The notes under the pieces: generated by a model
Told to the model about the DNA's origin: nothing
Databases searched by the model: none
The model's input: the letters and a program-made list of their open reading frames with translations, nothing else
Position numbers and translations under genes: made by a program
Assembly: GCA_959596495.1 (NCBI GenBank)
Contig: CAUFXK010000001.1
Coordinates: 2,672-66,671, forward strand
From: an uncultured Collinsella sp.
Lineage (GTDB): Bacteria > Actinomycetota > Coriobacteriia > Coriobacteriales > Coriobacteriaceae
Direction of reading: 5' to 3'
DNA: 64,000 nt
Shown: positions 1-64,000 of the stretch, one piece after another
Numbering within the stretch: the first letter of the stretch is position 1
Layout of the letters: each line of letters opens with the position of its first letter

Positions 1-564
1 CACCGCGTCTGCGCCGTCATCGGCACGGGAGACCCCGGGGTCGCCTCCGTCCCCTTCGTCGCCCTCGAGGACATCATGTCGACGGCGTCCGCCTCTAAGG
101 TTGATGCCGTGTTCGGCAGGTGGCTTGACGCTTCCGAGCTCTCTTCTTTCCACGAGAAGCTGCTCTCGAACATGACGCTGCAGAACGTCATCCGCTCCAT
201 CACCATCCTCGACCCGGAGCGGCTATTCCATGAGATCGAGAGCGCCGTGCACGAGCTTCAGCGCAGGACAGGCGAGAAGATCGGCAGCAACGCCATCATT
301 GGGCTCTACGTTCACCTCTGCTGTCTCGTCGAGCGCCTTGTTACCAGAAACCCCATTGAGACCTACGTTGGCCAGGACCGCTTCGAGGAGGAACGCGCCG
401 ATTTCATCGAGTCCTTCAGGCAGAGCTTCTCGAGCATCTCGACGCGCTATCGCGTAGAGGTTCCCGTAAGCGAGATCGCATATGTCTTCGACTACATAAG
501 CGTGAGCGCCGCCCCGGCGCGAGAAGAGCGCCTCGGCTCCTCGGACCTCCTGCTCGACGAGTGA
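1..564 (+). CDS. PRD-domain PTS-responsive transcriptional regulator (LevR/ManR-like), C-terminal fragment; 5' end outside window
   Basis: Frame 1 is open from base 1 (HRVCAVIGTGDPGVASVPFVALEDIMS...) to TGA 562-564, so ORF 76..564 is only the tail of a longer gene. It has a helical PRD-like tail (IIGLYVHLCCLVERL, EIAYVFDYI). It lies immediately upstream of a mannose-family PTS operon, the usual position of LevR/ManR-type regulators. Confidence 0.55.
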   Translation, partial: HRVCAVIGTGDPGVASVPFVALEDIMSTASASKVDAVFGRWLDASELSSFHEKLLSNMTLQNVIRSITILDPERLFHEIESAVHELQRRTGEKIGSNAIIGLYVHLCCLVERLVTRNPIETYVGQDRFEEERADFIESFRQSFSSISTRYRVEVPVSEIAYVFDYISVSAAPAREERLGSSDLLLDE

Positions 565-687
565 CCTTCCCCGCGCCGCCGCAAGCTGACCGCGCGTCCT
601 CAATAATCCGATAACCCCTTGCCCGGCGCGAATCCGGATAGTGCCGAGGCAGTACCGAACGCAAAACTTCATTTGATAGGAGCAAAC

Positions 688-1161
688 ATGAGTGTTGTTA
701 TGGCACGAATCGACAATCGCCTGCTTCACGGCATCATCGTGACGCAGTGGGCCCCGGTGTCGGGCGCGACCCGAGTCATGGTCATCGACGACAAGGTCGC
801 CGGCGACGAGGTCCTGAAGTCCACCATGAGGATGGCGCGCCCCGCGGGCATGGCCGTTTCGATCATCTCCGAGCAGACCGCGCTCAAGAACTTCGCCGCG
901 GGCAAGTACGACCGCGAGAAGGTCTTCGTCATCGCCAAGGAGCCCGAGACGATGCTTCGCCTGGTCGAGTCGGGCGTCGAGCTCCCGTCGCTGGTCGTCG
1001 GCGGCTCGCTCGTCAAGGAGGACGGCATCCAGCTCACCCAGCGCGCCTACGCCTCCGCCGAGAACGTCCAGAGCTACAAGGCGCTCATCGCCCGTGGCGT
1101 CAAGGTGACGGCCCAGTTCGTGCCCGCCGACAAGCCCGTCTCCGTCGCAGACCTCATCTAA
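688..1161 (+). CDS. PTS mannose/fructose/sorbose-family EIIB component
   Basis: ATG 688 lies 5 nt after AGGAG (678-682); the upstream part of ORF 619..1161 is leader. 'ARIDNRLLHGIIVTQW' matches the EIIB(Man) phospho-histidine region. It is the first gene of an IIB-IIC-IID-IIA set. Confidence 0.85.
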   Translation: MSVVMARIDNRLLHGIIVTQWAPVSGATRVMVIDDKVAGDEVLKSTMRMARPAGMAVSIISEQTALKNFAAGKYDREKVFVIAKEPETMLRLVESGVELPSLVVGGSLVKEDGIQLTQRAYASAENVQSYKALIARGVKVTAQFVPADKPVSVADLI

Positions 1162-1170
1162 GGGGGAAAT

Positions 1171-1956
1171 ATGGTCAACTTCACTATCCTGCAGGTCGTC
1201 CTTTTGACCCTGCTGGCCTTCATCAAGCACGTGGACTACTACGGCATCCCGATGATCTTCGTCAATTACGCCGTTTTCTGGGGCCTCATCACCGGAGTCG
1301 TCATGGGCGACTGGAAGACCGGCCTTGTCATCGGCGGCACCATTCAGCTCATGCAGCTCGGCGTCGCGGGCTTCGGCGGCTCCTCCATTCCCGACTACGG
1401 CACGATGGCCATCATCGCCACAGCCTACGGCGTGACCCTGGGCGCGGACACGGGCCTCGCCATCGGCCTGCCGGTCGGCATGCTCGGCATCCAGCTCGAC
1501 GTCATCGTCAAGATCCTCAACGGCTTCGTCGTCGAGAAGTCCCAGAAGTTCTGCGACGAGGGCAAGTTCAAGCAGATGAACGCCATCCTGTGGGTCTGCC
1601 CCGTGCTCTTCGGCCTGTGCGCCGCCCTGCCCGTCTTTGTCTCCGTGACCCTCGGCCAGCCCGCCGTCAACTGGCTCCTCGAGGTTATGCCCCAGTGGTT
1701 CCTTTCCGGCCTCACCCTCGCCGGCAAGATGCTCCCGGCCGTCGGAATCGCGATGCTGCTGCGTTACATGCCCACCGGCAAGTACTTCCAGTACCTGCTC
1801 GCCGGCTTCTTCCTCTCGGCCTTCCTGAACGTGCCCATCATCGGCGCCGCCATCGTCGGCTTTGCCCTCGCGATCGCGTTCTACCAGCGCGCCGAGAGGG
1901 ACACCGAGCTCGCCGCCCACGCTTCCGCAGACGCCTTCATCGGAGAGGATGAGTAA
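1171..1956 (+). CDS. PTS mannose-family EIIC component (membrane)
   Basis: 261-aa polytopic hydrophobic protein starting 10 nt after IIB, with AGGGGGA upstream. ManY/LevF-like composition and position between IIB and IID. Confidence 0.85.
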   Translation: MVNFTILQVVLLTLLAFIKHVDYYGIPMIFVNYAVFWGLITGVVMGDWKTGLVIGGTIQLMQLGVAGFGGSSIPDYGTMAIIATAYGVTLGADTGLAIGLPVGMLGIQLDVIVKILNGFVVEKSQKFCDEGKFKQMNAILWVCPVLFGLCAALPVFVSVTLGQPAVNWLLEVMPQWFLSGLTLAGKMLPAVGIAMLLRYMPTGKYFQYLLAGFFLSAFLNVPIIGAAIVGFALAIAFYQRAERDTELAAHASADAFIGEDE

Positions 1957-1958
1957 CC

Positions 1959-2792
1959 ATGGAAAACGAGAACATCACCGCCGTCGCCAAGGGCAAGCCC
2001 TCCGGCTACAAGGTCACCAAGAAGGACCTGCGCAACGCGAACTGGCGCTGGCTCATGAGCGTGTGCACCTTCAACTACCAGACCCAGCAGGGCGCCTCAG
2101 TCGCCTACGCCCTCTCGCCGGTCCTGAGGAAGATCTACACGAACGACGAGGACTATAAGCAAGCGCTCAACAACCACTTCCGCTACTACAACACCCAGCC
2201 TTGGCTCGCCGCCATCATCCTTGGCGCCTGCGTGGCCATGGAGGAGCGCGACGGCCTAGCGGCGGCGGACGCCGTCCAAGACCTGAAGATCGGCACCATG
2301 GGACCGCTCGCCGGCGTCGGCGACTCCCTGCTCATGACCATGATCCCGACCATCATGGGCTCCATCGCCGCCTACATGGCCATCGAGGGCAACCCCGTGG
2401 GAGCCGGCATCTGGTTCGCGCTCATCCTGGCCATCTTCTGGGTCCGCATGCACGCCCTCGAGTTCGGCTACAAGCAGGGCGTGAAGCTCGTCACCGACTT
2501 CAGCGAGAAGCTTCCCAACCTCACTGCCGCCGCCTCCGTGCTCGGCCTCACCGTGGTCGGCCGCCTCATCGCCTCGGTCATCGGCGTCACCTGCCCGATT
2601 AGCTTCAGCTTCGGCGACGTCGCGATGGAGATCCAGCCGCTGCTCGACAAGATCCTGCCTGCCATGATCCCCGCCGCCATCACGGGAAGCGCGTATTACC
2701 TTCTTACCAAGAAGAACGCGAGCATGACGGCCCTCATCCTCGTGGTGATTGTCCTCGCGATGGTCGCCTCCGCCGCCGGCATCCTCGCTTAG
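1959..2792 (+). CDS. PTS mannose-family EIID component (membrane)
   Basis: 277 aa, starts 3 nt after IIC. Hydrophilic N-terminus (KKDLRNANWRWLM...FNYQTQQG) followed by TM helices, as in ManZ/LevG-type IID proteins. Confidence 0.85.
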   Translation: MENENITAVAKGKPSGYKVTKKDLRNANWRWLMSVCTFNYQTQQGASVAYALSPVLRKIYTNDEDYKQALNNHFRYYNTQPWLAAIILGACVAMEERDGLAAADAVQDLKIGTMGPLAGVGDSLLMTMIPTIMGSIAAYMAIEGNPVGAGIWFALILAIFWVRMHALEFGYKQGVKLVTDFSEKLPNLTAAASVLGLTVVGRLIASVIGVTCPISFSFGDVAMEIQPLLDKILPAMIPAAITGSAYYLLTKKNASMTALILVVIVLAMVASAAGILA

Positions 2793-2818
2793 CTTCGACC
2801 CAAGAGATTGGTGAATCA

Positions 2819-3217
2819 ATGAGAAAGATAGTTGTGGCGAGCCATTCCCTTCTCGCCCAGGGCTTCAAGGACACCCTCGAGTTCCTTACGGGTAAGGGCG
2901 ACGCCGTCAACGCCGTGTGCGCCTACGTGAACGACAACGGCGAGGGGCTCGACGCGGCGGTCGAGGCGGCTCTTTCGGGCACTGACGAGGTCGTCGTCCT
3001 TACCGACGCGTTCGGCGGCAGCGTGAACCAGCGCTTCTCCCGCTTCGCCTCCGACCGGATCCACGTGATCGCGGGTGTCAACCTCCCGCTCGCCATGACG
3101 GTCGCGCTCGCGCGCCCCGACGAGAAGCTCGACTTCGATGCCCTCGTCAACGAGGCGCGCCAGCAGATCATCTACGTGAACGGTGTCAGTTCTGCCGAGT
3201 GCGACGACGACGAATAG
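2819..3217 (+). CDS. PTS mannose-family EIIA component
   Basis: 132 aa. 'KIVVASHSLLAQG' (active-site His region) and 'VLTDAFGGSVNQ' parallel the EIIA(Man) motifs IVIGTHG / LVDTWGGSPFN. Confidence 0.8.
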   Translation: MRKIVVASHSLLAQGFKDTLEFLTGKGDAVNAVCAYVNDNGEGLDAAVEAALSGTDEVVVLTDAFGGSVNQRFSRFASDRIHVIAGVNLPLAMTVALARPDEKLDFDALVNEARQQIIYVNGVSSAECDDDE

Positions 3218-3229
3218 AGGAGGTCGACG

Positions 3230-4354
3230 ATGAGAGAGTTCCTTAAGGACGTGTGGATGCACGGCGGTGAGGAAAGCCGCGCCATCACCCCCGAGAACAT
3301 CACGGGCGAGAAGGGCCGCGCCGCCATGTCGGCCAGCCACCTCGGCGTCGGCCGCAAGGGCTCGTGCTGCGTGCCCCTTGAGTCCGGCGAGACCATCACG
3401 CTCGCGGACATCGAGGGCCCCGGCATCATCCGCCACATCTGGATGACCGTCCCCGACAAGACCGCCGCCGGCAGCTTCGTCATGCGTGACCTCGTGCTGC
3501 GCTTCTACTGGGACGACGAGGAGACCCCCTCGGTCGAGTGCCCTGTCGGCGACTTCTTCTGCAACGGCTTCGGTGAGCGCGCCATCGTCAACTCGATGCC
3601 CATCTGCGTGAACCCGACGGGCGGCATGAACTGCTACTTCGAGATGCCCTTCAGGAAGCACGCCAAGGTCACGCTTACGAGCGAGCACCCCGGGTTCATT
3701 AAGTACATCTTCTACACGTTCAACTACGCGCTCACCGACGTGCCGGACGACGCCATGTACTTCCACGCCCGCTTTAACCGCGAGCGCAGCACCCGCAGGG
3801 GCGTCGACTACACCGTGCTCGACGGCGTGCGCGGCAAGGGCTACTACGTCGGCACCTACATGGCCCTGTGCGCCCTGGAGCGCTATTGGTGGGGCGAGGG
3901 CGAGATGAAGTTCTTCCTCGACGGCGACGAGGAGTTCCCCACGGTCACCTCGACGGGAGCCGAGGACTACTTCGGCGGTGCCTGGGCCTTCCTCGACAGG
4001 CCGCCCCACGCGCTGCCCGAGGCGCAGTGCTTCAACACGCTGTTCGCCGGCTACCCGTACCGCTCGACGCGCGACGCCACGCGCGACCGCTTCAGCGCGG
4101 GCAAGCCGAACCCGAATCCGATGCTCGCGACTAACGACGACGCGCTGCCCAGGCACGGCCTCTACAGGTGGCACCTTCCCGACCCGATCTCGTTCAAGGA
4201 GGACCTGCGCGTGACGTTCCAGGACCTCGGCAACGACGACATCAAGCTCTACGAGCGCGAGGACGACATCTCCACCGTCGCCTACTGGTACCAAAGCGAG
4301 CCGCACGCCGTGCTCGCCCCGTTTGCCGCGAGGCAGGACCGCGTGCCCAGGTAG
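3230..4354 (+). CDS. DUF2961 / glycoside hydrolase family 172 protein (difructose-dianhydride / alpha-fructofuranosidase-type)
   Basis: 374 aa with a strong SD (AGAGGAGG). 'GETITLADIEGPGIIRHIWMTV' is the hallmark DUF2961 N-terminal motif. No signal peptide, so it is predicted cytoplasmic. Confidence 0.7.
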   Translation: MREFLKDVWMHGGEESRAITPENITGEKGRAAMSASHLGVGRKGSCCVPLESGETITLADIEGPGIIRHIWMTVPDKTAAGSFVMRDLVLRFYWDDEETPSVECPVGDFFCNGFGERAIVNSMPICVNPTGGMNCYFEMPFRKHAKVTLTSEHPGFIKYIFYTFNYALTDVPDDAMYFHARFNRERSTRRGVDYTVLDGVRGKGYYVGTYMALCALERYWWGEGEMKFFLDGDEEFPTVTSTGAEDYFGGAWAFLDRPPHALPEAQCFNTLFAGYPYRSTRDATRDRFSAGKPNPNPMLATNDDALPRHGLYRWHLPDPISFKEDLRVTFQDLGNDDIKLYEREDDISTVAYWYQSEPHAVLAPFAARQDRVPR

Positions 4355-4433
4355 GGTCGCCTCGAAACAAGCCAACGTTATGGGCGCCCGTGGTTGACCA
4401 TGACTGCGGGCGTCCCTTTGTAAGGAGGATCAC

Positions 4434-5318
4434 ATGAGCGAAAAGCAAATGAGGCTCGGCGCCCTCGAAGCCGGCGGGACCAAGATGGTCTGTGCCGTGG
4501 TGTCCGGCGACGGCGAGGTCCTCGACCGTATGGAGACCCCGACGCTTACGCCCGCCGAGACCGTCCCGCAGATGATCGAGTGGTTCACCGCCCGCGATGT
4601 GGACGCGTTGGGCATCGGCGCCTTCGGCCCGACCTGCGTCGACCCCAACGACGAGCGCTACGGCTCCATCCTCCAGACGCCCAAGCTCGCGTGGCGAGGC
4701 CATGGTCTTCGCGCCGCGTTCGCCGACGACCTCGGGATTCCGGTGGCCTACGACACGGACGTTAACGTTGCCTGCCTCGGCGAAGTGGTCTTCGGCTGCT
4801 GCAAGGGGCTCGAGGACGCCGTCTACGTGACCATCGGCACCGGCGTGGGCGCGGGCGTCATGTGCGCGGGCAGACTCCTTCACGGCATGCTGCACCCCGA
4901 GGCCGGTCACATGCTGGTAAGGACCCGTCCCACCGAGGAGGGACGCTGCGTCTGCCCGAGCCACGCGAGCTGTCTCGAGGGGCTCGCCTCCGGCCCCGCC
5001 ATCGCCGCGCGCTGGGGAAAGCCCGCGGCCGAGCTCGCGGACAACGATGAGGTGTGGGCGCTCGAGGGGGATTATCTGGGGCAGATGTGCGCGAACCTCG
5101 TGCTCATGTACTCGCCTCGCCGCATCGTCCTCGGCGGCGGCGTGATGCACCAGGAGCAGCTCTACGGCATCGTCCGCAAGAAGACCCTCGAATATCTGGG
5201 TGGCTACATCCAGACCGCCGAGCTTAAGGACATGGAGAGCTACATCTGCGCCCCGGGCTGCGGCGGCGACCAAGGAATCCTCGGCGCGGCCGAGCTGGCA
5301 AGAAGGGCGCTCGCGTAA
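4434..5318 (+). CDS. ROK-family sugar kinase, fructokinase-like
   Basis: 294 aa, SD AAGGAGG. N-terminal 'LGALEAGGTKMVCAV' ATP-binding motif and Cys-rich zinc motif 'CVCPSHASCLEG' typical of ROK fructokinases (Mak/ScrK type). Confidence 0.75.
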   Translation: MSEKQMRLGALEAGGTKMVCAVVSGDGEVLDRMETPTLTPAETVPQMIEWFTARDVDALGIGAFGPTCVDPNDERYGSILQTPKLAWRGHGLRAAFADDLGIPVAYDTDVNVACLGEVVFGCCKGLEDAVYVTIGTGVGAGVMCAGRLLHGMLHPEAGHMLVRTRPTEEGRCVCPSHASCLEGLASGPAIAARWGKPAAELADNDEVWALEGDYLGQMCANLVLMYSPRRIVLGGGVMHQEQLYGIVRKKTLEYLGGYIQTAELKDMESYICAPGCGGDQGILGAAELARRALA

Positions 5319-5350
5319 CTTGCGCTCTCTCCGCCATACAACGCGTTAAG

Positions 5351-5400
5351 AAAAGACGAGCGCTTCTTGCCAATTGAGCGGCAAGAAGTGCTCGTCTTTT
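5351..5400 (+). terminator. Rho-independent terminator after the kinase gene
   Basis: 21-bp stem AAAAGACGAGCGCTTCTTGCC / GGCAAGAAGTGCTCGTCTTTT (one G-U pair), 8-nt loop, followed by a T-rich tract (GCATTTGTTTTT). Confidence 0.75.
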
Positions 5401-5434
5401 GCATTTGTTTTTGGGGCAGGACGCCACGCCTCCG

Positions 5435-5721
5435 CTAGAGTCCCTGGACCGCCACACCCACGAGGTTTGGACCGGTGTGGACAAGAAGCGCGGGGCTGAT
5501 GTCGGAGCGGACGACCTCCACCGCGTTGGCCACGCGCTCGCACAGGGCCTGCTCCATACGGTCGTAGAGGTCGGCGTGGGCCGAGGTGCGGCTCGCGGCA
5601 AAGCGCACCTTGGGGTGCTTCTCGACGATGGCGGCGATAAGCTTGACCTCGGTGCGATGCGGTACTTGCACAGCCATTTCGTGTGCGCGAGGCTGTTGGC
5701 TTTCTGGGCCACAGCAATCAC
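5435..5721 (-). pseudogene. IS200/IS605-family TnpA (Y1 transposase) remnant, frameshifted/truncated
   Basis: The minus-strand peptide starting at 5721 reads 'MIAVAQKANSLAHTKWLCKY', the characteristic IS200 TnpA N-terminus (NSLAHTKW-CKYH). The frame then breaks. A second frame (5435..5677) continues with only a weak resemblance (…LCERVANAVEVV…LLVHTGP), and the HUH motif is not intact. Confidence 0.45.
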
Positions 5722-5907
5722 CTTCCCCCTAGTATGATGACCTGAACAATCCTCATGCTAGGGGGAAGGTTTTTGTCGCGTAGCGGAAATTGGCCTCCAC
5801 CCGCTGAGCGGGTGGCTTTCTATGCCGCGCGTGCCGCGCGGCACGGACTAAAGTCCATGAATAAAAACGAGGAAGGCCACGTCCGGCCTCCCTCGCAAAG
5901 AGTCTCT

Positions 5908-5978
5908 GATTGCTCCCACTCATTGGGGACAGACTTACATGAGTGATTGCACTCATTGGGGACAGACTTAAATGAGTG
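5908..5978. repeat. 2 x ~33-bp tandem repeat, each unit a small hairpin
   Basis: CACTCATTGGGGACAGACTTA[C/A]ATGAGTG at 5917-5945 and 5950-5978. The unit ends CACTCAT/ATGAGTG are inverse complements. Confidence 0.9.
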
Positions 5979-5997
5979 CTCTTGAAATGCCGGCGCC

Positions 5998-6063
5998 TGG
6001 GGACGTTCTTTTTCTGTCTGCAGTTTGGGACGTTCCTTTTCTGTCGGCAGTTTGGGACGGTCC
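5998..6063. repeat. 2.4 x 27-bp tandem repeat
   Basis: T[G/T]GGGACGTTC(T)TTTTCTGTC[T/G]GCAGT starting at 5998, 6025 and 6052 (partial). Confidence 0.9.
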
Positions 6064-6334
6064 TTAGAGCTGCAGCGCGCCATGAGCGACGAGGCGAAGC
6101 GGATCATCCTGTCTTTCGAGTTCTAAGCAGAATTCCCCGTCTTTGAGTAATGATTAGTGCGCATTTGTGCGTATTTGTGTGCGTAGGATTGCGTGGCTAT
6201 GCGTGTATAAGCACCGTCTGCGGCTGTATTATGACCATTTGGCGGTTATATACGCAAAAGTACGCACATACGCGCTAATTTGTGCGAATATAGAGACGGC
6301 AGAAATGTTAGACGCTCCATGACCCAGGAGGCAC

Positions 6335-7417
6335 ATGATGGCAGATTCTAAGCAGGCTCCGCTCGACGCCGCGGCAGCCGCCAAAGCAGCGTTTGCTTCG
6401 GTCCAGGACAAGCCGTTCCCCGATGATATCTTTACGGCTCCCGAGCTTCGTTGGGCTGTAATCGGGTGCGGCGTTATCGCCAACCAGATGGCCCAGTCTC
6501 TCGCTCTTGCCGGCCGCAAGCTCGCGGGCGTCGCCAACCGTACGTTGTCCAAGGCTCAGGCTTTTGCCGAGCTGTATGGCGTTGAGAAGGTCTATGACAC
6601 GGTCGAGGACCTCTATGCCGATCCTGACATCGATGCTGTCTATATCACCACGCCGCATAACACGCACATCACTTATCTGCGTGCCGCGCTGGCCGCCGGC
6701 AAGCACGTGCTCTGCGAGAAGGCCATTACCCTCAACTCCGCCGAGCTCGACGAGGCTCGTGCCATAGCCGATGAGCACAACGTGGTCCTTATGGATGCCA
6801 CCACGGTGCTCCACATGCCGCTGTATCAGGAGCTGCGCCGTCGCATGGATGCTGGCGACTTTGGCCGCATGAACCTCGCCCAGCTTAACTTTGGCAGCTA
6901 TAAGGAGTACGGCGACCTGACCAACCGTTTCTACAATCGCAACCTTGCCGGCGGTGCCATGCTCGATATTGGTGTGTATGCCCTGTCCGTCATGCGCTTG
7001 TTTATGGCCAGCCAACCCGCCGAGGTCGTGTCTCTGGGCAATACCTGCGAGACTGGCGTTGACGTAGCGGGTGGCATTGTCTGCCGTAACGCCGAGCAGC
7101 AGCTGGGCGTCGTGAGCCTTACGCTCCACTCCAAGCAGCCCAAGCGCTCGGTCATCAGCTTCGATAAGTGCTATATCGAGGTCAACGAGTATCCACGCGC
7201 CGACCATGCGACCATCGTGTGGACTGCGGACGGTCACCGTGAGGAGGTCCACGCTGGCACCGAGGCCTACGCACTGTGCTACGAGATGGCAGACCTGGAG
7301 AAGGCCGTTGCTGGCGATGATTCGAAGCGCGAGCTTCTGGGCTATGCTTCTGATGTTATGGAGCTGATGACCAAGCTCCGCGCCGATTGGGGAGTCGTGT
7401 ACCCCGAGGAGGAGTAA
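6335..7417 (+). CDS. Gfo/Idh/MocA-family NAD(P)-dependent oxidoreductase
   Basis: 360 aa, SD AGGAGG. Rossmann 'WAVIGCGVIANQMA' and 'AVYITTPHNTHITYLRAALAAGKHVLCEKAI' (the EKP-type motif region) are typical of the family. Confidence 0.8.
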   Translation: MMADSKQAPLDAAAAAKAAFASVQDKPFPDDIFTAPELRWAVIGCGVIANQMAQSLALAGRKLAGVANRTLSKAQAFAELYGVEKVYDTVEDLYADPDIDAVYITTPHNTHITYLRAALAAGKHVLCEKAITLNSAELDEARAIADEHNVVLMDATTVLHMPLYQELRRRMDAGDFGRMNLAQLNFGSYKEYGDLTNRFYNRNLAGGAMLDIGVYALSVMRLFMASQPAEVVSLGNTCETGVDVAGGIVCRNAEQQLGVVSLTLHSKQPKRSVISFDKCYIEVNEYPRADHATIVWTADGHREEVHAGTEAYALCYEMADLEKAVAGDDSKRELLGYASDVMELMTKLRADWGVVYPEEE

Positions 7418-7420
7418 GCG

Positions 7421-8167
7421 ATGCTTGCGGAAGATAGGCTCAACGCGATCGTGTCGATGGTGCAGCAGACCGGCTCGGTTACCGTGCCGGAGCTTGCCGA
7501 GGCCCTGGGCGTGACACCGTCCACCATTCGCCGTGACTTGCAAACGCTCGACCGCGCGCACCGTATCGCCAAGGTGCACGGAGGCGCGATGAGTCTTGAG
7601 CGCGCGCACGTGACGCGTGACCTGACGATCAGCGAGCGCAGTGATCTCCATAACGATGACAAGGAGCGCATCTGCGCCCGTGCCGCGGCCCTGGTGGAGC
7701 CCGATAGCTTTGTGTATATCGATTCGGGCTCCACGACCCTCAAGCTCATCGAGCATCTTCCGCATCTCGACGGCGTCACCTATGTGACTGATTCCGTGCT
7801 CCATGCTCAGCATCTCGCTTTGCGCGGCATGCGTACCGTGGTGCTGGGCGGCGAGCTCAAACCCGAGACCGAGGCGCTCGTTGGCCCCGATGCCTTGGCA
7901 ACTCTAGACCGCTATAACTTCAACTGCGGCTTTTGGGGTTCCAACGGCATTGCCGCCGAGCAGGGCTTTACGACGCCCGATATCGAGGAGGCACAGGTCA
8001 AGCGCATCTCGATGCGCCATACGGCCAAACGCTTCGTAATCTCGGATGCCAGCAAATTTGGCATGGTGGCGCCCGTCAAGTTTGCGGACTTCCGCGACGC
8101 AACGATTATTACCGCGGGTGAGGTGCCCGCCAAGTACCAGGCGATGGAAAACGTCATCACGGTCTAG
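7421..8167 (+). CDS. DeoR/GlpR-family transcriptional regulator
   Basis: 248 aa, starts 4 nt after the oxidoreductase. N-terminal wHTH 'RLNAIVSMVQQTGSVTVPELAEALGVTPSTIRRDL' plus a C-terminal DeoR sugar-binding domain. Confidence 0.85.
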   Translation: MLAEDRLNAIVSMVQQTGSVTVPELAEALGVTPSTIRRDLQTLDRAHRIAKVHGGAMSLERAHVTRDLTISERSDLHNDDKERICARAAALVEPDSFVYIDSGSTTLKLIEHLPHLDGVTYVTDSVLHAQHLALRGMRTVVLGGELKPETEALVGPDALATLDRYNFNCGFWGSNGIAAEQGFTTPDIEEAQVKRISMRHTAKRFVISDASKFGMVAPVKFADFRDATIITAGEVPAKYQAMENVITV

Positions 8168-8208
8168 CAACGGGGCGAGGCCAAAACCATTTAGTTTTCT
8201 CAATAGAA

Positions 8209-8247
8209 AAGCGGCAACGTCCATTACGGGCGTTGCCGCTTTCGTTG
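8209..8247 (+). terminator. Rho-independent terminator after the DeoR gene
   Basis: Stem AAGCGGCAACG / CGTTGCCGCTT with an 11-nt loop, followed by TCGTTG. Confidence 0.65.
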
Positions 8248-8259
8248 TCTGCCGGTTTT

Positions 8260-8477
8260 GTCTAAGTCTGTAACAACTAGACCGTTAAAAGTGGGCCAGG
8301 TGTTACAGATTGAGATACTTCCGAACCGCGCCGTCCCTTTGTCTAAATCTATAACATCTGAGGCTGATTTTGCCGAGTTACTGTTACAGATTGAGATTTT
8401 CCTTTGAGGGGGATTCGAATGTCTCGATCTGTAACAGATAGACCGGAAAATGGGTTCTAACTGTTACAGATCGAGAC
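8260..8477. repeat. 3 x ~80-bp tandem units, each carrying a 16-bp inverted repeat (GTCTnnATCTGTAACA / TGTTACAGATnnAGAC)
   Basis: Forward arms at 8260, 8341 and 8421. Reverse arms at 8301, 8382 and 8462. The third pair (GTCTCGATCTGTAACA / TGTTACAGATCGAGAC) is a perfect inverted repeat with 25-nt spacing. Confidence 0.9.
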
Positions 8478-8566
8478 GTTTTGGGACCGCGGCTGAGTCA
8501 TCGTGGCGGCTTGACGTTTGACCAGATAAAACCTATCAAAATAAACCTGTCCCTTTTTTGCAGGAT

Positions 8567-9226
8567 TTAGGGCTCCCAGGGGCAGGGGGCTTCGATGTGG
8601 ATGTGCTCACCGGTTACGGGATGCGTGAAGGACACGCTGTGGGCGTGGAGCATCAGGCCGCAGGGACGCGGCGTGCCGTACAGGTTGTCGCCTACCAGGG
8701 GATGACGCTCGCTCGCCAGATGCACACGGATTTGGTGCTTGCGGCCGGTGAGCAGCTCGACATCGATATACGAGCGCGTGGGCAGGCCACGACGGCTCTT
8801 AAGACGCTTGAGTACCTTCACGCGCGTTTGAGACGGCTTGCCGCTGGCGCCGACGCGCATCTTTCGACTGTCGTGTCGGTCGCGGGCGATGGGCTTGTCG
8901 ATGAGCTTTTCGTTCCAGTCGATCTTGCCCTCGGCGAGCGCCAGGTAGTGCTTTTCGAACGCGTGGTCGATGACCATCTGGTCAAAGGCGGGCTGCGTCT
9001 GCTTGTCGAGCGAGAACAGCACCACGCCGGTGGTGTCGCGGTCCAGGCGGTTGAGCGGCTGCATGTCGGTCGCGGCAAAGCCGTCGCCCATCGCCAGCAG
9101 CAAGTCGCTGGCGTAGTCGGTAAGTGTGCGCTCACCGGTGCCGTCGCCGTGGACGATCATGCCGGCGGGCTTGTCGATGGCCATGAGCCAGGCGTCGCAG
9201 TAGAGGACTTGAGGTTCTTCGTTCAC
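8567..9226 (-). CDS. RluA-family pseudouridine synthase
   Basis: 219 aa. 'AIDKPAGMIVH', 'LNRLDRDTTGVVLF' (catalytic Asp motif) and 'GRKHQIRVHLA' are canonical RluA-family motifs. Confidence 0.85.
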   Translation of the reverse strand: MNEEPQVLYCDAWLMAIDKPAGMIVHGDGTGERTLTDYASDLLLAMGDGFAATDMQPLNRLDRDTTGVVLFSLDKQTQPAFDQMVIDHAFEKHYLALAEGKIDWNEKLIDKPIARDRHDSRKMRVGASGKPSQTRVKVLKRLKSRRGLPTRSYIDVELLTGRKHQIRVHLASERHPLVGDNLYGTPRPCGLMLHAHSVSFTHPVTGEHIHIEAPCPWEP

Positions 9227-9241
9227 GTGTAAGCCTTTCGG

Positions 9242-11737
9242 TTAGCTAATTCCCACAAACATGCAGCCCGAGGTCGCGCCGCGCAGACGAGCGGCCGGCT
9301 TGCGGCCGGCTTGCGCGGCCTCGACGGCGCGACGGACGCGTGCGACAGCGCGGCCCACCTCATCCGTCTCGAACAGTGTGCCGTCCACCATGAGACGACG
9401 GACGCCGGCGTCGAGCAGCTGTGGTACCTGCGGTGTGAGGTCGATGGGGTAGGCATCGTACAGGCGTGAGCGGCCGTGGATGTCGGTACGCACCGGCATG
9501 ACCTTGCCATCGGTATTCTTGAGCGACAGCTTGCGGGCGCGCAGACGGCAGTTGGCACAATCGTGGATGCAGCCGTTGGCAACCTGCAGAATGCAATGCT
9601 CGCTTGTCATGACGCGCGGGCGGCCAAAGACGGTGATGCCCAGCGCCGCGGGCGCGGCGGCGCCGAGCGAGACAATCTCGTCGAGCGTGATCTCGGGCGA
9701 GAGCCAAAACGCACCGGCTCCGCGCTCGGCAAGCGCCTCCATGCAGGGTGTGTTGTGAACCGGCAGGCAAGAGCGAATCTCGGCCGTGGCGCCAACCTGG
9801 GCGGCCAGGGCAAGCTCGGAGATATTGCCGACGGCGACGGTGGCTCCGGCATTGATCCAGGGATCGACGCGCTCGTGGTCAACGGTGCGGCAGACCTCGT
9901 CGAGTACGGGCACGATACCCTGCTCAAATGCATCGGCAGGGGAGAGTCCGACAGCCTTGAGCGCATCGGTGGTCATGTAGATGCGCGCGGCGCCCTCGGC
10001 GCGAGCTGCCTCGGCGGCCTCGAGCGAGGTGACGGTGGCGCAGATCTGCGGCTCGTCGCGGTAGTGCTCGGGCGCGGGGCGGGAATCACTGGTGACAATC
10101 GCCGGCAACTCGAGCGTTTTCGCGCGCTCCTCGTACGGCGCAAGAATGGCCTCCTCCAGCGCTTTGCAGGCGGCGGTGCGCACCTTGTGCACGGCGGAGA
10201 AGCCCATACCGCAGCCGGCGTCGAGCGAAACGTCAAAGCTCGCTGCCTCAAAGGGCGAGGAGCCCATGCGGCCCACATGCTCAACCAGGTCTGCCGCCTC
10301 GACGGCGCGGGTCTTGGCGGCCTCGACGGTGAAGCCCGTGGCGGCGGCGGTGAGCGCGGGGTTGTCACAGCAGGTGAGTGTGACAGCAAACGGCTCGCCC
10401 AGGCGCGCCACGACGGACACATCAACAGCTCGGCGGCGCAGCACATCGCGCTTGAGCGCGGCGCCGGCGGCGTCGATGGCACGCTGACTGCGAATCACGC
10501 GGACGCGGCAGCCCTCGGGCATGCTGCGGGGCACGCGACATTCGATGATGTCGCCCGCGGCGGCATCATCGGCGGCAATGGTGGTCAGGAACTGGTCAAA
10601 CTCGTTATCGTGGCGAAGCTCCAGCAGGTCGCCCTTGCCCACGGGCTCAAACAACTCAATGCGGGCGATGGCGGCGCGGCGACGGCGGTCGTCGGGCTTG
10701 AGGCCGCGTACATCGCGGTTGGCCGGGCGGCTGCCCAGCACCGTGCCCACGATCTGGCCGCGGTTGTTGGAACGCTCATAGCTCATCATCTCGTCGCCCG
10801 AGGTGCCGTCCTGATAAGCGTGCGTAAAGTCGCGGTTGAAGCAGCGCTTGAGCTGGCGCTGACGGGCGGCTTCCTCGTCCTTGGCAACGGCGGCTCCGGA
10901 TAGCATGTCGTCAATTTCGTGACGATACACATCAACGATGGAGTACACGTAATCGGGCGCCTTCATGCGGCCCTCGAGTTTGAGCGACGCGGCGCCGGCG
11001 TCATACAGACGGCGAACAAGCTGTGAGGTGTTAGTGTCACGCGGGCATAACGCACGCTCGCGGCCGGCGGGGGAGAGCGCGCGACCGTTCTCGTCGATCA
11101 GCTCGTAGGGCAGGCGGCAGGGCTGGGCGCACATGCCACGGTTGGCCGATCGTCCCGCCATGGCAAAGCTCGAAAGCAGGCACAGGCCCGAGTAGCAAAA
11201 GCAGATGGCGCCGTGGCTAAAGACCTCGAGGTCCACATCGGGCGCGGCATCGTGAATGGTGGCAATTTCGTCGATGGAAAGCTCGCGCGAGAGAGTCACG
11301 CGGTCGGCGCCCTGCTCGCGGCACCAAAGGGTTCCGCGGTCGTCGTGGATGTTTGCTTGGGTTGAGATGTGCGTCTCGATGCCGGGCATCGTGCGCTTGA
11401 CCTCAAAGAACAGGCCCCAGTCCTGGATGATAAAGGCGTCGGCGCCCAACGTGGAGCAGCGGTGGATGAGTTGCAAGGCATCGCCCATCTCGGATTCCTT
11501 GATGACGATGTTGACCGTGACGTAGACGCGCGAGCCGGCCAGATGCGCGGCGCGGCAGGCCTGCTCAAAGGCCTCGTCGGTAAAGTTGGTGGCCTTGCGG
11601 CGGGCGTTGAAGCTGCCCATGCCGCAGTAGATGGCGTCTGCCCCGGCGGCGAGCGCGGCGGCAAAGGGCTCCGGGCCTCCGGCGGGCGCCAAAAGCTCGG
11701 GTCTGCGGTTGGTGGTTCGACTGGCGGTTGCGGTCAT
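9242..11737 (-). CDS. Peptidase U32-family protein (long, multi-domain form)
   Basis: 831 aa. N-terminal 'ELLAPAGGPEPFAAALAAGADAIYCG...FNARR' TIM-barrel opening and 'CFCYSGLCLLSS...RSANRGMCAQPCR' Cys motif typical of U32. The U32-like module is duplicated in the C-terminal half. Confidence 0.8.
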   Translation of the reverse strand: MTATASRTTNRRPELLAPAGGPEPFAAALAAGADAIYCGMGSFNARRKATNFTDEAFEQACRAAHLAGSRVYVTVNIVIKESEMGDALQLIHRCSTLGADAFIIQDWGLFFEVKRTMPGIETHISTQANIHDDRGTLWCREQGADRVTLSRELSIDEIATIHDAAPDVDLEVFSHGAICFCYSGLCLLSSFAMAGRSANRGMCAQPCRLPYELIDENGRALSPAGRERALCPRDTNTSQLVRRLYDAGAASLKLEGRMKAPDYVYSIVDVYRHEIDDMLSGAAVAKDEEAARQRQLKRCFNRDFTHAYQDGTSGDEMMSYERSNNRGQIVGTVLGSRPANRDVRGLKPDDRRRRAAIARIELFEPVGKGDLLELRHDNEFDQFLTTIAADDAAAGDIIECRVPRSMPEGCRVRVIRSQRAIDAAGAALKRDVLRRRAVDVSVVARLGEPFAVTLTCCDNPALTAAATGFTVEAAKTRAVEAADLVEHVGRMGSSPFEAASFDVSLDAGCGMGFSAVHKVRTAACKALEEAILAPYEERAKTLELPAIVTSDSRPAPEHYRDEPQICATVTSLEAAEAARAEGAARIYMTTDALKAVGLSPADAFEQGIVPVLDEVCRTVDHERVDPWINAGATVAVGNISELALAAQVGATAEIRSCLPVHNTPCMEALAERGAGAFWLSPEITLDEIVSLGAAAPAALGITVFGRPRVMTSEHCILQVANGCIHDCANCRLRARKLSLKNTDGKVMPVRTDIHGRSRLYDAYPIDLTPQVPQLLDAGVRRLMVDGTLFETDEVGRAVARVRRAVEAAQAGRKPAARLRGATSGCMFVGIS

Positions 11738-12035
11738 ATCCTGCCTTTCAAAATGCTCAGATACTCAAAAGTATAGTGGTGCCGTCGCGGCAGGCGATGC
11801 CCGTGCTCTAAGCGGGATAAAGTCTTCAGCAGCTTGGACTGGCTGCTTCACATGAGAACCGTTCAGCGGTCCGGGGAAACCGTTGGACGATAAAATATTC
11901 TCGCAACGTGATAATAATCTTGCATCGCGCGGAAACCTTGAGTACTATCCCAATCAAGCGCGGTGTTCAGACCGAACTGTGCCTCCCGGTGTGAACGCCG
12001 CGCTCCCGTTCCCTTTTACTTGTAAGGAGAAAAAC

Positions 12036-12413
12036 ATGAGCAAGACCGTCGTGTCTTCCGATAACGCACCCGCAGCCATCGGCCCGTATTCCCCCGGTAT
12101 CCAGACTGGCAACATGGTGTTCCTGTCCGGCCAGCTGGGCATCGACCCCGCAACCGGTAAGATGCCCGAGGGCGGCGAGGCCCAGGCCAAGCAGTCCCTT
12201 GCTAACGTCGAGGCCCTGCTGACCGCTGCCGGCGCCACGTTTGCCGATGTCGTCAAGACCACGGTCTACCTGGCCGACATCGCCGACTTTGCCGCCGTGA
12301 ACGAGATTTACGCCTCCAAGTTCGAGGCTCCGTTCCCCGCGCGCAGCGCTTTCCAGGTTGCCGCCCTTCCGGCTGGCGGTCTGGTCGAGATCGAGGTTGT
12401 CGCCGCTCTCTAA
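12036..12413 (+). CDS. ridA: RidA (YjgF/Endoribonuclease L-PSP family) reactive-intermediate deaminase
   Basis: ATG 12036 lies 5 nt after AAGGAGA; the rest of ORF 11883..12413 is leader. 'APAAIGPYSPGIQTGNMVFLSGQLG...KTTVYLADIADFAAVNEIY...PARSAFQVAALPAGGLVEIE' is canonical RidA. Confidence 0.9.
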   Translation: MSKTVVSSDNAPAAIGPYSPGIQTGNMVFLSGQLGIDPATGKMPEGGEAQAKQSLANVEALLTAAGATFADVVKTTVYLADIADFAAVNEIYASKFEAPFPARSAFQVAALPAGGLVEIEVVAAL

Positions 12414-12444
12414 GGTGTTGGTAACAACTAAACATGACATGCAA

Positions 12445-12482
12445 AAAGACCCTGCAGCGCGTGCGAGCTGCAGGGTCTTTTG
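12445..12482. terminator. Bidirectional stem-loop terminator between convergent ridA and the YheO-like gene
   Basis: Perfect 14-bp stem AAAGACCCTGCAGC / GCTGCAGGGTCTTT, 8-nt loop, A-run on one side and T-run on the other. Confidence 0.75.
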
Positions 12483-12535
12483 TCAAGCGATGCGACAAAA
12501 ATGATCCGTTTCCCTTCGTCCCCAAGGGATCACGT

Positions 12536-13243
12536 TTAGCCCTCCTTGCGGACTTTTTGCAGGTAGCGGTACACGCTGGGCTCCGAGATGCCCAACGCGG
12601 TGGCAGCGCAGGCCACGGCGCCCTTGAGCATGAACACCCCGTTGCCGTTGAGGTGGCGAATGACGTCCACGCGGTCGCTCTGACCAAGCGACGCTACATC
12701 CAGCCCGCGCGCGCTCAGCAACTCGGCAATGCTGCGGTCGATGAGCTCCTGGGTGGACTCCGAAAGGCTTTCGACCTCGATAGGGGCGGGCTCCGTGCGC
12801 GTCGGCGCTGCGTCGAAGCACGCCATGAGCTGCTGCGCCATGGCGTTGATGGAGCGTACGGTCGAGAGGTCGGTGTTGACGCAGAGCATACCGACGATCT
12901 CGTCATCCTCGCGGATAAAGAACGTCGCGGACTCCAGCGTCTTGCCTCCGGCGCCGCGGCCCTCGTAGCCCGTAATAAACGGCAGGTCGCGATACTTGGG
13001 GTCGTGCATGATCTTGAGCGCCAGATCGGTGGCGGGACCGCCGACCTTGCGGCCACTCACGATGCCGTTGCGAATATCGACGATGGCGTGGTCGGGATCC
13101 GAGAAATCGTGCAGCACGATCTCGCTGTTCTTACCGAGTATCTGCTCCAGGAAATCGACCATCGGCAAAAAGCGGCGTACGGTCTCGTTCACGGGCAACT
13201 CCTTTGGGTGAAATCGGAAATGTTCATAACAATTTTTTCTCAT
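12536..13243 (-). CDS. YheO-like PAS-domain / HTH transcriptional regulator (copy 1)
   Basis: 'EIVLHDFSDPDHAIVDIRNGIVSGRKVGGP' (YheO-type PAS-like motif) and C-terminal HTH 'ALGISEPSVYRYL'. The start at ATG 13243 (MRKNCYEH...) is chosen over the longer track ORF, so the start is uncertain. Confidence 0.7.
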   Translation of the reverse strand: MRKNCYEHFRFHPKELPVNETVRRFLPMVDFLEQILGKNSEIVLHDFSDPDHAIVDIRNGIVSGRKVGGPATDLALKIMHDPKYRDLPFITGYEGRGAGGKTLESATFFIREDDEIVGMLCVNTDLSTVRSINAMAQQLMACFDAAPTRTEPAPIEVESLSESTQELIDRSIAELLSARGLDVASLGQSDRVDVIRHLNGNGVFMLKGAVACAATALGISEPSVYRYLQKVRKEG

Positions 13244-13544
13244 GGTAACACGCTGCCCATCATCTCGTATATCCGCAGGTACATGACGTAATGCAGACGA
13301 ACGGTATGATTTTGGCGGTAAACGGTTGACCAAAAGAAAAGTTAGATGCTATTTTGACCAGACACTTTCCTGACCTGCGGAAATGCATTATCTCAGCTGA
13401 AGAATAGTCTGATAACAAAAAATTATTATTGAGAATGAGAATCATCTTTAATACGATATGCAACGAAGGCACAACCTCAACCCCGCACTGCGTCACAATA
13501 GAGCGTTAGATGCGAAAACAACTATTTCGAGGATTGGTGGTCAA

Positions 13545-14939
13545 ATGACCCAGGAGACGGTTACGAACGGCACTGAAGCCCTGTTCACTCGTGAAGGCAT
13601 GCCTCCCGTTAAGGAAATGATCCCGTGTGCCCTTCAGCACGTACTGGCATCGTTTGCCGGCATCATCACCCCGGCTGTCATCATGGCCGGCGTCTACGGC
13701 TTTAATAGCCAGCAGAGCACCGACATCATCCAGGTCGCGCTCATTCTTTCGGCGATCGACACGGCCCTTCAGGCCTTTGCCCCCTTCCGTCGCATCGGCG
13801 GCGGCCTGCCCATCGTCATGGGCGTTTCGTTCGCGTTCCTGCCGGCTCTGCAGGCCATGGGCGCCTCGGGCTTTAGCTTTGGCGCACTGTTGGGCGGCGA
13901 GATTGTCGGCGGTGCCGTCGCGGTCCTCTTTGGTCTGGCCTACAGCAAGATTAAGTGGCTGTTCCCACCCGTCGTGACCGGTACGGTCATCTTCTCCATT
14001 GGCGTCTCTCTCTATCCCACGGCCGTCAAGTATATGGCCGGCGGTATGGGTACGCCACTGTGGGGCACCCCGCAGGCCTGGTGCGTCGCTCTTATCACCT
14101 TCGCCGTGGTCTTTGCGCTCGCCAACTTTGGCAAGGGCACGCTCAAGCTGGGATCCGTGTTCTTTGGCATGATCGTTGGCATGATCGTCTCCATCCCCTT
14201 TGGCATGATCGACTTCTCAAGCGTCGCCACCGCTCAGGTCTTCGCCCTTCCCAAGCTCATGCCCTATGCGCTCGAGTTTGATCCCGAGGTCTGCATTACC
14301 CTCGCCGTCGTGTTCCCCATGGTTGCCATCCAGGTTATCGGCGACGTCTCCGCCGCCTGCCTGGGCTCCATCGACCGTATGCCCACCGAGCGCGAGCTCT
14401 CCGGCGCTATCGTGTCCCAGGGCCTCACCTCTATGGTCGGCGGCCTGCTGGGCGGTCTTCCCACCAGCGCCCTTGGCCAGAACGTGGGCATCATCTGCTC
14501 CAACAAGGTCGTCAACAAGTGGGTCTTTGTGATCATCGCGGCCGTCTTTGCCATCGCCGGTCTGTTCCCGCAGCTCTCTGCCGTCCTTTCCGCTATCCCG
14601 CAGCCCGTCATCGGCGGCGCGACCGTCGGCGTCTTTGGCACCATCACCATGAACGGCGTGCGCATGTTCACCCGCGAGGGCCTCACGCAGCGCACTACCA
14701 CCATCGTCGGTACCTCCGTCGTCTTTGGCCTGGGTATCTGGATGGCCAGCGGTTGCCTTGCCGGCGAGGGTATGCCCGCTTGGGTATCCACCGTCATCGG
14801 CTCCAATGCCGTGACCCCCACCGCCATTATGGCCATTGTCCTTAACCTGATCCTTCCGCAGACGCCGGTCGTGGCTCAGCACATCGATGCTGCCAAGGAC
14901 GCTGCCGTGGATCTGGTCTTGCCCGAGAGTAAGAAGTAA
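13545..14939 (+). CDS. NCS2-family nucleobase:cation symporter (xanthine/uric-acid permease type)
   Basis: ATG 13545 (MTQETV...). About 12-14 TM helices. 'QHVLASFAGIITPAVIM' and 'LGQNVGIICSNKV' match NCS2 signature regions. Confidence 0.85.
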   Translation: MTQETVTNGTEALFTREGMPPVKEMIPCALQHVLASFAGIITPAVIMAGVYGFNSQQSTDIIQVALILSAIDTALQAFAPFRRIGGGLPIVMGVSFAFLPALQAMGASGFSFGALLGGEIVGGAVAVLFGLAYSKIKWLFPPVVTGTVIFSIGVSLYPTAVKYMAGGMGTPLWGTPQAWCVALITFAVVFALANFGKGTLKLGSVFFGMIVGMIVSIPFGMIDFSSVATAQVFALPKLMPYALEFDPEVCITLAVVFPMVAIQVIGDVSAACLGSIDRMPTERELSGAIVSQGLTSMVGGLLGGLPTSALGQNVGIICSNKVVNKWVFVIIAAVFAIAGLFPQLSAVLSAIPQPVIGGATVGVFGTITMNGVRMFTREGLTQRTTTIVGTSVVFGLGIWMASGCLAGEGMPAWVSTVIGSNAVTPTAIMAIVLNLILPQTPVVAQHIDAAKDAAVDLVLPESKK

Positions 14940-15134
14940 CCAATTCGGTGCTATTCGTCGGCGGGCGCATCGCCTCGTCCGCCGACGTCATGCGGCGCCA
15001 AGCCGCACTTCAAAGGGTTTGTCCCTTTGGTGAAGCGTTGACGGGAGAGGGCCCGTTTCCGGTGTAGGCCGGCGCTTCGCACTCCGCCATGTCAGAGGTG
15101 TCAAACCCCGCCCCTGATGTTGAAGGGAGCATTC

Positions 15135-16490
15135 ATGCTTCTGGTCGCTAACGGTTCCGTTTTTACCCGCAACGCTCAGACCCCGTTCATTCCCAACGGC
15201 GCGGTCGCCATTGACGGAGATACGATCGTCGAAGTAGGTCCCGAGTGCGAGCTCAAGGCCAAGTACCCGGATGCCGAGTACGTCGACGCCCAGGGCAACC
15301 TCATCATGCCCGGACTCATCAATTGCCACACCCACATCTACTCGGGTCTGGCCCGCGGCCTTGCCATTAAAGGCTGCAACCCCACCAACTTCCTGGAGAA
15401 TCTTGAGCAGCAGTGGTGGAAGATCGATGACAACCTGACGCTCGACGGCACCAAGGCCAGCGCCTATGCCACGATTCTTGACTCCATCCGCGATGGCGTC
15501 ACCACGATCTTCGATCATCATGCGAGCTCCTGCGAAATCCCGGGAAGCCTCTTTACCATTAAGGATGCAGCTCAGGAGCTGGGCATGCGTTCGTGCCTGT
15601 GCTACGAGGTCTCCGATCGCCGCGGCCAGGAAAAATGCGACCAGGCCATTGCCGAGAACGCCGAGTTTGCCCAGTGGGCCGCCAAGGAGCGTCGCGATAA
15701 CGACAACCACATGATCGCCGCCATGTTTGGCGGTCACGCCACCTTTACGCTGTCGGACGAGACCATGGATAAGATGGCCGAGGCCAACAACGGCCTGACC
15801 GGCTTCCACATCCATGTGTGCGAGGGCATGAATGACGTGTGGGACTCCCGCCTCAACCGCGGTGGCATCAGCCCCGTCGAGCGCCTGCTGCAGCACAACC
15901 TGCTGGGTCCCGACACCATGCTCGGCCACTGCATCCACGTGACGCCCGCCGAGATGGACATCGTCAAGGAGTCCGGCACCTGGCTCGTCAACAACCCCGA
16001 ATCCAATATGGGCAACGCCGTGGGCTGCGCCCCCGTGCTCGAGTTCTTCCGCCGCGGCATCCCCGTGTGCATGGGCACCGACGCCTACACCCACGACATG
16101 CTCGAGAGCCTCAAGGTCTTCCTGATCATTCAGCGCCACAACGCCGCCATGCCCAACGTGGGCTGGTGCGAGGCCATGACGATGCTGTTCGAGAACAACG
16201 CCAAGATGGCGAGCAAGTACTTCGATCGCAAGCTCGGCGTGCTCGAGGCCGGCGCTGCCGCCGACGTCATCGTCATGGACTACAAGCCCTTTACGCCGCT
16301 GAGCGAGGAGAACATCGACGGCCACATGCTCTTTGGCATGATGGGCAAAAACTGCCGCACTACCATCATCAACGGCCGCGTCCTGTACAAGGATCGCGAG
16401 TTCGTTGGCATTGATGAGGACAAGATCAACGCGTGGACCATGGCCGAGTCCAAGAAGCTCTGGAGCACGCTCAACGGTCGCACCTACTAA
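15135..16490 (+). CDS. ssnA: SsnA-type amidohydrolase (putative aminohydrolase of the purine cluster)
   Basis: ATG 15135 lies after AAGGGAG. 'MLLVANG...IVEVG...YPDAEYVDAQGNLIMPGLINCHTHIYSGLARG' aligns with the N-terminus and HxH metal motif of E. coli SsnA. Confidence 0.8.
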   Translation: MLLVANGSVFTRNAQTPFIPNGAVAIDGDTIVEVGPECELKAKYPDAEYVDAQGNLIMPGLINCHTHIYSGLARGLAIKGCNPTNFLENLEQQWWKIDDNLTLDGTKASAYATILDSIRDGVTTIFDHHASSCEIPGSLFTIKDAAQELGMRSCLCYEVSDRRGQEKCDQAIAENAEFAQWAAKERRDNDNHMIAAMFGGHATFTLSDETMDKMAEANNGLTGFHIHVCEGMNDVWDSRLNRGGISPVERLLQHNLLGPDTMLGHCIHVTPAEMDIVKESGTWLVNNPESNMGNAVGCAPVLEFFRRGIPVCMGTDAYTHDMLESLKVFLIIQRHNAAMPNVGWCEAMTMLFENNAKMASKYFDRKLGVLEAGAAADVIVMDYKPFTPLSEENIDGHMLFGMMGKNCRTTIINGRVLYKDREFVGIDEDKINAWTMAESKKLWSTLNGRTY

Positions 16491-16639
16491 TTAACAAGTA
16501 GATTCGCGCACGTCGGATGTTTCGCCGCATTCGACGCGTGCATAGGCGGCCTCCGCGGGGTCGCCGGCGCTGTGCTAGCGCTACGCCGTATTTGCGCCCG
16601 TCGCGCGGTCTCGCCGGGCGTTACAGAGAGGAGCTCATT

Positions 16640-19639
16640 ATGAGCGACATCATGAGGCCGATCCCGTTTTCGCAGCTGATGAACTGGATCATCGAGGAGC
16701 ACAAGACCCAGGACGCCATCTTTGGCGTGCGTAAGATGGTCACGACCAACCAGGAGGGTGCGCTTCCCATTTTTGACGAGCGCATCGAGACTCCGTTTGG
16801 CCCGGCTGCCGGTCCCAATACGCAGCTGGCCCAGAACATCGTGGCCTCTTATGTGGCCGGTTCTCGCTTCTTTGAGCTCAAGACCGTTCAGGTTATGGAC
16901 GGCGAGGAGCTTTCCCGTTGCGTCAACAAGCCCTGCATTGTGGCGCAGGACGAGTGCTACAACTGCGAGTGGTCGACCGAGCTCGAGGTTCCGCAGGCCT
17001 TTGCCGAGTACGTGAAGGCATGGTTTGCCTGCCACCTGATCGCTCGCGAGTACGGTCTGGGCAGCCCGGACGGCTTTGTCTTCAACATGTCGGTGGGCTA
17101 TGACCTGGAGGGCATTAAGAGCCCCAAGGTCGACGCGTACATCGAGGGCATGAAGGACGCCAGCAGCTCCGACGTCTGGAACGAGTGCCGCGCATGGGCG
17201 CTCGCCAACCTGGACAAGTTTGAGCATGTCGACGCCGCGTTTGTCGAGTCCATCCCGGCACGCGTCTCCAACTCCATCACCGAGTCTACCCTGCACGGCT
17301 GCCCGCCGGCGGAGATCGAGCGCATCGCGACCTACCTCATCACCGAGAAGGGCCTCAACACCTACATCAAGTGCAACCCCACGCTGCTGGGCTATGAGTT
17401 TGCCCGTCAGCGCCTCAATGAGCTGGGCTTTGACTACATCGTCTTCGATGACACACACTTCCGCGAGGACCTGCAGTGGGTCGACGCCGTGCCCATGTTC
17501 GAGCGCCTGATTGTCCTGTGCGCCGAGCGCGGCCTGGAGTTTGGTGTCAAGCTCACCAACACCTTCCCCGTCGACGTGACCAGGAACGAGCTGCCTTCCA
17601 CCGAGATGTACATGTCCGGCCGTTCGCTGTTCTCGCTGACCATCGAGGCCGCCCGTCGCATTACCGAGCAGTTTGACGGCAAGCTGCGCATCAGCTACTC
17701 CGGCGGTGCCACGGTCTACAACATCCGCGCCCTGTATGACGCCGGCATTTGGCCCGTTACCCTGGCGACCGACGTGCTCAAGCCCGGTGGCTACGAGCGC
17801 TTTAGCCAGATGGCCGGTGAGTTTACCGACCTGGACGGCAAGCCGTTTGAGGGCGTCTCGCTCGAGGCCGTGACCGCGATTCAGGCCGACTCGCTCACCA
17901 ACCCGCTCTACAAGAAGCCGCTGCGCCCGCTGCCCGACCGTAAGGTCGCCGGCAAGAGCCCGCTTTCCGACTGCTTTACCACGCCGTGCCGCACGAGCTG
18001 CCCCATCCAGCAGGATATTCCCGCCTACCTGGCGGCTGTTGACGAGGGCCGCTACGAGGACGCGCTCAACATCATCATCGAGCGCAACGCCCTACCGTTC
18101 ATTACCGGCACCATCTGCCCGCATCCCTGCGGCCGTGCCTGCGAGCGTGCATTCTATGAGCCCGAGGGCGCCCAGATCCGCGCCAGCAAGCTCAAGGCCG
18201 CCCGCGAGGCCATGACCGCCGTGCTGCCCAAGCTGCGCGCCCAGGCCATCGCCAACGACGGCGAGCGCAACGTTGCCGTTATCGGCGGCGGCCCGGCCGG
18301 CCTGGCGACGGCGTTCTTCCTGACACGTGCTGGCGTGCCCGTCACCATCTTTGAGGCCCGCGATTCGCTCGGCGGCGTGGTCCGTCACGTGATCCCCGAG
18401 TTCCGTATCGCGAGCGACGATATCTCCCACGACGCCGAGCTTTGCCTGGCCTTTGGTGCCAAGGTGCAGCTCAACGCCCGCGTGGAGTCCATTGACGAGC
18501 TCAAGGCCCAGGGCTTTACCGACGTGGTCGTGGCCACCGGTGCCTGGATGCCCGGCTCTGCAGGCTTGGGCGAGGGTGCCGAGCTCGACGTGCTGGAGTT
18601 CCTCGAGGCCGCCAAGAAGGGCGAGAAGCTCGAGCTGGGCGAGGACGTCGTGGTCATCGGCGCCGGCAACACCGCCATGGACGCGGCCCGCGTGGCCAAG
18701 CGCCTGGCAGGCGTGAAAAACGTGCGCCTGGTGTATCGCCGCACCAAGAAGCAGATGCCCGCCGATGAGGAAGAGCTTGATCTTGCTCTTGCCGACGGCG
18801 TTGAGTTCTGCGAGCTGCTGGCACCCAAGGCACTCAACGGCGCCGTGCTGACCTGCGACGTTATGGAGCTTGGCGAGCCGGATGCAAGCGGTCGTCGCAG
18901 CCCTGTCGCCACGGGCGAGACCGTCGAGCTTTCCGCCACCACGGTGATCTGCGCCGTGGGCGAGGGCATCGATGCCAGCCTGTACGACGCCGCGGGCGTC
19001 GAGCACGACCGTCGCGGCCGCCTTGCCGCCACCTCCACCGGCGTCGAGGGCGTCTGGGCTGCAGGTGACTGCCGTCGCGGTCCGGCCACCGTGGTCGAGG
19101 CTATCGCCGATGCCGCCGAGGTCGCCCGTGCCATCGCTGGCGTGGACTTTAACAAGTACGCCGACTGCAACGAGCAGGCTGGCCGCGAGGACACCTGCTA
19201 CGAGCGCAAGGGATCGCTATGCCGCGACAAGCGCAACTGCACCAAGACCCGCTGCCTGGGCTGCGGCTCGGTGTGCGAGGTCTGCTGCGACGTGTGCCCC
19301 AACCGCGCCAACGTGGCAATTAAGGTGCCGGGCCTGGCCAAGCATCAGGTCGTTCACGTTGATGGCATGTGCAACGAGTGCGGCAACTGCGCCGTGTTCT
19401 GCCCCTACCAGGAGGGTCGTCCCTACAAGGACAAGCTCACCCTGTTCTGGAGCGAGCAGGACATGGAGAACTCCGAGAACGAGGGCTTCCTGGCCGTGGA
19501 CGAGGATCACTTTAAGGTCCGCGTCGCCGGCACGGTCCGCACCGTCTCGGTCGATGCCGTCAACACCGGCCTTCCCGAGGCCGTCCGCCTGACCATCAAG
19601 GCCGTGCGCGACAGCTATCCGTATCTTCTTAAGAAATAG
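16640..19639 (+). CDS. ygfK: YgfK-type FAD/FeS oxidoreductase (annotated 'putative selenate reductase subunit YgfK')
   Basis: ATG 16640 lies after AGAGAGGAG. 'MSDIMRPIPFSQLMNWI' mirrors the E. coli YgfK N-terminus (MGDIMRPIPF...). It has a DPD-like TIM domain, a GltD-like 'VAVIGGGPAGLATAFFL' FAD/NAD fold and C-terminal 4Fe-4S motifs (CNECGNCAVFCP). Confidence 0.85.
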   Translation: MSDIMRPIPFSQLMNWIIEEHKTQDAIFGVRKMVTTNQEGALPIFDERIETPFGPAAGPNTQLAQNIVASYVAGSRFFELKTVQVMDGEELSRCVNKPCIVAQDECYNCEWSTELEVPQAFAEYVKAWFACHLIAREYGLGSPDGFVFNMSVGYDLEGIKSPKVDAYIEGMKDASSSDVWNECRAWALANLDKFEHVDAAFVESIPARVSNSITESTLHGCPPAEIERIATYLITEKGLNTYIKCNPTLLGYEFARQRLNELGFDYIVFDDTHFREDLQWVDAVPMFERLIVLCAERGLEFGVKLTNTFPVDVTRNELPSTEMYMSGRSLFSLTIEAARRITEQFDGKLRISYSGGATVYNIRALYDAGIWPVTLATDVLKPGGYERFSQMAGEFTDLDGKPFEGVSLEAVTAIQADSLTNPLYKKPLRPLPDRKVAGKSPLSDCFTTPCRTSCPIQQDIPAYLAAVDEGRYEDALNIIIERNALPFITGTICPHPCGRACERAFYEPEGAQIRASKLKAAREAMTAVLPKLRAQAIANDGERNVAVIGGGPAGLATAFFLTRAGVPVTIFEARDSLGGVVRHVIPEFRIASDDISHDAELCLAFGAKVQLNARVESIDELKAQGFTDVVVATGAWMPGSAGLGEGAELDVLEFLEAAKKGEKLELGEDVVVIGAGNTAMDAARVAKRLAGVKNVRLVYRRTKKQMPADEEELDLALADGVEFCELLAPKALNGAVLTCDVMELGEPDASGRRSPVATGETVELSATTVICAVGEGIDASLYDAAGVEHDRRGRLAATSTGVEGVWAAGDCRRGPATVVEAIADAAEVARAIAGVDFNKYADCNEQAGREDTCYERKGSLCRDKRNCTKTRCLGCGSVCEVCCDVCPNRANVAIKVPGLAKHQVVHVDGMCNECGNCAVFCPYQEGRPYKDKLTLFWSEQDMENSENEGFLAVDEDHFKVRVAGTVRTVSVDAVNTGLPEAVRLTIKAVRDSYPYLLKK

Positions 19640-19650
19640 GCGAGTCTCTT

Positions 19651-20130
19651 ATGGCCAAATCCATTCAACATAACGTGGCCTACGTTGCCTGCGGAAGCGG
19701 TTGCGCCTCCGCGGGCGGCGACGCCCGCTGCAGCGAAGGCTGCATTGGCTGTGGCGCCTGCGTCACGGCCTGCCCCCACGGCGCCATTGCGCTGGTCGAT
19801 GGCATCGCTCGCGTGGATCGCTCAAAGTGCACGGGCTGTGGCCTGTGCGGCATGGCGTGCCCGCAGCGCGTGATTGCCTTCGTTCCCGGCTACCAGAACA
19901 TCCTGGTGCGCTGCAACAACACCGATAAGGGCGCCATTGCGCGCAAGATCTGTGACACGAGCTGCATCGGTTGCGGCATGTGCGCCAAAAAGTGCCCTGC
20001 CGGCGCTATCCGCATCGAGGACAACTGCGCCCATATCGACGGTGCGGACTGCCTGTCGTGCGGTATGTGCGCCGTCGTCTGCCCGCATGGCGCTATCCAC
20101 GACCGTACCGGCATCGCCGCCGGCGTGTAG
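19651..20130 (+). CDS. Polyferredoxin (four 4Fe-4S cluster motifs)
   Basis: 159 aa with four CxxCxxCxxxCP motifs (CIGCGACVTACP, CTGCGLCGMACP, CIGCGMCAKKCP, CLSCGMCAVVCP). Confidence 0.8.
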   Translation: MAKSIQHNVAYVACGSGCASAGGDARCSEGCIGCGACVTACPHGAIALVDGIARVDRSKCTGCGLCGMACPQRVIAFVPGYQNILVRCNNTDKGAIARKICDTSCIGCGMCAKKCPAGAIRIEDNCAHIDGADCLSCGMCAVVCPHGAIHDRTGIAAGV

Positions 20131-20142
20131 AAGGGAATCACC

Positions 20143-22920
20143 ATGGCACAGGAATTCACTTTTACCGTTAACGGCGTGGAGCGCACAACGACGCAGAACA
20201 AGCCGCTGCTGCGCTATCTGCGCGACGACCTGCACATCCACTCCGCCAAGGACGGCTGCTCCGAGGGTGCCTGCGGTACCTGCACCATTCACGTGGACGG
20301 CGCGGCCGTCAAGGCCTGCGTGCTGACCACCGCCCTTGCCGCCGGCCGTAACATCGTGACCGTCGAGGGCCTGCCCGAGGACGTGCGCGAGGCCTTTGTG
20401 TACGCCTTTGGCGCCGTGGGCGCCGTGCAGTGCGGCTTTTGCATCCCCGGTATGGTCATGGCGGGTGCGGCGCTGATCGCCGAGGACCCCGAGCCCACCG
20501 AGGAGCAGATCAAGTACGCCATTCGCGGCAATGTCTGCCGTTGCACCGGCTACAAAAAGATTATCGAGGGCATTTCGCTGGCTGCTGCGGTGCTCCGCGG
20601 CGAAAAGCAGATCGACGAGGACCTGGAACGCGGCGACGACTACGGCGTGGGCAAGCGCGCCTTCCGTATCGACGTGCGCAAGAAGGTGCTCGGCGAAGGC
20701 AAATACCCCGACGACATCGACGAGCTCGATCAGCCGGGTCTGACCTATGCCAGCGCCGTGCGCTCCAAGTATCCGCGCGCCCGTGTGCTCTCCATCGATA
20801 CCTCCAAGGCCGAGGCCCTGCCCGGTGTGGTGGGTATCCTGCGCGCCGAGGACGTGCCGGTCAACCAGGTCGGCCACCTTATCCAGGACTGGGACGTCAT
20901 GATCGCCCAGGGCGATATCACCCGCTGCGTGGGCGATGCCATCGTGCTGGTGGTCGCCGAGGACGAAGCGACGCTCGAGAAGGCCAAGAAGCTCGTAAAG
21001 ATCGATTACGAGCCGCTGGAGCCCGTGCGCAACATTGTCGAGGCCAGGGCTGCCGACGCTCCGCGCCTGCACGACAGTTTCTTTGCCTTTGGCAACACGG
21101 TGGAGCTCAAGGACAACGTGTGCCAGAGCCGTCACGTGACGCGCGGCGACGCCGCCAAGGCGCTGGCAGAGAGCGCGTTCACCGTGACGCAGCGCTTTAC
21201 CACGCCCTTTACCGAGCATGCCTTCTTGGAGCCCGAGTGCGCCGTTGCCTTCCCGTACAAGAACGGCGTCAAGGTGCAGTCGACCGACCAGGGTGCTTAC
21301 GACACGCGCAAAGAGTGCGCCCACATGTTTGGCTGGGACAACGAGCCCGAGCGCGTGGTCGTCGAGACCATGCTCGTGGGCGGCGGCTTTGGCGGTAAGG
21401 AGGACGTTTCGGTCCAGCACTTGGCCGCGCTCGCCGCATATAAGTTCCAGCGTCCTGTGAAGTGCAAGCTCACGCGTGCCGAGTCGCTCGCGTTCCATCC
21501 CAAGCGCCACGCCATGGACGGCACCTTTACGCTGGGTTGCGACGCCGAGGGCAACTTTACCGGCCTGGACTGCGAGATCAACTTTGACACCGGCGCCTAC
21601 GCGTCGCTGTGCGGCCCGGTGCTCGAGCGCGCCTGCACGCACGCCGTCGGCCCCTACAAGTACCAGAACACCGACATCCGCGGTTTTGGCTACTACACCA
21701 ACAACCCGCCCGCCGGTGCGTACCGCGGCTTTGGCGTGTGTCAGTCCGAGTTTGCACTCGAAAGCCTGATCGACCTGCTGGCCGAGAAGGTCGGCCTGGA
21801 TCCGTGGGAGATTCGTTACAGAAACGCCATCGAGCCGGGCGAGGTTTTGCCCAACGGCCAGATTGCCGACTGCTCCACGGCGCTTAAAGAGACACTGCTC
21901 GAGGTCAAGGATGCCTACTACGCGCATCCCGGCCACGCCGGTATCGCCTGCGCCATGAAGAACGCCGGCGTGGGCGTGGGCCTGCCCGATGCCGGCCGCT
22001 GCAAGATTCGCGTCGAGGGTGGCCGTGCCGTGGTCTACGCCGCCACGTCCGACATCGGCCAGGGCTGTAACACCGTCTTTTTGCAGGACGTTGCCGAGGC
22101 CTGCGGTCTGCCGCTGAGCTGCATCGCCAACGGCGAGTGCTCCACCGAGAACGCTCCCGACTCCGGCACCACGTCTGGCTCGCGTCAGACGGTCGTGACC
22201 GGCGAGGCTGTGCGCGGCGCCGCCTTCCTGCTGCGCGACGCCATGGTTGGCATCGAGGCCGGCAAGCCTGCGCCTACCGCCCCGGTGAGTGCGCATGGCG
22301 ACGGCGTCAAGATCGAGTACGACGACGGTCGCGCCTACCAGCTGCGCACGCAGGAACTCGTCGCCGGCCAGGGCATGCATCCTCAGGACCCCGCGGCCGC
22401 CATCAAGGCGCTCGAGGGATGCGAGTTTGGCTACGTGTATCTGGAGCCGACCGACAAACTGGGCGCCGACGTTCCCAACCCCAAGAGTCACATCTGCTAC
22501 GGCTTTGCCACACATGTGGTCATTCTGGATGATGACGGCCGCGTGAGCGAGGTCTATGCCGCACACGATTCCGGCAAGGTGGTCAACCCCATCTCCATCC
22601 AGGGTCAGATCGAAGGCGGCGTGCTCATGGGTATGGGCTATGCGCTGACCGAGGACTGGCCGCTCAAGGACTGCGTACCCCAGGCAAGGTACGGCACGCT
22701 CGGGCTGTTCCGTGCGCCCGAGATTCCGGATATCCACGCCATCTACGTGGAGAAGGACGAGCTGCTGCCCGTGGCATACGGCGGCAAGGGCATTGGAGAG
22801 ATCGCAACGATCCCCACGGCGCCCGCCGTGCAGAACGCCTACCGCGCATTCGACGGCAAGCTGCGTCCGGATCTGCCCATGGTGGATACGCCGTACAGCC
22901 GCGCTCGTCACCGCGGGTAG
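20143..22920 (+). CDS. xdhD: Molybdopterin-dependent hydroxylase with fused N-terminal [2Fe-2S] domains (XdhD/YgfN type; selenium-dependent xanthine dehydrogenase-like)
   Basis: 925 aa. Plant-type and second 2Fe-2S motifs 'CSEGACGTCTIHVDG' and 'QCGFCIPGMVM...CRCTGY', followed by an aldehyde-oxidase/xanthine-dehydrogenase Mo-binding domain (…GGGFGGKED…). Confidence 0.85.
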   Translation: MAQEFTFTVNGVERTTTQNKPLLRYLRDDLHIHSAKDGCSEGACGTCTIHVDGAAVKACVLTTALAAGRNIVTVEGLPEDVREAFVYAFGAVGAVQCGFCIPGMVMAGAALIAEDPEPTEEQIKYAIRGNVCRCTGYKKIIEGISLAAAVLRGEKQIDEDLERGDDYGVGKRAFRIDVRKKVLGEGKYPDDIDELDQPGLTYASAVRSKYPRARVLSIDTSKAEALPGVVGILRAEDVPVNQVGHLIQDWDVMIAQGDITRCVGDAIVLVVAEDEATLEKAKKLVKIDYEPLEPVRNIVEARAADAPRLHDSFFAFGNTVELKDNVCQSRHVTRGDAAKALAESAFTVTQRFTTPFTEHAFLEPECAVAFPYKNGVKVQSTDQGAYDTRKECAHMFGWDNEPERVVVETMLVGGGFGGKEDVSVQHLAALAAYKFQRPVKCKLTRAESLAFHPKRHAMDGTFTLGCDAEGNFTGLDCEINFDTGAYASLCGPVLERACTHAVGPYKYQNTDIRGFGYYTNNPPAGAYRGFGVCQSEFALESLIDLLAEKVGLDPWEIRYRNAIEPGEVLPNGQIADCSTALKETLLEVKDAYYAHPGHAGIACAMKNAGVGVGLPDAGRCKIRVEGGRAVVYAATSDIGQGCNTVFLQDVAEACGLPLSCIANGECSTENAPDSGTTSGSRQTVVTGEAVRGAAFLLRDAMVGIEAGKPAPTAPVSAHGDGVKIEYDDGRAYQLRTQELVAGQGMHPQDPAAAIKALEGCEFGYVYLEPTDKLGADVPNPKSHICYGFATHVVILDDDGRVSEVYAAHDSGKVVNPISIQGQIEGGVLMGMGYALTEDWPLKDCVPQARYGTLGLFRAPEIPDIHAIYVEKDELLPVAYGGKGIGEIATIPTAPAVQNAYRAFDGKLRPDLPMVDTPYSRARHRG

Positions 22921-22989
22921 AGTAGAGCGCGGACGACCATTGCTGACGAGCTGTTCGCGCTCAACATCAACTGCATATGCTGCGCCTTT

Positions 22990-23022
22990 GGCCCCGGCTC
23001 CATCGCGAGCCGGGGCCTTTTG
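22990..23022 (+). terminator. Rho-independent terminator after xdhD
   Basis: Perfect 11-bp GC-rich stem GGCCCCGGCTC / GAGCCGGGGCC, 6-nt loop, then TTTTGC. Confidence 0.75.
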
Positions 23023-23041
23023 CTTGGAGCACCTCCGCATA

Positions 23042-23338
23042 CGGAAACTGCGTCCCAGATTTCGGCTCCAGAATGGGATGCGCTTTCCGGAACGGCTATG
23101 AAGCGGAAACTGCATCCCAGAATCAGGTCTCAGAATGGGACACGCTTTCCGGATCAACCCTCAACCGGAAACTGCATCCCGGAATCCGCGCCTGGAATGG
23201 GACGCGCTTTCCCTTTGGCATGGGTTTCGGAAAGTATGTCCCGGAATTCGGCTTCAGAATGGGACGCGCTTTCCGGACAAGCCCTCAACCGGAAACTGCG
23301 TCCTGGATTCGGACCTCAGACCGGGACCCGCTTTCCGG
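23042..23338. repeat. 62-bp hairpin tandem repeat, array 1 (5 units)
   Basis: Units start at 23042, 23104, 23166, 23228 and 23290 (exact 62-bp phase). Unit: CGGAAACTGCGTCCCAGATTTCGGCTCCAGAATGGGATGCGCTTTCCGG plus a ~14-nt linker (…GCCCTCAAC). Confidence 0.95.
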
Positions 23339-23482
23339 AGCGCTTTTGCGGAGGTTGTTTTGCCTCCAAGGTTCTCCTCAATCGCCAACCTTAATGCGAA
23401 CTTTAACCTACATATGTTTGATAACTAACTGATGTGGAATAATTAGAGCGAACTACCAGCTGAGCGTTATGGAGGATTGAGG

Positions 23483-25609
23483 TTGAAAGAGAAGCTATTT
23501 CGATGGGTCGTAAAGCACCGCAAGCCCATCATCGCGTTTTATGCGATGGCGGCGCTGGTGTGCCTGTTCCTGCGCCAGTTTGTGGGCGTGAACTACGACA
23601 TTACGAGCTATCTGCCCGACGAGGCGGCGTCGACCGTTGCTCTCAATACCATGGGCGACGAGTTTAAGGGCGACATTCCCAACTGCCGTGTCATGGTGCC
23701 CAATGTCTCGATTACCCAGGCACTCAAATACAAGGACAAGATCAAAAAGGTCGACGGTGTCGAAGAGGTCTTGTGGCTCGACGATGCGGCCGACATCGAT
23801 CAGCCGCTTGCCACGCAGGATAAGAATACCGTCGAGACGTATTACAAAAAGAATAATGCCCTGTTTACGGTGACGGTCGATTCCGAGAAGGAGATCGAGG
23901 CCACCGATGCCATCCGCGATATCGTGGGCGACGAGGGCGCTATTACGGGCTCGGCCATGTCCAACGCGCTTGCGACCACGTCGACCGAGCAACAGATCAG
24001 CATCATTACGGTCGCCGTAATAGCGATCATCTTTGTGATTCTGGTTATCACGACCACCAGCTGGGCCGAGCCCATTCTGGTGCTGCTGGGCCTGGGCGTC
24101 TCGGTGTTTATCAACTGGGGCACAAACCTCATCTTTGGCGAGATCAGCTTTGTCACCAACTCCGCTGGCTCGATTTTGCAGGTTGCCATCGCACTGGACT
24201 TCTCGGTCTTTTTGCTGCACCGCTTTAACGAGGAACACGGCCATCACGGCAGCGTTGCCGAAGACATGGTGCAGTCGTGCTGCAAGTCCTCGGTCGCTGT
24301 GTTCTCGAGCGGCTGCACGGTCTGCATGGGCTTTATCGCGCTGACCGCCATGCAGTTTAAGATCGGCCCCGATCTTGGCCTTGCCCTCGCAAAGGGTATC
24401 GCCATCAGCTTGGTATCGGTCTTTACCTTTGTGCCCTCCATGTTCGTTCAGTTTGACGGCTTTGTGCAAAAGACGCAGCATAAGCCGTTTGTTCCGCCGC
24501 TGGGCAAGTTTGCCCGCTTGGTACTTAAGGTCTGCATTCCCGCTGCCGTCGTGATCCTTGCTGTGGTCTATCCCGCGCGCGTGGCATCGACCTCCAGCGA
24601 CATCAAGTACTACTACGGCACCTCGCATATTTTTGGTTCGGATACGCGCCTTGGCCAGGATATGGACAAGGTCAAGGAGATCTTTGGCAACTCCGATACC
24701 TACGTTGTGCTCGTTCCCCGCGGTGAGGTGAGCGAGGAGCAGGCACTCTCCAACGAGCTCAAGGCACTCCCCGAGGTCAAGTCTATCCAGAGCTACGTTG
24801 ACGTCGCGAGCCCCTATATCCCCACGGGCATGGCCGAGAAGAACGTGCTCGATCTGGTGGAGGGAGAGCATTACAGCCGCTTGGTGCTCACGGTTAGCGT
24901 GCCCTACGAGGGCCCGAGTACGTTCAAGTTGGTCAAGAAGATCCGCGGTATCGCTGATAAGCATTACCCGGGCAAGGCAATGCTCGCCGGCGAGGGCGTG
25001 AGCACCACCGACCTTAAGGACACCATCACCGTCGATAAGGGTAAGGTCGATCTTATCGCCGTCGTGGCTGTGTTCGTGGTGCTGCTGCTTGCCACCAAGT
25101 CCATCAGCCTGCCGGTCATCTTGGTGCTTGTGATTGAGACCTCGATCTGGGTCAACTTTGCCGCACCGCTCTACACCGGAATGCATGAGTTCTTTCTTGC
25201 CTATCTAATCGAGAGTTCCATCCAGTTGGGTGTCGCCGTCGACTACGGCATCCTGATCGCCGACCGTTATCGCGAGGACCGCAAGATTATGCACAAGCGC
25301 GAGGCGTTGCTCGAGACCATGGAGGCTTGCACGATTCCTGTCCTGACGTCTGGATCGGTCCTGCTCATTAGCGGTTTCTTGATCCATGCGATTTCGAGCC
25401 ACGGCGTGCTCAAGCAAATCGGCTGGTTCTTGGGTGTCGGTGTGAGCATCTCGCTGGTCGCCGTGCTCTTTGCGCTGCCGGGCTTCCTGTATGTGCTCGA
25501 CGGTCTTATTGGCAAGACCACGCTCAAAGCGCACTTTTTGCCTAAAGGTGCCCAGGCTCCGGTTTCGGATAGCGCCGAGGCACCCGTTGCGGACGGCTCC
25601 GCTCAGTAA
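23483..25609 (+). CDS. MMPL/RND-superfamily membrane transporter
   Basis: About 708 aa with two 6-TM bundles separated by soluble loops, an MMPL-type layout. TTG 23483 lies 6 nt after GGAGGA (23471-23476), whereas the track start TTG 23477 abuts the SD. Start is uncertain by 2 codons. Confidence 0.8.
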   Translation: MKEKLFRWVVKHRKPIIAFYAMAALVCLFLRQFVGVNYDITSYLPDEAASTVALNTMGDEFKGDIPNCRVMVPNVSITQALKYKDKIKKVDGVEEVLWLDDAADIDQPLATQDKNTVETYYKKNNALFTVTVDSEKEIEATDAIRDIVGDEGAITGSAMSNALATTSTEQQISIITVAVIAIIFVILVITTTSWAEPILVLLGLGVSVFINWGTNLIFGEISFVTNSAGSILQVAIALDFSVFLLHRFNEEHGHHGSVAEDMVQSCCKSSVAVFSSGCTVCMGFIALTAMQFKIGPDLGLALAKGIAISLVSVFTFVPSMFVQFDGFVQKTQHKPFVPPLGKFARLVLKVCIPAAVVILAVVYPARVASTSSDIKYYYGTSHIFGSDTRLGQDMDKVKEIFGNSDTYVVLVPRGEVSEEQALSNELKALPEVKSIQSYVDVASPYIPTGMAEKNVLDLVEGEHYSRLVLTVSVPYEGPSTFKLVKKIRGIADKHYPGKAMLAGEGVSTTDLKDTITVDKGKVDLIAVVAVFVVLLLATKSISLPVILVLVIETSIWVNFAAPLYTGMHEFFLAYLIESSIQLGVAVDYGILIADRYREDRKIMHKREALLETMEACTIPVLTSGSVLLISGFLIHAISSHGVLKQIGWFLGVGVSISLVAVLFALPGFLYVLDGLIGKTTLKAHFLPKGAQAPVSDSAEAPVADGSAQ

Positions 25610-25641
25610 CGTTTAACAAAGTAGTTGGAAGGAATACCGCA

Positions 25642-28071
25642 ATGCATACCCATACCACTGATACCGCTTCGAAAGAGCTCGACGCTCAGCGCGATCTTGT
25701 GCGCCGTCCGCGTAAGCGCATTGCCGCACTCGCTCTTGCCGCCGGTTTGACCGTGGCCCTTACCGTGCCCGGCGCCGTTGTATTCGCTGATGGCTTGGGG
25801 TCGACAAACGGGGCTTCGGCTGCGACCGAACAGGTCGCGACGAGCTCCAATAGCGCCGCGCCGGGTTACAAGAAAAACCAGGTCGTGTACGTTAAGACCG
25901 ATGCCGATGGTAATCGCACGGGCGTTTACGTGGTCAACAGCTTCGAGGCCAACAAGGGCGTCAAGATTGACGACTCCGGCACCTATGACAAGGTGACCAA
26001 TCTGTCGACGACTCAAAAGCTAACGGATGACAACGGGTCGGTTGCCGTTACAGGCCAGGGCGCGCAGGACTTTGTCTACCAGGGCGATCTGGACAAGAAC
26101 ACCCAGATGCCGTGGAACGTGACCGTGACATATCAGCTTGACGGTAAGGATATCGACGCCAAGGATCTGGCGGGCAAGAGCGGCAAGCTCACCATGAAGC
26201 TCAAGGTCGAAAAGAACGCGGACTATACCGGCGGCGATTATGCCGATAACTATCTGGTCCAGATTGCCGGCCAGCTTAAGGATACCGAAGCACACGATAT
26301 TGAGGCCGAGGGCGCCACGGTTGCAGCCAACGGCTCCAACACGCAGCTCACCTACATGGTGATTCCCGGTACCACCGGTGACTACACCATTACGACCGAT
26401 GTTGAGGACTTTGAGTTCGACGGCTGGCAGATTGTCGGCGTGCCGCTGAGCCTTGCCATCGATGTGGACTCAAGCAGCATGGATACGAGCCAGCTCGTGG
26501 AACTCTCTAACGGCATTGCCACGGCCAACAGCGGTGCGGGCCAGGTCGCCGACGGCGCCAAGACCCTCGCAGCCTCGCTCGCCACTGCCAATACCGGTGC
26601 CGGCACGCTGTCCAGTGGCGCTGCCACGCTTGCGGCGGGCACGAGCCAACTCAATGCGCAGGTTCCCACGCTGGTCGAAGGCGTGAGCAGCCTTAATACC
26701 GGTGCCGAGGGCGTTAATGCCGGCGCTGCAAAGCTCAAAGGCGGCGCGTCCGATCTTTCGACGGGCCTGACCAAGCTGCAGGGGAGTGCGCAGGAGATTT
26801 CGGGCGGCATCAGCGGAATTGCCGCCGGCTCTGATACGTTTGTTAATGCGCTGACGCTGGGCAAGCAGGATCAGGAGGAAAACCTTGCCAAGGCGCAGGT
26901 TGCAACCAAGACGGCGCAGGACGCCGTAACCGCTACGTCCGGTAACGCCTACGGCGCGCTGTACGGGCCGCAGGGCCTTACGGCGGCGCTCAATGGTGAG
27001 GGACAGTACCTTGCCGGCGCTCAGCAGGCGCTCGGCGGGGCGAAGCAGGTTGCAAGCGCCATGGGCAACGATGCCGCCAAGACCAACGCTGTAAGCGCTA
27101 AGGACGGCGCAGAGAGTGCCGCTGCGTCTATTGCTGCTGCCAAGGCAGCGGTCGCCGAGGCTCAGAACGCACTGGCGAATGCAGCCGACCTCGATGCCGC
27201 CAAGGCTGCGGCTGCCAAGCTAAGCGAGGCCACGGAGCAGCTGGATGCTGCCACCGCGAGCGCCGGTAGCGCTGCTGCCAGCGCGAGAGCGGCCGCCACA
27301 GCGGCTTCGGGTGCCGATGCGACGGGCCTTACCGCATATCTCGATGACGCGTCCAGCGCCGTTACGGGAGCCCAGGGCCTTAACGTCCAGGCGTCTCAGG
27401 GTCTAAAGGACGCCAAGCCCATGTTTGGCAAGCTTACCGACCAGGTTACGACGTTGGCTCAAGCGGCCGGCGCCCAGGGCGGCGCCCAGGGTGCCGTCGG
27501 CGCGCTCGATAGCGCCATTCAGGGCTACACTACCGTCCAGGATGGTCAGCAGCTGAGCCTGGCCAGGGCCATCGCCTATATGAACAGCGCGATCAACCCT
27601 GCAAGCCCCACGGCCGAGAACCCCGGTCTTGTCGCCGGCGTCGACTCTGCAGCCACGGGCGCGCGCCAGTTGAGCGACGGCGCCACGGCCCTTGCCGCGG
27701 GCACCGATCAGCTTGCCGCGGGCACGCAGCAGCTTAACGGTGCCACGCCCGCTCTCGCTAACGGCGTCTCGCAGCTTAATGGCGGTGCGGCGCAGCTCAA
27801 GGCGGGAGCAGCCACTCTTGCCAGCGGCATGAACCTCCTCTCGTCGGGTGCGGGTACGCTCGCCAGCGGCGCATCCGAGCTCGGCAGCGGTATGCAGGAG
27901 CTTACCGACCGTACGAGCGACCTCGATACCCAGGTCATCAACACCGTTAAGGACAAGATCGAGGAAATGCTCAACCCCAGCTTTACGCCGACGGACTTTG
28001 TTAACGGCGAGCAGGGCGGGCACATGAACCGCGTGCAGTTTGTCTATATGACGGGCGCCATTAGCAAGTAG
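25642..28071 (+). CDS. Secreted/membrane-anchored protein with YhgE/Pip-like X-X-X-Leu-X-X-Gly heptad repeats
   Basis: 809 aa. N-terminal anchor 'RIAALALAAGLTVALTVPGAVVFA', then a beta-rich domain. Two Ala/Gly-rich heptad blocks follow (e.g. GAKTLAASLATANTGAGTLSSGAATLAAGTSQLNAQ; GATALAAGTDQLAAGTQQLNGATPALANGVSQLNGGAAQLKAG). It starts 33 nt after the MMPL gene. Confidence 0.6.
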   Translation: MHTHTTDTASKELDAQRDLVRRPRKRIAALALAAGLTVALTVPGAVVFADGLGSTNGASAATEQVATSSNSAAPGYKKNQVVYVKTDADGNRTGVYVVNSFEANKGVKIDDSGTYDKVTNLSTTQKLTDDNGSVAVTGQGAQDFVYQGDLDKNTQMPWNVTVTYQLDGKDIDAKDLAGKSGKLTMKLKVEKNADYTGGDYADNYLVQIAGQLKDTEAHDIEAEGATVAANGSNTQLTYMVIPGTTGDYTITTDVEDFEFDGWQIVGVPLSLAIDVDSSSMDTSQLVELSNGIATANSGAGQVADGAKTLAASLATANTGAGTLSSGAATLAAGTSQLNAQVPTLVEGVSSLNTGAEGVNAGAAKLKGGASDLSTGLTKLQGSAQEISGGISGIAAGSDTFVNALTLGKQDQEENLAKAQVATKTAQDAVTATSGNAYGALYGPQGLTAALNGEGQYLAGAQQALGGAKQVASAMGNDAAKTNAVSAKDGAESAAASIAAAKAAVAEAQNALANAADLDAAKAAAAKLSEATEQLDAATASAGSAAASARAAATAASGADATGLTAYLDDASSAVTGAQGLNVQASQGLKDAKPMFGKLTDQVTTLAQAAGAQGGAQGAVGALDSAIQGYTTVQDGQQLSLARAIAYMNSAINPASPTAENPGLVAGVDSAATGARQLSDGATALAAGTDQLAAGTQQLNGATPALANGVSQLNGGAAQLKAGAATLASGMNLLSSGAGTLASGASELGSGMQELTDRTSDLDTQVINTVKDKIEEMLNPSFTPTDFVNGEQGGHMNRVQFVYMTGAISK

Positions 28072-28178
28072 GCAGCCATGCCCTTGTGGCGATTGGCATC
28101 GATAGCAAGTTTTGAGGGGTCGTCGGGCAGCGTCTCGACGGCCCCTCTTTGCTGCCGGCAGCTCCTACTGCCTCTCTG

Positions 28179-28445
28179 CGGAAAGTGCGTCCCGGAATTT
28201 GGCTCCAGAGTGGGACACGCTTTCCGGAACGGTTCTCATCCGGAAGCTGCGACCCGGAATCGACGCCCAGAATGGGACGCAGTTTCCGCCAGTCGCTCGT
28301 TTGGAAAATGCATCCCAGTTTGAGCGTCTATTCCGGGATGCCGTTTCCGCCGAAGGCCTCAACCGGAAAGCCCGTCCCACTCTGAACCCCGATTCCGGGA
28401 CGCGCTTTCCGCCGAAGGCCTCAAGCGGAAAGCGTGTCCCAGATT
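28179..28445. repeat. 62-bp hairpin tandem repeat, array 2 (4 units plus a truncated 5th)
   Basis: Units start at 28179, 28241, ~28302, 28364 and 28426 (the last is truncated after CGGAAAGCGTGTCCCAGATT). Same consensus and orientation as array 1. Confidence 0.95.
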
Positions 28446-28491
28446 GGCGGGCGTGAGGGCGCAGGTGTGGACGACTTGTCGCTCAACAGCC

Positions 28492-29490
28492 CTACAGGTC
28501 CACCTCGTTGAGCCATGTTGGCAGCGCGGTTTGCCTGACGCCTGCTGTCTGCAGCTTTTTCGCGAGCACTCCTGCCGAGCGGACCTCGTTCATGGTAAAA
28601 CGCAGCAGAGGGTGACCGTAAAGCGACAGATGCGCTTCGCGTTGCCGCTCTGCAACGAGCACCTCGGCCGCGGTTTGCCCGGCGAGTATGGTCTGGTCGG
28701 TATATTTGATGAGCCCGTCGAGCTCGCCCAGCGTGAGTTCCCGCGCCTGGCGCTTCCAGGCAAAGTCCGTTCGTATGGGTTTGGCCGAATCGAAGGGATC
28801 CGTTAGCTCGTATTGAAGCCAGTCGGGCGCAAAACCGGTCTCGATCATGACGGCTCGGGCGACCGATTCCCCGCCGCTCTCGGCGCGGACGTCGGCATAT
28901 CGAAGCGTTGTGAGGGCCGTACGAATCGCGCGATCATTGCGGGCGGTCGCTCGTTGCTCGACGGCCTCCATCAACTGCTCTCGCGTAAGACCGAGCTTTG
29001 AGATCGCCGAATCGGCAATGGGCATGCCGTCGGCAAAACCAGTTTGGAGCAGGCAATCTGTGGCCGTTTGGATAGGCGGCGTTACCGATATGCCGGCTCT
29101 GTGTATTGCTCCGGCCGGCTCAATCTGGTGCCGCTGAATATGCGCGCCCGGGCGAGCCGACGGCTTTGTGGCGCTGCAGACATGCACGACGTTCAGATGC
29201 CGCCACGAGACCTCGAGCCCCAGCAGGCAGGCGGCCGAAAACGAGCAGAACGTCCAATCGGGGTGGATGATCGCAAGGGCGCGAATAATCTCGCAATGAC
29301 GCTGCGCCCGGTTGAGCTCATCCCAGCGCATTTTGCGCGCGAACAATCCCGGCATGGGGGAGACGACCATGCTGCCGATGCGCCGAAGGAGCGCTTTTCG
29401 GATCGCCGCACTCGGGGGAATCAGACAGCGCCCCTCTTGTTCGGCTTGGTTCAACAGCTGGTCGATGAGTTGGTCATTGCAATGGGTCAT
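28492..29490 (-). CDS. AbiEi-like N-terminal domain / DUF559 (Vsr-like PD-(D/E)XK) C-terminal domain protein
   Basis: 332 aa with a strong SD (AAAAGGAGG). 'FCSFSAACLLGLEV' resembles the AbiEi_4-type 'SH-SAA-LHGL' motif. The C-terminal 'SGGESVARAVMIETGF...RTDFAW...LGELDGLIKY' resembles the DUF559 E...D...E-DG-K pattern. No partner toxin gene is adjacent. Confidence 0.5.
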   Translation of the reverse strand: MTHCNDQLIDQLLNQAEQEGRCLIPPSAAIRKALLRRIGSMVVSPMPGLFARKMRWDELNRAQRHCEIIRALAIIHPDWTFCSFSAACLLGLEVSWRHLNVVHVCSATKPSARPGAHIQRHQIEPAGAIHRAGISVTPPIQTATDCLLQTGFADGMPIADSAISKLGLTREQLMEAVEQRATARNDRAIRTALTTLRYADVRAESGGESVARAVMIETGFAPDWLQYELTDPFDSAKPIRTDFAWKRQARELTLGELDGLIKYTDQTILAGQTAAEVLVAERQREAHLSLYGHPLLRFTMNEVRSAGVLAKKLQTAGVRQTALPTWLNEVDL

Positions 29491-29784
29491 GAGCTACCGC
29501 CTCCTTTTGGGTAGCAAAAACGTATCAGCTGGAACTTGCCTCTCAGCTGACCAAAAGCTGACCAAAATCTAACCATGCAGGTAGGTGGCCTGTTTTCGGC
29601 GACATTTTTTGAAGCTGAATCGGTGGGCGGTAATCGGCGACCGTGAACGGTAGCGTGTTATGAAGCCTTGGTAAGTTTCGGGACGTGTACTTTTTGAAAA
29701 AGAGCATTCTATCTGCTGTTTTGTGTTTCTGGATCGCATGTTTGAAGGCCTGTGATAAGGGTGGCGAATCGTCGTCTGTGTCGG

Positions 29785-29895
29785 CGGAAACTGTGACCCG
29801 GAATTGCCGCTCAGAACGGGACGCGCTTTCCGAATGGCATGTTTGGCGGAAGCTACGGCCCAGTTTTTTGCACCAGAACGGGATACATTTTCCGG
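29785..29895. repeat. 62-bp hairpin tandem repeat, array 3 (2 units)
   Basis: Units start at 29785 and 29847 (CGGAAACTGTGACCCGGAATTGCCGCTCAGAACGGGACGCGCTTTCCG...). Confidence 0.9.
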
Positions 29896-29950
29896 AACGG
29901 TTCGCGTGCGGTGGTGTACCGCCCCTTTTGCGTGCGCCACTTGTCGAATT

Positions 29951-30002
29951 ACGTTATAGCTAGCTATATTATAGGAAGGTATAATATAGCTAGCTATAAC
30001 GT
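29951..30002. promoter_or_regulatory. Perfect 23-bp inverted repeat (operator/hairpin candidate) 17 nt upstream of the DUF234 ATPase start
   Basis: ACGTTATAGCTAGCTATATTATA - GGAAGG - TATAATATAGCTAGCTATAACGT. It is AT-rich, contains TATAAT-like hexamers and is unlike the surrounding GC-rich DNA. Confidence 0.6.
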
Positions 30003-30019
30003 AAAGGAAGGATAGCACT

Positions 30020-31399
30020 ATGTTTATCGGAAGAACAGCGGAAATGTCCGAGCTCAATCGTCTGTATGGCACGGGCTCCTTTGAGATGCCTGTGATTTAC
30101 GGGCGTCGTCGTGTGGGCAAAACCCGCCTTATCACAGAGTTCATTCAAGGCAAGAATGCTATTTACTTTCAAGCTCGTCGTACCAATGCAGAGGCAAACC
30201 TGCACGGCTTTAGCCAGGCGATACTTGCAGGCTCGGTTGGTGCTGCAGGCGTGTCGTTTCGTAGCTTTGACGAGGCGCTCGATGCATTGGCCACCATGGC
30301 TCGCACGGAACGTTTGATTGTCGTGATTGACGAGTATCCCTATCTCGCCCAATCGAATCCCGAGATCAGCTCGTTGCTGCAAGACAAGATCGATCACCTG
30401 TACAAAGAGACCAAGCTCATGCTGATTCTATGCGGCTCGTCTCTTTCGTTTATGGAGGAACAGGTATTGGGCTACGAGAGCCCACTATACGGTAGGCGTA
30501 CGGCCCAGTTTAAGATCATGCCGCTCGATTTTACGACGACCCTCGGCCTGTGGCAGAGCATGGGTCGCGAAGACGCAGCGGTTTGCTATGGCATGACGGG
30601 CGGCATTCCTGCATATATCGAGAAAGTCGATCCTACCGTATCGCTCAAGGGCAACATCAAGCGTCTTTTTCTTACCCCTACGGGTTATCTCTTTGAAGAG
30701 CCGAGTAACCTGCTATTGCAAGAGTGCCGCAATCCCGAGCAATATGATGCGATCGTGCAAGCAATTGCTCAGGGGCGCTCGAAGATCTCGGAGATTGCGA
30801 GCTCTACGGGAATCCCTGCGAGCAACGTAAAGAGCTATGTGGATAAGCTGGCGTCGCTTGGGATTGTCGAGCGCGAGCTGCCCCTAAACGAGACGAGCAA
30901 TAAGCGAGCCGTGTATCTGCTGAGCGACCAGATGTTTAGGTTCTGGTACAAGTTTGTTCCGCAGAACATCGGGCTGATTCAAAACGATATGGCCGAGATG
31001 GCGTATAAGCGCATTGAGCCGCACGTATCGGATTACATGGGTACGGTCTTTGAGCTCATATGCAGACAATATGTGTACGAACTCGCGCGCGCGGGCCAGC
31101 TCGATGTGGTTCCGGCGAGCGTCGGGCGCTGGTGGGGGACGGATAATCGCACGCATACGCAGGAAGAAATCGACTTGATTGTTGACGATGGCGAGGGCAC
31201 TGCTCTGTTTGCGGAGTGCAAATGGCGCAATGAACCGGTGGGCGAAGACGTGCTGCAAAAGCTCGTGCACCGAAGCGAGCTCTTTAGACGGCAACGAAAA
31301 AGCTATGCACTATTCTCAAAAAGCGGCTTTACGCAGGGATGTCGGGATGCCGCGGAGAGTAGGGGAGACGTCAAGCTGATCTCGTTTGCCGAGATGTGA
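30020..31399 (+). CDS. AAA-type ATPase (archaeal-ATPase fold) with C-terminal DUF234
   Basis: 459 aa. 'FIGRTAEMSELNRLY', Walker A 'GRRRVGKT', Walker B 'IVVIDEYPYL', and C-terminal 'EEIDLIVDDGEGTALFAECKW' typical of DUF234. Confidence 0.75.
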   Translation: MFIGRTAEMSELNRLYGTGSFEMPVIYGRRRVGKTRLITEFIQGKNAIYFQARRTNAEANLHGFSQAILAGSVGAAGVSFRSFDEALDALATMARTERLIVVIDEYPYLAQSNPEISSLLQDKIDHLYKETKLMLILCGSSLSFMEEQVLGYESPLYGRRTAQFKIMPLDFTTTLGLWQSMGREDAAVCYGMTGGIPAYIEKVDPTVSLKGNIKRLFLTPTGYLFEEPSNLLLQECRNPEQYDAIVQAIAQGRSKISEIASSTGIPASNVKSYVDKLASLGIVERELPLNETSNKRAVYLLSDQMFRFWYKFVPQNIGLIQNDMAEMAYKRIEPHVSDYMGTVFELICRQYVYELARAGQLDVVPASVGRWWGTDNRTHTQEEIDLIVDDGEGTALFAECKWRNEPVGEDVLQKLVHRSELFRRQRKSYALFSKSGFTQGCRDAAESRGDVKLISFAEM

Positions 31400-31505
31400 G
31401 GACGGGGTAGCTCTGCTCGAGGGCAAGAGCCTGTCCTCGAATTGCTGGAATAGGGCCCATTCTTTTGTCGTGTTGGCTGTCGGCGGAATGCCGGCGGAAA
31501 GCCTG

Positions 31506-31707
31506 CGGAAAGCGTGTCCCAGATTTCGGCCCCAGAGTGGGATGCCGTTTCCGAATCGGCCCTCAAGCGATCCCCGGCGTCCCAGATTATGGCTCCAAAC
31601 CGGGGTGCGCTTTCCCAGCGGTGCCTCTACCGGAAACCGCATCCCGGATTCGACGCTCGGAATGGGATTCGTTTTCCGGCAGAGGCCTCAAGTGGAACAT
31701 GCGCCCC
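31506..31707. repeat. 62-bp hairpin tandem repeat, array 4 (3 units plus partial)
   Basis: Units start at 31506, 31568 and 31631, with a partial unit at 31692. The first 20 nt of unit 1 are identical to the truncated last unit of array 2. Confidence 0.95.
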
Positions 31708-31780
31708 AGGACCCGCAACGGCGCCGCCACGCAACTTTGTGTCCGCGCGGGCGGCTATGTTTACTGCAACGTAGCCATTC

Positions 31781-32440
31781 GTGGAAAGGACGGATGCCGT
31801 GGCAACGGATAAGACCGGTTATGTGAGCGTTGGTGCACAGATCGAGGATAAGGCCATGCCCGATCTCGTGATCTTTAGCATTGGCTTTGGCGGCCGCTTT
31901 GATAGCAAGGAGGCGTGCCTGGACGATTACAACGCCGATCGCGCCAAGGTCGCTGCCGCGCTGGCGCCCTTTGGTCTGGATGATGAGTTAACATGTCGCC
32001 GGTACACCTGCTATGCGCAGACGACGCGCAAAAGGGCAATCATCGTGGGCTACGACTACTATGCGTACGGCACGGTTGCCGCGCCTGTCGATTCGATTGA
32101 CTGTGCGGCTGTGTGGACGGCGCTCAACGCCTGCGGATCGCATGCCGACATGAACGTTCGATTTGAACTTGCAGATGAGCGCGCGGCGGAGGACGTCCTG
32201 ATTGCCCGCGCTGTCGAGCGCGCTCGCGGTAATGCGCAGGCGCTTGCTGCGGCGGCGGGGACTGAGCTGGGCGGCATCAAGCATATCTCGTATAACAGCC
32301 GACCGGGGGATTATGGCAGGGTGTACTGCGCTGCCATGGGCGTTCCCGATGGGGCATCCGGAGGCCTTGAGGAAACGGTGCTGGATCCGGAACCCATCGA
32401 GGTCGAGTGCTCCGTCGACGTCGAGTGGTGGCTGGAATAG
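31781..32440 (+). CDS. SIMPL-domain (DUF541/BP26-like) protein
   Basis: 219 aa, GTG start. It opens with '…GYVSVGAQIEDKAMPDLVIFSIGF' and closes with '…PEPIEVECSVDVEWWL', following the SIMPL pattern (V-x-G-x-A…PD-x-A…; C-terminal beta strands). No signal peptide is seen. Confidence 0.5.
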   Translation: MERTDAVATDKTGYVSVGAQIEDKAMPDLVIFSIGFGGRFDSKEACLDDYNADRAKVAAALAPFGLDDELTCRRYTCYAQTTRKRAIIVGYDYYAYGTVAAPVDSIDCAAVWTALNACGSHADMNVRFELADERAAEDVLIARAVERARGNAQALAAAAGTELGGIKHISYNSRPGDYGRVYCAAMGVPDGASGGLEETVLDPEPIEVECSVDVEWWLE

Positions 32441-32582
32441 CGGACGAGTCGGGCGAGCGTTGAGCCTTCATGACTGAAAAACCATTTGTTAAACCTGGCA
32501 CTCGTGGGTAGAATAAAGCTGACGGCAGCCCAAGTGGTGGAAAGCTGGGCAGCGCCGTTACTCACTTTAAGGGGTCAATGCT

Positions 32583-32708
32583 TTAACGGCGTCGACCCCT
32601 CTTGTTTTGCTTCGAACACTGCTTGAGTGCCTCGGAAAGCCCGATAAGCGCCGTGAGGAGCGAGGCCAGAGCGGTCAGGAGCCTCACGAAATCAATCAGA
32701 TCGGTCAT
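32583..32708 (-). CDS. Unlisted 41-aa hydrophobic/basic peptide (type I toxin- or holin-like small membrane protein candidate)
   Basis: Minus-strand ATG at 32708 lies 6 nt after GGGAGGTG. Translation: MTDLIDFVRLLTALASLLTALIGLSEALKQCSKQNKRGRRR*. It has one hydrophobic helix plus a Lys/Arg tail. The stop is embedded in a stem-loop (GGGGTC...GACCCC, about 32571-32599). It is too short for the ORF track. Confidence 0.3.
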   Translation of the reverse strand: MTDLIDFVRLLTALASLLTALIGLSEALKQCSKQNKRGRRR

Positions 32709-32984
32709 GGGCATCACCTCCCATCGTATGGAGGGCGCTGCCCGGCACATGAACTGCCGTCAACAACAACTATTCTATCAAATCGCAGCTAGAAATACGA
32801 ATATATGTTCGCTTATAATGGGGCATCGGGCTGCTGACTCTTTTAGGGCTATCCATACCGTGTGCAGACATCGGGCGCGGCGTTGCGGTACGTTTCATGT
32901 CCGCACGGGCGCCTATCCTTACGGCAATGTAGCCGCCTATGTAGCTATGTAGCAAGCGGCAGGCAACGGAGAAAGGCCATAACC

Positions 32985-33719
32985 GTGTCAGCTGAAAAGA
33001 CGCCGTGTATCTCGGCTATCGATACGACGAACTTTGCGCGCCAGATTGTGCTGGATTTTGAGTTTGCGCCGGTGCCAAAGCAGCGCCAGCGCCGTGGACT
33101 GCGCAACGAGATTATCGAGGTCGGCGCCGTCAAGCTCGATTACCACGGCAACGTTATGGGCGAGTTCTCGCAGTTTGTACAGACGGAATTTACCGAAGGC
33201 GTTGCGTTTCCCGTCCGCGAGCTCACAGGGATATCGGCCGTGGACACCGCGATGGCCGATCCGCTCTACACGGTGATCAAAAGGCTCAGCGATTGGATCG
33301 GTCGCTACTCCGCCCAGGTGGTTTGCTGGAGCGGGGCGGATCGTCGACAGCTTTTGACCGAATGCCAGGCAAAGCACATCGATTTTTCCGCATTTCCTAC
33401 GGGCTGGGCCGACCTGCAGGCGTTTTACACCTCGATCATGGACGTGGGTAGCCACGGGCGCGTCTCTTTGAGTGACGCGGCAACGTGGTTTGGTATCGAG
33501 TTCGACGAGTCGACGGGCCACGCCCACAGCGCCCTGGCCGATGCGCGTGTAACCGCCAAGTTGCTCAAGCAGATGATGGAGGGTGACTATCACGTGAGTC
33601 CGCGCGTCCAGGAAGTCCGCCAACGGTGGGGGATAGGCGAGCGAACCCAGACGCGCCTTTCCAGCAAGTGCCCCGAGCTGGGTGACCTGCTGCTAAAGCT
33701 GAAGGCGGAGGGGAGGTAG
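32985..33719 (+). CDS. DEDDh (DnaQ-like) 3'-5' exonuclease domain protein
   Basis: Exo I 'IVLDFEF', Exo II region 'VVCWSGADRRQL', Exo III 'HSALADARVTAKL' (H-x4-D). GTG 32985 lies 8 nt after GGAGAAAGG. The upstream part of ORF 32862..33719 is Arg/Cys-rich and unlikely to be coding. Confidence 0.7.
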   Translation: MSAEKTPCISAIDTTNFARQIVLDFEFAPVPKQRQRRGLRNEIIEVGAVKLDYHGNVMGEFSQFVQTEFTEGVAFPVRELTGISAVDTAMADPLYTVIKRLSDWIGRYSAQVVCWSGADRRQLLTECQAKHIDFSAFPTGWADLQAFYTSIMDVGSHGRVSLSDAATWFGIEFDESTGHAHSALADARVTAKLLKQMMEGDYHVSPRVQEVRQRWGIGERTQTRLSSKCPELGDLLLKLKAEGR

Positions 33720-33942
33720 GAGGCTCATTTGGCGACAAGCGGACGGAATGGTTGCGCGAAGGATTCTAGGATCAGCAGCAGAAGACTGCGTTTGGGATCC
33801 TACTCAAGGACGCGCTGACACTCGCTGGGACCAAGCAGGTCAAGAGCGTGGACATCGAGATGGCTTCCATTATCGAAGAGCGGCTTGCTAACATGATTCG
33901 CTGGACGGATAGGCAGAGACCCGTGACGCTGCGTGCGTCATC

Positions 33943-36456
33943 GTGCACAATGAGGTGTATAGGCTGCCAGTGGCGAACTATCCCGACGAGGTTCTGAGCA
34001 ACTGCATCACCGAGATTTTCGAATACTTCTACGAAGAGGGATTTGGCGGCGTAGAGCAATCTGATTTTACGCGTTTGCAGGAGGAAGCTGGTAGGGCAGA
34101 CGAACTTGTTTTTAGTGCTGGCGAGATAGTTTACGCCATGCCCCAACTGCCCAAAGTTACATCTGTGCCGCTGAACGGTAGTGCCGTGTTGGTTGGTTTT
34201 AAGGACGCTCCCGATGGGGAGGAGGTCCTCTTTGATTTTGACCCTCGGGCTGAAAAGGCTACGAAGCTCGACTATGAACTTGCAGCCGTTAGCGGGCTCC
34301 TCACGGGTGCGTTGAATATCCTTTGGCAGAAAGACTTCAACCTAGAGGGTGCCAAAGAGTGGGGCGACGAGAAGGTTGGCAAATTCGTTCTTACGATTGC
34401 CAAGTCTGCGGGTATGACAAAGGCGGATGCAACTCTAGAAGACGCTATTCGCTTTCTAGAGAAAGAGTTTCCTCTTGCCACGGACAAGCTGACTGCCGAG
34501 TTTGGCGGCGGGCTCCAACATCATCTGCGGGATTTCTCGCACCACCCGAGCTTGGTTGGCCTTGCGTGTTCGATCCTCTCGCAATTCACCTGCAAAGGCT
34601 ATGGTACCGATACGGCCGGCCGGTTTGTCGCCTTTGACCTGCCTGCCGCCGCCTTCGATTCCGACTGCCCTCTTGTAGGCAGGAACGTTCCAGAGAAGAT
34701 CGCGTTTGGCACTCTGTTCTGGGCGATGCATCTCGTGAGCGACATGGCGGGGTCTAGTTCAAACCCCGGTAAGGGGACGGGCATTCCCGGCGTCGCGCTG
34801 TCCCTGCTAAAGGAGCTCTCCTCCCTGCCTGTTTTTCAAGACATGCAGATTGCCTATAAGGGCGAGGATATTCGCATTCAGCAATGGATCTCAAAGCTGT
34901 TTAACGGAACGGCGTTCAAAACCGAGGACGGCAAGCCCATTCGCTTCGACCTTCGGACGGAAGTCGGCCTGCTCGATCAAGCTTTAAGCCAGGTGCCAGC
35001 AGTCGTGGCCAACGAGGTTATCGTTCGTTGTCTCTACATGCTTTCAAGGCTCAAGGCCGAGCTGGAACGTTGCGAAGTGAGCAAGGTTTCCGGCTTGCAC
35101 AAGCTCAAGGCTTCGCATTTCATGCCCTATAACAGCAGGGTTCTCACTCGCATGGTCACGGTTTCGAGCACTTCGTTCGTTTTGGTGAATCTAGCGACGG
35201 CGGCGGTCAGGGCGGGTATCGAATGCGAGGGGAACAAGGTCGTGTTCGCTCAGAAGCTCTTCTTGCGAATAAACTACGTTGGAGTTGGACGCCTTGCGTT
35301 TGCCCTCCATGCCGACTGGGGCTATATGGCGGAGGAAATGTCCGAGGCTTGGACTGAGCGCGCCAGGCGCCGCCAGGATATCTTCGATGGATTTCACTTT
35401 TATAGCCTAGATAGAGAAACGACGAGGATTGCCTTCTCGCTGAAGCTTGCCGCCATCAACTACGACTGCGGGAACGAGAAGAACGAAGTGCGCAAAGGGC
35501 AAAAGAGGAGCTGGGCCCGCGCGTGGCAGGATTCGGTCGCGGATGGCCTAGGCATTGATGCAGACGGCTACTTTTTGAGCGAGGAAGATGCGTACGGAGC
35601 CCTTGAGACAGTTTCGCGGCGGCGAGGCGGTAAAGTGCGTGCCTTGCTTGTTGCACAGGAGTTGGTTGAGTTTTGCCCCTATTCGCAGTTAGGAGATGAA
35701 GAGAAGAAGGAATACAAAGGTTTGAAGGAGAGTGGATCTTGGGTTAAACACGAATTTCCCAGGAGACAAGACGCGGTTGATTTGGACGCCATACGTTCTC
35801 TCGAGAAACGTTGCGGGACACGCTTCCGCGAGCTTTCAGGTACATTGCCAAAGTTCTTGGTGGGCGGCGTCATTGTCGTGGCGGCGGCCGTAGGCGCAGG
35901 AGGGGCGGCCGCGGTACTCGCTCCGGATATTGCTGTCGGTATCTTCGGAGGCTCATTTGCCGGCCTTCACGGGGCTGCGCTTGTCAATGCGAGCCTCGCT
36001 GCAGCTGGCGGTGGGGCCTTGGCCGCCGGCGGCATGGGCATGGCCGGTGGCACTGCTTTGATTACGGGCGGCGGCGCCGCGCTTGGTCTATTGGGTTCTG
36101 GCGGCGTTGCCTTGGCGGCATCGATGGGGGAGAACTACGCGCAATTCGTGCTCGTCGAATGTTCGAGGCTCCTTGCTTTTCTTGATGTGGCAACTGACCG
36201 CTGTCCGCATGAAGGGGCCATTTTGGTGCGGAAGGCGGCCGAGGCCGTGCAGCGTAGCATCGCTGGTGTTGAAGAGGATGTCGAGAACGAGAACGGAAAG
36301 GGGGACCGCAGGGATAGCAGGTTGCTTAAGCAGTTGAAGAGGGGTCTTGGGTATTTGACTTCGACCCTTAAGCAGATCGAGAAGATGCAGAGGCGCCTTG
36401 GCACCGCCGGTGAGGGCGAGCCGCTCAACAGCTTGCCGGCATCGGGTGATGAATAG
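33943..36456 (+). CDS. Hypothetical 837-aa protein: large N-terminal region of unknown fold, Gly/Ala-rich glycine-zipper membrane segment, charged coiled-coil tail
   Basis: Long uninterrupted ORF with ordinary amino-acid composition, whereas the other frames are closed. Residues ~637-729 (nt ~35851-36129) read KFLVGGVIVVAAAVGAGGAAAVLAPDIAVGIFGGSFAGLHGAALVNASLAAAGGGALAAGGMGMAGGTALITGGGAALGLLGSGGVALAASMG. I see no Walker A, HNH or PD-(D/E)XK motif. The GTG start lacks an SD, so the start is uncertain. Confidence 0.6.
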   Translation: MHNEVYRLPVANYPDEVLSNCITEIFEYFYEEGFGGVEQSDFTRLQEEAGRADELVFSAGEIVYAMPQLPKVTSVPLNGSAVLVGFKDAPDGEEVLFDFDPRAEKATKLDYELAAVSGLLTGALNILWQKDFNLEGAKEWGDEKVGKFVLTIAKSAGMTKADATLEDAIRFLEKEFPLATDKLTAEFGGGLQHHLRDFSHHPSLVGLACSILSQFTCKGYGTDTAGRFVAFDLPAAAFDSDCPLVGRNVPEKIAFGTLFWAMHLVSDMAGSSSNPGKGTGIPGVALSLLKELSSLPVFQDMQIAYKGEDIRIQQWISKLFNGTAFKTEDGKPIRFDLRTEVGLLDQALSQVPAVVANEVIVRCLYMLSRLKAELERCEVSKVSGLHKLKASHFMPYNSRVLTRMVTVSSTSFVLVNLATAAVRAGIECEGNKVVFAQKLFLRINYVGVGRLAFALHADWGYMAEEMSEAWTERARRRQDIFDGFHFYSLDRETTRIAFSLKLAAINYDCGNEKNEVRKGQKRSWARAWQDSVADGLGIDADGYFLSEEDAYGALETVSRRRGGKVRALLVAQELVEFCPYSQLGDEEKKEYKGLKESGSWVKHEFPRRQDAVDLDAIRSLEKRCGTRFRELSGTLPKFLVGGVIVVAAAVGAGGAAAVLAPDIAVGIFGGSFAGLHGAALVNASLAAAGGGALAAGGMGMAGGTALITGGGAALGLLGSGGVALAASMGENYAQFVLVECSRLLAFLDVATDRCPHEGAILVRKAAEAVQRSIAGVEEDVENENGKGDRRDSRLLKQLKRGLGYLTSTLKQIEKMQRRLGTAGEGEPLNSLPASGDE

Positions 36457-36940
36457 GTACACTGCATATTGATGCCCCGGGAATGGCCTCTGATACAAGT
36501 CGCCGGGGCTCATTTTGTTTTTAACGCAAGATTTATGCCGGTGAGCTTGTGCTCGATGCCACTTGTCGAGGCTGAGTGCAGGTCGGCGACTTGCTCGATG
36601 TCTGATTTGCCCTTCGATCAGTTCTTGTCGAGCTCCTTTGGGCGGGAGAGGCAGCGATCTAGATATCCGCTCTTGGCATATGAGACAAGAAGCCCGTAAG
36701 ACTGTGGCAATGTCAAAAGGCATACACAAGTGTCAGTCTTTTGACATCGTATGGTTTTTGGGGGGTGGCGTGCAGCGATCGCGCGCCACCATGACGGCGT
36801 AAGTGTTTGCTTTCGTTGTAGAATCTAACGATATGAGCATCCCGGTTGCTTCAGTGCTTCGATGCTCTCGTCTTTAGCGCCCTCCGCTCAGTGGAGGACT
36901 GACTGCAAACGGCGTAAACAAGAAAAGGGAGCAAGCGTAA

Positions 36941-39064
36941 ATGAAAGCAACCGAGGCAAATCTACTCGACCTTATGGGCGTGGCGAAGATGCAGTTCGTC
37001 ATTCCCGTGTACCAGCGAGTTTACTCGTGGAGTGTAAAAGAGTGCGAGGTGCTTTGGGATGACATCATGCGAGCGGGTCGTGATGGCGTATCGCACTTCG
37101 TGGGGTCGATGCTTTATATCCCCGAGTCCGAGAGCTCTGCCACGAGCATTTCGCGCGTGCTTCTGATTGACGGGCAGCAGCGCATGACGACGTTTTCGTT
37201 GATGATCGCTGCTTTGGCTGACTATCTGGAGAGCAACCCCGACAAGGCCGGCTTCCTTGGCGATCTCAAGATCTCAGCGCTGCGGAAGAACTACCTCTTT
37301 AACGATGATGATTACAACGGGCTGGCGCGCTACAAGCTGGTGCTCTCGCAGGATGATAAAGAGACGCTGTTCTCCATCGTGTCTGAGTCTCCCATGCCAG
37401 ATGAAAAATCGGATCGCATTGTCGAAAACCATGCATTTTTCCGCGAGAAGATGCGTGGTAAATCATTTGATCCGGCAAAGCTTTGGGCGGGTCTCAACCG
37501 TGTGCAGGTCATCGACACTAAACTCACGGCAGGTGTAGACAATGCCCAGCTCATATTTGAGTCTATGAACTCCAAGGGCAAGCCCCTCATGCCCATCGAT
37601 CTCATACGCAACTATGTTCTTATGTCGCTTCCTAACGACGAACAGACCAAGCTCTACGAGGGCTACTGGCATCCCATTGAGCATCTGTTTGGAAAAGGGG
37701 GCGAGAGCGAGTTTAACGCCTTCATTTGGTACTGGCTGTGGCTCAAGGTTCCCAATAGGCAGCCAAAGGAGAATGAGGCTTATTACGAGTTCAAACGGTA
37801 TTTTACCGATGACTACGACGGAGACACCGAGAGTCTGCTCAAGGAGTTGCGCGAGTATGCGCAAAGGTATGCCAGCCTGTTCCGAGACAAAGAAAAGGAC
37901 GCTGGCCTACGTCGGGTGTTCAGCAGAATCGTAAGCCTTGATGTGAGACAGATCAGGCCTCTTTTGATGCTGCTCTACTCGGTTTACGAGAGAAATAGGC
38001 TAGACCGCAACGCGTTCCTTCGCATCTGCGAGACCATCGAGTCGTTTCTGTTTAGACGCGCGGTTTGCGGCAGGCTTACCACGGGCTTAAACAACTTTTT
38101 TGCAGGCATGTATCGCAACCTGGAGCTTCAAGCCGATATAGAGGAGTACGTTACGGCGATGCTCCTTATCCACAGCAGCGGTATGACTGCGTACTTCCCG
38201 ACAGACGAGCATTTTGTCGAGGAGTTTAAGACGCGCGACTGTTACAACCGCTTCTCCAAAAAGCGCTATTACCTGGAGCGCATGGAAAACTGGCACCGCC
38301 CAAAGGAGCCCATCTCGGCTGACGATTACCAGATCGAGCACGTCATGCCCCAGACGATCGATGATGAGCACGGCTGGAAGGAATCGCTTGGCGAGAGCTG
38401 GGAAGACATCCACGACAGGCTGTGCAACAACTTGGGAAATCTAACGCTGACGGGCTACAACCAGGAGTACTCAAACCGGTCGTTCTCGGACAAGCTCAAT
38501 CTTCCGGACGTGGGACTTAAATGCAGCCCACTCTACCTAAACAAGTCGATCGCCTCGCATGGAAAATGGGGCGAGGAGGAGATTAGGCAGCGTGCGGACG
38601 AGCTGGCGAAAGAGGCGTGTGAGATATGGAAATATCCCAGCCTTCCGGCAGATGTCGTCGACAAGTATCGCCCTTCTCGCGGGGAGTCTGACGAGGCTCT
38701 CGTCTGGACTTTGCAGGAGAATCACCCCACTTTTGCCGAAGGCGGACTCAACCAGAAGCTTTTCGATGAGGTACGCGAGTCCGTTCTGAGCGGTAACCCT
38801 TCGTGGGAGTCCTATATAGCCAAGTACTATGTAGGCTTCAGGTCGGGCAAGCGAAAACTGCATGCCGTGCTAGAAGGCAGGACCAGCAACGGTGGTTGGA
38901 TTGCCGTCGGCCTGGCAAAGAGTGTGGACGAGCTGATTGATCCGGAGGCCATGTGCCAGGACAAGCGCACGCAGGGCGGATTTGGGCCGGGTATGCCGAC
39001 CTATGTTGCACTCCGTAGCGCTGACGATATTCCCGCGGTGCTCGATCTCATAAAGCAGTGCTAG
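36941..39064 (+). CDS. GmrSD-type DUF262/DUF1524 protein (type IV modification-dependent restriction enzyme family)
   Basis: 707 aa, SD AAGGGAG. DUF262 motifs 'FVIPVYQRVYSWSVKECEVLWDD' and 'LIDGQQRMTT'. DUF1524 His-Me finger 'DYQIEHVMPQ…NNLGNLTLT'. There is an extra ~140-aa C-terminal domain. Confidence 0.8.
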   Translation: MKATEANLLDLMGVAKMQFVIPVYQRVYSWSVKECEVLWDDIMRAGRDGVSHFVGSMLYIPESESSATSISRVLLIDGQQRMTTFSLMIAALADYLESNPDKAGFLGDLKISALRKNYLFNDDDYNGLARYKLVLSQDDKETLFSIVSESPMPDEKSDRIVENHAFFREKMRGKSFDPAKLWAGLNRVQVIDTKLTAGVDNAQLIFESMNSKGKPLMPIDLIRNYVLMSLPNDEQTKLYEGYWHPIEHLFGKGGESEFNAFIWYWLWLKVPNRQPKENEAYYEFKRYFTDDYDGDTESLLKELREYAQRYASLFRDKEKDAGLRRVFSRIVSLDVRQIRPLLMLLYSVYERNRLDRNAFLRICETIESFLFRRAVCGRLTTGLNNFFAGMYRNLELQADIEEYVTAMLLIHSSGMTAYFPTDEHFVEEFKTRDCYNRFSKKRYYLERMENWHRPKEPISADDYQIEHVMPQTIDDEHGWKESLGESWEDIHDRLCNNLGNLTLTGYNQEYSNRSFSDKLNLPDVGLKCSPLYLNKSIASHGKWGEEEIRQRADELAKEACEIWKYPSLPADVVDKYRPSRGESDEALVWTLQENHPTFAEGGLNQKLFDEVRESVLSGNPSWESYIAKYYVGFRSGKRKLHAVLEGRTSNGGWIAVGLAKSVDELIDPEAMCQDKRTQGGFGPGMPTYVALRSADDIPAVLDLIKQC

Positions 39065-39067
39065 GTT

Positions 39068-39096
39068 GAAGGCCGGGGATTGGCCCCCCGGCCTTC
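39068..39096 (+). terminator. Stem-loop terminator after the GmrSD-type gene
   Basis: Perfect 11-bp stem GAAGGCCGGGG / CCCCGGCCTTC with a 7-nt loop starting 4 nt after the stop codon. There is no clear T-tract. Confidence 0.55.
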
Positions 39097-39203
39097 ATTG
39101 CCTCAGATTTGTTGGTGGCTCTTCACCGTAAAGCGCATCTGGTGGGAGAGGCTGCTCTTGGTCGGTTGGTGTCGGAATCGCGGGCAATTATTCGGCCTAA
39201 ATC

Positions 39204-39312
39204 CGGAAAAATGCAATATTGGCTGGTATAAAAGTACGGAAAAATGTCGAAATACACACTTTAAAGCTTCGAAAAAGTGTCGAAATAAGCACCAAACAAC
39301 CACGGAAAAGTG
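39204..39312 (+). promoter_or_regulatory. Four direct repeats CG[G/A]AAAA[A/G]TG phased exactly every 33 bp (iteron/operator-like) upstream of the DUF4143 ATPase
   Basis: Copies start at 39204, 39237, 39270 and 39303. The two central copies extend to GAAAAA[T/G]TGTCGAAATA. This explains the periodic 'EKC' peptide in the spurious 5' extension of ORF 39080..40675. Confidence 0.6.
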
Positions 39313-39352
39313 TATCCTAGTGCTAAAACAGCACGTAATAAGGGGTACGCTT

Positions 39353-40675
39353 ATGCTACAGAGAAAAGCGAAAGCACAGTTTGAATCTTGGCTTGCCTCG
39401 TCGCCTAACAAGGCTCTTTTGGTCAAGGGCGCCCGACAGGTAGGAAAGTCATATTTGGTCAACGTCTTTGCAAGCGAATCGTTCGAAAATGTCGTGACGT
39501 TCGACCTTATCGCCGACGCGTCCGTGCGCGATTCGTTTTTGGCGGCAAAAAGCGCGGATGACCTGCTTATGCGCATGTCTATTGCTGCAACGCAGCCGAT
39601 GGTTGCGAACAAGACCGTTGTGGTTATCGACGAGGTGCAGCGATGCCCCAACGTAGTGACGTTTATCAAATACCTGGTCCAGCGCGGCGACTTTCGATAC
39701 ATCCTTACCGGATCGCTCCTTGGCGTTGAGCTCGAGGGCATCGATTCCCTGCCGGTGGGCTATGTCGAGCAGGTCCAGATGTATCCGCTCGACTTTGAGG
39801 AGTTTTGCTGGGCAAATGGCGTTGGTGCCAGCGTGTTTGACATGCTCAGGGGCTGTCTAAAGAATGAGGGGGAGCTTCCCGGCTATCTGTATGACCGCTT
39901 GCTCGATCTGTTCCATCAGTATGTGGTGGTGGGAGGCATGCCCGACGCGGTCAATTCCTTCTTGGCGACGCGCAATGTCGACGAGGTTCGAAACATCCAC
40001 CGCGATCTTCACGCCCTGTATCGCGATGACATCGCAAAGTACGCTCCGCCCGAGCTGCGCTTGGTTATTCGCGATATCTATGATCTGATTCCCAGCGAGG
40101 CCGGTTCCAAAAACAAGCGATTCAAACTGTCATCGATTAACGGTGTCAAACGTTTTTCGCAGGTGACAGATCATTTCCTCTGGCTATCGGAGGCGGGTGT
40201 CGCGCTTCCTGTGTATAACGTAACGGCGCCCGTGGCACCCCTTTTATTGGGGGAGCAACGAAATCTGTTTAAGCTGTTTTACTTGGACACCGGAATGCTT
40301 ATGTCGTCGTATTCCAAAAGGGTCGCCCAAGGCGTTTTTGATGGGGAGGCAGAAGGCCCCTTTGGCATGAATATGGGGGCGGCATTCGAGGGCTTCGTTG
40401 CCCAAGAGCTCAAAGCCCACGGATTTAGATTGCGTTACTTTACGTCCAAAAAGGTCGGTGAGCTCGATTTTGTGGAAGAGACGCTCGATGGGGAAGTGCT
40501 CGCCATCGAGGTCAAATCGGGCAAGAGCTTTAAGTCCCACGCGGCGCTCGATAACGCACTGGCAACGAAGGGCTACGGAATCGATCGCGCTCTGGTACTT
40601 GCGGAATGTAATCTTCACCGCGATGGTGACGTGCTGTATCTGCCCATCTTTATGGCAGGGCTTTTGGAGCCGTAA
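39353..40675 (+). CDS. AAA ATPase (AAA_14) with DUF4143 C-terminal domain
   Basis: ATG 39353 (MLQRKAKAQFESWL…). Walker A 'GARQVGKS', Walker B 'VVVIDEVQ', C-terminal 'GELDFVEE…AIEVKSGK' typical of DUF4143. Confidence 0.8.
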   Translation: MLQRKAKAQFESWLASSPNKALLVKGARQVGKSYLVNVFASESFENVVTFDLIADASVRDSFLAAKSADDLLMRMSIAATQPMVANKTVVVIDEVQRCPNVVTFIKYLVQRGDFRYILTGSLLGVELEGIDSLPVGYVEQVQMYPLDFEEFCWANGVGASVFDMLRGCLKNEGELPGYLYDRLLDLFHQYVVVGGMPDAVNSFLATRNVDEVRNIHRDLHALYRDDIAKYAPPELRLVIRDIYDLIPSEAGSKNKRFKLSSINGVKRFSQVTDHFLWLSEAGVALPVYNVTAPVAPLLLGEQRNLFKLFYLDTGMLMSSYSKRVAQGVFDGEAEGPFGMNMGAAFEGFVAQELKAHGFRLRYFTSKKVGELDFVEETLDGEVLAIEVKSGKSFKSHAALDNALATKGYGIDRALVLAECNLHRDGDVLYLPIFMAGLLEP

Positions 40676-40712
40676 CGTGCCGCCGACTCTTCCGACCCTC
40701 CCTTAGCCCTCG

Positions 40713-41699
40713 CTACTCGTCGTCTCCGTCGTTGGGGTCGCCCTTGAGGGTGTTGATGTCCAGGTACTGGTTATCGTCCTCTTTTTGCTGGGTCTCCGAC
40801 TCCGCTTGGGTGGGGCCGCGGAACAGCTGGAATCCCTCAAACGCAATGGCGCCGAGCAGGGCAATGACAATGGCGATAAAGGCAACCTTGACTGCCTGCG
40901 GAAATTCCGAGAAACGCAGCGACTTTTCCTCGGCGTAATAATCGGCGAAGCGCTCTTCGCCCGTGCTTTTGGTATACGCCGGCGCGGACGCGGCCTCCGG
41001 GTCATATTCCGGTGCAGGCGTGGCGGCGTACGGATCGTTGAGATAATCGCTCGATGCGGTGCCATAATCCTCGGTCTCGATGCGACCGTTGCCAGCATAG
41101 TCATCGGAATAATCGGAATATGTCGCACCGCCCTCATAGTCCGCGGCGCTCGTGTTGGCGGCAAAAAGCGGGTTAACTGGAACGTCGAGCGCCGGCATGC
41201 CGGTAGAGGTCTCATCCAGATCGGCTGCAGCCCAGGAATCGTAGGCAACCTGACGGGCAACGGGCTCATCGAGCCTTGCGACCGGAGGCTTGCGTGCCGC
41301 AGGAACAGGCAACTGCTGGGCGCTGTACATAACAGTGCTGTCGGCCGATTTGCCCTGCGTCGCTGCAGCGAGAAATGCCGCCGTCTCGGACGGGTCGCTT
41401 GCGGGGCGGGGAGCGGGCGTGGGCGCCGAAGTGGGTGCGGGCGTAGGCGCGGGCGTCGAAACAGCCAACTGCGCAGGAGTCGGCGCAGATGCGGTCTTAG
41501 GCGCAAGTGCGGGATTGGGGTTTGACGGGCGAGCCCCACCGCCCATGAGTTCGTCGGCGGTCCACGGGCGATCATTCATCACGTCGTCAAGGCTCAGCGA
41601 AAACAGGTCGTCTTCACTCTCATCGAACATGCGGTGCACATGTCCACCAATTGCCGGAATCAATCCGCGACCGGTGCATGATGCCTTGCTCAACGCCAT
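40713..41699 (-). CDS. Pro/Ala-rich, acidic low-complexity protein with one C-terminal TM helix (hypothetical)
   Basis: ATG 41699 lies after AAGGATGG. Long disordered region (APTPAPTSAPTPAPRP…DYSDDYAG…) followed by the TM helix 'VKVAFIAIVIALLGAIAFEGF'. The competing frame (40703..41575) is Arg/Pro-rich, typical of an off-frame reading. Confidence 0.55.
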   Translation of the reverse strand: MALSKASCTGRGLIPAIGGHVHRMFDESEDDLFSLSLDDVMNDRPWTADELMGGGARPSNPNPALAPKTASAPTPAQLAVSTPAPTPAPTSAPTPAPRPASDPSETAAFLAAATQGKSADSTVMYSAQQLPVPAARKPPVARLDEPVARQVAYDSWAAADLDETSTGMPALDVPVNPLFAANTSAADYEGGATYSDYSDDYAGNGRIETEDYGTASSDYLNDPYAATPAPEYDPEAASAPAYTKSTGEERFADYYAEEKSLRFSEFPQAVKVAFIAIVIALLGAIAFEGFQLFRGPTQAESETQQKEDDNQYLDINTLKGDPNDGDDE

Positions 41700-41822
41700 T
41701 CTGTTCCATCCTTTCGAAATATTAATGACATCGATTATATGGAACTTCCCAAGCGGCTCGGCCTTGGATTCGTGCTTTCCAGAACTCGCGCCCAAAAGGG
41801 GAGGGGCAATCCGGACGAGTGT

Positions 41823-42476
41823 CTACTTGTCGCCGGCCGCCGCCTTGGCCTCATTGAGGTAGCTATAGAAGCTGTATTTGGAGATGCCAAAGAACTCGCA
41901 GGCGCGCTCGCTCGACTTGGAAATGAGGAAGGCACCGCGACGGTCGAGGTAGCCAATGGCACGAATGCGCTCGTCTTTGGTCATGAGTGCCGCGGGCTTG
42001 CCCACAAACTGCTCGCACTCGTGCAGCAGGTCCTCGAGCAGATCGCCGATGTTCTTGGTAATGGGCTCGGGCTCGGTATAGCCCGTGCCGCCGGTGCCGG
42101 TAAAGGCATCGAGCGAGCGCTCAAAAGCCTTCATGAGCGTAATGTCAAAGTTGATGCCCAAAATGCCGACGGGCTTGCCCTCGTCGTTGCGGATAAAGAT
42201 CGTCGACGATTTGAGCAGCTTACCGTCGGTGGTTTTAGTGAGGTACGGCTCGCGGTCGTGTACATCGGTGGCGCCCTCGTGCATGGACTCAAACACGATA
42301 TGGCTGGGGCCGTCACCCAGTTTGCGCCCGCTGACGTGGCTGTTTTCGATCACTACGATGGAGTGGTCTACGTCCTCGGTCTCCAGATCGTGGACGACGA
42401 CTTCGCAGTTGGGGCCAAATTGGAGCGCCAGGCCGTGTGCGAGGCGCTTGTAAAACTCAATCTGTGCGGGGGTCAT
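41823..42476 (-). CDS. YheO-like PAS-domain / HTH transcriptional regulator (copy 2)
   Basis: ATG 42476 (MTPAQIEFYKRL…). 'EVVVHDLETEDVDHSIVVIENSHVSGRKLGDGP' and C-terminal HTH 'FFGISKYSFYSYL'. It is a clear paralogue of 12536..13243 and is divergent from dpaL. Confidence 0.7.
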   Translation of the reverse strand: MTPAQIEFYKRLAHGLALQFGPNCEVVVHDLETEDVDHSIVVIENSHVSGRKLGDGPSHIVFESMHEGATDVHDREPYLTKTTDGKLLKSSTIFIRNDEGKPVGILGINFDITLMKAFERSLDAFTGTGGTGYTEPEPITKNIGDLLEDLLHECEQFVGKPAALMTKDERIRAIGYLDRRGAFLISKSSERACEFFGISKYSFYSYLNEAKAAAGDK

Positions 42477-42595
42477 GGGTACCTTCCTAAAAATTAGTTT
42501 GGGCACACTTTGCCATAAACCACATCTGTTCGCAAACAAATCCATCAACAAGGCAATTCATGACCGTTCGGCGGCGAAAAAGTACCGATTACGGC

Positions 42596-42661
42596 AACAA
42601 ACAATTTGTTAGGTTTGCCAATCAAAAAGTGTGATAGAACAGTGCTAACAAACTTTTTGTT
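42596..42661. promoter_or_regulatory. Two identical-arm palindromes AACAAA-N3-TTTGTT in the divergent YheO-like/dpaL promoter region
   Basis: AACAAAcaaTTTGTT at 42596-42610 and AACAAActtTTTGTT at 42647-42661, with centres 51 bp apart. Confidence 0.5.
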
Positions 42662-42753
42662 TGGCATCCACATAAAAGTTCAGTCGCATGAATGGGAATG
42701 GGCTGAAACGCGTATGCGGGGGCCGGCAAGAGAGGACTTAAGGAGTTCACCGT

Positions 42754-43968
42754 ATGGCCGATAAGATCCAGTGGGCGGGCAACACGATGCCCAAGAGCGA
42801 TGACAAGCACTTGGGAATCATGAGCCTCGACCACGTGAAGAAGGCCCGCGCCTTCCACCAGTCGTTCCCTCAATATACCGTCACCCCGCTTGCCCGCCTG
42901 GACGGTCAGGCTGCGCGCTTGGGTCTGTCCAACCTGTGCGTTAAGGACGAGAGCTATCGCTTTGGCCTCAACGCCTTTAAGGTTCTGGGCGGATCGTTTG
43001 CCATGGCCAACTACATTGCCGACGAGACCGGCAAGGACGTTGCCGAGTGCACCTTCGATTACCTGACCTCCGATCAGCTTGCCAAGGACTTTGGCCAGGC
43101 CACCTTCTTTACCGCTACCGACGGCAATCATGGCCGCGGCGTGGCATGGGCTGCCAACAAGCTGGGCCAGAAGGCCGTCGTTCACATGCCCAAGGGTTCC
43201 ACCAAGCCCCGCTTCGATAACATCGCCGCCGAGGGCGCAACGGTGACCATCGAAGAGGTCAACTACGACGAGTGCGTGCGCATGGCCGCCGCCGAGGCCG
43301 ACGCCTGCGAGCGCGGCGTCATCGTTCAGGACACCGCCTGGGAGGGCTACGAGAAGATCCCGTCTTGGATCATGGAGGGCTACGGCACCATGGCTTCCGA
43401 GGCTGCCGAGCAGCTGCGCGAGATGGCCATCAACCGCCCGACGCACGTGTTTGTCCAGGCTGGCGTGGGTTCGCTCGCCGGCGCCGTGGTGGGCTACTTC
43501 ACCAACCTGTATCCCGATAACCCGCCCACCTTCGTCGTGGTCGAGTGCGCTCCGGCCGCCTGCCTGTACAAGGGCGCTGCCGCCGGCGACGGCGATCCGC
43601 GTATCGTGGACGGTGACATGCCCTCCATCATGGCCGGTCTGTGCTGCGGCGAGCCCAACATCCTGGGCTGGGATATCCTGCGCAACCATGCCACCGCCTT
43701 CGTGTCCTGCCCCGACTGGGTCACCGCTCGCGGCATGCGCACCCTGGGCGCCCCCGAGAAGGGCGACCCGCGCGTCATCTCCGGCGAGTCCGGCGCGGTG
43801 ACCACTGGCCTGGTCGAGACCCTCATGCTCGATCCTGAGTACGCCGAGCTCAAAGAGCTCATCGGCCTGGATAAGACGAGCTCCGTGCTCTGCTTCTCCA
43901 CGGAAGGTGACACCGATCCGGATCAGTACCGTCGCATCGTCTGGGAAGGCGAATACCCCACTTGCTAA
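42754..43968 (+). CDS. dpaL: Diaminopropionate ammonia-lyase (PLP-dependent), YgeX/DpaL
   Basis: 404 aa, SD AAGGAG. '…FHQSFPQYTVTPLARLDGQAARLGLSNLCVKDESYRFGLNAFKVLGG' contains the PLP-lysine motif and matches YgeX-type proteins. Confidence 0.9.
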   Translation: MADKIQWAGNTMPKSDDKHLGIMSLDHVKKARAFHQSFPQYTVTPLARLDGQAARLGLSNLCVKDESYRFGLNAFKVLGGSFAMANYIADETGKDVAECTFDYLTSDQLAKDFGQATFFTATDGNHGRGVAWAANKLGQKAVVHMPKGSTKPRFDNIAAEGATVTIEEVNYDECVRMAAAEADACERGVIVQDTAWEGYEKIPSWIMEGYGTMASEAAEQLREMAINRPTHVFVQAGVGSLAGAVVGYFTNLYPDNPPTFVVVECAPAACLYKGAAAGDGDPRIVDGDMPSIMAGLCCGEPNILGWDILRNHATAFVSCPDWVTARGMRTLGAPEKGDPRVISGESGAVTTGLVETLMLDPEYAELKELIGLDKTSSVLCFSTEGDTDPDQYRRIVWEGEYPTC

Positions 43969-44042
43969 TCGTTGGGGCGGAGTAAATAGGTATCGCTCCG
44001 CCACCTCACAGGTAGATTCCTTAGTTTGAAAGGTTATGAACA

Positions 44043-45428
44043 ATGGCTAAAGAACTCGATTTCGACGCTATCAAGGCTGCTGCTGAGTCCCATCGTGCTG
44101 ATATGACTCGCTTCCTGCGCGCCATGATCTCTCACCCCTCTGAGTCCTGCGAGGAGGGTGAGGTCGTCGCTTGCATTAAGGCCGAGATGGAGAGCCTTGG
44201 CTATGACGAGGTCAAGGTCGACGGCCTGGGTAACGTCATGGGCTTTATGGGCGAGGGCGACAAGATCATCGCCATCGACTCTCACATCGACACCGTCGGC
44301 ATCGGCAACATCGATAACTGGGATGCCGATCCTTATGAGGGCTACGAGACCGACGAGATCATCTATGGCCGCGGCGGCTCCGACCAGGAGGGTGGCATGG
44401 CTTCTGCTACCTACGCTGCCAAGATGATGAAGGACATGGGCCTCATCCCCGAGGGCTACAAGATCATGGTCGTCGGCACCGTCCAGGAAGAGGACTGCGA
44501 CGGCATGTGCTGGCAGTACATCTACAACAAGGACGGCATTAAGCCCGAATTCGTCATTTCCACCGAGCCCACCGACGGCGGCATCTATCGCGGTCACCGC
44601 GGCCGCATGGAGATCCGCGTCGACGTTCACGGTACCTCCTGCCACGGCTCTGCTCCCGACCGCGGCGACAATGCCATCTACAAGATGGCCGACATCATCG
44701 CCGACGTTCGCGCTCTCAACAACAACGGCTGCGACGAGTCGACCGACATCAAGGGTCTCGTCAAGATGCTCGACCCCAAGTACAATCCCGAGCACTTCGA
44801 GGATGCCCGCTTCCTGGGCCGCGGCACCTGCACCGTCAGCCAGATCTTCTACACCAGCCCCAGCCGCTGCGCCGTGGCCGACTCCTGCGCCATCTCCATC
44901 GACCGTCGTATGACCGCCGGTGAGACCTGGGAGTCCTGCCTGGACGAGATCCGCAACCTGCCGGCAGCCAAGAAGTACGGTGACGACGTGAAGGTCTCCA
45001 TGTACATGTACGACCGTCCGTCCTGGACCGGCGAGGTCTACGAGACCGAGGCTTACTTCCCCACGTGGATCAACAAGGAGACCGCTCCGCACGTCAAGGC
45101 CCTCGTCGACGCCCACAAGGCCATGTTTGGTGACGAGCGCATCGGCTGCGAGCCCAGCATGGACAAGCGCACCGGTCGCCCGCTGTGCGACAAGTGGACC
45201 TTCTCCACGAACTGCGTTTCCATCCAGGGCCGCTACGGCATCCCCTGCGTGGGCTTTGGCCCGGGTGCCGAGTCTCAGGCTCACGCTCCCAACGAGGTCA
45301 CCTACAAGGACGACCTGGTCACCGCTGCCACCATGTACGTGGCTGCCCTGAACCTCTACGATCCGAGCAAGGCCGATGGCGACGCCACCGTGTTCCGCGC
45401 CGGTCTGACCAACAACAAGATCGATTAG
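44043..45428 (+). CDS. ygeY: YgeY-family M20 peptidase/hydrolase (selenium-metabolism-linked)
   Basis: 461 aa. '[19 protein letters not shown]…[14 protein letters not shown]…[11 protein letters not shown]' is the typical YgeY N-terminus and M20 metal motif. Confidence 0.9.
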
Positions 45429-45629
45429 TCCCATTCCTCGATTTTGTTGAGCCGGGGGCCGCTCGTGTCCCCGGCACCCCCTGTTGACTTGGGGCCCGCG
45501 GTCGTTATCTCCCATGCTTCCTCAACGGTGGCGGGTCCTCGTCATGGTGCTCTGCATGTTCTAGCCACACGCGCATGCCGGAGCACATCTACTCATTGCG
45601 ATCGTTTCATCTTTAGAAAGGACATTTCC

Positions 45630-46832
45630 ATGGACGCTAAGTTTACCGAGCTCGTCGAGCAGCTGAACGGCCTCGATTTTAAGGGTATGTACGGCAGCGA
45701 TTTCCTGCACACTTGGGACAAGACCACCGATGAGCTCAAGGCTCTCTACATCGTCGCCGACGCCCTGCGCGAGCTGCGTGAGAACAACGTTTCGTCCAAG
45801 ATCTTCGACTCGGGCCTGGCCGTCTCCCTGTTCCGCGACAACTCCACCCGTACGCGCTTCTCCTTCTCTAAGGCCGCCAACCTGCTCGGCCTTGAGCTGC
45901 AGGACCTGGACGAGAAGAAGTCCCAGATCGCTCACGGCGAGACCGTCCGCGAGACCGCTACCATGATTTCCTTCATGGCCGACGTCATCGGCATCCGCGA
46001 CGACATGTACATCGGCAAGGGCGACGCCTATATGGCCGAGGTCTCCGAGTCTGTCCAGCAGGCCTACGAGGACGGCGTTCTGGATCACCGTCCCACGCTC
46101 ATCTCCCTGCAGTCCGATTCCGACCACCCCACGCAGTCCTCTGCCGACATGCTCTACCTCATCAACGAGTTTGGCGGTCTTGAGAACCTCAAGGGCAAGA
46201 AGGTTGCCGTCACCTGGGCCTATTCGCCCTCTTACGGCAAGCCGCTGTCCTGCCCGCAGTCGCTGATCAGCCTGCTGCCCCGCTTTGGCATGGACGTCAC
46301 CCTGGCCCACCCCGAGGGCTACGACCTCATGCCCGAGGTCGTCGAGCGCGCCAAGGGCTATGCCGCCGAGTCCGGCACCACCTTTAAGCAGGTCAACACC
46401 ATGGCCGAGGCCTTCGAGGGCGCCGACATCGTGATCCCCAAGAGCTGGGCTCCGTTTGCCGCCATGGAGAAGCGTACCAACCTGTACGCCGAGGGCGACG
46501 ACGCCGGCATCGCTGCGCTCGAGAAGGAGCTGCTCGCCCAGAACGCCACGCATCAGGATTGGTGCTCCACGACCGAGCTCATGGAGAAGACCGCCAACGG
46601 CCAGGACACCATCTTTATGCACCCGCTGCCCGCCGACATTTCCGGTGTCTCCTGCGAGCACGGCGAGGTTAACGCCGACGTCTTCGACATGCACCGCGTG
46701 GGCATGTACAAGGAGGCCAGCTACAAGCCGTATGCCATCGCAGCCATGATGTTCCTGCAGAAGGTTGCCGATCCCGCCGCTACCCTCAAGGCCCTCGACG
46801 AGCGCAACACCGCCCGTTGGCTCCAGGCCTAA
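45630..46832 (+). CDS. ygeW: YgeW-type knotted carbamoyltransferase
   Basis: ATG 45630 lies after AGAAAGGA; the upstream part of ORF 45444.. is leader. 'SLFRDNSTRTRFSF' (STRTR carbamoyl-phosphate motif), 'HPLP' and overall YgeW-like length (400 aa). Confidence 0.9.
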   Translation: MDAKFTELVEQLNGLDFKGMYGSDFLHTWDKTTDELKALYIVADALRELRENNVSSKIFDSGLAVSLFRDNSTRTRFSFSKAANLLGLELQDLDEKKSQIAHGETVRETATMISFMADVIGIRDDMYIGKGDAYMAEVSESVQQAYEDGVLDHRPTLISLQSDSDHPTQSSADMLYLINEFGGLENLKGKKVAVTWAYSPSYGKPLSCPQSLISLLPRFGMDVTLAHPEGYDLMPEVVERAKGYAAESGTTFKQVNTMAEAFEGADIVIPKSWAPFAAMEKRTNLYAEGDDAGIAALEKELLAQNATHQDWCSTTELMEKTANGQDTIFMHPLPADISGVSCEHGEVNADVFDMHRVGMYKEASYKPYAIAAMMFLQKVADPAATLKALDERNTARWLQA

Positions 46833-46981
46833 AGCCGGGTTGAGGTAAGCCATGTAAAGGGGGCGCTCTGCCAACCGGCGGGGTGCCCTTTTTTGCATCG
46901 CGGGCGTGCGGGATAAGCGCTTTCGATGTGGATGCCCGCGGCGCGAGTTATGGGTACGATGGTTTCAGGGGAGGTATCACC

Positions 46982-47596
46982 ATGAGACTTGGATGCGTCA
47001 TTATGGCTTCGGGCGAGGGCAAGCGGTTTGGCTCCAACAAGATGCTTGCCGATATCTATGGCGAGCCGCTGATTGCCCGGGCCATCGATTCGGTTCCCCG
47101 GGGCTTTGACGTCGTGGTTTCGACGCGTTGGCCCGAGGTCGCTCAGATTTGCGAGGACAAGCATTGCCCGTGCGTTCTGCACGATGGCGAGCTGCGCAGC
47201 GAAAGCGTCCGTGCGGGCCTTTCGTGGGGAGTCGAACGCAACTGGAAAGGTTGCCTCTTTTTGCCGGGCGACCAGCCGCTTGTGAGCACGGACTCTTTTG
47301 AGGCCATGGTTCGCGCGTTTGACGAGCGTGGCCGCAAACATCCGGTGCGCTTGGCGTGCAACGGTGAGCCTTCGAGCCCGGTGCTCTTTCCGGCGGAACT
47401 ATTCGATGCACTCATGCGTCTTGAGGGCAAGGACGGCGGGGGCTCGATTCTCAAGGACCGTACCGACGTGGTGCTGGTCGAGGCGCGTGCCTACGAGCTG
47501 TGGGATGTCGATACCGCAGAGGGACAGCGACGCATAACGGAGCATATCGCGGCCTGCTCGTATTTTGATCGCGTGGCCAACTGTATTAATCAATAA
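46982..47596 (+). CDS. MobA/MocA-like nucleotidyltransferase (YgfJ-type molybdenum-cofactor cytidylyltransferase-like)
   Basis: ATG 46982 lies after GGGGAGG. 'GCVIMASGEGKRFGSNKMLADIYGEPLI' nucleotide-binding motif and '…LFLPGDQPLV' motif. Confidence 0.65.
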   Translation: MRLGCVIMASGEGKRFGSNKMLADIYGEPLIARAIDSVPRGFDVVVSTRWPEVAQICEDKHCPCVLHDGELRSESVRAGLSWGVERNWKGCLFLPGDQPLVSTDSFEAMVRAFDERGRKHPVRLACNGEPSSPVLFPAELFDALMRLEGKDGGGSILKDRTDVVLVEARAYELWDVDTAEGQRRITEHIAACSYFDRVANCINQ

Positions 47597-47604
47597 GGAG
47601 CAAC

Positions 47605-48972
47605 ATGATCATCATCAAAAACGGCGCGCTCGTGACGCCCCAGGGGCTTCGCCGCGCCGATCTTGCCATGGAGGGCGACAAGATTGTGCGGATTGCCGCG
47701 GCGATTGAGCCGGCCGAGGGCGATACCGTCGAGGACGCCGCGGGCTGCTGGGTGTTTCCCGGCTTTATCGACGGCCACACGCACATGCAGTGCTGGACTG
47801 GCATGGATTGGACAGCCGATAGCTTTGAAACCGGCACGCGTGCGGCTGCCTGCGGCGGTACGACGACCATCGTGGACTACGCGACGGCTGATCGCGGCGT
47901 GACCATGCCCGATGCCTTGGCCGAGTGGCATCGCCGTGCCGACGGAACCTGCACGGCCAACTACGCCTTTCATATGGCACTCGCCGAGTGGAATGAACGC
48001 AACCGCGCCGATCTTTCGGCTATGCGCGAGGCGGGCGTATCGTCGTTTAAGACCTACTTTGCCTACGATCATTTGCGCCTGGACGATGCCGAGACGCTCG
48101 AGGTGCTCGAGGAGCTCAAGCGTATTGGCGGCATACTGTGCGTGCATTGCGAGAACGGTACGCTGGTGAATGAGCTGCAGAAGCGCGTGTACGAGCAGGG
48201 GATTCATGGGCCCGAGGGGCATGCGCTCAGCCGCCCGGACGTGTGTGAGGCCGAAGCCGTGAGCCGCCTGCTGTATCTGGCGCACCTGGCCGGCGACGCC
48301 CCAGTCAACGTGGTGCACCTTTCGACCAAGCTGGGGCTCGAGGCCATCCGTGCCGCCAAGGCGCGCGGGCAGAAGAATATCTATGTCGAGACCTGCCCTC
48401 AGTATCTGATGCTCGACGATACATGCTACTTGGAGCAGGGCGAGGACGGCTTTGCGGGTGCCAAGTATGTGATGAGCCCGCCGCTGCGCCATGCTGGCGA
48501 CCGTGCGGCTCTGCGCGAGGCACTTGTGGCCGGCGAGATCGATACGATTGCGACCGACCACTGCAGCTTTAACCTGCACGGGCAAAAGGACCGCGGACGC
48601 GACGATTTCCGCGCGATTCCCAACGGCGGGCCCGGTGTGGAGCATCGCCCCGTCGCGATCGCTACGAGCTTTGAGGGACGGCTGGGTCCTGAGGATCTGT
48701 GCCGCTTGATGAGCGAGAACCCGGCGCGCGTCTTTGGCATGTATCCGCGCAAGGGATGTCTTGCCGAGGGCTCCGATGCCGACGTGTGCGTGTGGGATCC
48801 CAAGGCGCGCTGGACCATTCGCGCGGCGACGCAGCATCAGGCTGTGGACTACACGCCACTCGAGGGTTTTGAAGCGCACGGCCGCGCCAAGGCTGTGTTT
48901 GTGAACGGCGTGCTGGCCGCGCGCGACGGCGAGCCCACCGGAGCCCAGCCCGGCCGCTACGTGCCCCGCTAA
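47605..48972 (+). CDS. hyuA: Dihydropyrimidinase/hydantoinase-family amidohydrolase (HyuA/YgeZ type)
   Basis: 455 aa. 'GFIDGHTHMQ' and 'FETGTRAAACGGTTTIVDYA' closely parallel E. coli HyuA 'GGVDVHTHFN…FFTGTRAAACGGTTTIIDHM'. 'ETCPQYLMLD' is also conserved. Confidence 0.85.
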   Translation: MIIIKNGALVTPQGLRRADLAMEGDKIVRIAAAIEPAEGDTVEDAAGCWVFPGFIDGHTHMQCWTGMDWTADSFETGTRAAACGGTTTIVDYATADRGVTMPDALAEWHRRADGTCTANYAFHMALAEWNERNRADLSAMREAGVSSFKTYFAYDHLRLDDAETLEVLEELKRIGGILCVHCENGTLVNELQKRVYEQGIHGPEGHALSRPDVCEAEAVSRLLYLAHLAGDAPVNVVHLSTKLGLEAIRAAKARGQKNIYVETCPQYLMLDDTCYLEQGEDGFAGAKYVMSPPLRHAGDRAALREALVAGEIDTIATDHCSFNLHGQKDRGRDDFRAIPNGGPGVEHRPVAIATSFEGRLGPEDLCRLMSENPARVFGMYPRKGCLAEGSDADVCVWDPKARWTIRAATQHQAVDYTPLEGFEAHGRAKAVFVNGVLAARDGEPTGAQPGRYVPR

Positions 48973-48999
48973 CAGGAAGATCACCGGATTCCCCTCCGC

Positions 49000-49066
49000 A
49001 GTTGCGGTGGAATAGTTCCTGTTTAGCCGCCAAATAGGCCGTTTCAGGAACTATTCCACCGCAACT
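49000..49066. repeat. Hairpin element with AGTTGCGGTGGAATA termini (copy 1); bidirectional terminator position
   Basis: Perfect 22-bp inverted repeat AGTTGCGGTGGAATAGTTCCTG / CAGGAACTATTCCACCGCAACT with a 23-nt loop, between convergent hyuA and yqeC. Confidence 0.9.
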
Positions 49067-49091
49067 TATATGTCTGGTGGGGCAGCGCCGG

Positions 49092-49826
49092 CTATTTGAG
49101 GCTGCTGGCGACGATGAGGCGGCCGAGGGCGGCCTCGAAGCGATCTGCCATTGTTGGGTCGGCAAGCGTGTCGGCTTGGTTGAGCATGACGCGTGCGATG
49201 CTGAGTCCCAGCGCCTGCATCTCGGCATTGAGCACCTGGGCGACGCGCTCGGGCGTGGCGATGTCGGTGGGCTCGCAGCCGCAACGCTCGCAGAAGAGCT
49301 CGGGGCGGTGAACGGCCTCGTTGATGGGCTTGCTGAACCCCGAGGCGCCGACGAGCCAGATGACGTTGGCCGTGCCGGCGGGAACGACCGGCTCCCAGGC
49401 GGCATGCGCCTTGAGCGGGAGTCGCTTGCTACCATCTGCCTCGGCCAACACATAGTCAAAGCGCTGCGCCAGCTCGTTGAGCGGCTCGGCGGGGGCGGAG
49501 AGCTTGCCTGTCTCCGGGTTCAAAACACCCGCCTGGCAGATACTTCCGCGGACAAGTCCCGCGCATGCCTCGCAGGTGCAGCCGGGAACATGTAGGGTCC
49601 CTGGCTTCCAAGGCGCGGCGTCCAGGCGACGGCTCGACCCGTCCCATGGCACGCCGGCGACGGGAAACATGTGCGTGGTGGTACAGAGGAGCACGCGGCC
49701 GCCAGTGCGCATGAGCTCGAGACCCAGCGTCTTCAGCAGCGTCGACTTGCCGCCACTGCCGATAATCGCGGTAATGCCCGGCTCGATCCTGAGCGCAGAG
49801 GCAAGATTGCCGCTAACCGTTTCCAT
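49092..49826 (-). CDS. yqeC: YqeC-type selenium-dependent hydroxylase accessory protein
   Basis: 244 aa. 'ITAIIGSGGKSTLLKTLGLEL…VLLCTTTHMF' is the P-loop/TTTH pattern of the YqeC family. Confidence 0.8.
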   Translation of the reverse strand: METVSGNLASALRIEPGITAIIGSGGKSTLLKTLGLELMRTGGRVLLCTTTHMFPVAGVPWDGSSRRLDAAPWKPGTLHVPGCTCEACAGLVRGSICQAGVLNPETGKLSAPAEPLNELAQRFDYVLAEADGSKRLPLKAHAAWEPVVPAGTANVIWLVGASGFSKPINEAVHRPELFCERCGCEPTDIATPERVAQVLNAEMQALGLSIARVMLNQADTLADPTMADRFEAALGRLIVASSLK

Positions 49827-49928
49827 CTGTTCACCGCCGTATAATACTGTGATAATAAATAATCATCAGAGTAGCGGCCGAACCGCTTTTGCTCTGCTCA
49901 AACCGTAGCACAGGGAGGTGCCCCGGGA

Positions 49929-50723
49929 ATGCTCGTTTATGTTCGCGGCGCCGGCGATATCGCCACGGGCGTCGCCGCTCGCTTGGTGCGCGCCGGCGTT
50001 TCGGTCGTTATGGCCGATATCGCGGTTCCCACGTGCATCCGCCGCACAATCTGTTTTTGCGAGGCCATTCGCCTGGGCGAGGTCGAGGTCGAAGGCATTC
50101 GCGCTCGCTTGGCACAGACGCCGGCTGAGGCGCTTGAGATTACCGAGGCTGGAGACGTCGCCGTTGTGGTGGACCCTCAGGCCAAGATGCTCGATGGGCT
50201 TAAACCCGCGGCTGTGGTCGACGCGATTTTGGCTAAGCGCAACATGGGCACCACGCGCGATATGGCGCCTGCCGTCATCGCTGTGGGGCCGGGCTTTACC
50301 GCGCCGGTTGACTGCGACGCCGTGGTCGAGACCATGCGCGGGCATTTTCTCGGCCGTGTCATTACCCAAGGTTCGCCCCAGCCCAACACGGGCGTGCCGG
50401 GCATTATCGCCGGCTATGGCAAGGAGCGCGTTATCCACAGCCCCGCCGCCGGCGTGTTTAGGTCCGACCGCACCATCGGCGACATCGTGAGTGCCGGCGA
50501 TGTGATCGGGTATGCGGGTGATACTCCCATGGTCACGCAGATTGACGGCTGCTTGCGCGGCCTTTTGGCCGACGGTGTTCAGGTGACCGAGGGCTTTAAA
50601 TGTGCCGACGTCGACCCGCGCGGCGATGCCAGCTATATCAACTATATTTCGGACAAAGCGACGTCGGTCGGCGGCGGCGTGCTCGAGGCGCTCGCCATGC
50701 TCACCGATGTCTTTAGAGGATAG
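49929..50723 (+). CDS. yqeB: YqeB-family selenium-dependent molybdenum hydroxylase system protein (C-terminal-domain type)
   Basis: 264 aa. 'MLVYVRGAGDIATGVAARLVRAGVSVVM' Rossmann-like opening and '…VIAVGPGFTAPVDCDAVVET' are typical of the stand-alone YqeB-family (EF2563-like) proteins. Confidence 0.7.
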   Translation: MLVYVRGAGDIATGVAARLVRAGVSVVMADIAVPTCIRRTICFCEAIRLGEVEVEGIRARLAQTPAEALEITEAGDVAVVVDPQAKMLDGLKPAAVVDAILAKRNMGTTRDMAPAVIAVGPGFTAPVDCDAVVETMRGHFLGRVITQGSPQPNTGVPGIIAGYGKERVIHSPAAGVFRSDRTIGDIVSAGDVIGYAGDTPMVTQIDGCLRGLLADGVQVTEGFKCADVDPRGDASYINYISDKATSVGGGVLEALAMLTDVFRG

Positions 50724-50732
50724 AAGGCGGCA

Positions 50733-51776
50733 ATGGAAAAGCTCGATGTTGTGAATGCGGCGCTTGCCGCCCTGCGTGCTGGCGAGACGTGCGAGCTCGT
50801 GGTCGTGGCCGGTACGGCGGGGTCATCGCCGCGCGGTGTGGGCGCATGGATGACTGTCTTTGCCGATGGAAGCCAGGCGGGCACTATCGGCGGCGGCAAG
50901 ATTGAGCTCTTTGCGCTGGATGAGGCGCGCGAGCTCCTGAGCGCGGGACAGTCGCGTCTGGTCCGCTACACCATGGGCGGCGAGAACTCCGATACCGGTA
51001 TGATCTGCGGCGGAGCCATCTGCCTGTGCTATCTGCACCTGGACGCGACCAAGGCACCGTTGTTCCAGGAGATTGCCAATGTGCTGGCGTATCGACGCAT
51101 CGGCGACTTCGTCATTGACTTTGAGCCGTTTATCGCAAGCGCGCTCGAGGGCGATGTGGCCGAGTACCATGGCGAGGCATCACGCCATACCATTGCAGGC
51201 TGTCCCGGGCTTTCGCTGGTGGAGGAGGGGAGTAAGGTCACCTACACCAACGCGGCCTCCGAGATTCCCGCGGCGCACATCGAGACGCTCTGCCCCGAGG
51301 GCCTGACCTATATCTTTGGCTGCGGCCACGTGGGCGCTGCGACGGCGCGGGTGCTCACGGCGGCGGGCTTTGCCGTCGTGGCTTGCGACGACCGCCCTGG
51401 CACGCTGACCCCCGAATGGGTGCCCGGTGTCTACGACCGTCGTCTGGTCGACTACAAGAACCTGAGCGAGCTGTGTCCCATCGGTCCGCGCGACCTGGTG
51501 GTCGTCGCCACGGCGGGTCATAAGTCCGATATCGACGTGGTGATTCAGGCCATGCGCGCCAAACCCGCCTATCTGGGCTGCTTGGGCTCGCGCCGCAAGA
51601 CGGCCTTTGTGCGCGCCCGCCTGGAGCAGGAGGGCTTTACGCAGGAGCAAATCGACGAGCTGCACCTGCCGATCGGTGTCGCCATCGAGGCCGAGGACCC
51701 CGAGGAGATCGCCATCTCCATCGCTGCCGAGATGATTCACCTGCGCCGCACCAAGCTCGTCCCCCGCAAGCGCTAA
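50733..51776 (+). CDS. xdhC: XdhC/CoxI-family molybdenum-hydroxylase maturation factor
   Basis: 347 aa. N-terminal XdhC_CoxI-type region '…VVVAGTAGSSPRGVGAWMTV…GTIGGG' and C-terminal Rossmann 'IFGCGHVGAATARVL'. Confidence 0.8.
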   Translation: MEKLDVVNAALAALRAGETCELVVVAGTAGSSPRGVGAWMTVFADGSQAGTIGGGKIELFALDEARELLSAGQSRLVRYTMGGENSDTGMICGGAICLCYLHLDATKAPLFQEIANVLAYRRIGDFVIDFEPFIASALEGDVAEYHGEASRHTIAGCPGLSLVEEGSKVTYTNAASEIPAAHIETLCPEGLTYIFGCGHVGAATARVLTAAGFAVVACDDRPGTLTPEWVPGVYDRRLVDYKNLSELCPIGPRDLVVVATAGHKSDIDVVIQAMRAKPAYLGCLGSRRKTAFVRARLEQEGFTQEQIDELHLPIGVAIEAEDPEEIAISIAAEMIHLRRTKLVPRKR

Positions 51777-51793
51777 TCGCATCCCCATCAATA

Positions 51794-51860
51794 AGTTGCG
51801 GTGAAATACGGACTGTTTAAGCCTGTTAAGCCGTCAAACAGTCCCTATTTCACCGCAACT
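51794..51860. repeat. Hairpin element with AGTTGCGGTGAAATA termini (copy 2); terminator position after xdhC
   Basis: 25-bp inverted repeat AGTTGCGGTGAAATACGGACTGTTT / AAACAGTCCCTATTTCACCGCAACT (1 mismatch), 17-nt loop. It shares its 15-nt termini and the CTGTTTA(A)GCC core with copy 1. Confidence 0.9.
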
Positions 51861-52101
51861 GCCATTTTCCTCCGTCCCCTAGGGATCAATATGTGCGGGG
51901 GAGTTGTGGAGTTGTGCAGGCAGACGAGGTTTTTCTGGAAATACGCTCCCGATGCGCGTATAGTACCGATTGTTTTGTCGGCTCCTGCTGCGTCGAGTCC
52001 AAACCGTGAAATGCCATGAGCGGCGCGGATGCAGCCAGGAGGCACGAGGACAACCCATCGTGGCCACGCCCCGTGCTTAAAACCCCAAGAAGGAGTGAAC
52101 A

Positions 52102-52659
52102 ATGGCAGAAGAGAAGTATGTGCCGCGTCTGAAGACCAAGTACAACAACGAGGTCAAGCAGCAGCTTCAGGACAAGTTCCAATACGAGAACGTCATGATG
52201 ATCCCCAAGTTTGAGAAGATCGTCGTGAACATGGGTGTCGGCGAGGCCGCTACCGATTCCAAGGCCATCGACGGTGCCGTGCGCGACCTGCGCGCTATCA
52301 CCGGCCAGCAGCCGATGATCACCCGTGCCCGCAAGTCCATCGCTACCTTCCGCCTGCGCGCTGGTATGCCGATCGGCTGCAAGGTTACCCTGCGTGGCGA
52401 CCGTATGTGGGAGTTCTTCGATCGTCTGACCTCCGTCGCGATCCCCCGTATCCGCGACTTCCGCGGAATCTCCGCCAAGAGCTTCGACGGCCGTGGTAAC
52501 TTCTCCATGGGCGTCACCGAGCAGCTCATCTTCCCCGAGATCGACTTCGACTCCGTCGATCACCAGCGTGGTATGGACATCACTTTCGTGACCACCGCCA
52601 ACACCGATGAGGAGGCCAAGGCCCTTCTGGACGCCTTCGGTTTCCCGTTCAAGAAATAG
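52102..52659 (+). CDS. rplE: 50S ribosomal protein L5
   Basis: 185 aa with a canonical L5 sequence (…[11 protein letters not shown]…[16 protein letters not shown]…). SD GAAGGAG. Conserved spc-operon order downstream. Confidence 0.97.
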
Positions 52660-52738
52660 GTTCACCTGCCCTATAAGCGCCGTTCCCACAAGGGGGCGGC
52701 GCTTGGGGCGAACAATACTCTATGTGAGGAGGATATAA

Positions 52739-52924
52739 GTGGCTAAGACATCGATGATCGTCAAGTGCAATCGCAAGCAGAAGTTCTCTACTCGTGAGTA
52801 CACGCGCTGCCAGCGCTGCGGCCGTCCGCACTCTGTGTACCGCAAGTTCGGCCTGTGCCGTGTCTGCTTCCGCGAGCTTGCACTCAAGGGCGAGCTTCCC
52901 GGCGTTAAGAAGGCCAGCTGGTAA
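52739..52924 (+). CDS. rpsN: 30S ribosomal protein S14, zinc-binding type Z
   Basis: 61 aa, GTG start after GAGGAGG. CxxC…CxxC motif (CQRCGRP…CRVC). Confidence 0.95.
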
Positions 52925-53043
52925 GTCACTACCAGCGTTTCAAGCATCCGTTTGGAACAGGGAAAACGCGCTAGTTAGGCTTTGCCGTTAAGGGCGGCGA
53001 AGAACCAAGAGCACGTGTTCATCAAGAACGAAGGAGAATCTGT

Positions 53044-53442
53044 ATGAACCTTACAGACCCGATCGCAGATATGCTTACGCGCATCCGTAACGCTAACTCT
53101 GTGAACAAGGCCACGGTCTCCATGCCGAGCAGCAAGAAGCTCGTCGAGATCGCTCGTGTTCTGCACGAGGAGGGCTACATCGAGGGCTACGATGTCGAGG
53201 ACACCGTTCCCCAGAAGACTCTGCACATCACGCTTAAGTATGGTCCCAAGAAGGCTAAGGTCATCAACGGCATCCGCCGCATTTCCAAGCCGGGCCTGCG
53301 TAAGTACACCGGCGTTGCCGACATGCCCCGCGTCCGCGGTGGCCTTGGTACCGCCATTATTTCCACCAGCCATGGCGTCATGACCGACCGCGATGCTCGC
53401 AAGCACAACGTCGGCGGCGAGATCATCGCTTACGTCTGGTAA
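53044..53442 (+). CDS. rpsH: 30S ribosomal protein S8
   Basis: 132 aa. '[13 protein letters not shown]' canonical S8 N-terminus. Confidence 0.97.
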
Positions 53443-53475
53443 TTCGCTCGGTAGGTAGAAGGAAAGGAGATCACC

Positions 53476-54012
53476 GTGTCTCGTATCGGTAATAAGCCTG
53501 TCCAGATTCCCGCCGGAGTCGAAGTGGCAGTCAACGGCAACAATGTTGTCGTCAAGGGCCCCAAGGGCCAGCTCGAGCTCGATGTCTATGAGAAGCTCGC
53601 TATCAACGTCGAGGACAACGTCCTCACCGTTTCCCGTCCCGACGACGAGCGTGAGACCCGTGCCCGCCACGGCCTCACCCGCGCCCTCATCCACAACATG
53701 GTTGTTGGCGTTTCCGAGGGCTTCGAGAAGAAGCTCGAGCTCGCCGGCGTCGGTTACCGCGTGCAGCAGAAGGGCAAGAACCTCGAGTTCTCCCTGGGCT
53801 TCTCGCACCCCGTGATCGTCGAGGCTCCCGAGGGCATCACCTTCGAGGTTCCCGACAACACCCACGTGAACGTCAAGGGTATCAACAAGCAGCAGGTCGG
53901 TCAGATCGCCGCTGAGATCCGCGGCCATCGTCCTCCCGAGCCTTACAAGGGCAAGGGTATCCACTACGTTGGCGAGCACATCCGCCGCAAGCTGGGTAAG
54001 GCCGCCAAGTAG
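53476..54012 (+). CDS. rplF: 50S ribosomal protein L6
   Basis: 178 aa, GTG start. '[16 protein letters not shown]' canonical L6. Confidence 0.97.
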
Positions 54013-54087
54013 TCGTAACCGACTCACTCGCATAAGACCAGCACCCCGTCAGGTGCTGGCAAGATCAACCTTTTTAGGAGTTTACGT

Positions 54088-54456
54088 ATGAACAAGCATA
54101 AGGCGAAGCTGGAAGGCCTCAAGCGTCGTCAGCGTCGTGTTCGCGGCAAGGTCTCGGGTACCGCCGAGCGTCCGCGTCTTCGCGTGACCCGTACTAACGC
54201 CAACATCTATGCCCAGATCATCGACGACAGCAAGGGCTCCAGCCTGACGCTCGTCTCCGCCTCGACCCTCGAGGCCGAGTTCAAGGGCACCCACACCTCG
54301 AACAAGGAGGCTGCGGAGAAGGTCGGTCAGCTCGTTGGCAAGCGCGCCATCGAGGCCGGCATCACCAAGGTCGCCTTCGATCGCGGTGGCCGTATCTACC
54401 ATGGCCGCGTCAAGGCCCTCGCCGACGGTGCTCGTGCCGCCGGTCTCGAGTTCTAG
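54088..54456 (+). CDS. rplR: 50S ribosomal protein L18
   Basis: 122 aa. '…[20 protein letters not shown]…[21 protein letters not shown]'. Confidence 0.97.
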
Positions 54457-54470
54457 GAGGTATGTAGCAC

Positions 54471-54995
54471 ATGGCTCGTAATCAGAAGCAGCAGCGCGAG
54501 GCCTCCGAGTTCGAGGAGCGCGTCGTTTACATCAACCGCGTATCGAAGACCGTCAAGGGTGGTCGTCGCATGAGCCTCGTCGCTCTCGTCGTCGTTGGCG
54601 ACGGCAAGGGCAACGTCGGCGTTGGCATGGGCAAGTCCGCTGAGGTGCCCCTGGCCATCTCCAAGGCGTCTCTCGATGCCAAGAAGAACATGTTCCACGT
54701 GCCGGTGACCGAGCAGGGCACCATCCCGCACGAGGTTCTCGGCCACTTTGGTGCCGGCCGCATCATCATCAAGCCCGCTGTCGAGGGTACCGGCGTTATC
54801 GCCGGCGGCGCTGTGCGTCCCCTCTTCGAGCTTGCTGGCATCAAGAACGTCCTGTCCAAGTCCCTCGGTACCGACAACGGCCTCAACATCATCAAGGCTG
54901 CCGTCGAGGGCCTCAAGGAGCTCTCCAGCCCTGAGGACGTCGCGGCTCGCCGTGGCCTGACGGTCTCCGAGATGTTCGTCGGTAAGGAGAACTAA
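54471..54995 (+). CDS. rpsE: 30S ribosomal protein S5
   Basis: 174 aa. '…[38 protein letters not shown]'. Confidence 0.97.
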
Positions 54996-54997
54996 GC

Positions 54998-55180
54998 ATG
55001 GCTGACACCATCAAGATCAAGCAGGTCCGCAGCACCAACGGTTGCAAGCAGGACCAGGTCCGTACTGTCCGTGCCCTCGGTCTCCACAGGATCCGCGAGG
55101 TTCGCGAGATTGCTGACAACGAGTCCGTCCGCGGCATGATCTTCAAGGTCAAGCACCTTGTCGAGATTGTAGAGGAGTAG
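54998..55180 (+). CDS. rpmD: 50S ribosomal protein L30
   Basis: 60 aa. 'IKIKQVRS…QVRTVRALGL'. Confidence 0.95.
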   Translation: MADTIKIKQVRSTNGCKQDQVRTVRALGLHRIREVREIADNESVRGMIFKVKHLVEIVEE

Positions 55181-55183
55181 CAA

Positions 55184-55633
55184 ATGCAGCTTCACGATCT
55201 TACTCCCGCGCCCGGTTCCACCAAGAACCGCAAGCGCGTCGGCCGTGGCAATTCTTCGGGTCACGGCACCACTTCTGGCCGCGGTCAGAAGGGCCAGGGT
55301 TCTCGCTCTGGCGGCACCAAGGGTGCCGGCTTCGAGGGTGGCCAGACTCCGCTGGCTATGCGCCTGCCCAAGCTTCCGGGCTTCCGCAACCCCCGTCGTA
55401 TTGAGTACACCGCTGTTAACGTTGAGCGTCTCGAGCGTAAGTTCGAGGATGGCGCTGTGATCGACGGTGCCGCTCTTAAGGCCGCTCGCATCACCAAGAG
55501 CGAGTTCGAGCCCGTCAAGGTGCTCGGCAATGGTGAGCTCACCAAGAAGTTCACGGTCAAGGTCGACAAGGTCAGCGCTTCTGCGCAGGCCAAGATCGAG
55601 GCCGCCGGCGGAAAGGTCGAGCTGCCGTGCTAA
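55184..55633 (+). CDS. rplO: 50S ribosomal protein L15
   Basis: 149 aa. '[20 protein letters not shown]…GGQTPL'. Confidence 0.97.
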
Positions 55634-56913
55634 ATGGTCTTAAGAATGCTTTCCGCATCAAAGAATTGCGCGAAAAGATTCTTTTTACCATAGCTATGCT
55701 CGTCGTGTACCGCATTGGTGCGCACGTTCCTGTGCCCGGCATTCCCTTCCAGGGGATGCTGGGCCTTTTCTCGACCGATAACAATTCGGTCGCCGCAGGT
55801 GCTATGGCCCTCCTGAATCTTTTCTCTGGCGGCGCGTTGAGCTATGTGTCGGTGTTTTCGCTGGGCATCATGCCTTACATCACCAGCTCGATCATCCTCC
55901 AGATGCTCCAGGCCGTTGTGCCTTCCCTGCATGAGCTTGCCCGCGAGGGCGAGGTCGGTCAGACCAAGATTACGCAGTATTCGCGTTACCTCACCCTGGC
56001 TCTGGCAATCCTCAACTCCGTGGGTTACCTCTTCCTCTTTAAGAGCTTCGGCATCAGCTTCAATGGCGCCGGCGCTCCCGAGATCATCTTCGACCTCATG
56101 ATCGTCGGCACGCTCACCGCGGGCGCCATGCTGATCATGTGGATTGGTGAGCTCATCACCCAGCGCGGTATCGGCAATGGCATGTCGCTGATCATCTTTG
56201 CGAACATCATGGCCGGCCTGCCGCAGGCTATCTTCTCCAGCACCGAGGGCAATGCCGGTGGCATCATCACCATGGCGATCATCTGCGCCATCATCCTGCT
56301 GGTTATTCCGCTGATTGTTTTCCTTGAGCGCGGCCAGCGCCGCATTCCGGTCTCCTACGCTAAGCGCGTCGTGGGCCGTCGCATGATGGGTGGCCAGACC
56401 ACCTACCTGCCCATCAAGGTCAACACCGCGGGTGTCGTGCCGATCATCTTCGCTTCGGCGCTGCTGTACTTCCCGGCTCAGATTGCCGTGTTCTTCCCCG
56501 GCATCGGCTGGATTCAGACAGTTGCCTCCGCGCTTTCGACCGGTTGGCTCAACTGGGTGCTTAACGTTGTCCTCATCGTGTTCTTCGCATACTTCTACAC
56601 CTCCATGGTGTTCAACCCCGATGACACGGCCGATAACCTTAAGAAGCAGGGCGGCTTTATTCCGGGCGTGCGTCCGGGTAGGGCTACCGCGGCCTACATC
56701 AAGAACGCGCTCAACAAGATCACGCTTCCCAGCGCTGTCTTTTTGGCGCTCATCGCCATCGTGCCTTCGATCATCTTCTCCTTCACGGGTAACCATCTGA
56801 TCCAGGCTTTTGGCGGAACGTCCATCCTCATCATGGTCGGCGTCGTGCTCGACACGGTCGATAAGCTCGAAGGCCAGATCAAGATGTATGATTACGATGG
56901 ATTCTTTAAATAG
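55627..56913 (+). CDS. secY: Preprotein translocase subunit SecY
   Basis: 428 aa, 10-TM protein. GTG start overlapping the rplO stop. '…LREKILFT…[12 protein letters not shown]' canonical. Confidence 0.95.
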
Positions 56914-56931
56914 GCTAGAGGAGGATTGCTC

Positions 56932-57558
56932 ATGAACCTCGTATTGCTCGGAGCTCCGGGTGCCGGTAAGGGCACCGTCGCACAGGAGCTCGTCGCCGAG
57001 TTTGGCGTCGCCCACATTTCCACGGGCGACCTGCTGCGTGCTGCCGTCAAGGGTGGCACCGAGCTTGGTATTCAGGCTAAGAAGTACATGGACGCTGGCG
57101 AGCTCGTTCCCGACCAGCTCGTAATCGACCTTGTCAAGGAGCGCCTTGCTGCCGATGACGCCCAGCAGGGCTTCATCCTCGACGGCTTCCCGCGCAACAC
57201 CGCCCAGGCTGTGACGCTCGATTCCGAGCTCTCCGCCATGGGTCGCGAGATCGACTGCGCCCTTCTGGTCGACGTGGCCCCCGAGGTCATCATCGATCGT
57301 CTGTCTTCGCGTCGCACCTGCCGCGCCTGCGGTTACACCGGCACTGCTGCCGATGCCACCTGCCCCAAGTGCGCAGGCGAGATGTATCAGCGCGACGACG
57401 ACAAGCCCGAGACCATCAAGAACCGTCTCGACGTCTACGAGAAGTCCACGAGCCCGCTCGTCGACTACTATCGTGGCCAAGGTCTGCTCAAGTCGGTCAA
57501 CGGTGACCAGGCTCGCGAGACCGTGTACGGGGATGTCAAAGAGGCTCTCGGTCTATGA
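56932..57558 (+). CDS. adk: Adenylate kinase (zinc-lid type)
   Basis: ATG 56932 lies 6 nt after AGAGGAGGA. 'LLGAPGAGKGT' P-loop. Lid with CRACG…CPKC. Confidence 0.95.
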   Translation: MNLVLLGAPGAGKGTVAQELVAEFGVAHISTGDLLRAAVKGGTELGIQAKKYMDAGELVPDQLVIDLVKERLAADDAQQGFILDGFPRNTAQAVTLDSELSAMGREIDCALLVDVAPEVIIDRLSSRRTCRACGYTGTAADATCPKCAGEMYQRDDDKPETIKNRLDVYEKSTSPLVDYYRGQGLLKSVNGDQARETVYGDVKEALGL

Positions 57559-58343
57559 TCAAGATTAAGTCTGCAACGCAAATCGAGCAGATGAAGAAGG
57601 CAGGAGCGCTATCTAAGATGGCGCTCCGCCACGTTGGAGCCATGGTGCGCCCCGGCGTTTCGACTTTTGAGCTTGATCAGCTCGCGGAGCAGATTATCCG
57701 CATGCATGGCGGCACCCCTGCCTTTAAGGGTTACGGCGGGTTCCCGGGGACCATTTGCGCATCGATCAACGATGCCGTGGTCCACGGTATTCCCAACCCT
57801 GACATGATCCTGCGCGATGGCGATATCATCTCCATCGATACGGGAGCCGTTGTCGACGGTTGGGTCGGCGATAACGCATGGACGTTTTTCGTCGGCACCC
57901 CCACGCCCGAAGCCAAGGCTTTGTGCGAGGTCACGCGCGATTGCCTTAAGGCTGCCATCGAGCAGGCTGTTCCCGGTAACCATATCGGGGACGTCGGTTA
58001 TGCCGTTCAGTCCCTCGCCGAGTCTCACGGTTACGGCGTGCTTCGTGATTATGTGGGTCATGGCATTGGCCGCGTGATGCACGAGGACCCCAACGTTCCT
58101 AACTATGGAAAGAAGGGGAGGGGCGTTCGCCTCCAGGCCGGCATGGTCATTGCCATCGAGCCGATGGTTACGATGGGTTCCAACCATGTGAGCACGGGCT
58201 CCGACGGTTGGATCGTCACGACCAACGACCACCTGCCCGCCGCGCACTACGAGAACACCGTCGCCATTACCAATGACGGTCCGGTGATTCTCACCACCGA
58301 CGCGCAAGGTGCTTGGTGTTCGCTCCAAGGCGGAGAAATGTAA
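57555..58343 (+). CDS. map: Type I methionine aminopeptidase
   Basis: 262 aa, overlaps the adk stop by 4 nt. 'VVHGIP…DIISID…GHGIG…MVIAIEPM' metal-ligand motifs. Confidence 0.95.
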   Translation: MIKIKSATQIEQMKKAGALSKMALRHVGAMVRPGVSTFELDQLAEQIIRMHGGTPAFKGYGGFPGTICASINDAVVHGIPNPDMILRDGDIISIDTGAVVDGWVGDNAWTFFVGTPTPEAKALCEVTRDCLKAAIEQAVPGNHIGDVGYAVQSLAESHGYGVLRDYVGHGIGRVMHEDPNVPNYGKKGRGVRLQAGMVIAIEPMVTMGSNHVSTGSDGWIVTTNDHLPAAHYENTVAITNDGPVILTTDAQGAWCSLQGGEM

Positions 58344-58441
58344 CAAGTTCCACTTAGTTGTGGAGCCATTACGAAGTTATTACGATGCGTGCATACGTGT
58401 TGTAGAATACTCAATCGCTGTCGTTTTCTAGAGAAAGATGA

Positions 58442-58666
58442 TTGCTTGTGAAGAAGGAAGACGCAATTGAGCTCGAGGGTACGGTAAAGGAACCGTTGCC
58501 CAATGCCATGTTTAAGGTTGAGCTCGAGAACGGTCATTCGGTTCTGTGCAACATTTCTGGCAAGATCCGAATGAATTACATCCGTATTCTCCCCGGTGAC
58601 AGGGTTGTCGTGGAGCTTTCCCCGTACGACCTGACCCGCGGCCGCATCACCTATCGCTACAAATAG
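58442..58666 (+). CDS. infA: Translation initiation factor IF-1
   Basis: '[12 protein letters not shown]…FKVELENGH…[16 protein letters not shown]…[12 protein letters not shown]'. The start is either TTG 58442 or GTG 58448. Confidence 0.93.
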
Positions 58667-58816
58667 CGGCACGCATACACGCACTCCATTTCCGACTGCA
58701 GGCTTAGCTCAACCTACGGTCGGATTGTGTGTGAAGACCAGCCATAGTTTTAAACGCCTGCGGCTGGGCGAGTAGATAGTAGGGAAGTAGTTTGAGCGCT
58801 ACCGAAAGGAAGAACG

Positions 58817-58930
58817 ATGAAGGTACGTCCTTCGGTCAAGAAGATGTGCGATAAGTGCAAAATCATTAGGCGCCATGGCAAGGTCCTCGTCATTTGCGAG
58901 AACCCCCGTCATAAGCAGCGTCAGGGTTAA
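58817..58930 (+). CDS. rpmJ: 50S ribosomal protein L36 (not in the ORF track, 37 aa)
   Basis: ATG 58817 after GAAAGGAAG. Translation [37 protein letters not shown] is canonical L36, in the expected infA-rpmJ-rpsM position. Confidence 0.95.
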
Positions 58931-58944
58931 GAGAGGAGACTACG

Positions 58945-59319
58945 TTGGCCCGTATTAATGGTGTCGACCTCCCGCGTGAGAAGCGCGTTGAGATCGGTCT
59001 GACCTACATTTACGGCATCGGCCGCACCACTGCGACGAAGATCTGCGTCGAGTGCAACGTTAACGTGGATACGCGCGTTAAGGACCTCACCGAGGATGAG
59101 GTTAACGCCATCCGCGATTATATCGATAAGAACCAGATCATGGTTGAGGGCGACCTCCGCCGTGAGCGCAACCAGAACGTCAAGCGCCTTATGGACATCG
59201 GCTGCAACCGCGGCCTTCGTCACCGCAAGGGCCTCCCGGTCCGCGGCCAGCGCACCCACACTAACGCTCGTACCCGCAAGGGCCCGAAGCGTCAGATCGG
59301 TGCTAAGAAGAAGAAATAA
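58945..59319 (+). CDS. rpsM: 30S ribosomal protein S13
   Basis: 124 aa, TTG start after GAGAGGAG. '[25 protein letters not shown]'. Confidence 0.97.
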
Positions 59320-59333
59320 GGAGCGCTAGATAG

Positions 59334-59738
59334 ATGGCTACTGCTAAGAAGAACGTTCGCGCTGCCCGTCTGAAGCGCGCGGACCGTAAGAACATTTCCG
59401 TGGGCCAGGCTCACATTCGTTCTACGTTCAACAACACGATCGTTTCGATCACCGATCCCCAGGGCAACGTCATTTCCTGGAAGTCGGCTGGCCAGGTGGG
59501 CTTCAAGGGCTCCCGTAAGTCCACGCCGTTCGCTGCCCAGATGGCTGCCGAGGCTGCTGCCAAGCAGGCCATGGAGCACGGTATGAAGAAGGTTTCCGTC
59601 TTCGTCAAGGGCCCCGGCTCCGGTCGTGAGACCGCCATCCGCTCCCTCCAGGCTGCTGGCCTCGAGGTCTCGAGCATCCAGGACAAGACCCCCATTCCGC
59701 ACAACGGCTGCCGCCCCAAGAAGCGTCGCCGCGTGTAA
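59334..59738 (+). CDS. rpsK: 30S ribosomal protein S11
   Basis: 134 aa. '…[22 protein letters not shown]…[12 protein letters not shown]'. Confidence 0.97.
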
Positions 59739-59757
59739 CTGAAAGGATCGTATCAAT

Positions 59758-60354
59758 ATGGCAATCGACAGGACTCCTGTTCTTAAGCGCTGCCGTCAGC
59801 TCGGGATCGATCCCGCTGAGCTCGGTTACAGCAGCAAGAAGGAATCTATCCGTCAGCCCAAGCGCCGTCGCAAGGAATCTGAGTACGGCATGCAGCTGCG
59901 CGAGAAGCAGAAGGTCAAGTTCATCTATGGCGTTCTGGAGAAGCAGTTCCACGGCTACTTCAACAAGGCCCGTAAGATGAACGGCGTCACCGGTGAGAAC
60001 CTCATGATCATCCTTGAGTCTCGCCTCGACAACGTCGTCTTCCGTCTTGGCTTCGCCCGCACCCGCAAAGAGGCTCGTCAGTCCGTCCGTCACGGTCACT
60101 TCACCGTGAACGGCAAGCGCGTGGACATCCCGTCCTACCGCGTCAAGGCCGGCGACGTCGTCGCTGTCGGCGAGAAGTTCCGTGACCTCCTCCCCATCAA
60201 GGAGGCCCTGATTTCCTCCGAGCGCTTTGAGGTCCCTGGCTGGCTCGAGGTCGATATCGAGAAGCTGTCTGGTAACGTGCTCGCTCTACCGACGCGTGAG
60301 CAGATCAGCGGTGATATCAACGAGCAGCTCATCGTCGAGCTCTACTCTAAGTAG
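59758..60354 (+). CDS. rpsD: 30S ribosomal protein S4
   Basis: 198 aa. '…YGMQLREKQKVKFIYGVLEKQF…LESRLDNVVFRLGFA'. Confidence 0.97.
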   Translation: MAIDRTPVLKRCRQLGIDPAELGYSSKKESIRQPKRRRKESEYGMQLREKQKVKFIYGVLEKQFHGYFNKARKMNGVTGENLMIILESRLDNVVFRLGFARTRKEARQSVRHGHFTVNGKRVDIPSYRVKAGDVVAVGEKFRDLLPIKEALISSERFEVPGWLEVDIEKLSGNVLALPTREQISGDINEQLIVELYSK

Positions 60355-60386
60355 TCCATCCGGGCTGCTGAGGCTGGAGGTAATAC

Positions 60387-61328
60387 ATGTCAGAATTCAT
60401 TAGGCCTCAGGTTCAGGTCGAAGAGATCAACGAGACGTCTGCTCGTGTCTCCGTCGAGCCGCTCGAGCGTGGCTACGGCGATACGCTGGGTAACTCCCTT
60501 CGTCGCGTACTTCTGTCCTCGCTCGAGGGTGCCGCCGTCGAGGCTATTCAGATCGATGGTGCACAGCACGAGTTCATGACCATCCCTAACATGGTCGAGG
60601 ATGTCACCGACATCGTCCTGAATGTCAAGGGTCTTGTCTTCAGGGCTCTCGGCACGACCGACGAGGCGACCGCCACCATTTCTGTTGACGGCCCCTGCGA
60701 GGTCACCGGTGCGGACTTCTTTATTCCGTCCGAGTTTGAGCTGGTCAACCCCGAGCAGCACATCGCTACGCTTACCGAGGGTGGCCATCTCACCATGAGC
60801 ATGCGCATCGGCTATGGCCGCGGCTATGTCTCTGGCGAGGCTAACAAGCGCGACAACGATCCCATCGGTGTGATCCACGTCGACTCGCTGTACTCGCCGG
60901 TGTCCCGTTGCGCCAAGCTCGTTGAGGCTTGCCGTGTCGGTCAGCACACCGACTACGACCGCCTTGTCCTCGAGATCGAGACCAACGGCTCCATCGCTCC
61001 GCGCGACGCCGTGGTCCAGGCTGCCAATATCATCAACCAGCATATGGCTGCCTTTATGAACCTTGCCGAGACCCCCGAGGTCGAGGAGGAGGCTTCGATC
61101 TTCGCTCCCGAGGTCACCAACGACAACGCCGAGCTGGACAAGCAGATCGAGGATCTGGACCTTTCCGTCCGTTCCTACAACTGCCTTAAGCGCGCCAGCA
61201 TTCACTCGGTCCGTCAGCTCGTTGAGTTCTCGGAGAACGATCTGCTTAACATCCGTAACTTCGGTGTTAAGTCGATCGAGGAAGTGAAGGACAAGCTTGA
61301 GTCCATGGGCCTGAGCCTGAAGGCTTAA
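60387..61328 (+). CDS. rpoA: DNA-directed RNA polymerase subunit alpha
   Basis: 313 aa. '…EPLERGYGDTLGNSLRRVLLSSLEGAA…' and C-terminal domain '…LDLSVRSYNCLKRASI'. Confidence 0.97.
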   Translation: MSEFIRPQVQVEEINETSARVSVEPLERGYGDTLGNSLRRVLLSSLEGAAVEAIQIDGAQHEFMTIPNMVEDVTDIVLNVKGLVFRALGTTDEATATISVDGPCEVTGADFFIPSEFELVNPEQHIATLTEGGHLTMSMRIGYGRGYVSGEANKRDNDPIGVIHVDSLYSPVSRCAKLVEACRVGQHTDYDRLVLEIETNGSIAPRDAVVQAANIINQHMAAFMNLAETPEVEEEASIFAPEVTNDNAELDKQIEDLDLSVRSYNCLKRASIHSVRQLVEFSENDLLNIRNFGVKSIEEVKDKLESMGLSLKA

Positions 61329-61358
61329 TGCTTCGCATATTTGAGGAGAAACTAGACC

Positions 61359-61826
61359 ATGCGTCACAACGTTAAGAAGGGCCTGAAGCTCGGCACCGAT
61401 GCGAGCCACACCAAGGCCATGAAGAAGAGCCTGGCCAAGGCCCTCTTCGAGAACGACCGCATCAAGACCACCGAGACCCGCGCTAAGGCGCTGCGTTCGG
61501 TCGTCGATCCGATCATCACCTGGGCCAAGAAGGGCGACCTGCACTCTCGTCGTCTGGCCATCGCCAAGCTCGGCGATAAGCAGCTCGTTGCCGAGATCTT
61601 CGACAAGGCTGCCCAGGGCATGTGGCAGGACCGCAACGGCGGTTACACCCGCATCATGAAGCTCGGCAACCGTAAGGGCGACAACGCTCCTATCGTTATC
61701 ATGGAGCTCGTCACCGAGCCTTGCACGCCTAAGGCCAAGAAGGCTGCTCCGGCCCCCAAGAAGGCCGCTGCTCCCAAGAAGGTCGAGGCCGTCGAGGAGG
61801 CTCCTGCTGAGGAGACCGCTGAGTAG
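61359..61826 (+). CDS. rplQ: 50S ribosomal protein L17 (with Lys/Ala-rich C-terminal extension)
   Basis: 155 aa. 'MRHNVKKGLKLGTDASHTKAM…' with tail …PKAKKAAPAPKKAAAPKK…. Confidence 0.95.
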   Translation: MRHNVKKGLKLGTDASHTKAMKKSLAKALFENDRIKTTETRAKALRSVVDPIITWAKKGDLHSRRLAIAKLGDKQLVAEIFDKAAQGMWQDRNGGYTRIMKLGNRKGDNAPIVIMELVTEPCTPKAKKAAPAPKKAAAPKKVEAVEEAPAEETAE

Positions 61827-61852
61827 ACAATCCGTCTGCATAGGCTATATTC

Positions 61853-61884
61853 GAGGGGTACGTTCGCGTACCCCTCTTTTTTTT
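61853..61884 (+). terminator. Strong rho-independent terminator of the alpha operon
   Basis: Perfect 10-bp stem GAGGGGTACG / CGTACCCCTC, TTCG loop, followed by T8. Confidence 0.9.
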
Positions 61885-61919
61885 GTCGCGATACCGTTGA
61901 TTGTTTGTTGGGAGCGCCC

Positions 61920-62744
61920 ATGACCGCGCCGTCTGATTTCAATTCGATTCCTGAGCTCGATGCCACGCTTGTATTCTGTGTTGCCTATGATGGCTCGTCC
62001 TATAGCGGATTTGCCGAGCAGCCGGGCCAGACGACCGTTGCGGGCGAGTTGCGCCGCGCTATCGAGACGCTGCTGCGCCGCCCGATCGATCTGACGTGTG
62101 CGGGTCGTACCGATGCCGGCGTGCATGCCGTGGCCCAGTACATCAGCGTGCCCGTAACGGACGCTGAGCTCGCGTGTACGCGCCGTAGGTGGCTGCGGGC
62201 TATGGATGCCCTGCTGCCCAAAGATATCGCCATAAACGAGGTCTACAAGGCCCGTAGGGGCTTTTCTGCCCGCTTTGACGCGCGGTCCCGTACGTATACG
62301 TACCGTATTGCCGATCGCGATGCGCGCCCCGTGCTCTCGCGCGGTGCCGTGTGGTGGCATCGCTATCCCTTGGATGTTGAGGCTATGTCTGCTGCCTGCC
62401 CCGCACTGCTGGGCGAGCAGGACTTTAAAAGCTTTTGCAAGGTTGCTTCGGCCGTTGGCAAGCCCACGCATCGCTGCGTGATGCGTGCCGAATTTGGCCA
62501 TGAGGTTGCGTTTGGCGAGGACATCCTGACGTTCACCATCGAGGGCAATGCGTTTCTGCATTCGATGGTCCGTACGATCGTGGGCACGCTTGTCGAGATT
62601 GGCATGCATCGCCGTGAACCCGAGTGGATGCGCGAGGTTATCGATGCTTGCGACCGCACCGCTGCGGGCCCCACGGCTCCTGCCTGCGGCCTTACGTTTA
62701 TGGGCGTGGATTACGATCCCGCCGAGCTTGTCGTGCTCGACTAG
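61920..62744 (+). CDS. truA: tRNA pseudouridine(38-40) synthase TruA
   Basis: '…VAYDGSSYSGFAEQPG…CAGRTDAGVHAVAQ' (catalytic Asp motif). ATG 61920 lies 5 nt after GGGAG and is preferred over TTG 61905. Confidence 0.9.
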   Translation: MTAPSDFNSIPELDATLVFCVAYDGSSYSGFAEQPGQTTVAGELRRAIETLLRRPIDLTCAGRTDAGVHAVAQYISVPVTDAELACTRRRWLRAMDALLPKDIAINEVYKARRGFSARFDARSRTYTYRIADRDARPVLSRGAVWWHRYPLDVEAMSAACPALLGEQDFKSFCKVASAVGKPTHRCVMRAEFGHEVAFGEDILTFTIEGNAFLHSMVRTIVGTLVEIGMHRREPEWMREVIDACDRTAAGPTAPACGLTFMGVDYDPAELVVLD

Positions 62745-62905
62745 GGGAGGGCTCGACGTGTCGTGCGTCGACACCTGTCATCTGTGGGCTGCGCGTGTGC
62801 AACATCTGTTCTTGGCGTGCAATGCAACCGGTGTCTCATTGCTTTTATTGCCGGGGTGTACCATGAACCACGGTTTGATTCATTGCTGTCGAGAGGACGG
62901 ATAAT

Positions 62906-63946
62906 TTGGTTCGACGTGGCTCGCATCCGCGACTTTCGGTGATCCTTGTGGTAGAAGGTTCGCCCAGCTATGCGATGCGTGCGCTCGAGAGTATCCAGAA
63001 CCAAGACCTCTACGATTTGCAGATTGTCGTTGTCTGTCGCGATACTGCGCCCGGTGTGCGCCATTCGCTTCAAGTTGCTGCCGACAGGGACATCCATATT
63101 GATTTGATTGACGTCGAGGACGCGACGCGCGGCGCGTGTCTTCGTGCCGGTTTTGCTGCCTCGCGCGGCTCTCAAATCATCGCCATGAACGCCGATGAGT
63201 GGTTTGCTCCGCAATCCCTTTCCAAGATGGTCGATATCGCGTGCGATACTGCGGCAGACATAGTGTTCCCCACGGTGTCGCTCGACCGCTATGATGCGCA
63301 TCGAGAGCGCCATTCGCGCGTCTTGGATACTACTCATATTTCCATTGATAGCAAATCTTCGATGGTGGCCGGGCTGCCTCAGTTGATTTTAGGCGGCCTA
63401 GTCGTTCAGACCTCTGGCGTGATGTATAGTCGTCCGCTGTTTGAGGCATGCCTGTCGCACGGCAAGGCGTACCGTACGGTTGAGTTTATGGTGTGCGCGC
63501 TCTCGCAGGCGCAGCGCGTCTCCGGATGCGGCGACGCTTGTTTCCACACGGTAGCGCCTAAGCTTACAGACGCCTTTGATCCCACCATGTATGCCAAGGT
63601 ATCCGATGACACCCGAGCGCTCGACGAGCTTGCGGACTCACTCTCGGAAGCAGATAGCGGTGGTCGGCTCAAGCTGGCAAGCCAAAAGTTCTACTTTGCC
63701 GGACTGGTCGCCTGCATCGAGAATTTGTGTCTGAGCCCGCATGGGGTGTCGTCAATCGAGCGTTCCGCCCGCATGCGTGATATGCTCGAGGCGCCTCGAA
63801 CCCGTCAGATGGTCGCCGCGCTCAAGGACAACCATCGGGGACTCGGTCTGTTGTTTGGGCCGATCGCCAGCGCTAAGCCCGCGCGCTGCGTGATGTGTAC
63901 GCATCTGGCAGCTTTTCTTAACCGGACGGGCGCAAAACCCGCCTAA
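62906..63946 (+). CDS. Glycosyltransferase family 2-like protein (divergent)
   Basis: 346 aa. N-terminal 'LSVILVVEGSPSYAMRALESIQNQDLYDLQIVVV' follows the GT2 pattern (sVIIp-yN…l-Sil-Q…eiivv), but the DxD region is atypical. TTG start is uncertain. Confidence 0.45.
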   Translation: MVRRGSHPRLSVILVVEGSPSYAMRALESIQNQDLYDLQIVVVCRDTAPGVRHSLQVAADRDIHIDLIDVEDATRGACLRAGFAASRGSQIIAMNADEWFAPQSLSKMVDIACDTAADIVFPTVSLDRYDAHRERHSRVLDTTHISIDSKSSMVAGLPQLILGGLVVQTSGVMYSRPLFEACLSHGKAYRTVEFMVCALSQAQRVSGCGDACFHTVAPKLTDAFDPTMYAKVSDDTRALDELADSLSEADSGGRLKLASQKFYFAGLVACIENLCLSPHGVSSIERSARMRDMLEAPRTRQMVAALKDNHRGLGLLFGPIASAKPARCVMCTHLAAFLNRTGAKPA

Positions 63947-64000
63947 ACGGCTCATTACGAAACAAACTTGCATAGAATTGTTTCGAAATGCGTTCTTATA

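Follow-up and report, generated by a model that had tools for sequence, protein, structure and literature searches.

The 62-bp repeats that occur in the window, a 64-kb stretch of Collinsella DNA with 94% identity to C. aerofaciens, probably represent a family of interspersed mosaic repeats that is restricted to Collinsella, works like the enterobacterial BIMEs and consists of putatively protein-recognised DNA. The family is non-coding, was found here only in Collinsella and is apparently undescribed so far. Most likely it is a vertically inherited element that would be read as sequence by a putative sequence-specific protein, and this protein would most likely act on DNA, either as duplex or as a transiently extruded hairpin. 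By analogy, it would use the arrays as gyrase, IHF and HU use BIMEs.

Arrays in the window and design of the repeat unit

A search of the 64 kb using nhmmer and a profile of the units identified 14 full or near-full units and one partial unit in four clusters, and a second partial unit was seen by eye (1-2 partial units in all). This agrees with a preliminary description, which had listed four intergenic clusters with about 15 units. No further unit was detected by nhmmer in the rest of the 64 kb; all four arrays are located within 9 kb and the other 55 kb are free of units. A pattern with 23 specified bases gave 9 matches in the window compared with 0 in 100 shuffles.

Array 1 (23042..23339; none of the arrays is assigned to a strand) begins 15 nt past the intrinsic terminator of xdh (20143-22920), which encodes a selenium-dependent xanthine dehydrogenase. 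According to the terminator scan this terminator extends over 22990..23027 on the plus strand and consists of an 11-bp GC-rich stem followed by TTTTGCTTGG. The array comprises 5 units, all with the loop in '+' orientation (23042-23091, 23104-23152, 23166-23213, 23228-23276 and 23290-23339; nhmmer E values 1e-11 to 5e-16). TRF reports a period of 62 with 4.8 copies, and the phase of exactly 62 bp between the unit starts was confirmed. Array 2 (28179..28446; nhmmer) adjoins the 3' end of a 332-aa gene (28492-29490, minus strand) and contains four units, two in '+' (28179-28228 and 28241-28288) and two in '-' orientation (28303-28349 and 28363-28411), and a left arm only at 28426-28446. Array 3 (29785..29896; nhmmer) consists of two '+' units (29785-29833 and 29847-29896) and is flanked by the starts of two divergent genes, the 332-aa gene and that of a PDC-S27 ATPase (30020-31399). 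Array 4 (31506..31707; nhmmer), with the PDC-S27 ATPase gene on one side and the SIMPL gene (31781-32440) on the other, comprises units at 31506-31554, ~31568-31616 (degenerate) and 31631-31679; a degenerate last left arm at 31693-31707 was read by eye.

Some statements of the preliminary description had to be modified. The arrays do not all have the same orientation, as the nhmmer matches in array 2 with the reversed loop demonstrate. All arrays are intergenic and mostly 3' of genes, with the exception of array 3 between divergent starts. The spurious ORFs across the arrays, which are rejected by a codon-usage gene caller, exist at 22977-23432 and 31386-31826; the third ends at 28456 as described, but begins at 28112 and not at 28078. 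Not every cassette of the accessory stretch has arrays at its borders: this holds for the first three, and the defence genes further downstream (31781-40675) have no arrays between them.

The building block of the family is a 15-nt arm, CGGAAASYGYRTCCC, which recurs about every 31 bp in alternating orientation. Between the arms, an asymmetric 18-nt "loop" (RGAAT-N7/8-CAGAAT) and a quasi-palindromic 14-nt linker (consensus ~nWTGRSGCCYCWAn), which is palindromic in its own right, take turns, and arms, loop and linker add up to the 62-bp period of the palindromic unit of ~48 nt. Two extended arm types can be distinguished, the a-arm that runs on into RGAAT and the b-arm that runs on into ATTCTG. 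Each unit starts with CGGAAA and ends with TTTCCG. In the 434 units among the matches listed, the unit-to-unit spacing is 59-64 bp with a mode of 62, irrespective of orientation; some arrays contain units of both orientations. The same linker classes occur at different sites, so the linkers are motifs of the family and not site-specific target duplications.

The regular 62-bp period resembles a CRISPR repeat plus spacer, and three one- or two-gene cassettes in the defence island are flanked by arrays, as would be expected if the units were integron attC sites marking gene cassettes. Both interpretations are highly improbable. Unique spacers are absent and the full 62 bp are family sequence, which bears out the earlier statement that the repeat is not a CRISPR; in addition, several units stand at each junction and their orientations are mixed, housekeeping loci have arrays as well, and on inspection of the sequence the linker does not fit the R'/R'' consensus of attC. 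Among the island genes covered by the domain scan there was no integrase domain and no cas gene, apart from a DEDDh exonuclease of generic type and weak matches of the ATPase to CARF/Csa3-like HTH domains.

Distribution and inheritance of the arrays

The exact pattern was found at >120 genome loci, essentially all of them from Collinsella/Coriobacteriaceae among the matches listed, and in only 1 of 2.9 million viral contigs. The census amounts to at least 434 units in at least 133 arrays at ~20 independent sites among the matches listed, and the statistics on location given below rest on these sites. The arrays contain 1-9 units and occupy fixed intergenic positions that are orthologous across many Collinsella species; besides the accessory region, they are found next to housekeeping genes (rpoB, dnaK, hom and hisS, among others). 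Thus, the mapping bears out the earlier claim of a dispersed family without a name, and none of the catalogued families was matched in the Rfam searches.

A purely local, VNTR-like tandem duplication in the accessory region would be in line with the clustering of all units of the window within 9 kb and with the different numbers of units in different species. Its probability is practically nil: the family is present at the ~20 unrelated sites in >100 Collinsella genomes (matches listed), a 0.9-Mb record from a second strain contains it at 8 places, and neighbouring units are not especially alike. Presence at other sites and in the other strain refutes this explanation.

Convergent gene pairs flank 10 of the 20 independent sites, compared with 25% expected. 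A terminator-like hairpin is located between gene end and array in 13 of 21 gaps (about 7 are strong as judged by eye). Of 27 units that adjoin the 3' end of a gene, 19 have the loop in the orientation of the nearest upstream gene, a feature that would not be needed for a purely symmetric site in duplex DNA; the xdh site shows the loop pattern ++++---. Arrays are also found upstream of genes, as array 3 and the rpoB and dnaK sites indicate.

The xdh locus allowed us to follow the history of two arrays. The terminator hairpin of xdh is found ahead of the array in another 10 Collinsella species, and in nine other species a single array of 4-9 units is all that separates xdh from the 332-aa gene. 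C. aerofaciens TSDC17.2-1.1 has the first 2.6 units of array 1 at the corresponding position, and the units of array 2 can be matched one by one to their orthologues in the single arrays of L085, L071, L103 and others. Comparison of these sequences indicates that array 1 (xdh-proximal) and array 2 (distal) are one ancestral array, which was split by a 4.8-kb cassette (23340..28178, plus strand). Pfam/NCBIfam domain assignments identify an MMPL/RND transporter (23477-25609) and an 809-aa heptad-repeat protein (25642-28071) in this cassette, followed by a terminator-like hairpin (28116-28154). Orthologues of array 3 contain 1-4 units, the smaller ones being in-register deletion hybrids, and array 4 has orthologues in L077 and L061. 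Array length therefore varies between species, as the comparison proposed in the preliminary description revealed for the xdh and array 3 sites, and unit variants are common to different arrays. Taken together, these data show that the arrays were passed on vertically across Collinsella species, that whole units were lost by in-register recombination and that units were exchanged between neighbouring arrays. Insertions of IS elements and of gene cassettes into arrays were observed as well.

Several of these properties would also suit a selfish, non-autonomous mobile element (MITE, REPIN or REP) without host function, which depends on a transposase encoded elsewhere and favours insertion beside itself or beside terminators. 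The repeats are interspersed, genus-restricted, bounded by inverted repeats and placed in "safe" 3' intergenic DNA, array starts are often 6-26 nt past a terminator, and the array region upstream of rpoB is present in some strains and absent in others. REP sequences are known targets of IS insertion (PMC3733652), and in L001 the gene of an IS3-family transposase directly follows a truncated third unit. Nevertheless, we regard this reading as doubtful. Neither identical nor near-identical copies were detected at different sites in the best cross-site comparison of units (median identity 85%, maximum 94%), 292 distinct cores were counted among 406 units, and with an identity of ~71% over the whole period, a unit resembles its neighbour no more than it resembles a randomly chosen unit (71.5% vs 71.3%). 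A REPIN or an active MITE was rejected on the basis of this cross-site identity, the number of distinct cores and the lack of master copies. Furthermore, the sites are orthologous in many species, the conserved blocks have been retained in situ, with saturation at the other positions, an unpaired GTAG/CGTC tag is absent, and the linkers are motifs of the family. No transposase recurs beside the arrays. A tblastn search with one E. coli RayT sequence as the single query found nothing at E<1 in 988 kb of array-bearing Collinsella DNA, and for RAYT in the plasmid collection, no Collinsella was among the organism names in the matches listed.

Hairpin folding and conservation of sequence blocks

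The left and right arms are inverse complements, as had been proposed. In RNA folding of 286 distinct units, collected across many genomes, 94% adopted the predicted 16-bp hairpin. The mean folding energy is -20 kcal/mol compared with -11 for shuffles. Such a hairpin could be part of a structured RNA at the 3' ends of genes, acting as tandem terminators, stabilising mRNA as 3'-exonuclease barriers, or giving rise to small RNAs by processing. The position of most arrays 3' of genes and the preference of the loop for the direction of the upstream gene are in line with this explanation. RNA-seq contigs from other strains extend from a highly expressed gene past its terminator into the array, so at least read-through transcription exists, and units are present in RNA contigs of high depth.

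Analysis of the pairing pointed in the opposite direction. The mutual information between the arms (0.01-0.04) was the same as in shifted controls. A dedicated tool revealed neither excess pairing (85.9% of cells paired vs 85.4 +/- 0.5 in shuffles) nor an increased covariation score (0.172 vs 0.169), and no covariation was found across the linker. A-C mismatches are as frequent as expected from independent arms. We infer from these alignments that the pairing of the arms is not under selection. The two strands fold equally well (-20.0 and -19.8 kcal/mol), both orientations occur in one array, the arrays frequently lie past a genuine intrinsic terminator and they are found upstream of genes, too. 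None of the units was called in the terminator scan; they run on into CCGG and the linker and contain no T-run that would provide a U-tract. Searches against Rfam gave no match at the gathering threshold in the whole window, including the Collinsella-1 motif, and only chance-level matches in array 1 with E up to 10. The tandem terminator or structured-RNA array considered in the preliminary description is consequently unsupported: compensatory substitutions are absent, both strands fold alike and the U-tract is lacking. We judge the structured-RNA explanation unlikely, and folded RNA is probably not the acting form of the repeat.

In contrast to the pairing, the sequence itself is conserved in six blocks, GGAAA, CCC, GA.T, C..A, GGGA and TTTCC. 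Between species, orthologous units differ by 1.5% in the blocks and by 11% in mid-stem, loop core and linker, which corresponds to an about 7-fold lower change in the blocks; these estimates of selection contain some ascertainment bias, because the profile and the pattern used for finding the units include the blocks. The minor-allele fraction in alignments anchored on the flanks amounts to 0.043 for the blocks, 0.088 for the flanks and 0.21-0.23 for loop and linker. The mid-stem columns retain only the purine/pyrimidine class (transitions 9.4%, transversions 1.6%). To judge from these substitution patterns, the six blocks appear to be held by purifying selection in every copy. A periodicity of conservation of 10.33 bp has modest support (p = 0.014), and the variation of the spacing by +/-2 bp argues against strict helical phasing.

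Conserved blocks in combination with arm pairing that appears unselected suggest that the repeat is most likely read as DNA sequence by a protein, the absence of selection on pairing being the argument for reading at the DNA level. Since the units still fold, they may be recognised as an extruded hairpin, as ssDNA or as RNA.

Comparison with known repeat systems

The earlier assignment to REP/BIME-type elements holds for architecture and location, but strict membership in the REPs fails. A REP is defined as a 20-40-bp palindrome with an unpaired GTAG or CGTC at one end (PMC3733652). Like REPs and REPINs, the Collinsella repeats are clustered extragenic palindromes, often in inverted pairs, and they share with REPs the location between convergent or unidirectional genes and the restriction to a genus or species (PMC3733652). 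However, REPs have stems of 5-13 bp plus the tag, whereas the Collinsella unit is ~48 nt long and untagged; CGTC appears only within the stem (positions 10-13) in a minority of copies. A GTAG/CGTC-tagged REP was ruled out on these grounds. REPs of the GTAG type flank a RAYT gene, for which the search of the 988 kb gave no match, REPIN populations hold many identical master copies, which are absent here, and Actinobacteria are not named among the phyla with tagged REPs in the survey (PMC3733652).

The NIMEs of Neisseria are intergenic arrays as well, with RS units of ~50-150 bp bounded by dRS3 inverted repeats, and are linked to recombination and to integration sites of gene cassettes or phages. 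Neither their sequence nor their unit size nor their host agrees with the Collinsella repeats. The dRS3 element is a tagged REP of 20 bp, classed as CGTC-1 and found in large mosaic clusters (PMC3733652). No link of the Collinsella arrays to phage integration was seen in the 2.9 million viral contigs. MIRUs resemble the family in being actinobacterial intergenic tandem repeats of ~50-100 bp at tens of loci with VNTR behaviour. MIRUs are non-palindromic direct repeats in operons, which often overlap short ORFs, while the Collinsella unit is palindromic.

The closest counterpart is the BIME, with an agreement at the level of architecture only, namely alternating arms, conserved alternating spacers and extragenic location. 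The Collinsella repeat lacks sequence similarity to REPs and thus homology to the BIMEs of E. coli, its host is an actinobacterium (Coriobacteriia) and its copies are far fewer (~8 arrays per 0.9 Mb). Moreover, the 15-nt arm alone forms no hairpin and the palindrome requires two successive arms. BIMEs are bound by gyrase, IHF, Pol I and HU (PMC2817692, PMC3733652 and, in part, general knowledge). As in BIME-2 of E. coli, (Y-S-Z2-s)n, short motifs are regularly spaced in alternating orientation and exist in two variants, Y and Z there and the a- and b-arms here. Both systems have two alternating classes of conserved spacers and form arrays of variable length in 3' intergenic regions between convergent or co-directional genes, with copy numbers that differ between strains.

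Repeat units and their distribution

The repeat was seen in the sequence at all four clusters at which it had been claimed, 23042-23339 (array 1), 28179-28446 (array 2), 29785-29896 (array 3) and 31506-31707 (array 4). Searching the whole 64-kb window with a unit profile yielded 14 full or near-full units and one left-arm fragment in these clusters and zero further units in the rest of the window. For array 1, TRF returned the expected period of 62 bp with 4.8 copies. A search pattern limited to the 23 best-conserved bases (CGGAA-N7-CCC-N-GA-N-T-N7-C-NN-A-NN-GGGA-NN-C-NN-TTTCC) matched nine units in the window versus none in 100 shuffles. The ORFs running through the arrays are present, but they were suspected to be spurious and the codon-usage gene caller turned them down. 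The statement in the preliminary description that all arrays have the same orientation was not quite right, because two units of array 2 (28303-28349 and 28363-28411) carry the loop, the asymmetric segment between the two arms, in reverse. Array 1 starts 15 nt past the strong intrinsic terminator of xdh, the gene for a selenium-dependent xanthine dehydrogenase, and array 2 is preceded by a terminator-like hairpin (28116-28154).

Two other repeats were noticed in the window. A GGGCGT/GGGCGC tandem repeat of 6 or 12 bp at 41404-41456 lies inside a minus-strand ORF of 360 aa (40713-41795) and encodes a low-complexity stretch. The second small repeat type (5917-6065) is a 27-bp tandem, GGGACGTTC(C/T)TTTTCTGTC(G/T)GCAGTTT, in 2.4 copies, and CACTCATTGGGGACAGACTTA-ATGAGTG stands twice ahead of it; the 27-mer occurs again beside a repeat array in another Collinsella genome (locus L012, 3751-3777).

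Alignment of 292 distinct units revealed the invariant blocks GGAAA (positions 2-6), CCC (13-15), G17-A18, T20, C28, A31, GGGA (34-37) and TTTCC (43-47). Columns 8-11, 16, 33 and 38-41 vary almost solely by transitions, and the loop core (21-27) is near-random. The centre-to-centre spacing of the units is 59-64 bp with a mode of 62 (165 of 301) for every orientation combination. The 14-nt linker follows a separate quasi-palindromic consensus with GGCC at the centre, which is alike whatever the orientation of the neighbouring units, and several linker classes were found again at different sites. On sequence grounds, an array is best seen as a 15-nt arm, CGGAAASYGYRTCCC, that alternates in orientation every ~31 bp with two spacer types in turn. 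The arms are extended either by RGAAT (a-type) or by ATTCTG (b-type), and a "+" unit consists of an a-arm facing a b-arm. A helical-phase reading was not relied on, with p = 0.014 for the 10.33-bp harmonic and a spacing that varies by +/-2 bp.

The window is Collinsella DNA, with 94-96% identity to a record of C. aerofaciens TSDC17.2-1.1 at 8048-23185 and 39194-45716. In a species-representative genome collection the exact pattern was found in at least 120 stretches, and the matches listed were essentially all from Collinsella or Coriobacteriaceae. One of 2.9 million viral contigs in IMG/VR contained the pattern, and a phage link of the repeat family was set aside on this single match. Among the matches listed, 121 loci contained 133 arrays with 1-9 units each, 434 units in all, and flank homology reduced these arrays to about 20 independent genomic sites, each of which was found in as many as 23 species. 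The family is therefore dispersed, as the preliminary description had proposed, and occurs across the genus; it is no local duplication, and its sites are mostly orthologous between species. No called gene was present on one side of 42 of the 133 arrays, mostly near a sequence or contig end. Eight places match the pattern in the 0.9-Mb record of C. aerofaciens TSDC17.2-1.1, of which the census covered two stretches of 27-50 kb. This record, NZ_OY725717.1 (loci L001 and L122), goes under the name "plasmid 6", yet is full of housekeeping genes, with core genes (the xdh cluster, thrB/thrC, asd, dxs, pflB and map) aboard, and is evidently part of a chromosome entered as a plasmid.

Folding, pairing and constraint

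Folded as RNA, single units formed the expected hairpin in 94% (+ strand) and 88% (- strand) of cases, with mean energies of -20.0 and -19.8 kcal/mol, respectively, versus -11 for shuffles; as DNA the mean fold energy was -10 versus -5. Whole arrays folded with z-scores of -4.2 and -5.6, one per strand. Folding of each unit had been proposed from the complementarity of its arms; that this pairing is maintained was contradicted by a lack of compensatory substitutions, a finding which the preliminary description had named as refuting. Mutual information between the arms at variable stem pairs was 0.01-0.04, not above that of shifted partners, and the combinations at pair 11/38 (G-T 96, G-C 75, A-T 60, A-C 56) were exactly independent. 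Analysis of 94 distinct units with a dedicated covariation tool gave 85.9% paired cells versus 85.4 +/- 0.5% after shuffling (80 of 500 shuffles as high) and a covariation score of 0.172 versus 0.169 (170 of 500 as high). No covariation was seen either for pairing across the linker, between a right arm and the left arm of the following unit, and this alternative hairpin was rejected. The arms are complementary because both hold one degenerate consensus, not because pairing is maintained. An explanation of the hairpins as a structured RNA or a terminator is disfavoured by the missing covariation, by the symmetry of the two strands in folding, by the placement of the arrays after terminators and by units that have no U-tract. 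Rfam contained nothing relevant at the gathering threshold for the whole window or at E<=10 for array 1, and the family had likewise been left without a name at first.

Orthologous units of different species (622 pairs) differed at 1.5% of the block positions and at 11% of the mid-stem, loop-core and linker positions. In flank-anchored alignments, which lean less on the unit profile, the mean minor-allele fraction was 0.043 in the blocks, 0.088 in the flanks, 0.17 in the mid-stem and 0.21-0.23 in loop core and linker; since the units were ascertained with a block-containing pattern and profile, the block contrast is somewhat exaggerated. The mid-stem showed 9.4% transitions and 1.6% transversions versus 7.4% and 3.8% in loop and linker; its transitions are thus close to the neutral rate, and transversions are 2.4-fold rarer. 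What the mid-stem keeps is the purine/pyrimidine class, not pairing. In all arrays, the transition-only columns vary almost exclusively between C and T or between G and A where CpG dinucleotides once stood, and double mutants to TA were depleted at positions 10-11 (8 versus 33 expected), 38-39 (14 versus 31.5) and 40-41 (7 versus 14.5). Together these features are a signature of CpG decay, which may reflect 5-methylcytosine at CG, CCGG or GCGC in Collinsella.

Neighbouring units were 71.5% alike versus 71.3% for random pairs, and an origin of the units by local duplication was rejected, because neighbours are no closer than random pairs. The best identity between units of different sites had a median of 85% and a maximum of 94%, and near-identical units common to two sites were not found. 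Constrained blocks, a saturated remainder, dissimilar neighbours and the lack of near-identical sites describe old, individually constrained copies and are at odds with a burst of transposition or duplication in recent times. A selfish MITE or REPIN is disfavoured: identical copies are absent, the sites are orthologous between species, constraint acts in place and no recurrent transposase accompanies the arrays. With one E. coli RayT query no homologue was detected in 988 kb of array-bearing Collinsella DNA, and Collinsella was absent from the organism names listed for the matches in a plasmid collection. Local duplication, CRISPR and attC were all excluded as the identity of the arrays.

Gene context, transcription and rearrangement

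Among the matches listed, 10 of the 20 independent sites lie between convergent, seven between co-directional and three between divergent genes, against a background of 25%, 50% and 25% in the intergenic regions of the same loci. The gaps between gene end and array contain a T-tailed hairpin in 13 of 21 cases, about seven of them clear terminators, and the arrays are therefore often outside the transcription unit proper. Array neighbours elsewhere are ordinary genes, among them rpoB, dnaK, hom, hisS-hisG, ogt, thiE and feoB. In two RNA-seq data sets from other C. aerofaciens strains, contigs of a highly expressed nucleotidyl-transferase gene cross the terminator into the array, and units were found in high-depth RNA contigs; these direction-less contigs show the presence of transcripts, not their ends. 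Some read-through transcription into arrays thus exists. The nucleotidyl-transferase gene is the upstream neighbour of the array at the rpoB site (locus L046). At this locus a 245-bp stretch (6765-7009), comprising the three-unit array upstream of rpoB with ~50 bp before and ~35 bp after it, is replaced by 24 nt in one data set from another strain, so that the region is polymorphic between strains.

At the xdh site of all species "+" units stand beside xdh and "-" units beside the convergent gene, in the patterns ++---, ++++--- and ++++++---. Of the units adjacent to a gene 3' end, 19 of 27 have the loop co-oriented with that gene. This non-random loop orientation is the main observation that a duplex-DNA reading leaves unexplained. 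The convergent gene itself (332 aa; 28492-29490, minus strand) is flanked in the window by arrays on both sides in inverted orientation and is conserved at the xdh site in nine species. Its product had no match in Pfam, NCBIfam or PADLOC and no paralogue near other arrays, and it was rejected as a general partner of the repeat on these grounds. By eye, its sequence is reminiscent of actinobacterial proteins with an AbiEi-like N-terminal part and a DUF559-like nuclease.

Nine other species possess one array of 4-9 units between xdh and the 332-aa gene, and a tenth (L082) has kept the array after xdh with a different gene beyond. In the window, a 4.8-kb segment (23340-28178) with genes for an MMPL transporter and for a heptad-repeat protein of 809 aa interrupts this ancestral array, and the units on either side of it are orthologous to units of the undivided arrays. 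In another species (L002) an array also comes after the 809-aa gene, but in other surroundings. Array 3 consists of four, three, two or one units depending on the species, and its shorter versions are exact in-register hybrids of the left part of unit A with the tail of unit C or D, which shows that units are lost by recombination or slippage between them. Particular unit variants occur in different arrays of one neighbourhood across species, which points to recombination between arrays. At the xdh site of C. aerofaciens TSDC17.2-1.1 the array ends inside the third unit (L001, position 15203); an IS3-family transposase gene begins ~50 bp further on at 15256 (within 15043-16095) and is followed by an IS21 element. 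Only one flank was orthologous in 34.8% of the comparisons at arrays versus 16.2% at nearby control intergenic sites, an enrichment of synteny breakpoints that is weak evidence, given the non-independence of the pairs and the dominance of a single site. In one species the 3' half of the xdh terminator with its T-tract (GCGAGTCGGGGCCTTTTGTTTGGAG) is copied beside array 3 (L103, ~2650-2745), which hints at a rearrangement with breakpoints at arrays.

The strain-variable stretch 23186-39194 (flanks to 42551) has the purine-catabolism cluster with xdh on one side and dpaL/ygeY on the other, and C. aerofaciens TSDC17.2-1.1 contains IS3, IS21 and AbiEi/AbiEii instead. Judged by its predicted genes, it is a defence island with a PDC-S27 ATPase (30020-31399), a DEDDh exonuclease (32862-33719), a BnzB-like protein (33943-36456), a GmrSD type IV restriction enzyme (36941-39064) and PDC-S01 (39080-40675). 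The arrays had been regarded as borders of every cassette; this holds for the first three island cassettes, and the remaining ones are without arrays. A 15-bp inverted pair, TTATAGCTAGCTATA ... TATAGCTAGCTATAA (29955-29999), closely precedes the PDC-S27 ATPase gene and surrounds a TATAAT-like box; seven other species have kept it, and it resembles an operator that overlaps the promoter.

Interpretation and comparison with known systems

The best-supported reading of the arrays is a DNA element of BIME-like build that is inherited vertically. A predicted protein would recognise the conserved blocks as sequence, and the ability to form hairpins would follow from a two-fold symmetry in this recognition or would be used only transiently. 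Inter-array recombination, unit loss and insertion of cassettes and IS elements occur at the arrays; protein binding and a physiological role in topology or in read-through control between convergent genes are suggested by analogy with BIMEs. A more elaborate reading, which we consider rather unlikely in all its parts jointly, takes the arrays as host-selected protein-binding lattices of Collinsella that would serve as topology and read-through buffers between convergent genes and also as a recombination platform. The blocks, on arms ~31 bp apart, would be read by a putative sequence-specific protein, for example a topoisomerase, a nucleoid protein or a domesticated recombinase, and mirror-symmetric arrays between convergent transcription units could take up supercoiling or stop read-through. 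As a side effect, the arrays could provide portable homology for swapping defence and accessory cassettes in and out, analogous to an integron, but without an integrase.

The unusual points are the selection on blocks copy by copy without selection on pairing and the mirror-image orientation between convergent genes. Purifying selection in place on the blocks and none on pairing makes "palindromic repeat" separable from "hairpin function", and it would point to a putative DNA-binding partner that could be fished directly. Collinsella is an abundant and very diverse actinobacterium of the human gut. Its repeat accounts for many contig breaks and spurious ORF calls in assemblies, offers VNTR-like markers for strain typing and indicates sites at which accessory and defence cassettes are swapped.

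The searchable literature on Collinsella yielded no description of the repeat, whether as a REP, a MITE, a tandem repeat or Collinsella-1. A 50-nt Collinsella-only candidate near diverse genes, HMP2_10134, has been reported (Fremin & Bhatt 2021), and comparison by flanking genes alone gave no obvious match at the array sites. The family is a real, genus-wide, interspersed mosaic palindromic repeat for which no prior description was found, with HMP2_10134 as a possible exception. Tagged REPs are 20-40 bp long with an unpaired GTAG or CGTC end and, for the GTAG class, a RAYT, and Actinobacteria are not among the phyla named as carriers in the survey of these elements (PMC3733652); the Collinsella repeat falls outside this REP definition. 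With the BIMEs of E. coli the arrays have the architecture in common without homology (PMC2817692), but the Collinsella arm itself is no hairpin. Their link to mosaic intergenic regions and to the exchange of cassettes is shared with the NIMEs of Neisseria, and their VNTR behaviour with MIRUs.

Follow-up and report, generated by a model that had tools for sequence, protein, structure and literature searches.

Gene content and start codon of the ORF

We analyzed a 64,000-nucleotide stretch of Collinsella DNA (the window) in which a long open reading frame (ORF) lies between a gene for a DEDDh exonuclease and a gene for a GmrSD-type restriction enzyme (Table 1). The first-pass annotation had described the same arrangement, and the 837-amino-acid ORF from GTG 33943 to 36456 on the forward strand was recovered as it had been called, with RNase_T/DEDDh upstream and GmrSD_N and GmrSD_C domains downstream. 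The excess of A/T at third codon positions was also borne out, with a GC3 of 0.64 in the ORF versus 0.84 in core genes. An Rfam scan of the 30- to 42-kb region gave no match, and a promoter and terminator scan of the 32.5- to 37-kb region returned sites no more numerous than in shuffled sequence.

Table 1. Coordinates of the features at the locus, with the basis or remark for each
Feature	Position	Strand	Basis or remark
DEDDh (RNase_T / KapD-like) exonuclease	32985..33719	+	Syntenic in Collinsella only; no conserved partner
Mechanical ORF, 837 aa from GTG 33943	33943..36456	+	Matches earlier call
Shine-Dalgarno AGGAGG, 8 nt before family start position	34079..34084	+	Nearly all of 80 Collinsella relatives
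Canonical start-codon position of family	34093..34095	+	AGG in window; ATG in all 79 Collinsella relatives examined
Canonical coding region, 787 codons plus stop	34093..36456	+	Corresponds to 787- to 788-aa homologs
Variable N-terminal region, ~44 aa	34093..34224	+	Poor conservation, low-confidence beta strands
BnzB-like all-alpha domain, ORF aa 95-482	34225..35388	+	PADLOC BnzB match; AF2 pLDDT 82.1; no fold match
Invariant motif FGGGLQHHLRDFSHHPS, aa 187-203, His/Asp cluster	34501..34551	+	Alignment of relatives
Invariant motif WAMHLVSDMAGSSSNPGKGTGIPG, aa 260-283	34720..34791	+	Alignment of relatives
Helical linker, aa 483-636	35389..35850	+	One of the family's most variable regions
Predicted Gly/Ala-rich glycine-zipper membrane module, aa 637-729	35851..36129	+	Hydropathy, family alignment, PDC-M09A match
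C-terminal charged helical (coiled-coil-like) tail, 108 aa plus stop	36130..36456	+	AF2; within relatives' PDC-M09A-like match
GmrSD-type type IV restriction enzyme, GmrSD_N + GmrSD_C	36941..39064	+	Variable cargo of the same hotspot

The start of the family lies 50 codons 3' of GTG 33943. Upstream of it coding is not kept in the relatives, in which in-frame stops occur 11 to 60 codons before the ATG, and the first 50 codons of the ORF are probably outside the native protein. A longer N terminus or a frameshift had been suspected at first; what we found instead is that the canonical ATG has been lost at 34093, the AGG at this position being unique among the window and the 79 Collinsella relatives examined. 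As for other starts, no Shine-Dalgarno sequence precedes GTG 33943, and the one before ATG 34138 is weak. Translation of the window copy could begin at the former, which would add 50 amino acids, or at the latter, which would remove 15. Because the canonical ATG reads AGG, the window copy may be poorly expressed, silent, or started elsewhere; the lost start codon in the source genome was counted against the functional model set out below. A 45-codon ORF at 33860, which sits in a conserved intergenic leader (median identity of 86.5% over 64 full-length matches), was not treated as a gene. For the annotation, the gain is a corrected gene start and a flag on the start-codon loss in the source strain.

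Domain architecture and family

The protein had been taken for an orphan without a family. Indeed, Pfam (E ≤ 0.1) and NCBIfam scans assigned it to none, and PDB sequence-profile searches with two alignments gave chance matches only (E above 0.2). It matches, however, the PADLOC profile of BnzB from the Bunzi system (PDLC03834) with an E value of 1.1e-31. The match joins residues 105 to 293 and 354 to 482 to profile positions 159 to 490 of 504 and leaves the N-terminal ~158 profile positions uncovered. The same profile is matched by 59 of 62 full-length relatives. About 1,900 or more homologs were found by word-indexed search, with 1,734 representative clusters at 50% identity, so the protein is no orphan. 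Neither does it lack a likeness to any named system, as had also been stated: the body is BnzB-like, and the membrane module is PDC-M09A-like. The architecture proposed at the outset, in which a large cytoplasmic body leads into a membrane segment of the glycine-zipper type and then into a helical tail, holds. As judged from sequence, this is a large, uncharacterized family in which a BnzB domain is joined to a putative glycine-zipper membrane module.

Alignment of the relatives showed that the conserved domain follows the pattern D..G..HH..D..HH ... H..SD..GS ... R.E. Its invariant residues, D/H/H/D/H/H, H/S/D, and R/E, are the best-conserved positions in all architectures and are kept also in the short and ~980-amino-acid forms without the glycine zipper. 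The body had been said to contain no catalytic motif, a statement that this His/Asp cluster contradicts. Structure prediction and a Foldseek search, proposed earlier for the body, yielded a confident model of the head domain (pLDDT of 82.1) but no PDB or BFVD fold match: the best E values were 0.07 and 0.036, respectively, with a TM score of about 0.1. The top matches, unrelated helical membrane and tape-measure proteins, were dismissed as noise. The full-length AF2 model (pLDDT of 65.7) did no better against the PDB (best E of 0.36, TM score of about 0.1).

The Gly/Ala-rich segment of 93 amino acids was confirmed by composition and hydropathy. It contains 26 Gly and 26 Ala residues with dense small-xxx-small repeats, and of 33 overlapping small-xxx-small-xxx-small matches, 22 lie inside it or extend into it. 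Two clearly hydrophobic helices are followed by a near-invariant ASLAxxGGGxLAxGGxGMAGGTxxIxGGG, and the 19-residue Kyte-Doolittle means reach 2.2 (residues 630 to 670), 1.67 (663 to 681), and 1.5 (705 to 725). Both the hydropathy and the small-xxx-small pattern are kept in relatives. Membrane insertion is predicted from hydropathy, and AF2 confidence across the segment is very low (pLDDT of 25 to 33). The charged, coiled-coil-like tail described earlier was likewise found, with 16 K/R and 18 D/E residues and long predicted helices (pLDDT around 80 to 93). The window copy itself matches PDC-M09A weakly (E of 0.019, residues 645 to 711, in a low-complexity segment), yet 50 of the 62 aligned full-length relatives match it at 1e-3 or better, the best at 3.4e-19. 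Three relatives (P0121, P0139, and P0150) match it at 1e-12 to 1e-15 across the glycine zipper and the tail, the P0121 match spanning about 200 residues. By transitivity through these relatives, we infer homology between the C-terminal module and PDC-M09A, a PADLOC candidate. The weak match of the window copy and the low pLDDT of the glycine-rich segment were both counted against the functional model.

The BnzB domain also occurs in other company. Among 29 atypical representatives, fusions to Macro (two), PARG (two), and ADP-ribosylglycohydrolase (ARH; one) were seen; a fusion to peptidase M48 was also found, and P0241 is a BnzB-BnzA fusion. In two-gene loci of Firmicutes (e.g., L091, L092, and L101), a short form is followed by a gene for a tail-anchored coiled-coil protein, and the two are fused in P0247. 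A class of ~980 amino acids has no predicted C-terminal transmembrane (TM) segment, so the head can apparently function with no membrane module on the same polypeptide. We considered whether the C-terminal half of the window protein is the fused coiled-coil partner of the short forms and rejected this (hhalign probability below 1%). The ~980-amino-acid class was also rejected as a fusion with that partner, except for P0247. With thousands of homologs in several architectures, the domain is a modular hub, and its one-gene form, predicted to be membrane-anchored, is frequent among Actinomycetota of the gut and mouth.

Genomic context in Collinsella and other genera

We examined as loci the best 80 of 254 matches from a GTDB scan, and all were from Collinsella; at least 80 Collinsella species-level genomes carry the gene at one locus. 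This locus is a variable defense hotspot between conserved core genes, with type I RM or GmrSD cargo. Because the best 80 GTDB loci were all from this genus, the diversity of contexts was drawn from individual look-ups.

The loci looked up individually showed that homologs recur beside or inside known defense systems in unrelated genomes. The P0283 homolog has hsdR on one side and hsdM on the other, within a type I RM operon in which RhuM, RelA_SpoT, and HipA_C are also present, and at locus L007 GmrSD_N is directly upstream of the homolog. HNH_2 and SLFN_AlbA_2 flank a homolog in Bifidobacterium, a variable AAA_21/RloB insert lies near one in Schaalia, and mobile-element or prophage cargo contexts carry HTH, WYL, and serine recombinase genes. 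Such independent contexts in other genera strengthen the defense-island reading of the first-pass annotation. Some homologs are found at fixed chromosomal sites with ordinary neighbors, in Arcanobacterium, Bifidobacterium (L097), and Schaalia, which was also counted against the functional model. Viral contigs yielded 5 loci among 2.9 million. In the contexts examined, no gene is kept as a partner from one genus to the next, and the single-gene system offered as one option by the first-pass annotation therefore fits.

Possible function and relation to known systems

We propose that the gene encodes a standalone, membrane-anchored, and membrane-acting defense relative of BnzB, that is, a new variant of Bunzi, a proposal for which we hold belief and doubt to be evenly matched. 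The BnzB-like head would be the sensing or switching part. It would form the constant element, combined with BnzA (TerB plus TM helices), with the tail-anchored coiled-coil partner, or with the glycine zipper, and in other cases with the ADP-ribose-handling domains Macro, PARG, and ARH. Upon infection, the head would change state; the glycine-zipper helices and the helical tail would then oligomerize in the cytoplasmic membrane and permeabilize or depolarize it, and the membrane damage would stop phage development in a manner like abortive infection.

The invariant His/Asp cluster resembles a catalytic or metal-binding site, and the role of the head could therefore be that of effector and not of sensor. 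It would then be a metal-dependent enzyme, a hydrolase or a transferase, whose substrate is membrane-proximal or related to ADP-ribose. The glycine zipper and tail would serve only to anchor and oligomerize it at the membrane, and defense would come from catalysis and not from pore formation. We consider this somewhat unlikely, for the enzyme reading as for its catalytic route to defense. The exceptional conservation of the cluster, even in forms without the zipper, speaks for an enzyme, as do the fusions to Macro, PARG, and ADP-ribosylglycohydrolase (all of them enzymes from a single pathway), the fusion to peptidase M48, and the ~980-amino-acid class. Against it, the head has no similarity to known enzymes by sequence (Pfam, NCBIfam, and PDB profiles) or by fold, the glycine zipper is conserved as strongly as the head, which is beyond what an anchor needs, and the domain has been combined repeatedly with membrane modules of different origin. 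A role outside immunity, as a membrane or envelope stress protein that is conserved in actinobacteria and only by chance has a variable region beside it, seems improbable to us. It would accommodate the fixed positions with ordinary neighbors (esterase/UDG in Schaalia, MFS/catalase in Bifidobacterium, and those in Arcanobacterium), the single locus in Collinsella, and the rarity on viral contigs, and it was as stress-response genes that TerB-related systems were originally described. It is at odds with the homolog inside a type I RM operon, with direct neighbors such as hsdR or GmrSD in unrelated contexts, with carriage on mobilizable elements beside WYL/HTH regulators, with a GC3 far below that of core genes, and with the domain itself, which is the signature of the experimentally validated Bunzi.

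The immune reading could still involve a second gene, and an exonuclease-assisted system had been suggested. In about 76 of the best 80 Collinsella loci, the DEDDh exonuclease gene does precede the target gene by ~380 nt in the same orientation, and its product weakly matches PADLOC DEDDh and PDC-S48. This adjacency is not conserved across distant homologs: no exonuclease stands beside those in Schaalia, Arcanobacterium, Bifidobacterium, and metagenomic contexts (five other genus-level contexts), and at three loci (L041, L079, and L080) the two are set apart by an Abi_C gene together with a full type I RM system. The 373-nt gap and the strong Shine-Dalgarno sequence of the target gene itself also speak against a two-gene system. 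As the exonuclease is a neighbor only in Collinsella and the RM insertion splits three loci, we do not regard it as a partner, and the two-gene reading is very improbable. A different question is whether, whatever the family does, the window copy has become a silenced or decaying allele through the loss of its start codon. This is a tentative possibility. The AGG codon without parallel among the relatives and the poor alternative starts favor it, but the 787-codon frame is otherwise intact with every family-invariant residue kept, the single T-to-G change could reflect a sequencing or assembly error, and a start at ATG 34138 would cost just 15 poorly conserved residues.

Returning to the standalone, membrane-acting Bunzi relative, a broader version of it can be put forward, with more doubt than confidence. 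The family may be an unrecognized, widespread single-gene immune system of Actinomycetota (Coriobacteriia, Actinomycetes, and Bifidobacterium) in which an undescribed all-alpha fold with a His/Asp metal or active center, the BnzB domain, serves as an infection switch, tied to ADP-ribose chemistry, that drives a glycine-zipper pore. If so, working it out would also yield a first mechanism both for Bunzi and for the other BnzB-domain architectures. Bunzi is a validated system without a known mechanism, and BnzB has no annotated domain; a literature search on BnzB, PDC-M09, and glycine zippers with anti-phage defense gave no mechanistic information. The lack of a detectable structural relative, the invariant His/Asp cluster, and the occasional fusions to ADP-ribose hydrolases are testable entry points.

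The PADLOC and DefenseFinder rules demand BnzA together with BnzB, so annotators would presumably miss the window form as Bunzi. The canonical system consists of BnzA and BnzB and was validated experimentally against phages (Millman et al. 2022, preprint 10.1101/2022.05.11.491447); the published protection covers this two-gene form only. [quoted passage not shown] A lactococcal Bunzi homolog failed to protect against the phages with which it was challenged, which was counted against the functional model as well. Like Bunzi, the window protein has a BnzB-like body (PDLC03834, E of 1e-31) teamed with a putative membrane-associated element in a defense-island context. Unlike Bunzi, it is one gene and not two, it lacks BnzA/TerB in cis or adjoining, the membrane element fused to it, a glycine-zipper module, has another origin, and the first ~158 BnzB profile positions are unmatched. 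PADLOC scans found no BnzA match in the five flanking genes scanned, and a fused BnzA was rejected after a scan of three segments of the protein at E ≤ 10. The TerB domain (PF05099; BnzA, SngA, DinB) gave no Pfam match at E ≤ 0.1 in the target or the five neighbors.

The second relative is PDC-M09A (PDLC04406/04407), whose ~280- to 330-amino-acid profile is matched by the glycine zipper and helical tail of the family. PDC-M09 is a candidate system only, for which we found no description in the literature searched, and in our family the module is the C terminus of a ~790-amino-acid protein and not a separate gene of a multigene candidate. The short forms with a coiled-coil partner share the conserved domain at about 40% identity, its pairing with a membrane-anchored coiled-coil protein, and WYL or HTH regulators in mobile-element contexts. 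Their partner, however, is not homologous to the C-terminal half of the window protein, has a single C-terminal anchor and no glycine zipper, and is encoded by a second gene outside the P0247 fusion. The most distant comparison is with ThsA of type II Thoeris, which has two TM helices and a Macro domain, the helices being thought to damage the membrane (10.1101/2024.01.03.573942). The window protein is unrelated to ThsA in sequence and fold, lacks a Macro domain and a TIR partner, and lies in a context that implies no signaling molecule. The two would nonetheless share a general logic, in which a cytoplasmic part that senses a ligand or infection is joined to TM helices, and some relatives of the window protein carry a Macro domain.

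A BnzB-like protein family

The first-pass annotation had described the product of the target gene as an orphan without a family. Searches against PADLOC-DB overturned this: residues 105 to 293 and 354 to 482 (counted from GTG 33943) match positions 159 to 490 of the 504-position profile of BnzB (E = 1.1e-31), a component of the Bunzi anti-phage system (Millman et al. 2022, 10.1101/2022.05.11.491447), and we assign the protein to a BnzB-like family with high confidence. It has no match in Pfam or NCBIfam. A word-indexed search found 1,900 homologues, and exhaustive HMMER against 50%-identity representatives gave 1,734 clusters at E ≤ 1e-3, of which 373 remained at E ≤ 1e-30. The nearest relatives are in Collinsella and other Coriobacteriia, with full-length relatives at 30 to 47% identity in Schaalia, Arcanobacterium, Boudabousia, and Bifidobacterium. 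Scanning one genome per GTDB species returned 254 matching loci, the best 80 of which are all from Collinsella (89 to 99% identity), which marks the window as part of a Collinsella chromosome; IMG/VR yielded only five loci.

The descriptive part of the annotation holds. The open reading frame (ORF) is present as claimed, and the Gly/Ala-rich segment is real, with 26 Gly and 26 Ala in 93 residues, small-xxx-small motifs overlapping along its whole length, and hydrophobic stretches in which the Kyte-Doolittle mean over 19 residues reaches 2.2, 1.67, and 1.5. So is the charged tail: the final 108 residues contain 16 K/R and 18 D/E and form long helices in the AF2 model with high confidence. Third positions are A/T rich (GC3 of 0.64 versus 0.84 in flanking core genes), and the G+C content of the entire 29- to 43-kb stretch is lower than that of the remainder of the window. 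The neighbors reported before, an RNase_T/DEDDh exonuclease upstream and a gene with GmrSD_N and GmrSD_C domains downstream, were confirmed with Pfam.

Positions of the target gene, its parts, neighboring genes, and selected loci of relatives
Feature	Position	Strand	Detail
Target ORF	33943-36456	+	837 codons, GTG to stop
Family start-codon position	34093-34095	+	AGG in window; alignment with relatives
Shine-Dalgarno AGGAGG	34079-34084	+	Intact in window; 8 nt 5' of 34093 codon
45-codon ORF	33860-33997		Leader region
Part 1, N-terminus	~45 residues		Variable; alignments
Part 2, BnzB-like domain	ORF residues ~95-480		Strongly conserved; alignments
Part 3, helical linker	~480-636		Variable; alignments
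Part 4, Gly-zipper segment	Residues 637-729 (nt 35851-36129)		Second half, ASLA..GGG.LA.GG.GMAGGT..I.GGG, nearly invariant; alignments
Part 5, helical tail			Alignments
Xanthine-dehydrogenase-like gene	20143-22920		Hotspot border
MMPL-family transporter gene (710 aa) + 809-aa ORF	23477-28071		809-aa ORF without Pfam match
ATPase_2 + DUF234 gene	30020-31399		Weak Mrr_cat match; PADLOC single-gene candidate PDC-S27, E = 4e-62
Exonuclease ORF	32862-33719		Probably 244 aa, start near 32985, as in relatives
GmrSD-type enzyme	36941-39064		Extra C-terminal stretch, aa 605-706; weak DUF5655 match (E = 0.01)
AAA_14 + DUF4143 gene	39080-40675		PADLOC single-gene candidate PDC-S01, E = 8e-167
Two conserved genes	40703-42497		Hotspot border
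Two adjoining ~480-aa ORFs	42622-45515	-	No Pfam match; low GC3, 0.57-0.60; just outside conserved right border
Short-form + coiled-coil pairs	L091 6001-8765; L092 6001-9170; L101 6799-10542
Macro/PARG/ADP-ribosylglycohydrolase/peptidase M48 fusions	P0121, P0139, P0150, P0259, P0197; locus L105
P0283	L095 5634-17506		Region of this relative and the type I RM operon in which it lies

Start codon and domain architecture

The homologues are mostly 787 to 788 aa long, and their initial Met aligns with codon 51 of the 837-codon ORF. This codon is ATG in 80/80 Collinsella relatives (blastn column count; best 80 of the 254 loci), and an independent regex scan recovered the site in 79 Collinsella relatives, with ATG and the same Shine-Dalgarno region in all 79; AGG was seen only in the window. 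Stops close the frame 5' of the ATG of the relatives at varying distances (11 to 60 codons); therefore, the 50 codons that a start at GTG 33943 would add are not conserved coding sequence. The longer N-terminus or frameshift that had been considered is thus rejected in favor of a native start downstream, which in this genome is lost either by a single T-to-G change, a strain-specific loss if real, or by sequencing error. Beyond this codon the frame is unbroken, with all residues that are invariant in the family retained, and use of the next in-frame ATG (34138) would drop only 15 poorly conserved residues. Because the start codon is lost in this genome, the activity of the window copy is in doubt. 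The putative 45-codon ORF lies in the leader region, whose 64 full-length intergenic matches in Collinsella loci are at a median of 86.5% identity.

In alignments that include both close and distant relatives, the protein divides into five parts. The BnzB-like domain carries the invariant or near-invariant motifs DKL..FGGGLQHHLRDFSHHPS, W..HL.SDMAGS...PG.GTGIPG, QW.SK.FNG, RFD.R.E.GL, and NE.IVR..Y. AF2 gave mediocre confidence for the full protein (pLDDT of 65.7) and a very uncertain Gly-rich part (25 to 33), and for residues 95 to 590 (108 sequences) a nearly all-alpha-helical model with two small hairpins (pLDDT of 82.1). Foldseek with the latter model retrieved no similar structure (best E of 0.07 in PDB and 0.036 in BFVD; TM of ~0.1), and profile searches of PDB sequences had no match. 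Because these searches were empty, the domain is predicted to have a fold without a solved relative within reach of the tools used. The earlier remark that no catalytic motif is visible is to be qualified in view of the invariant His/Asp cluster, which resembles a metal or active site.

The C-terminal segment encoded in the window matches the PADLOC phage-defense candidate PDC-M09A weakly (E = 0.019), and relatives aligning end to end with the target match it with E-values from 1e-12 to 1e-19 and along as many as 200 residues. Among the aligned full-length relatives, 50 of 62 match PDC-M09A and 59 of 62 match BnzB; because they match both, the family would be a fusion of two modules known to PADLOC from different systems. 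PADLOC found no match to BnzA, the other Bunzi component, in any protein segment or in the flanking genes scanned, and there is no TerB domain in the target protein or these genes. In the description of Bunzi, BnzA is the TerB protein and has transmembrane helices as well as a predicted lipid-interacting domain; membrane surveillance was the role proposed for the system.

Short forms of the BnzB-like domain (500 to 560 aa) abound in Firmicutes (3,779 matches). In three independent loci, a short form is directly followed by a 380- to 500-aa coiled-coil protein with a C-terminal membrane anchor, a two-gene arrangement apparently without prior description; the partner has no PADLOC BnzA match, and in L101 a WYL-HTH regulator lies upstream of the pair. 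Homology of this partner to the C-terminal half of the target was ruled out (hhalign probability of <1%). The BnzB-like domain is also found fused to the coiled-coil partner (P0247) or to a BnzA-like region (P0241), and in a ~980-aa class, the C-terminal half is a different one and apparently soluble. Fusions among 29 atypical representatives are to Macro (2), microbial PARG (2), ADP-ribosylglycohydrolase (1), peptidase M48 (2), and OmpA (1) domains, and the relative with the Macro fusion is carried by a mobilizable element that also encodes a relaxase, MobC, a WYL regulator, and serine recombinases. Across architectures, the BnzB-like domain is the constant part, and what varies is chiefly membrane-associated modules and enzymes that handle ADP-ribose.

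Genomic context

In Collinsella, the target lies in a variable hotspot between the conserved xanthine-dehydrogenase-like gene and the two conserved border genes; its cargo differs by genome and includes ATPase_2/DUF234 (PDC-S27), SIMPL, exonuclease, GmrSD, AAA_14/DUF4143 (PDC-S01), type I restriction-modification (RM), and Abi_C genes. As the match to the PDC-S01 profile begins with ORF residue 92, that gene probably starts near 39353. The MMPL-family gene and the 809-aa ORF have a counterpart in 0/90 related loci and look like a strain-specific insertion between the xanthine-dehydrogenase-like gene and the hotspot. The exonuclease is KapD-like, below the NCBIfam cutoff, and may be an independent defense candidate in view of weak matches to PADLOC DEDDh and PDC-S48.

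The exonuclease lies ~380 nt upstream of the target homologue in ~76 of 80 Collinsella loci, and in three loci (L041, L079, and L080) Abi_C, together with a complete type I RM system, separates the two. No such adjacency was found in the contexts examined outside Collinsella (Schaalia, Arcanobacterium, Bifidobacterium, and metagenomic). The Schaalia neighbors are esterase and UDG genes, with a variable AAA_21/RloB insert; a metagenomic relative has a GmrSD_N gene 70 nt upstream; the Arcanobacterium locus has no evident partner gene; and in Bifidobacterium, HNH_2 and a Schlafen-AlbA_2/HATPase_c_4 gene adjoin, or neither does. One relative (P0283) has hsdR on one side and hsdM on the other, within a type I RM operon that carries RhuM as well and is followed by RelA_SpoT and HipA_C genes. 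Of the two options proposed before, exonuclease-assisted or single-gene action, the contexts support the latter, no partner gene being shared across genera. We conclude that the gene acts alone, with the exonuclease as a lineage-specific neighbor, and that, judged from individual contexts, the defense association is real.

Proposed mechanism and relation to known systems

Beyond the observed architecture, family ties, and context, we infer a mechanism and think that a membrane-anchored abortive-infection-type protein is the most likely model. The BnzB-like head would sense, or be switched by, an infection cue, and the Gly-zipper helices and helical tail would then oligomerize and compromise the cytoplasmic membrane. 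This model agrees with the BnzB-like head having been paired repeatedly with membrane modules that arose independently and with the exceptionally strong conservation of the Gly-zipper, and sensor-plus-TM effectors, type II Thoeris ThsA among them (10.1101/2024.01.03.573942), offer a precedent. In the main rival reading, the head would be an enzyme and the Gly-zipper a mere anchor; in its favor are the invariant His/Asp cluster, the BnzB-like forms that lack a TM module, and the fusions with ADP-ribose hydrolases. A non-defense role in membrane stress is also possible, since several homologues lie at stable chromosomal sites. We consider a defense role of the family probable and propose membrane permeabilization as the effector step only tentatively; for family, defense, and membrane action taken together, the balance is even.

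The family is widespread, without structural relatives, and still uncharacterized; as its two modules already figure in a defense database, it is not categorically new. The target contains a Bunzi component, but its locus lacks BnzA and, because of this absence, is not a Bunzi system by definition. The membrane module would be shared with PDC-M09, itself a PADLOC candidate. The target would best be assigned to a one-gene BnzB/PDC-M09A fusion family.
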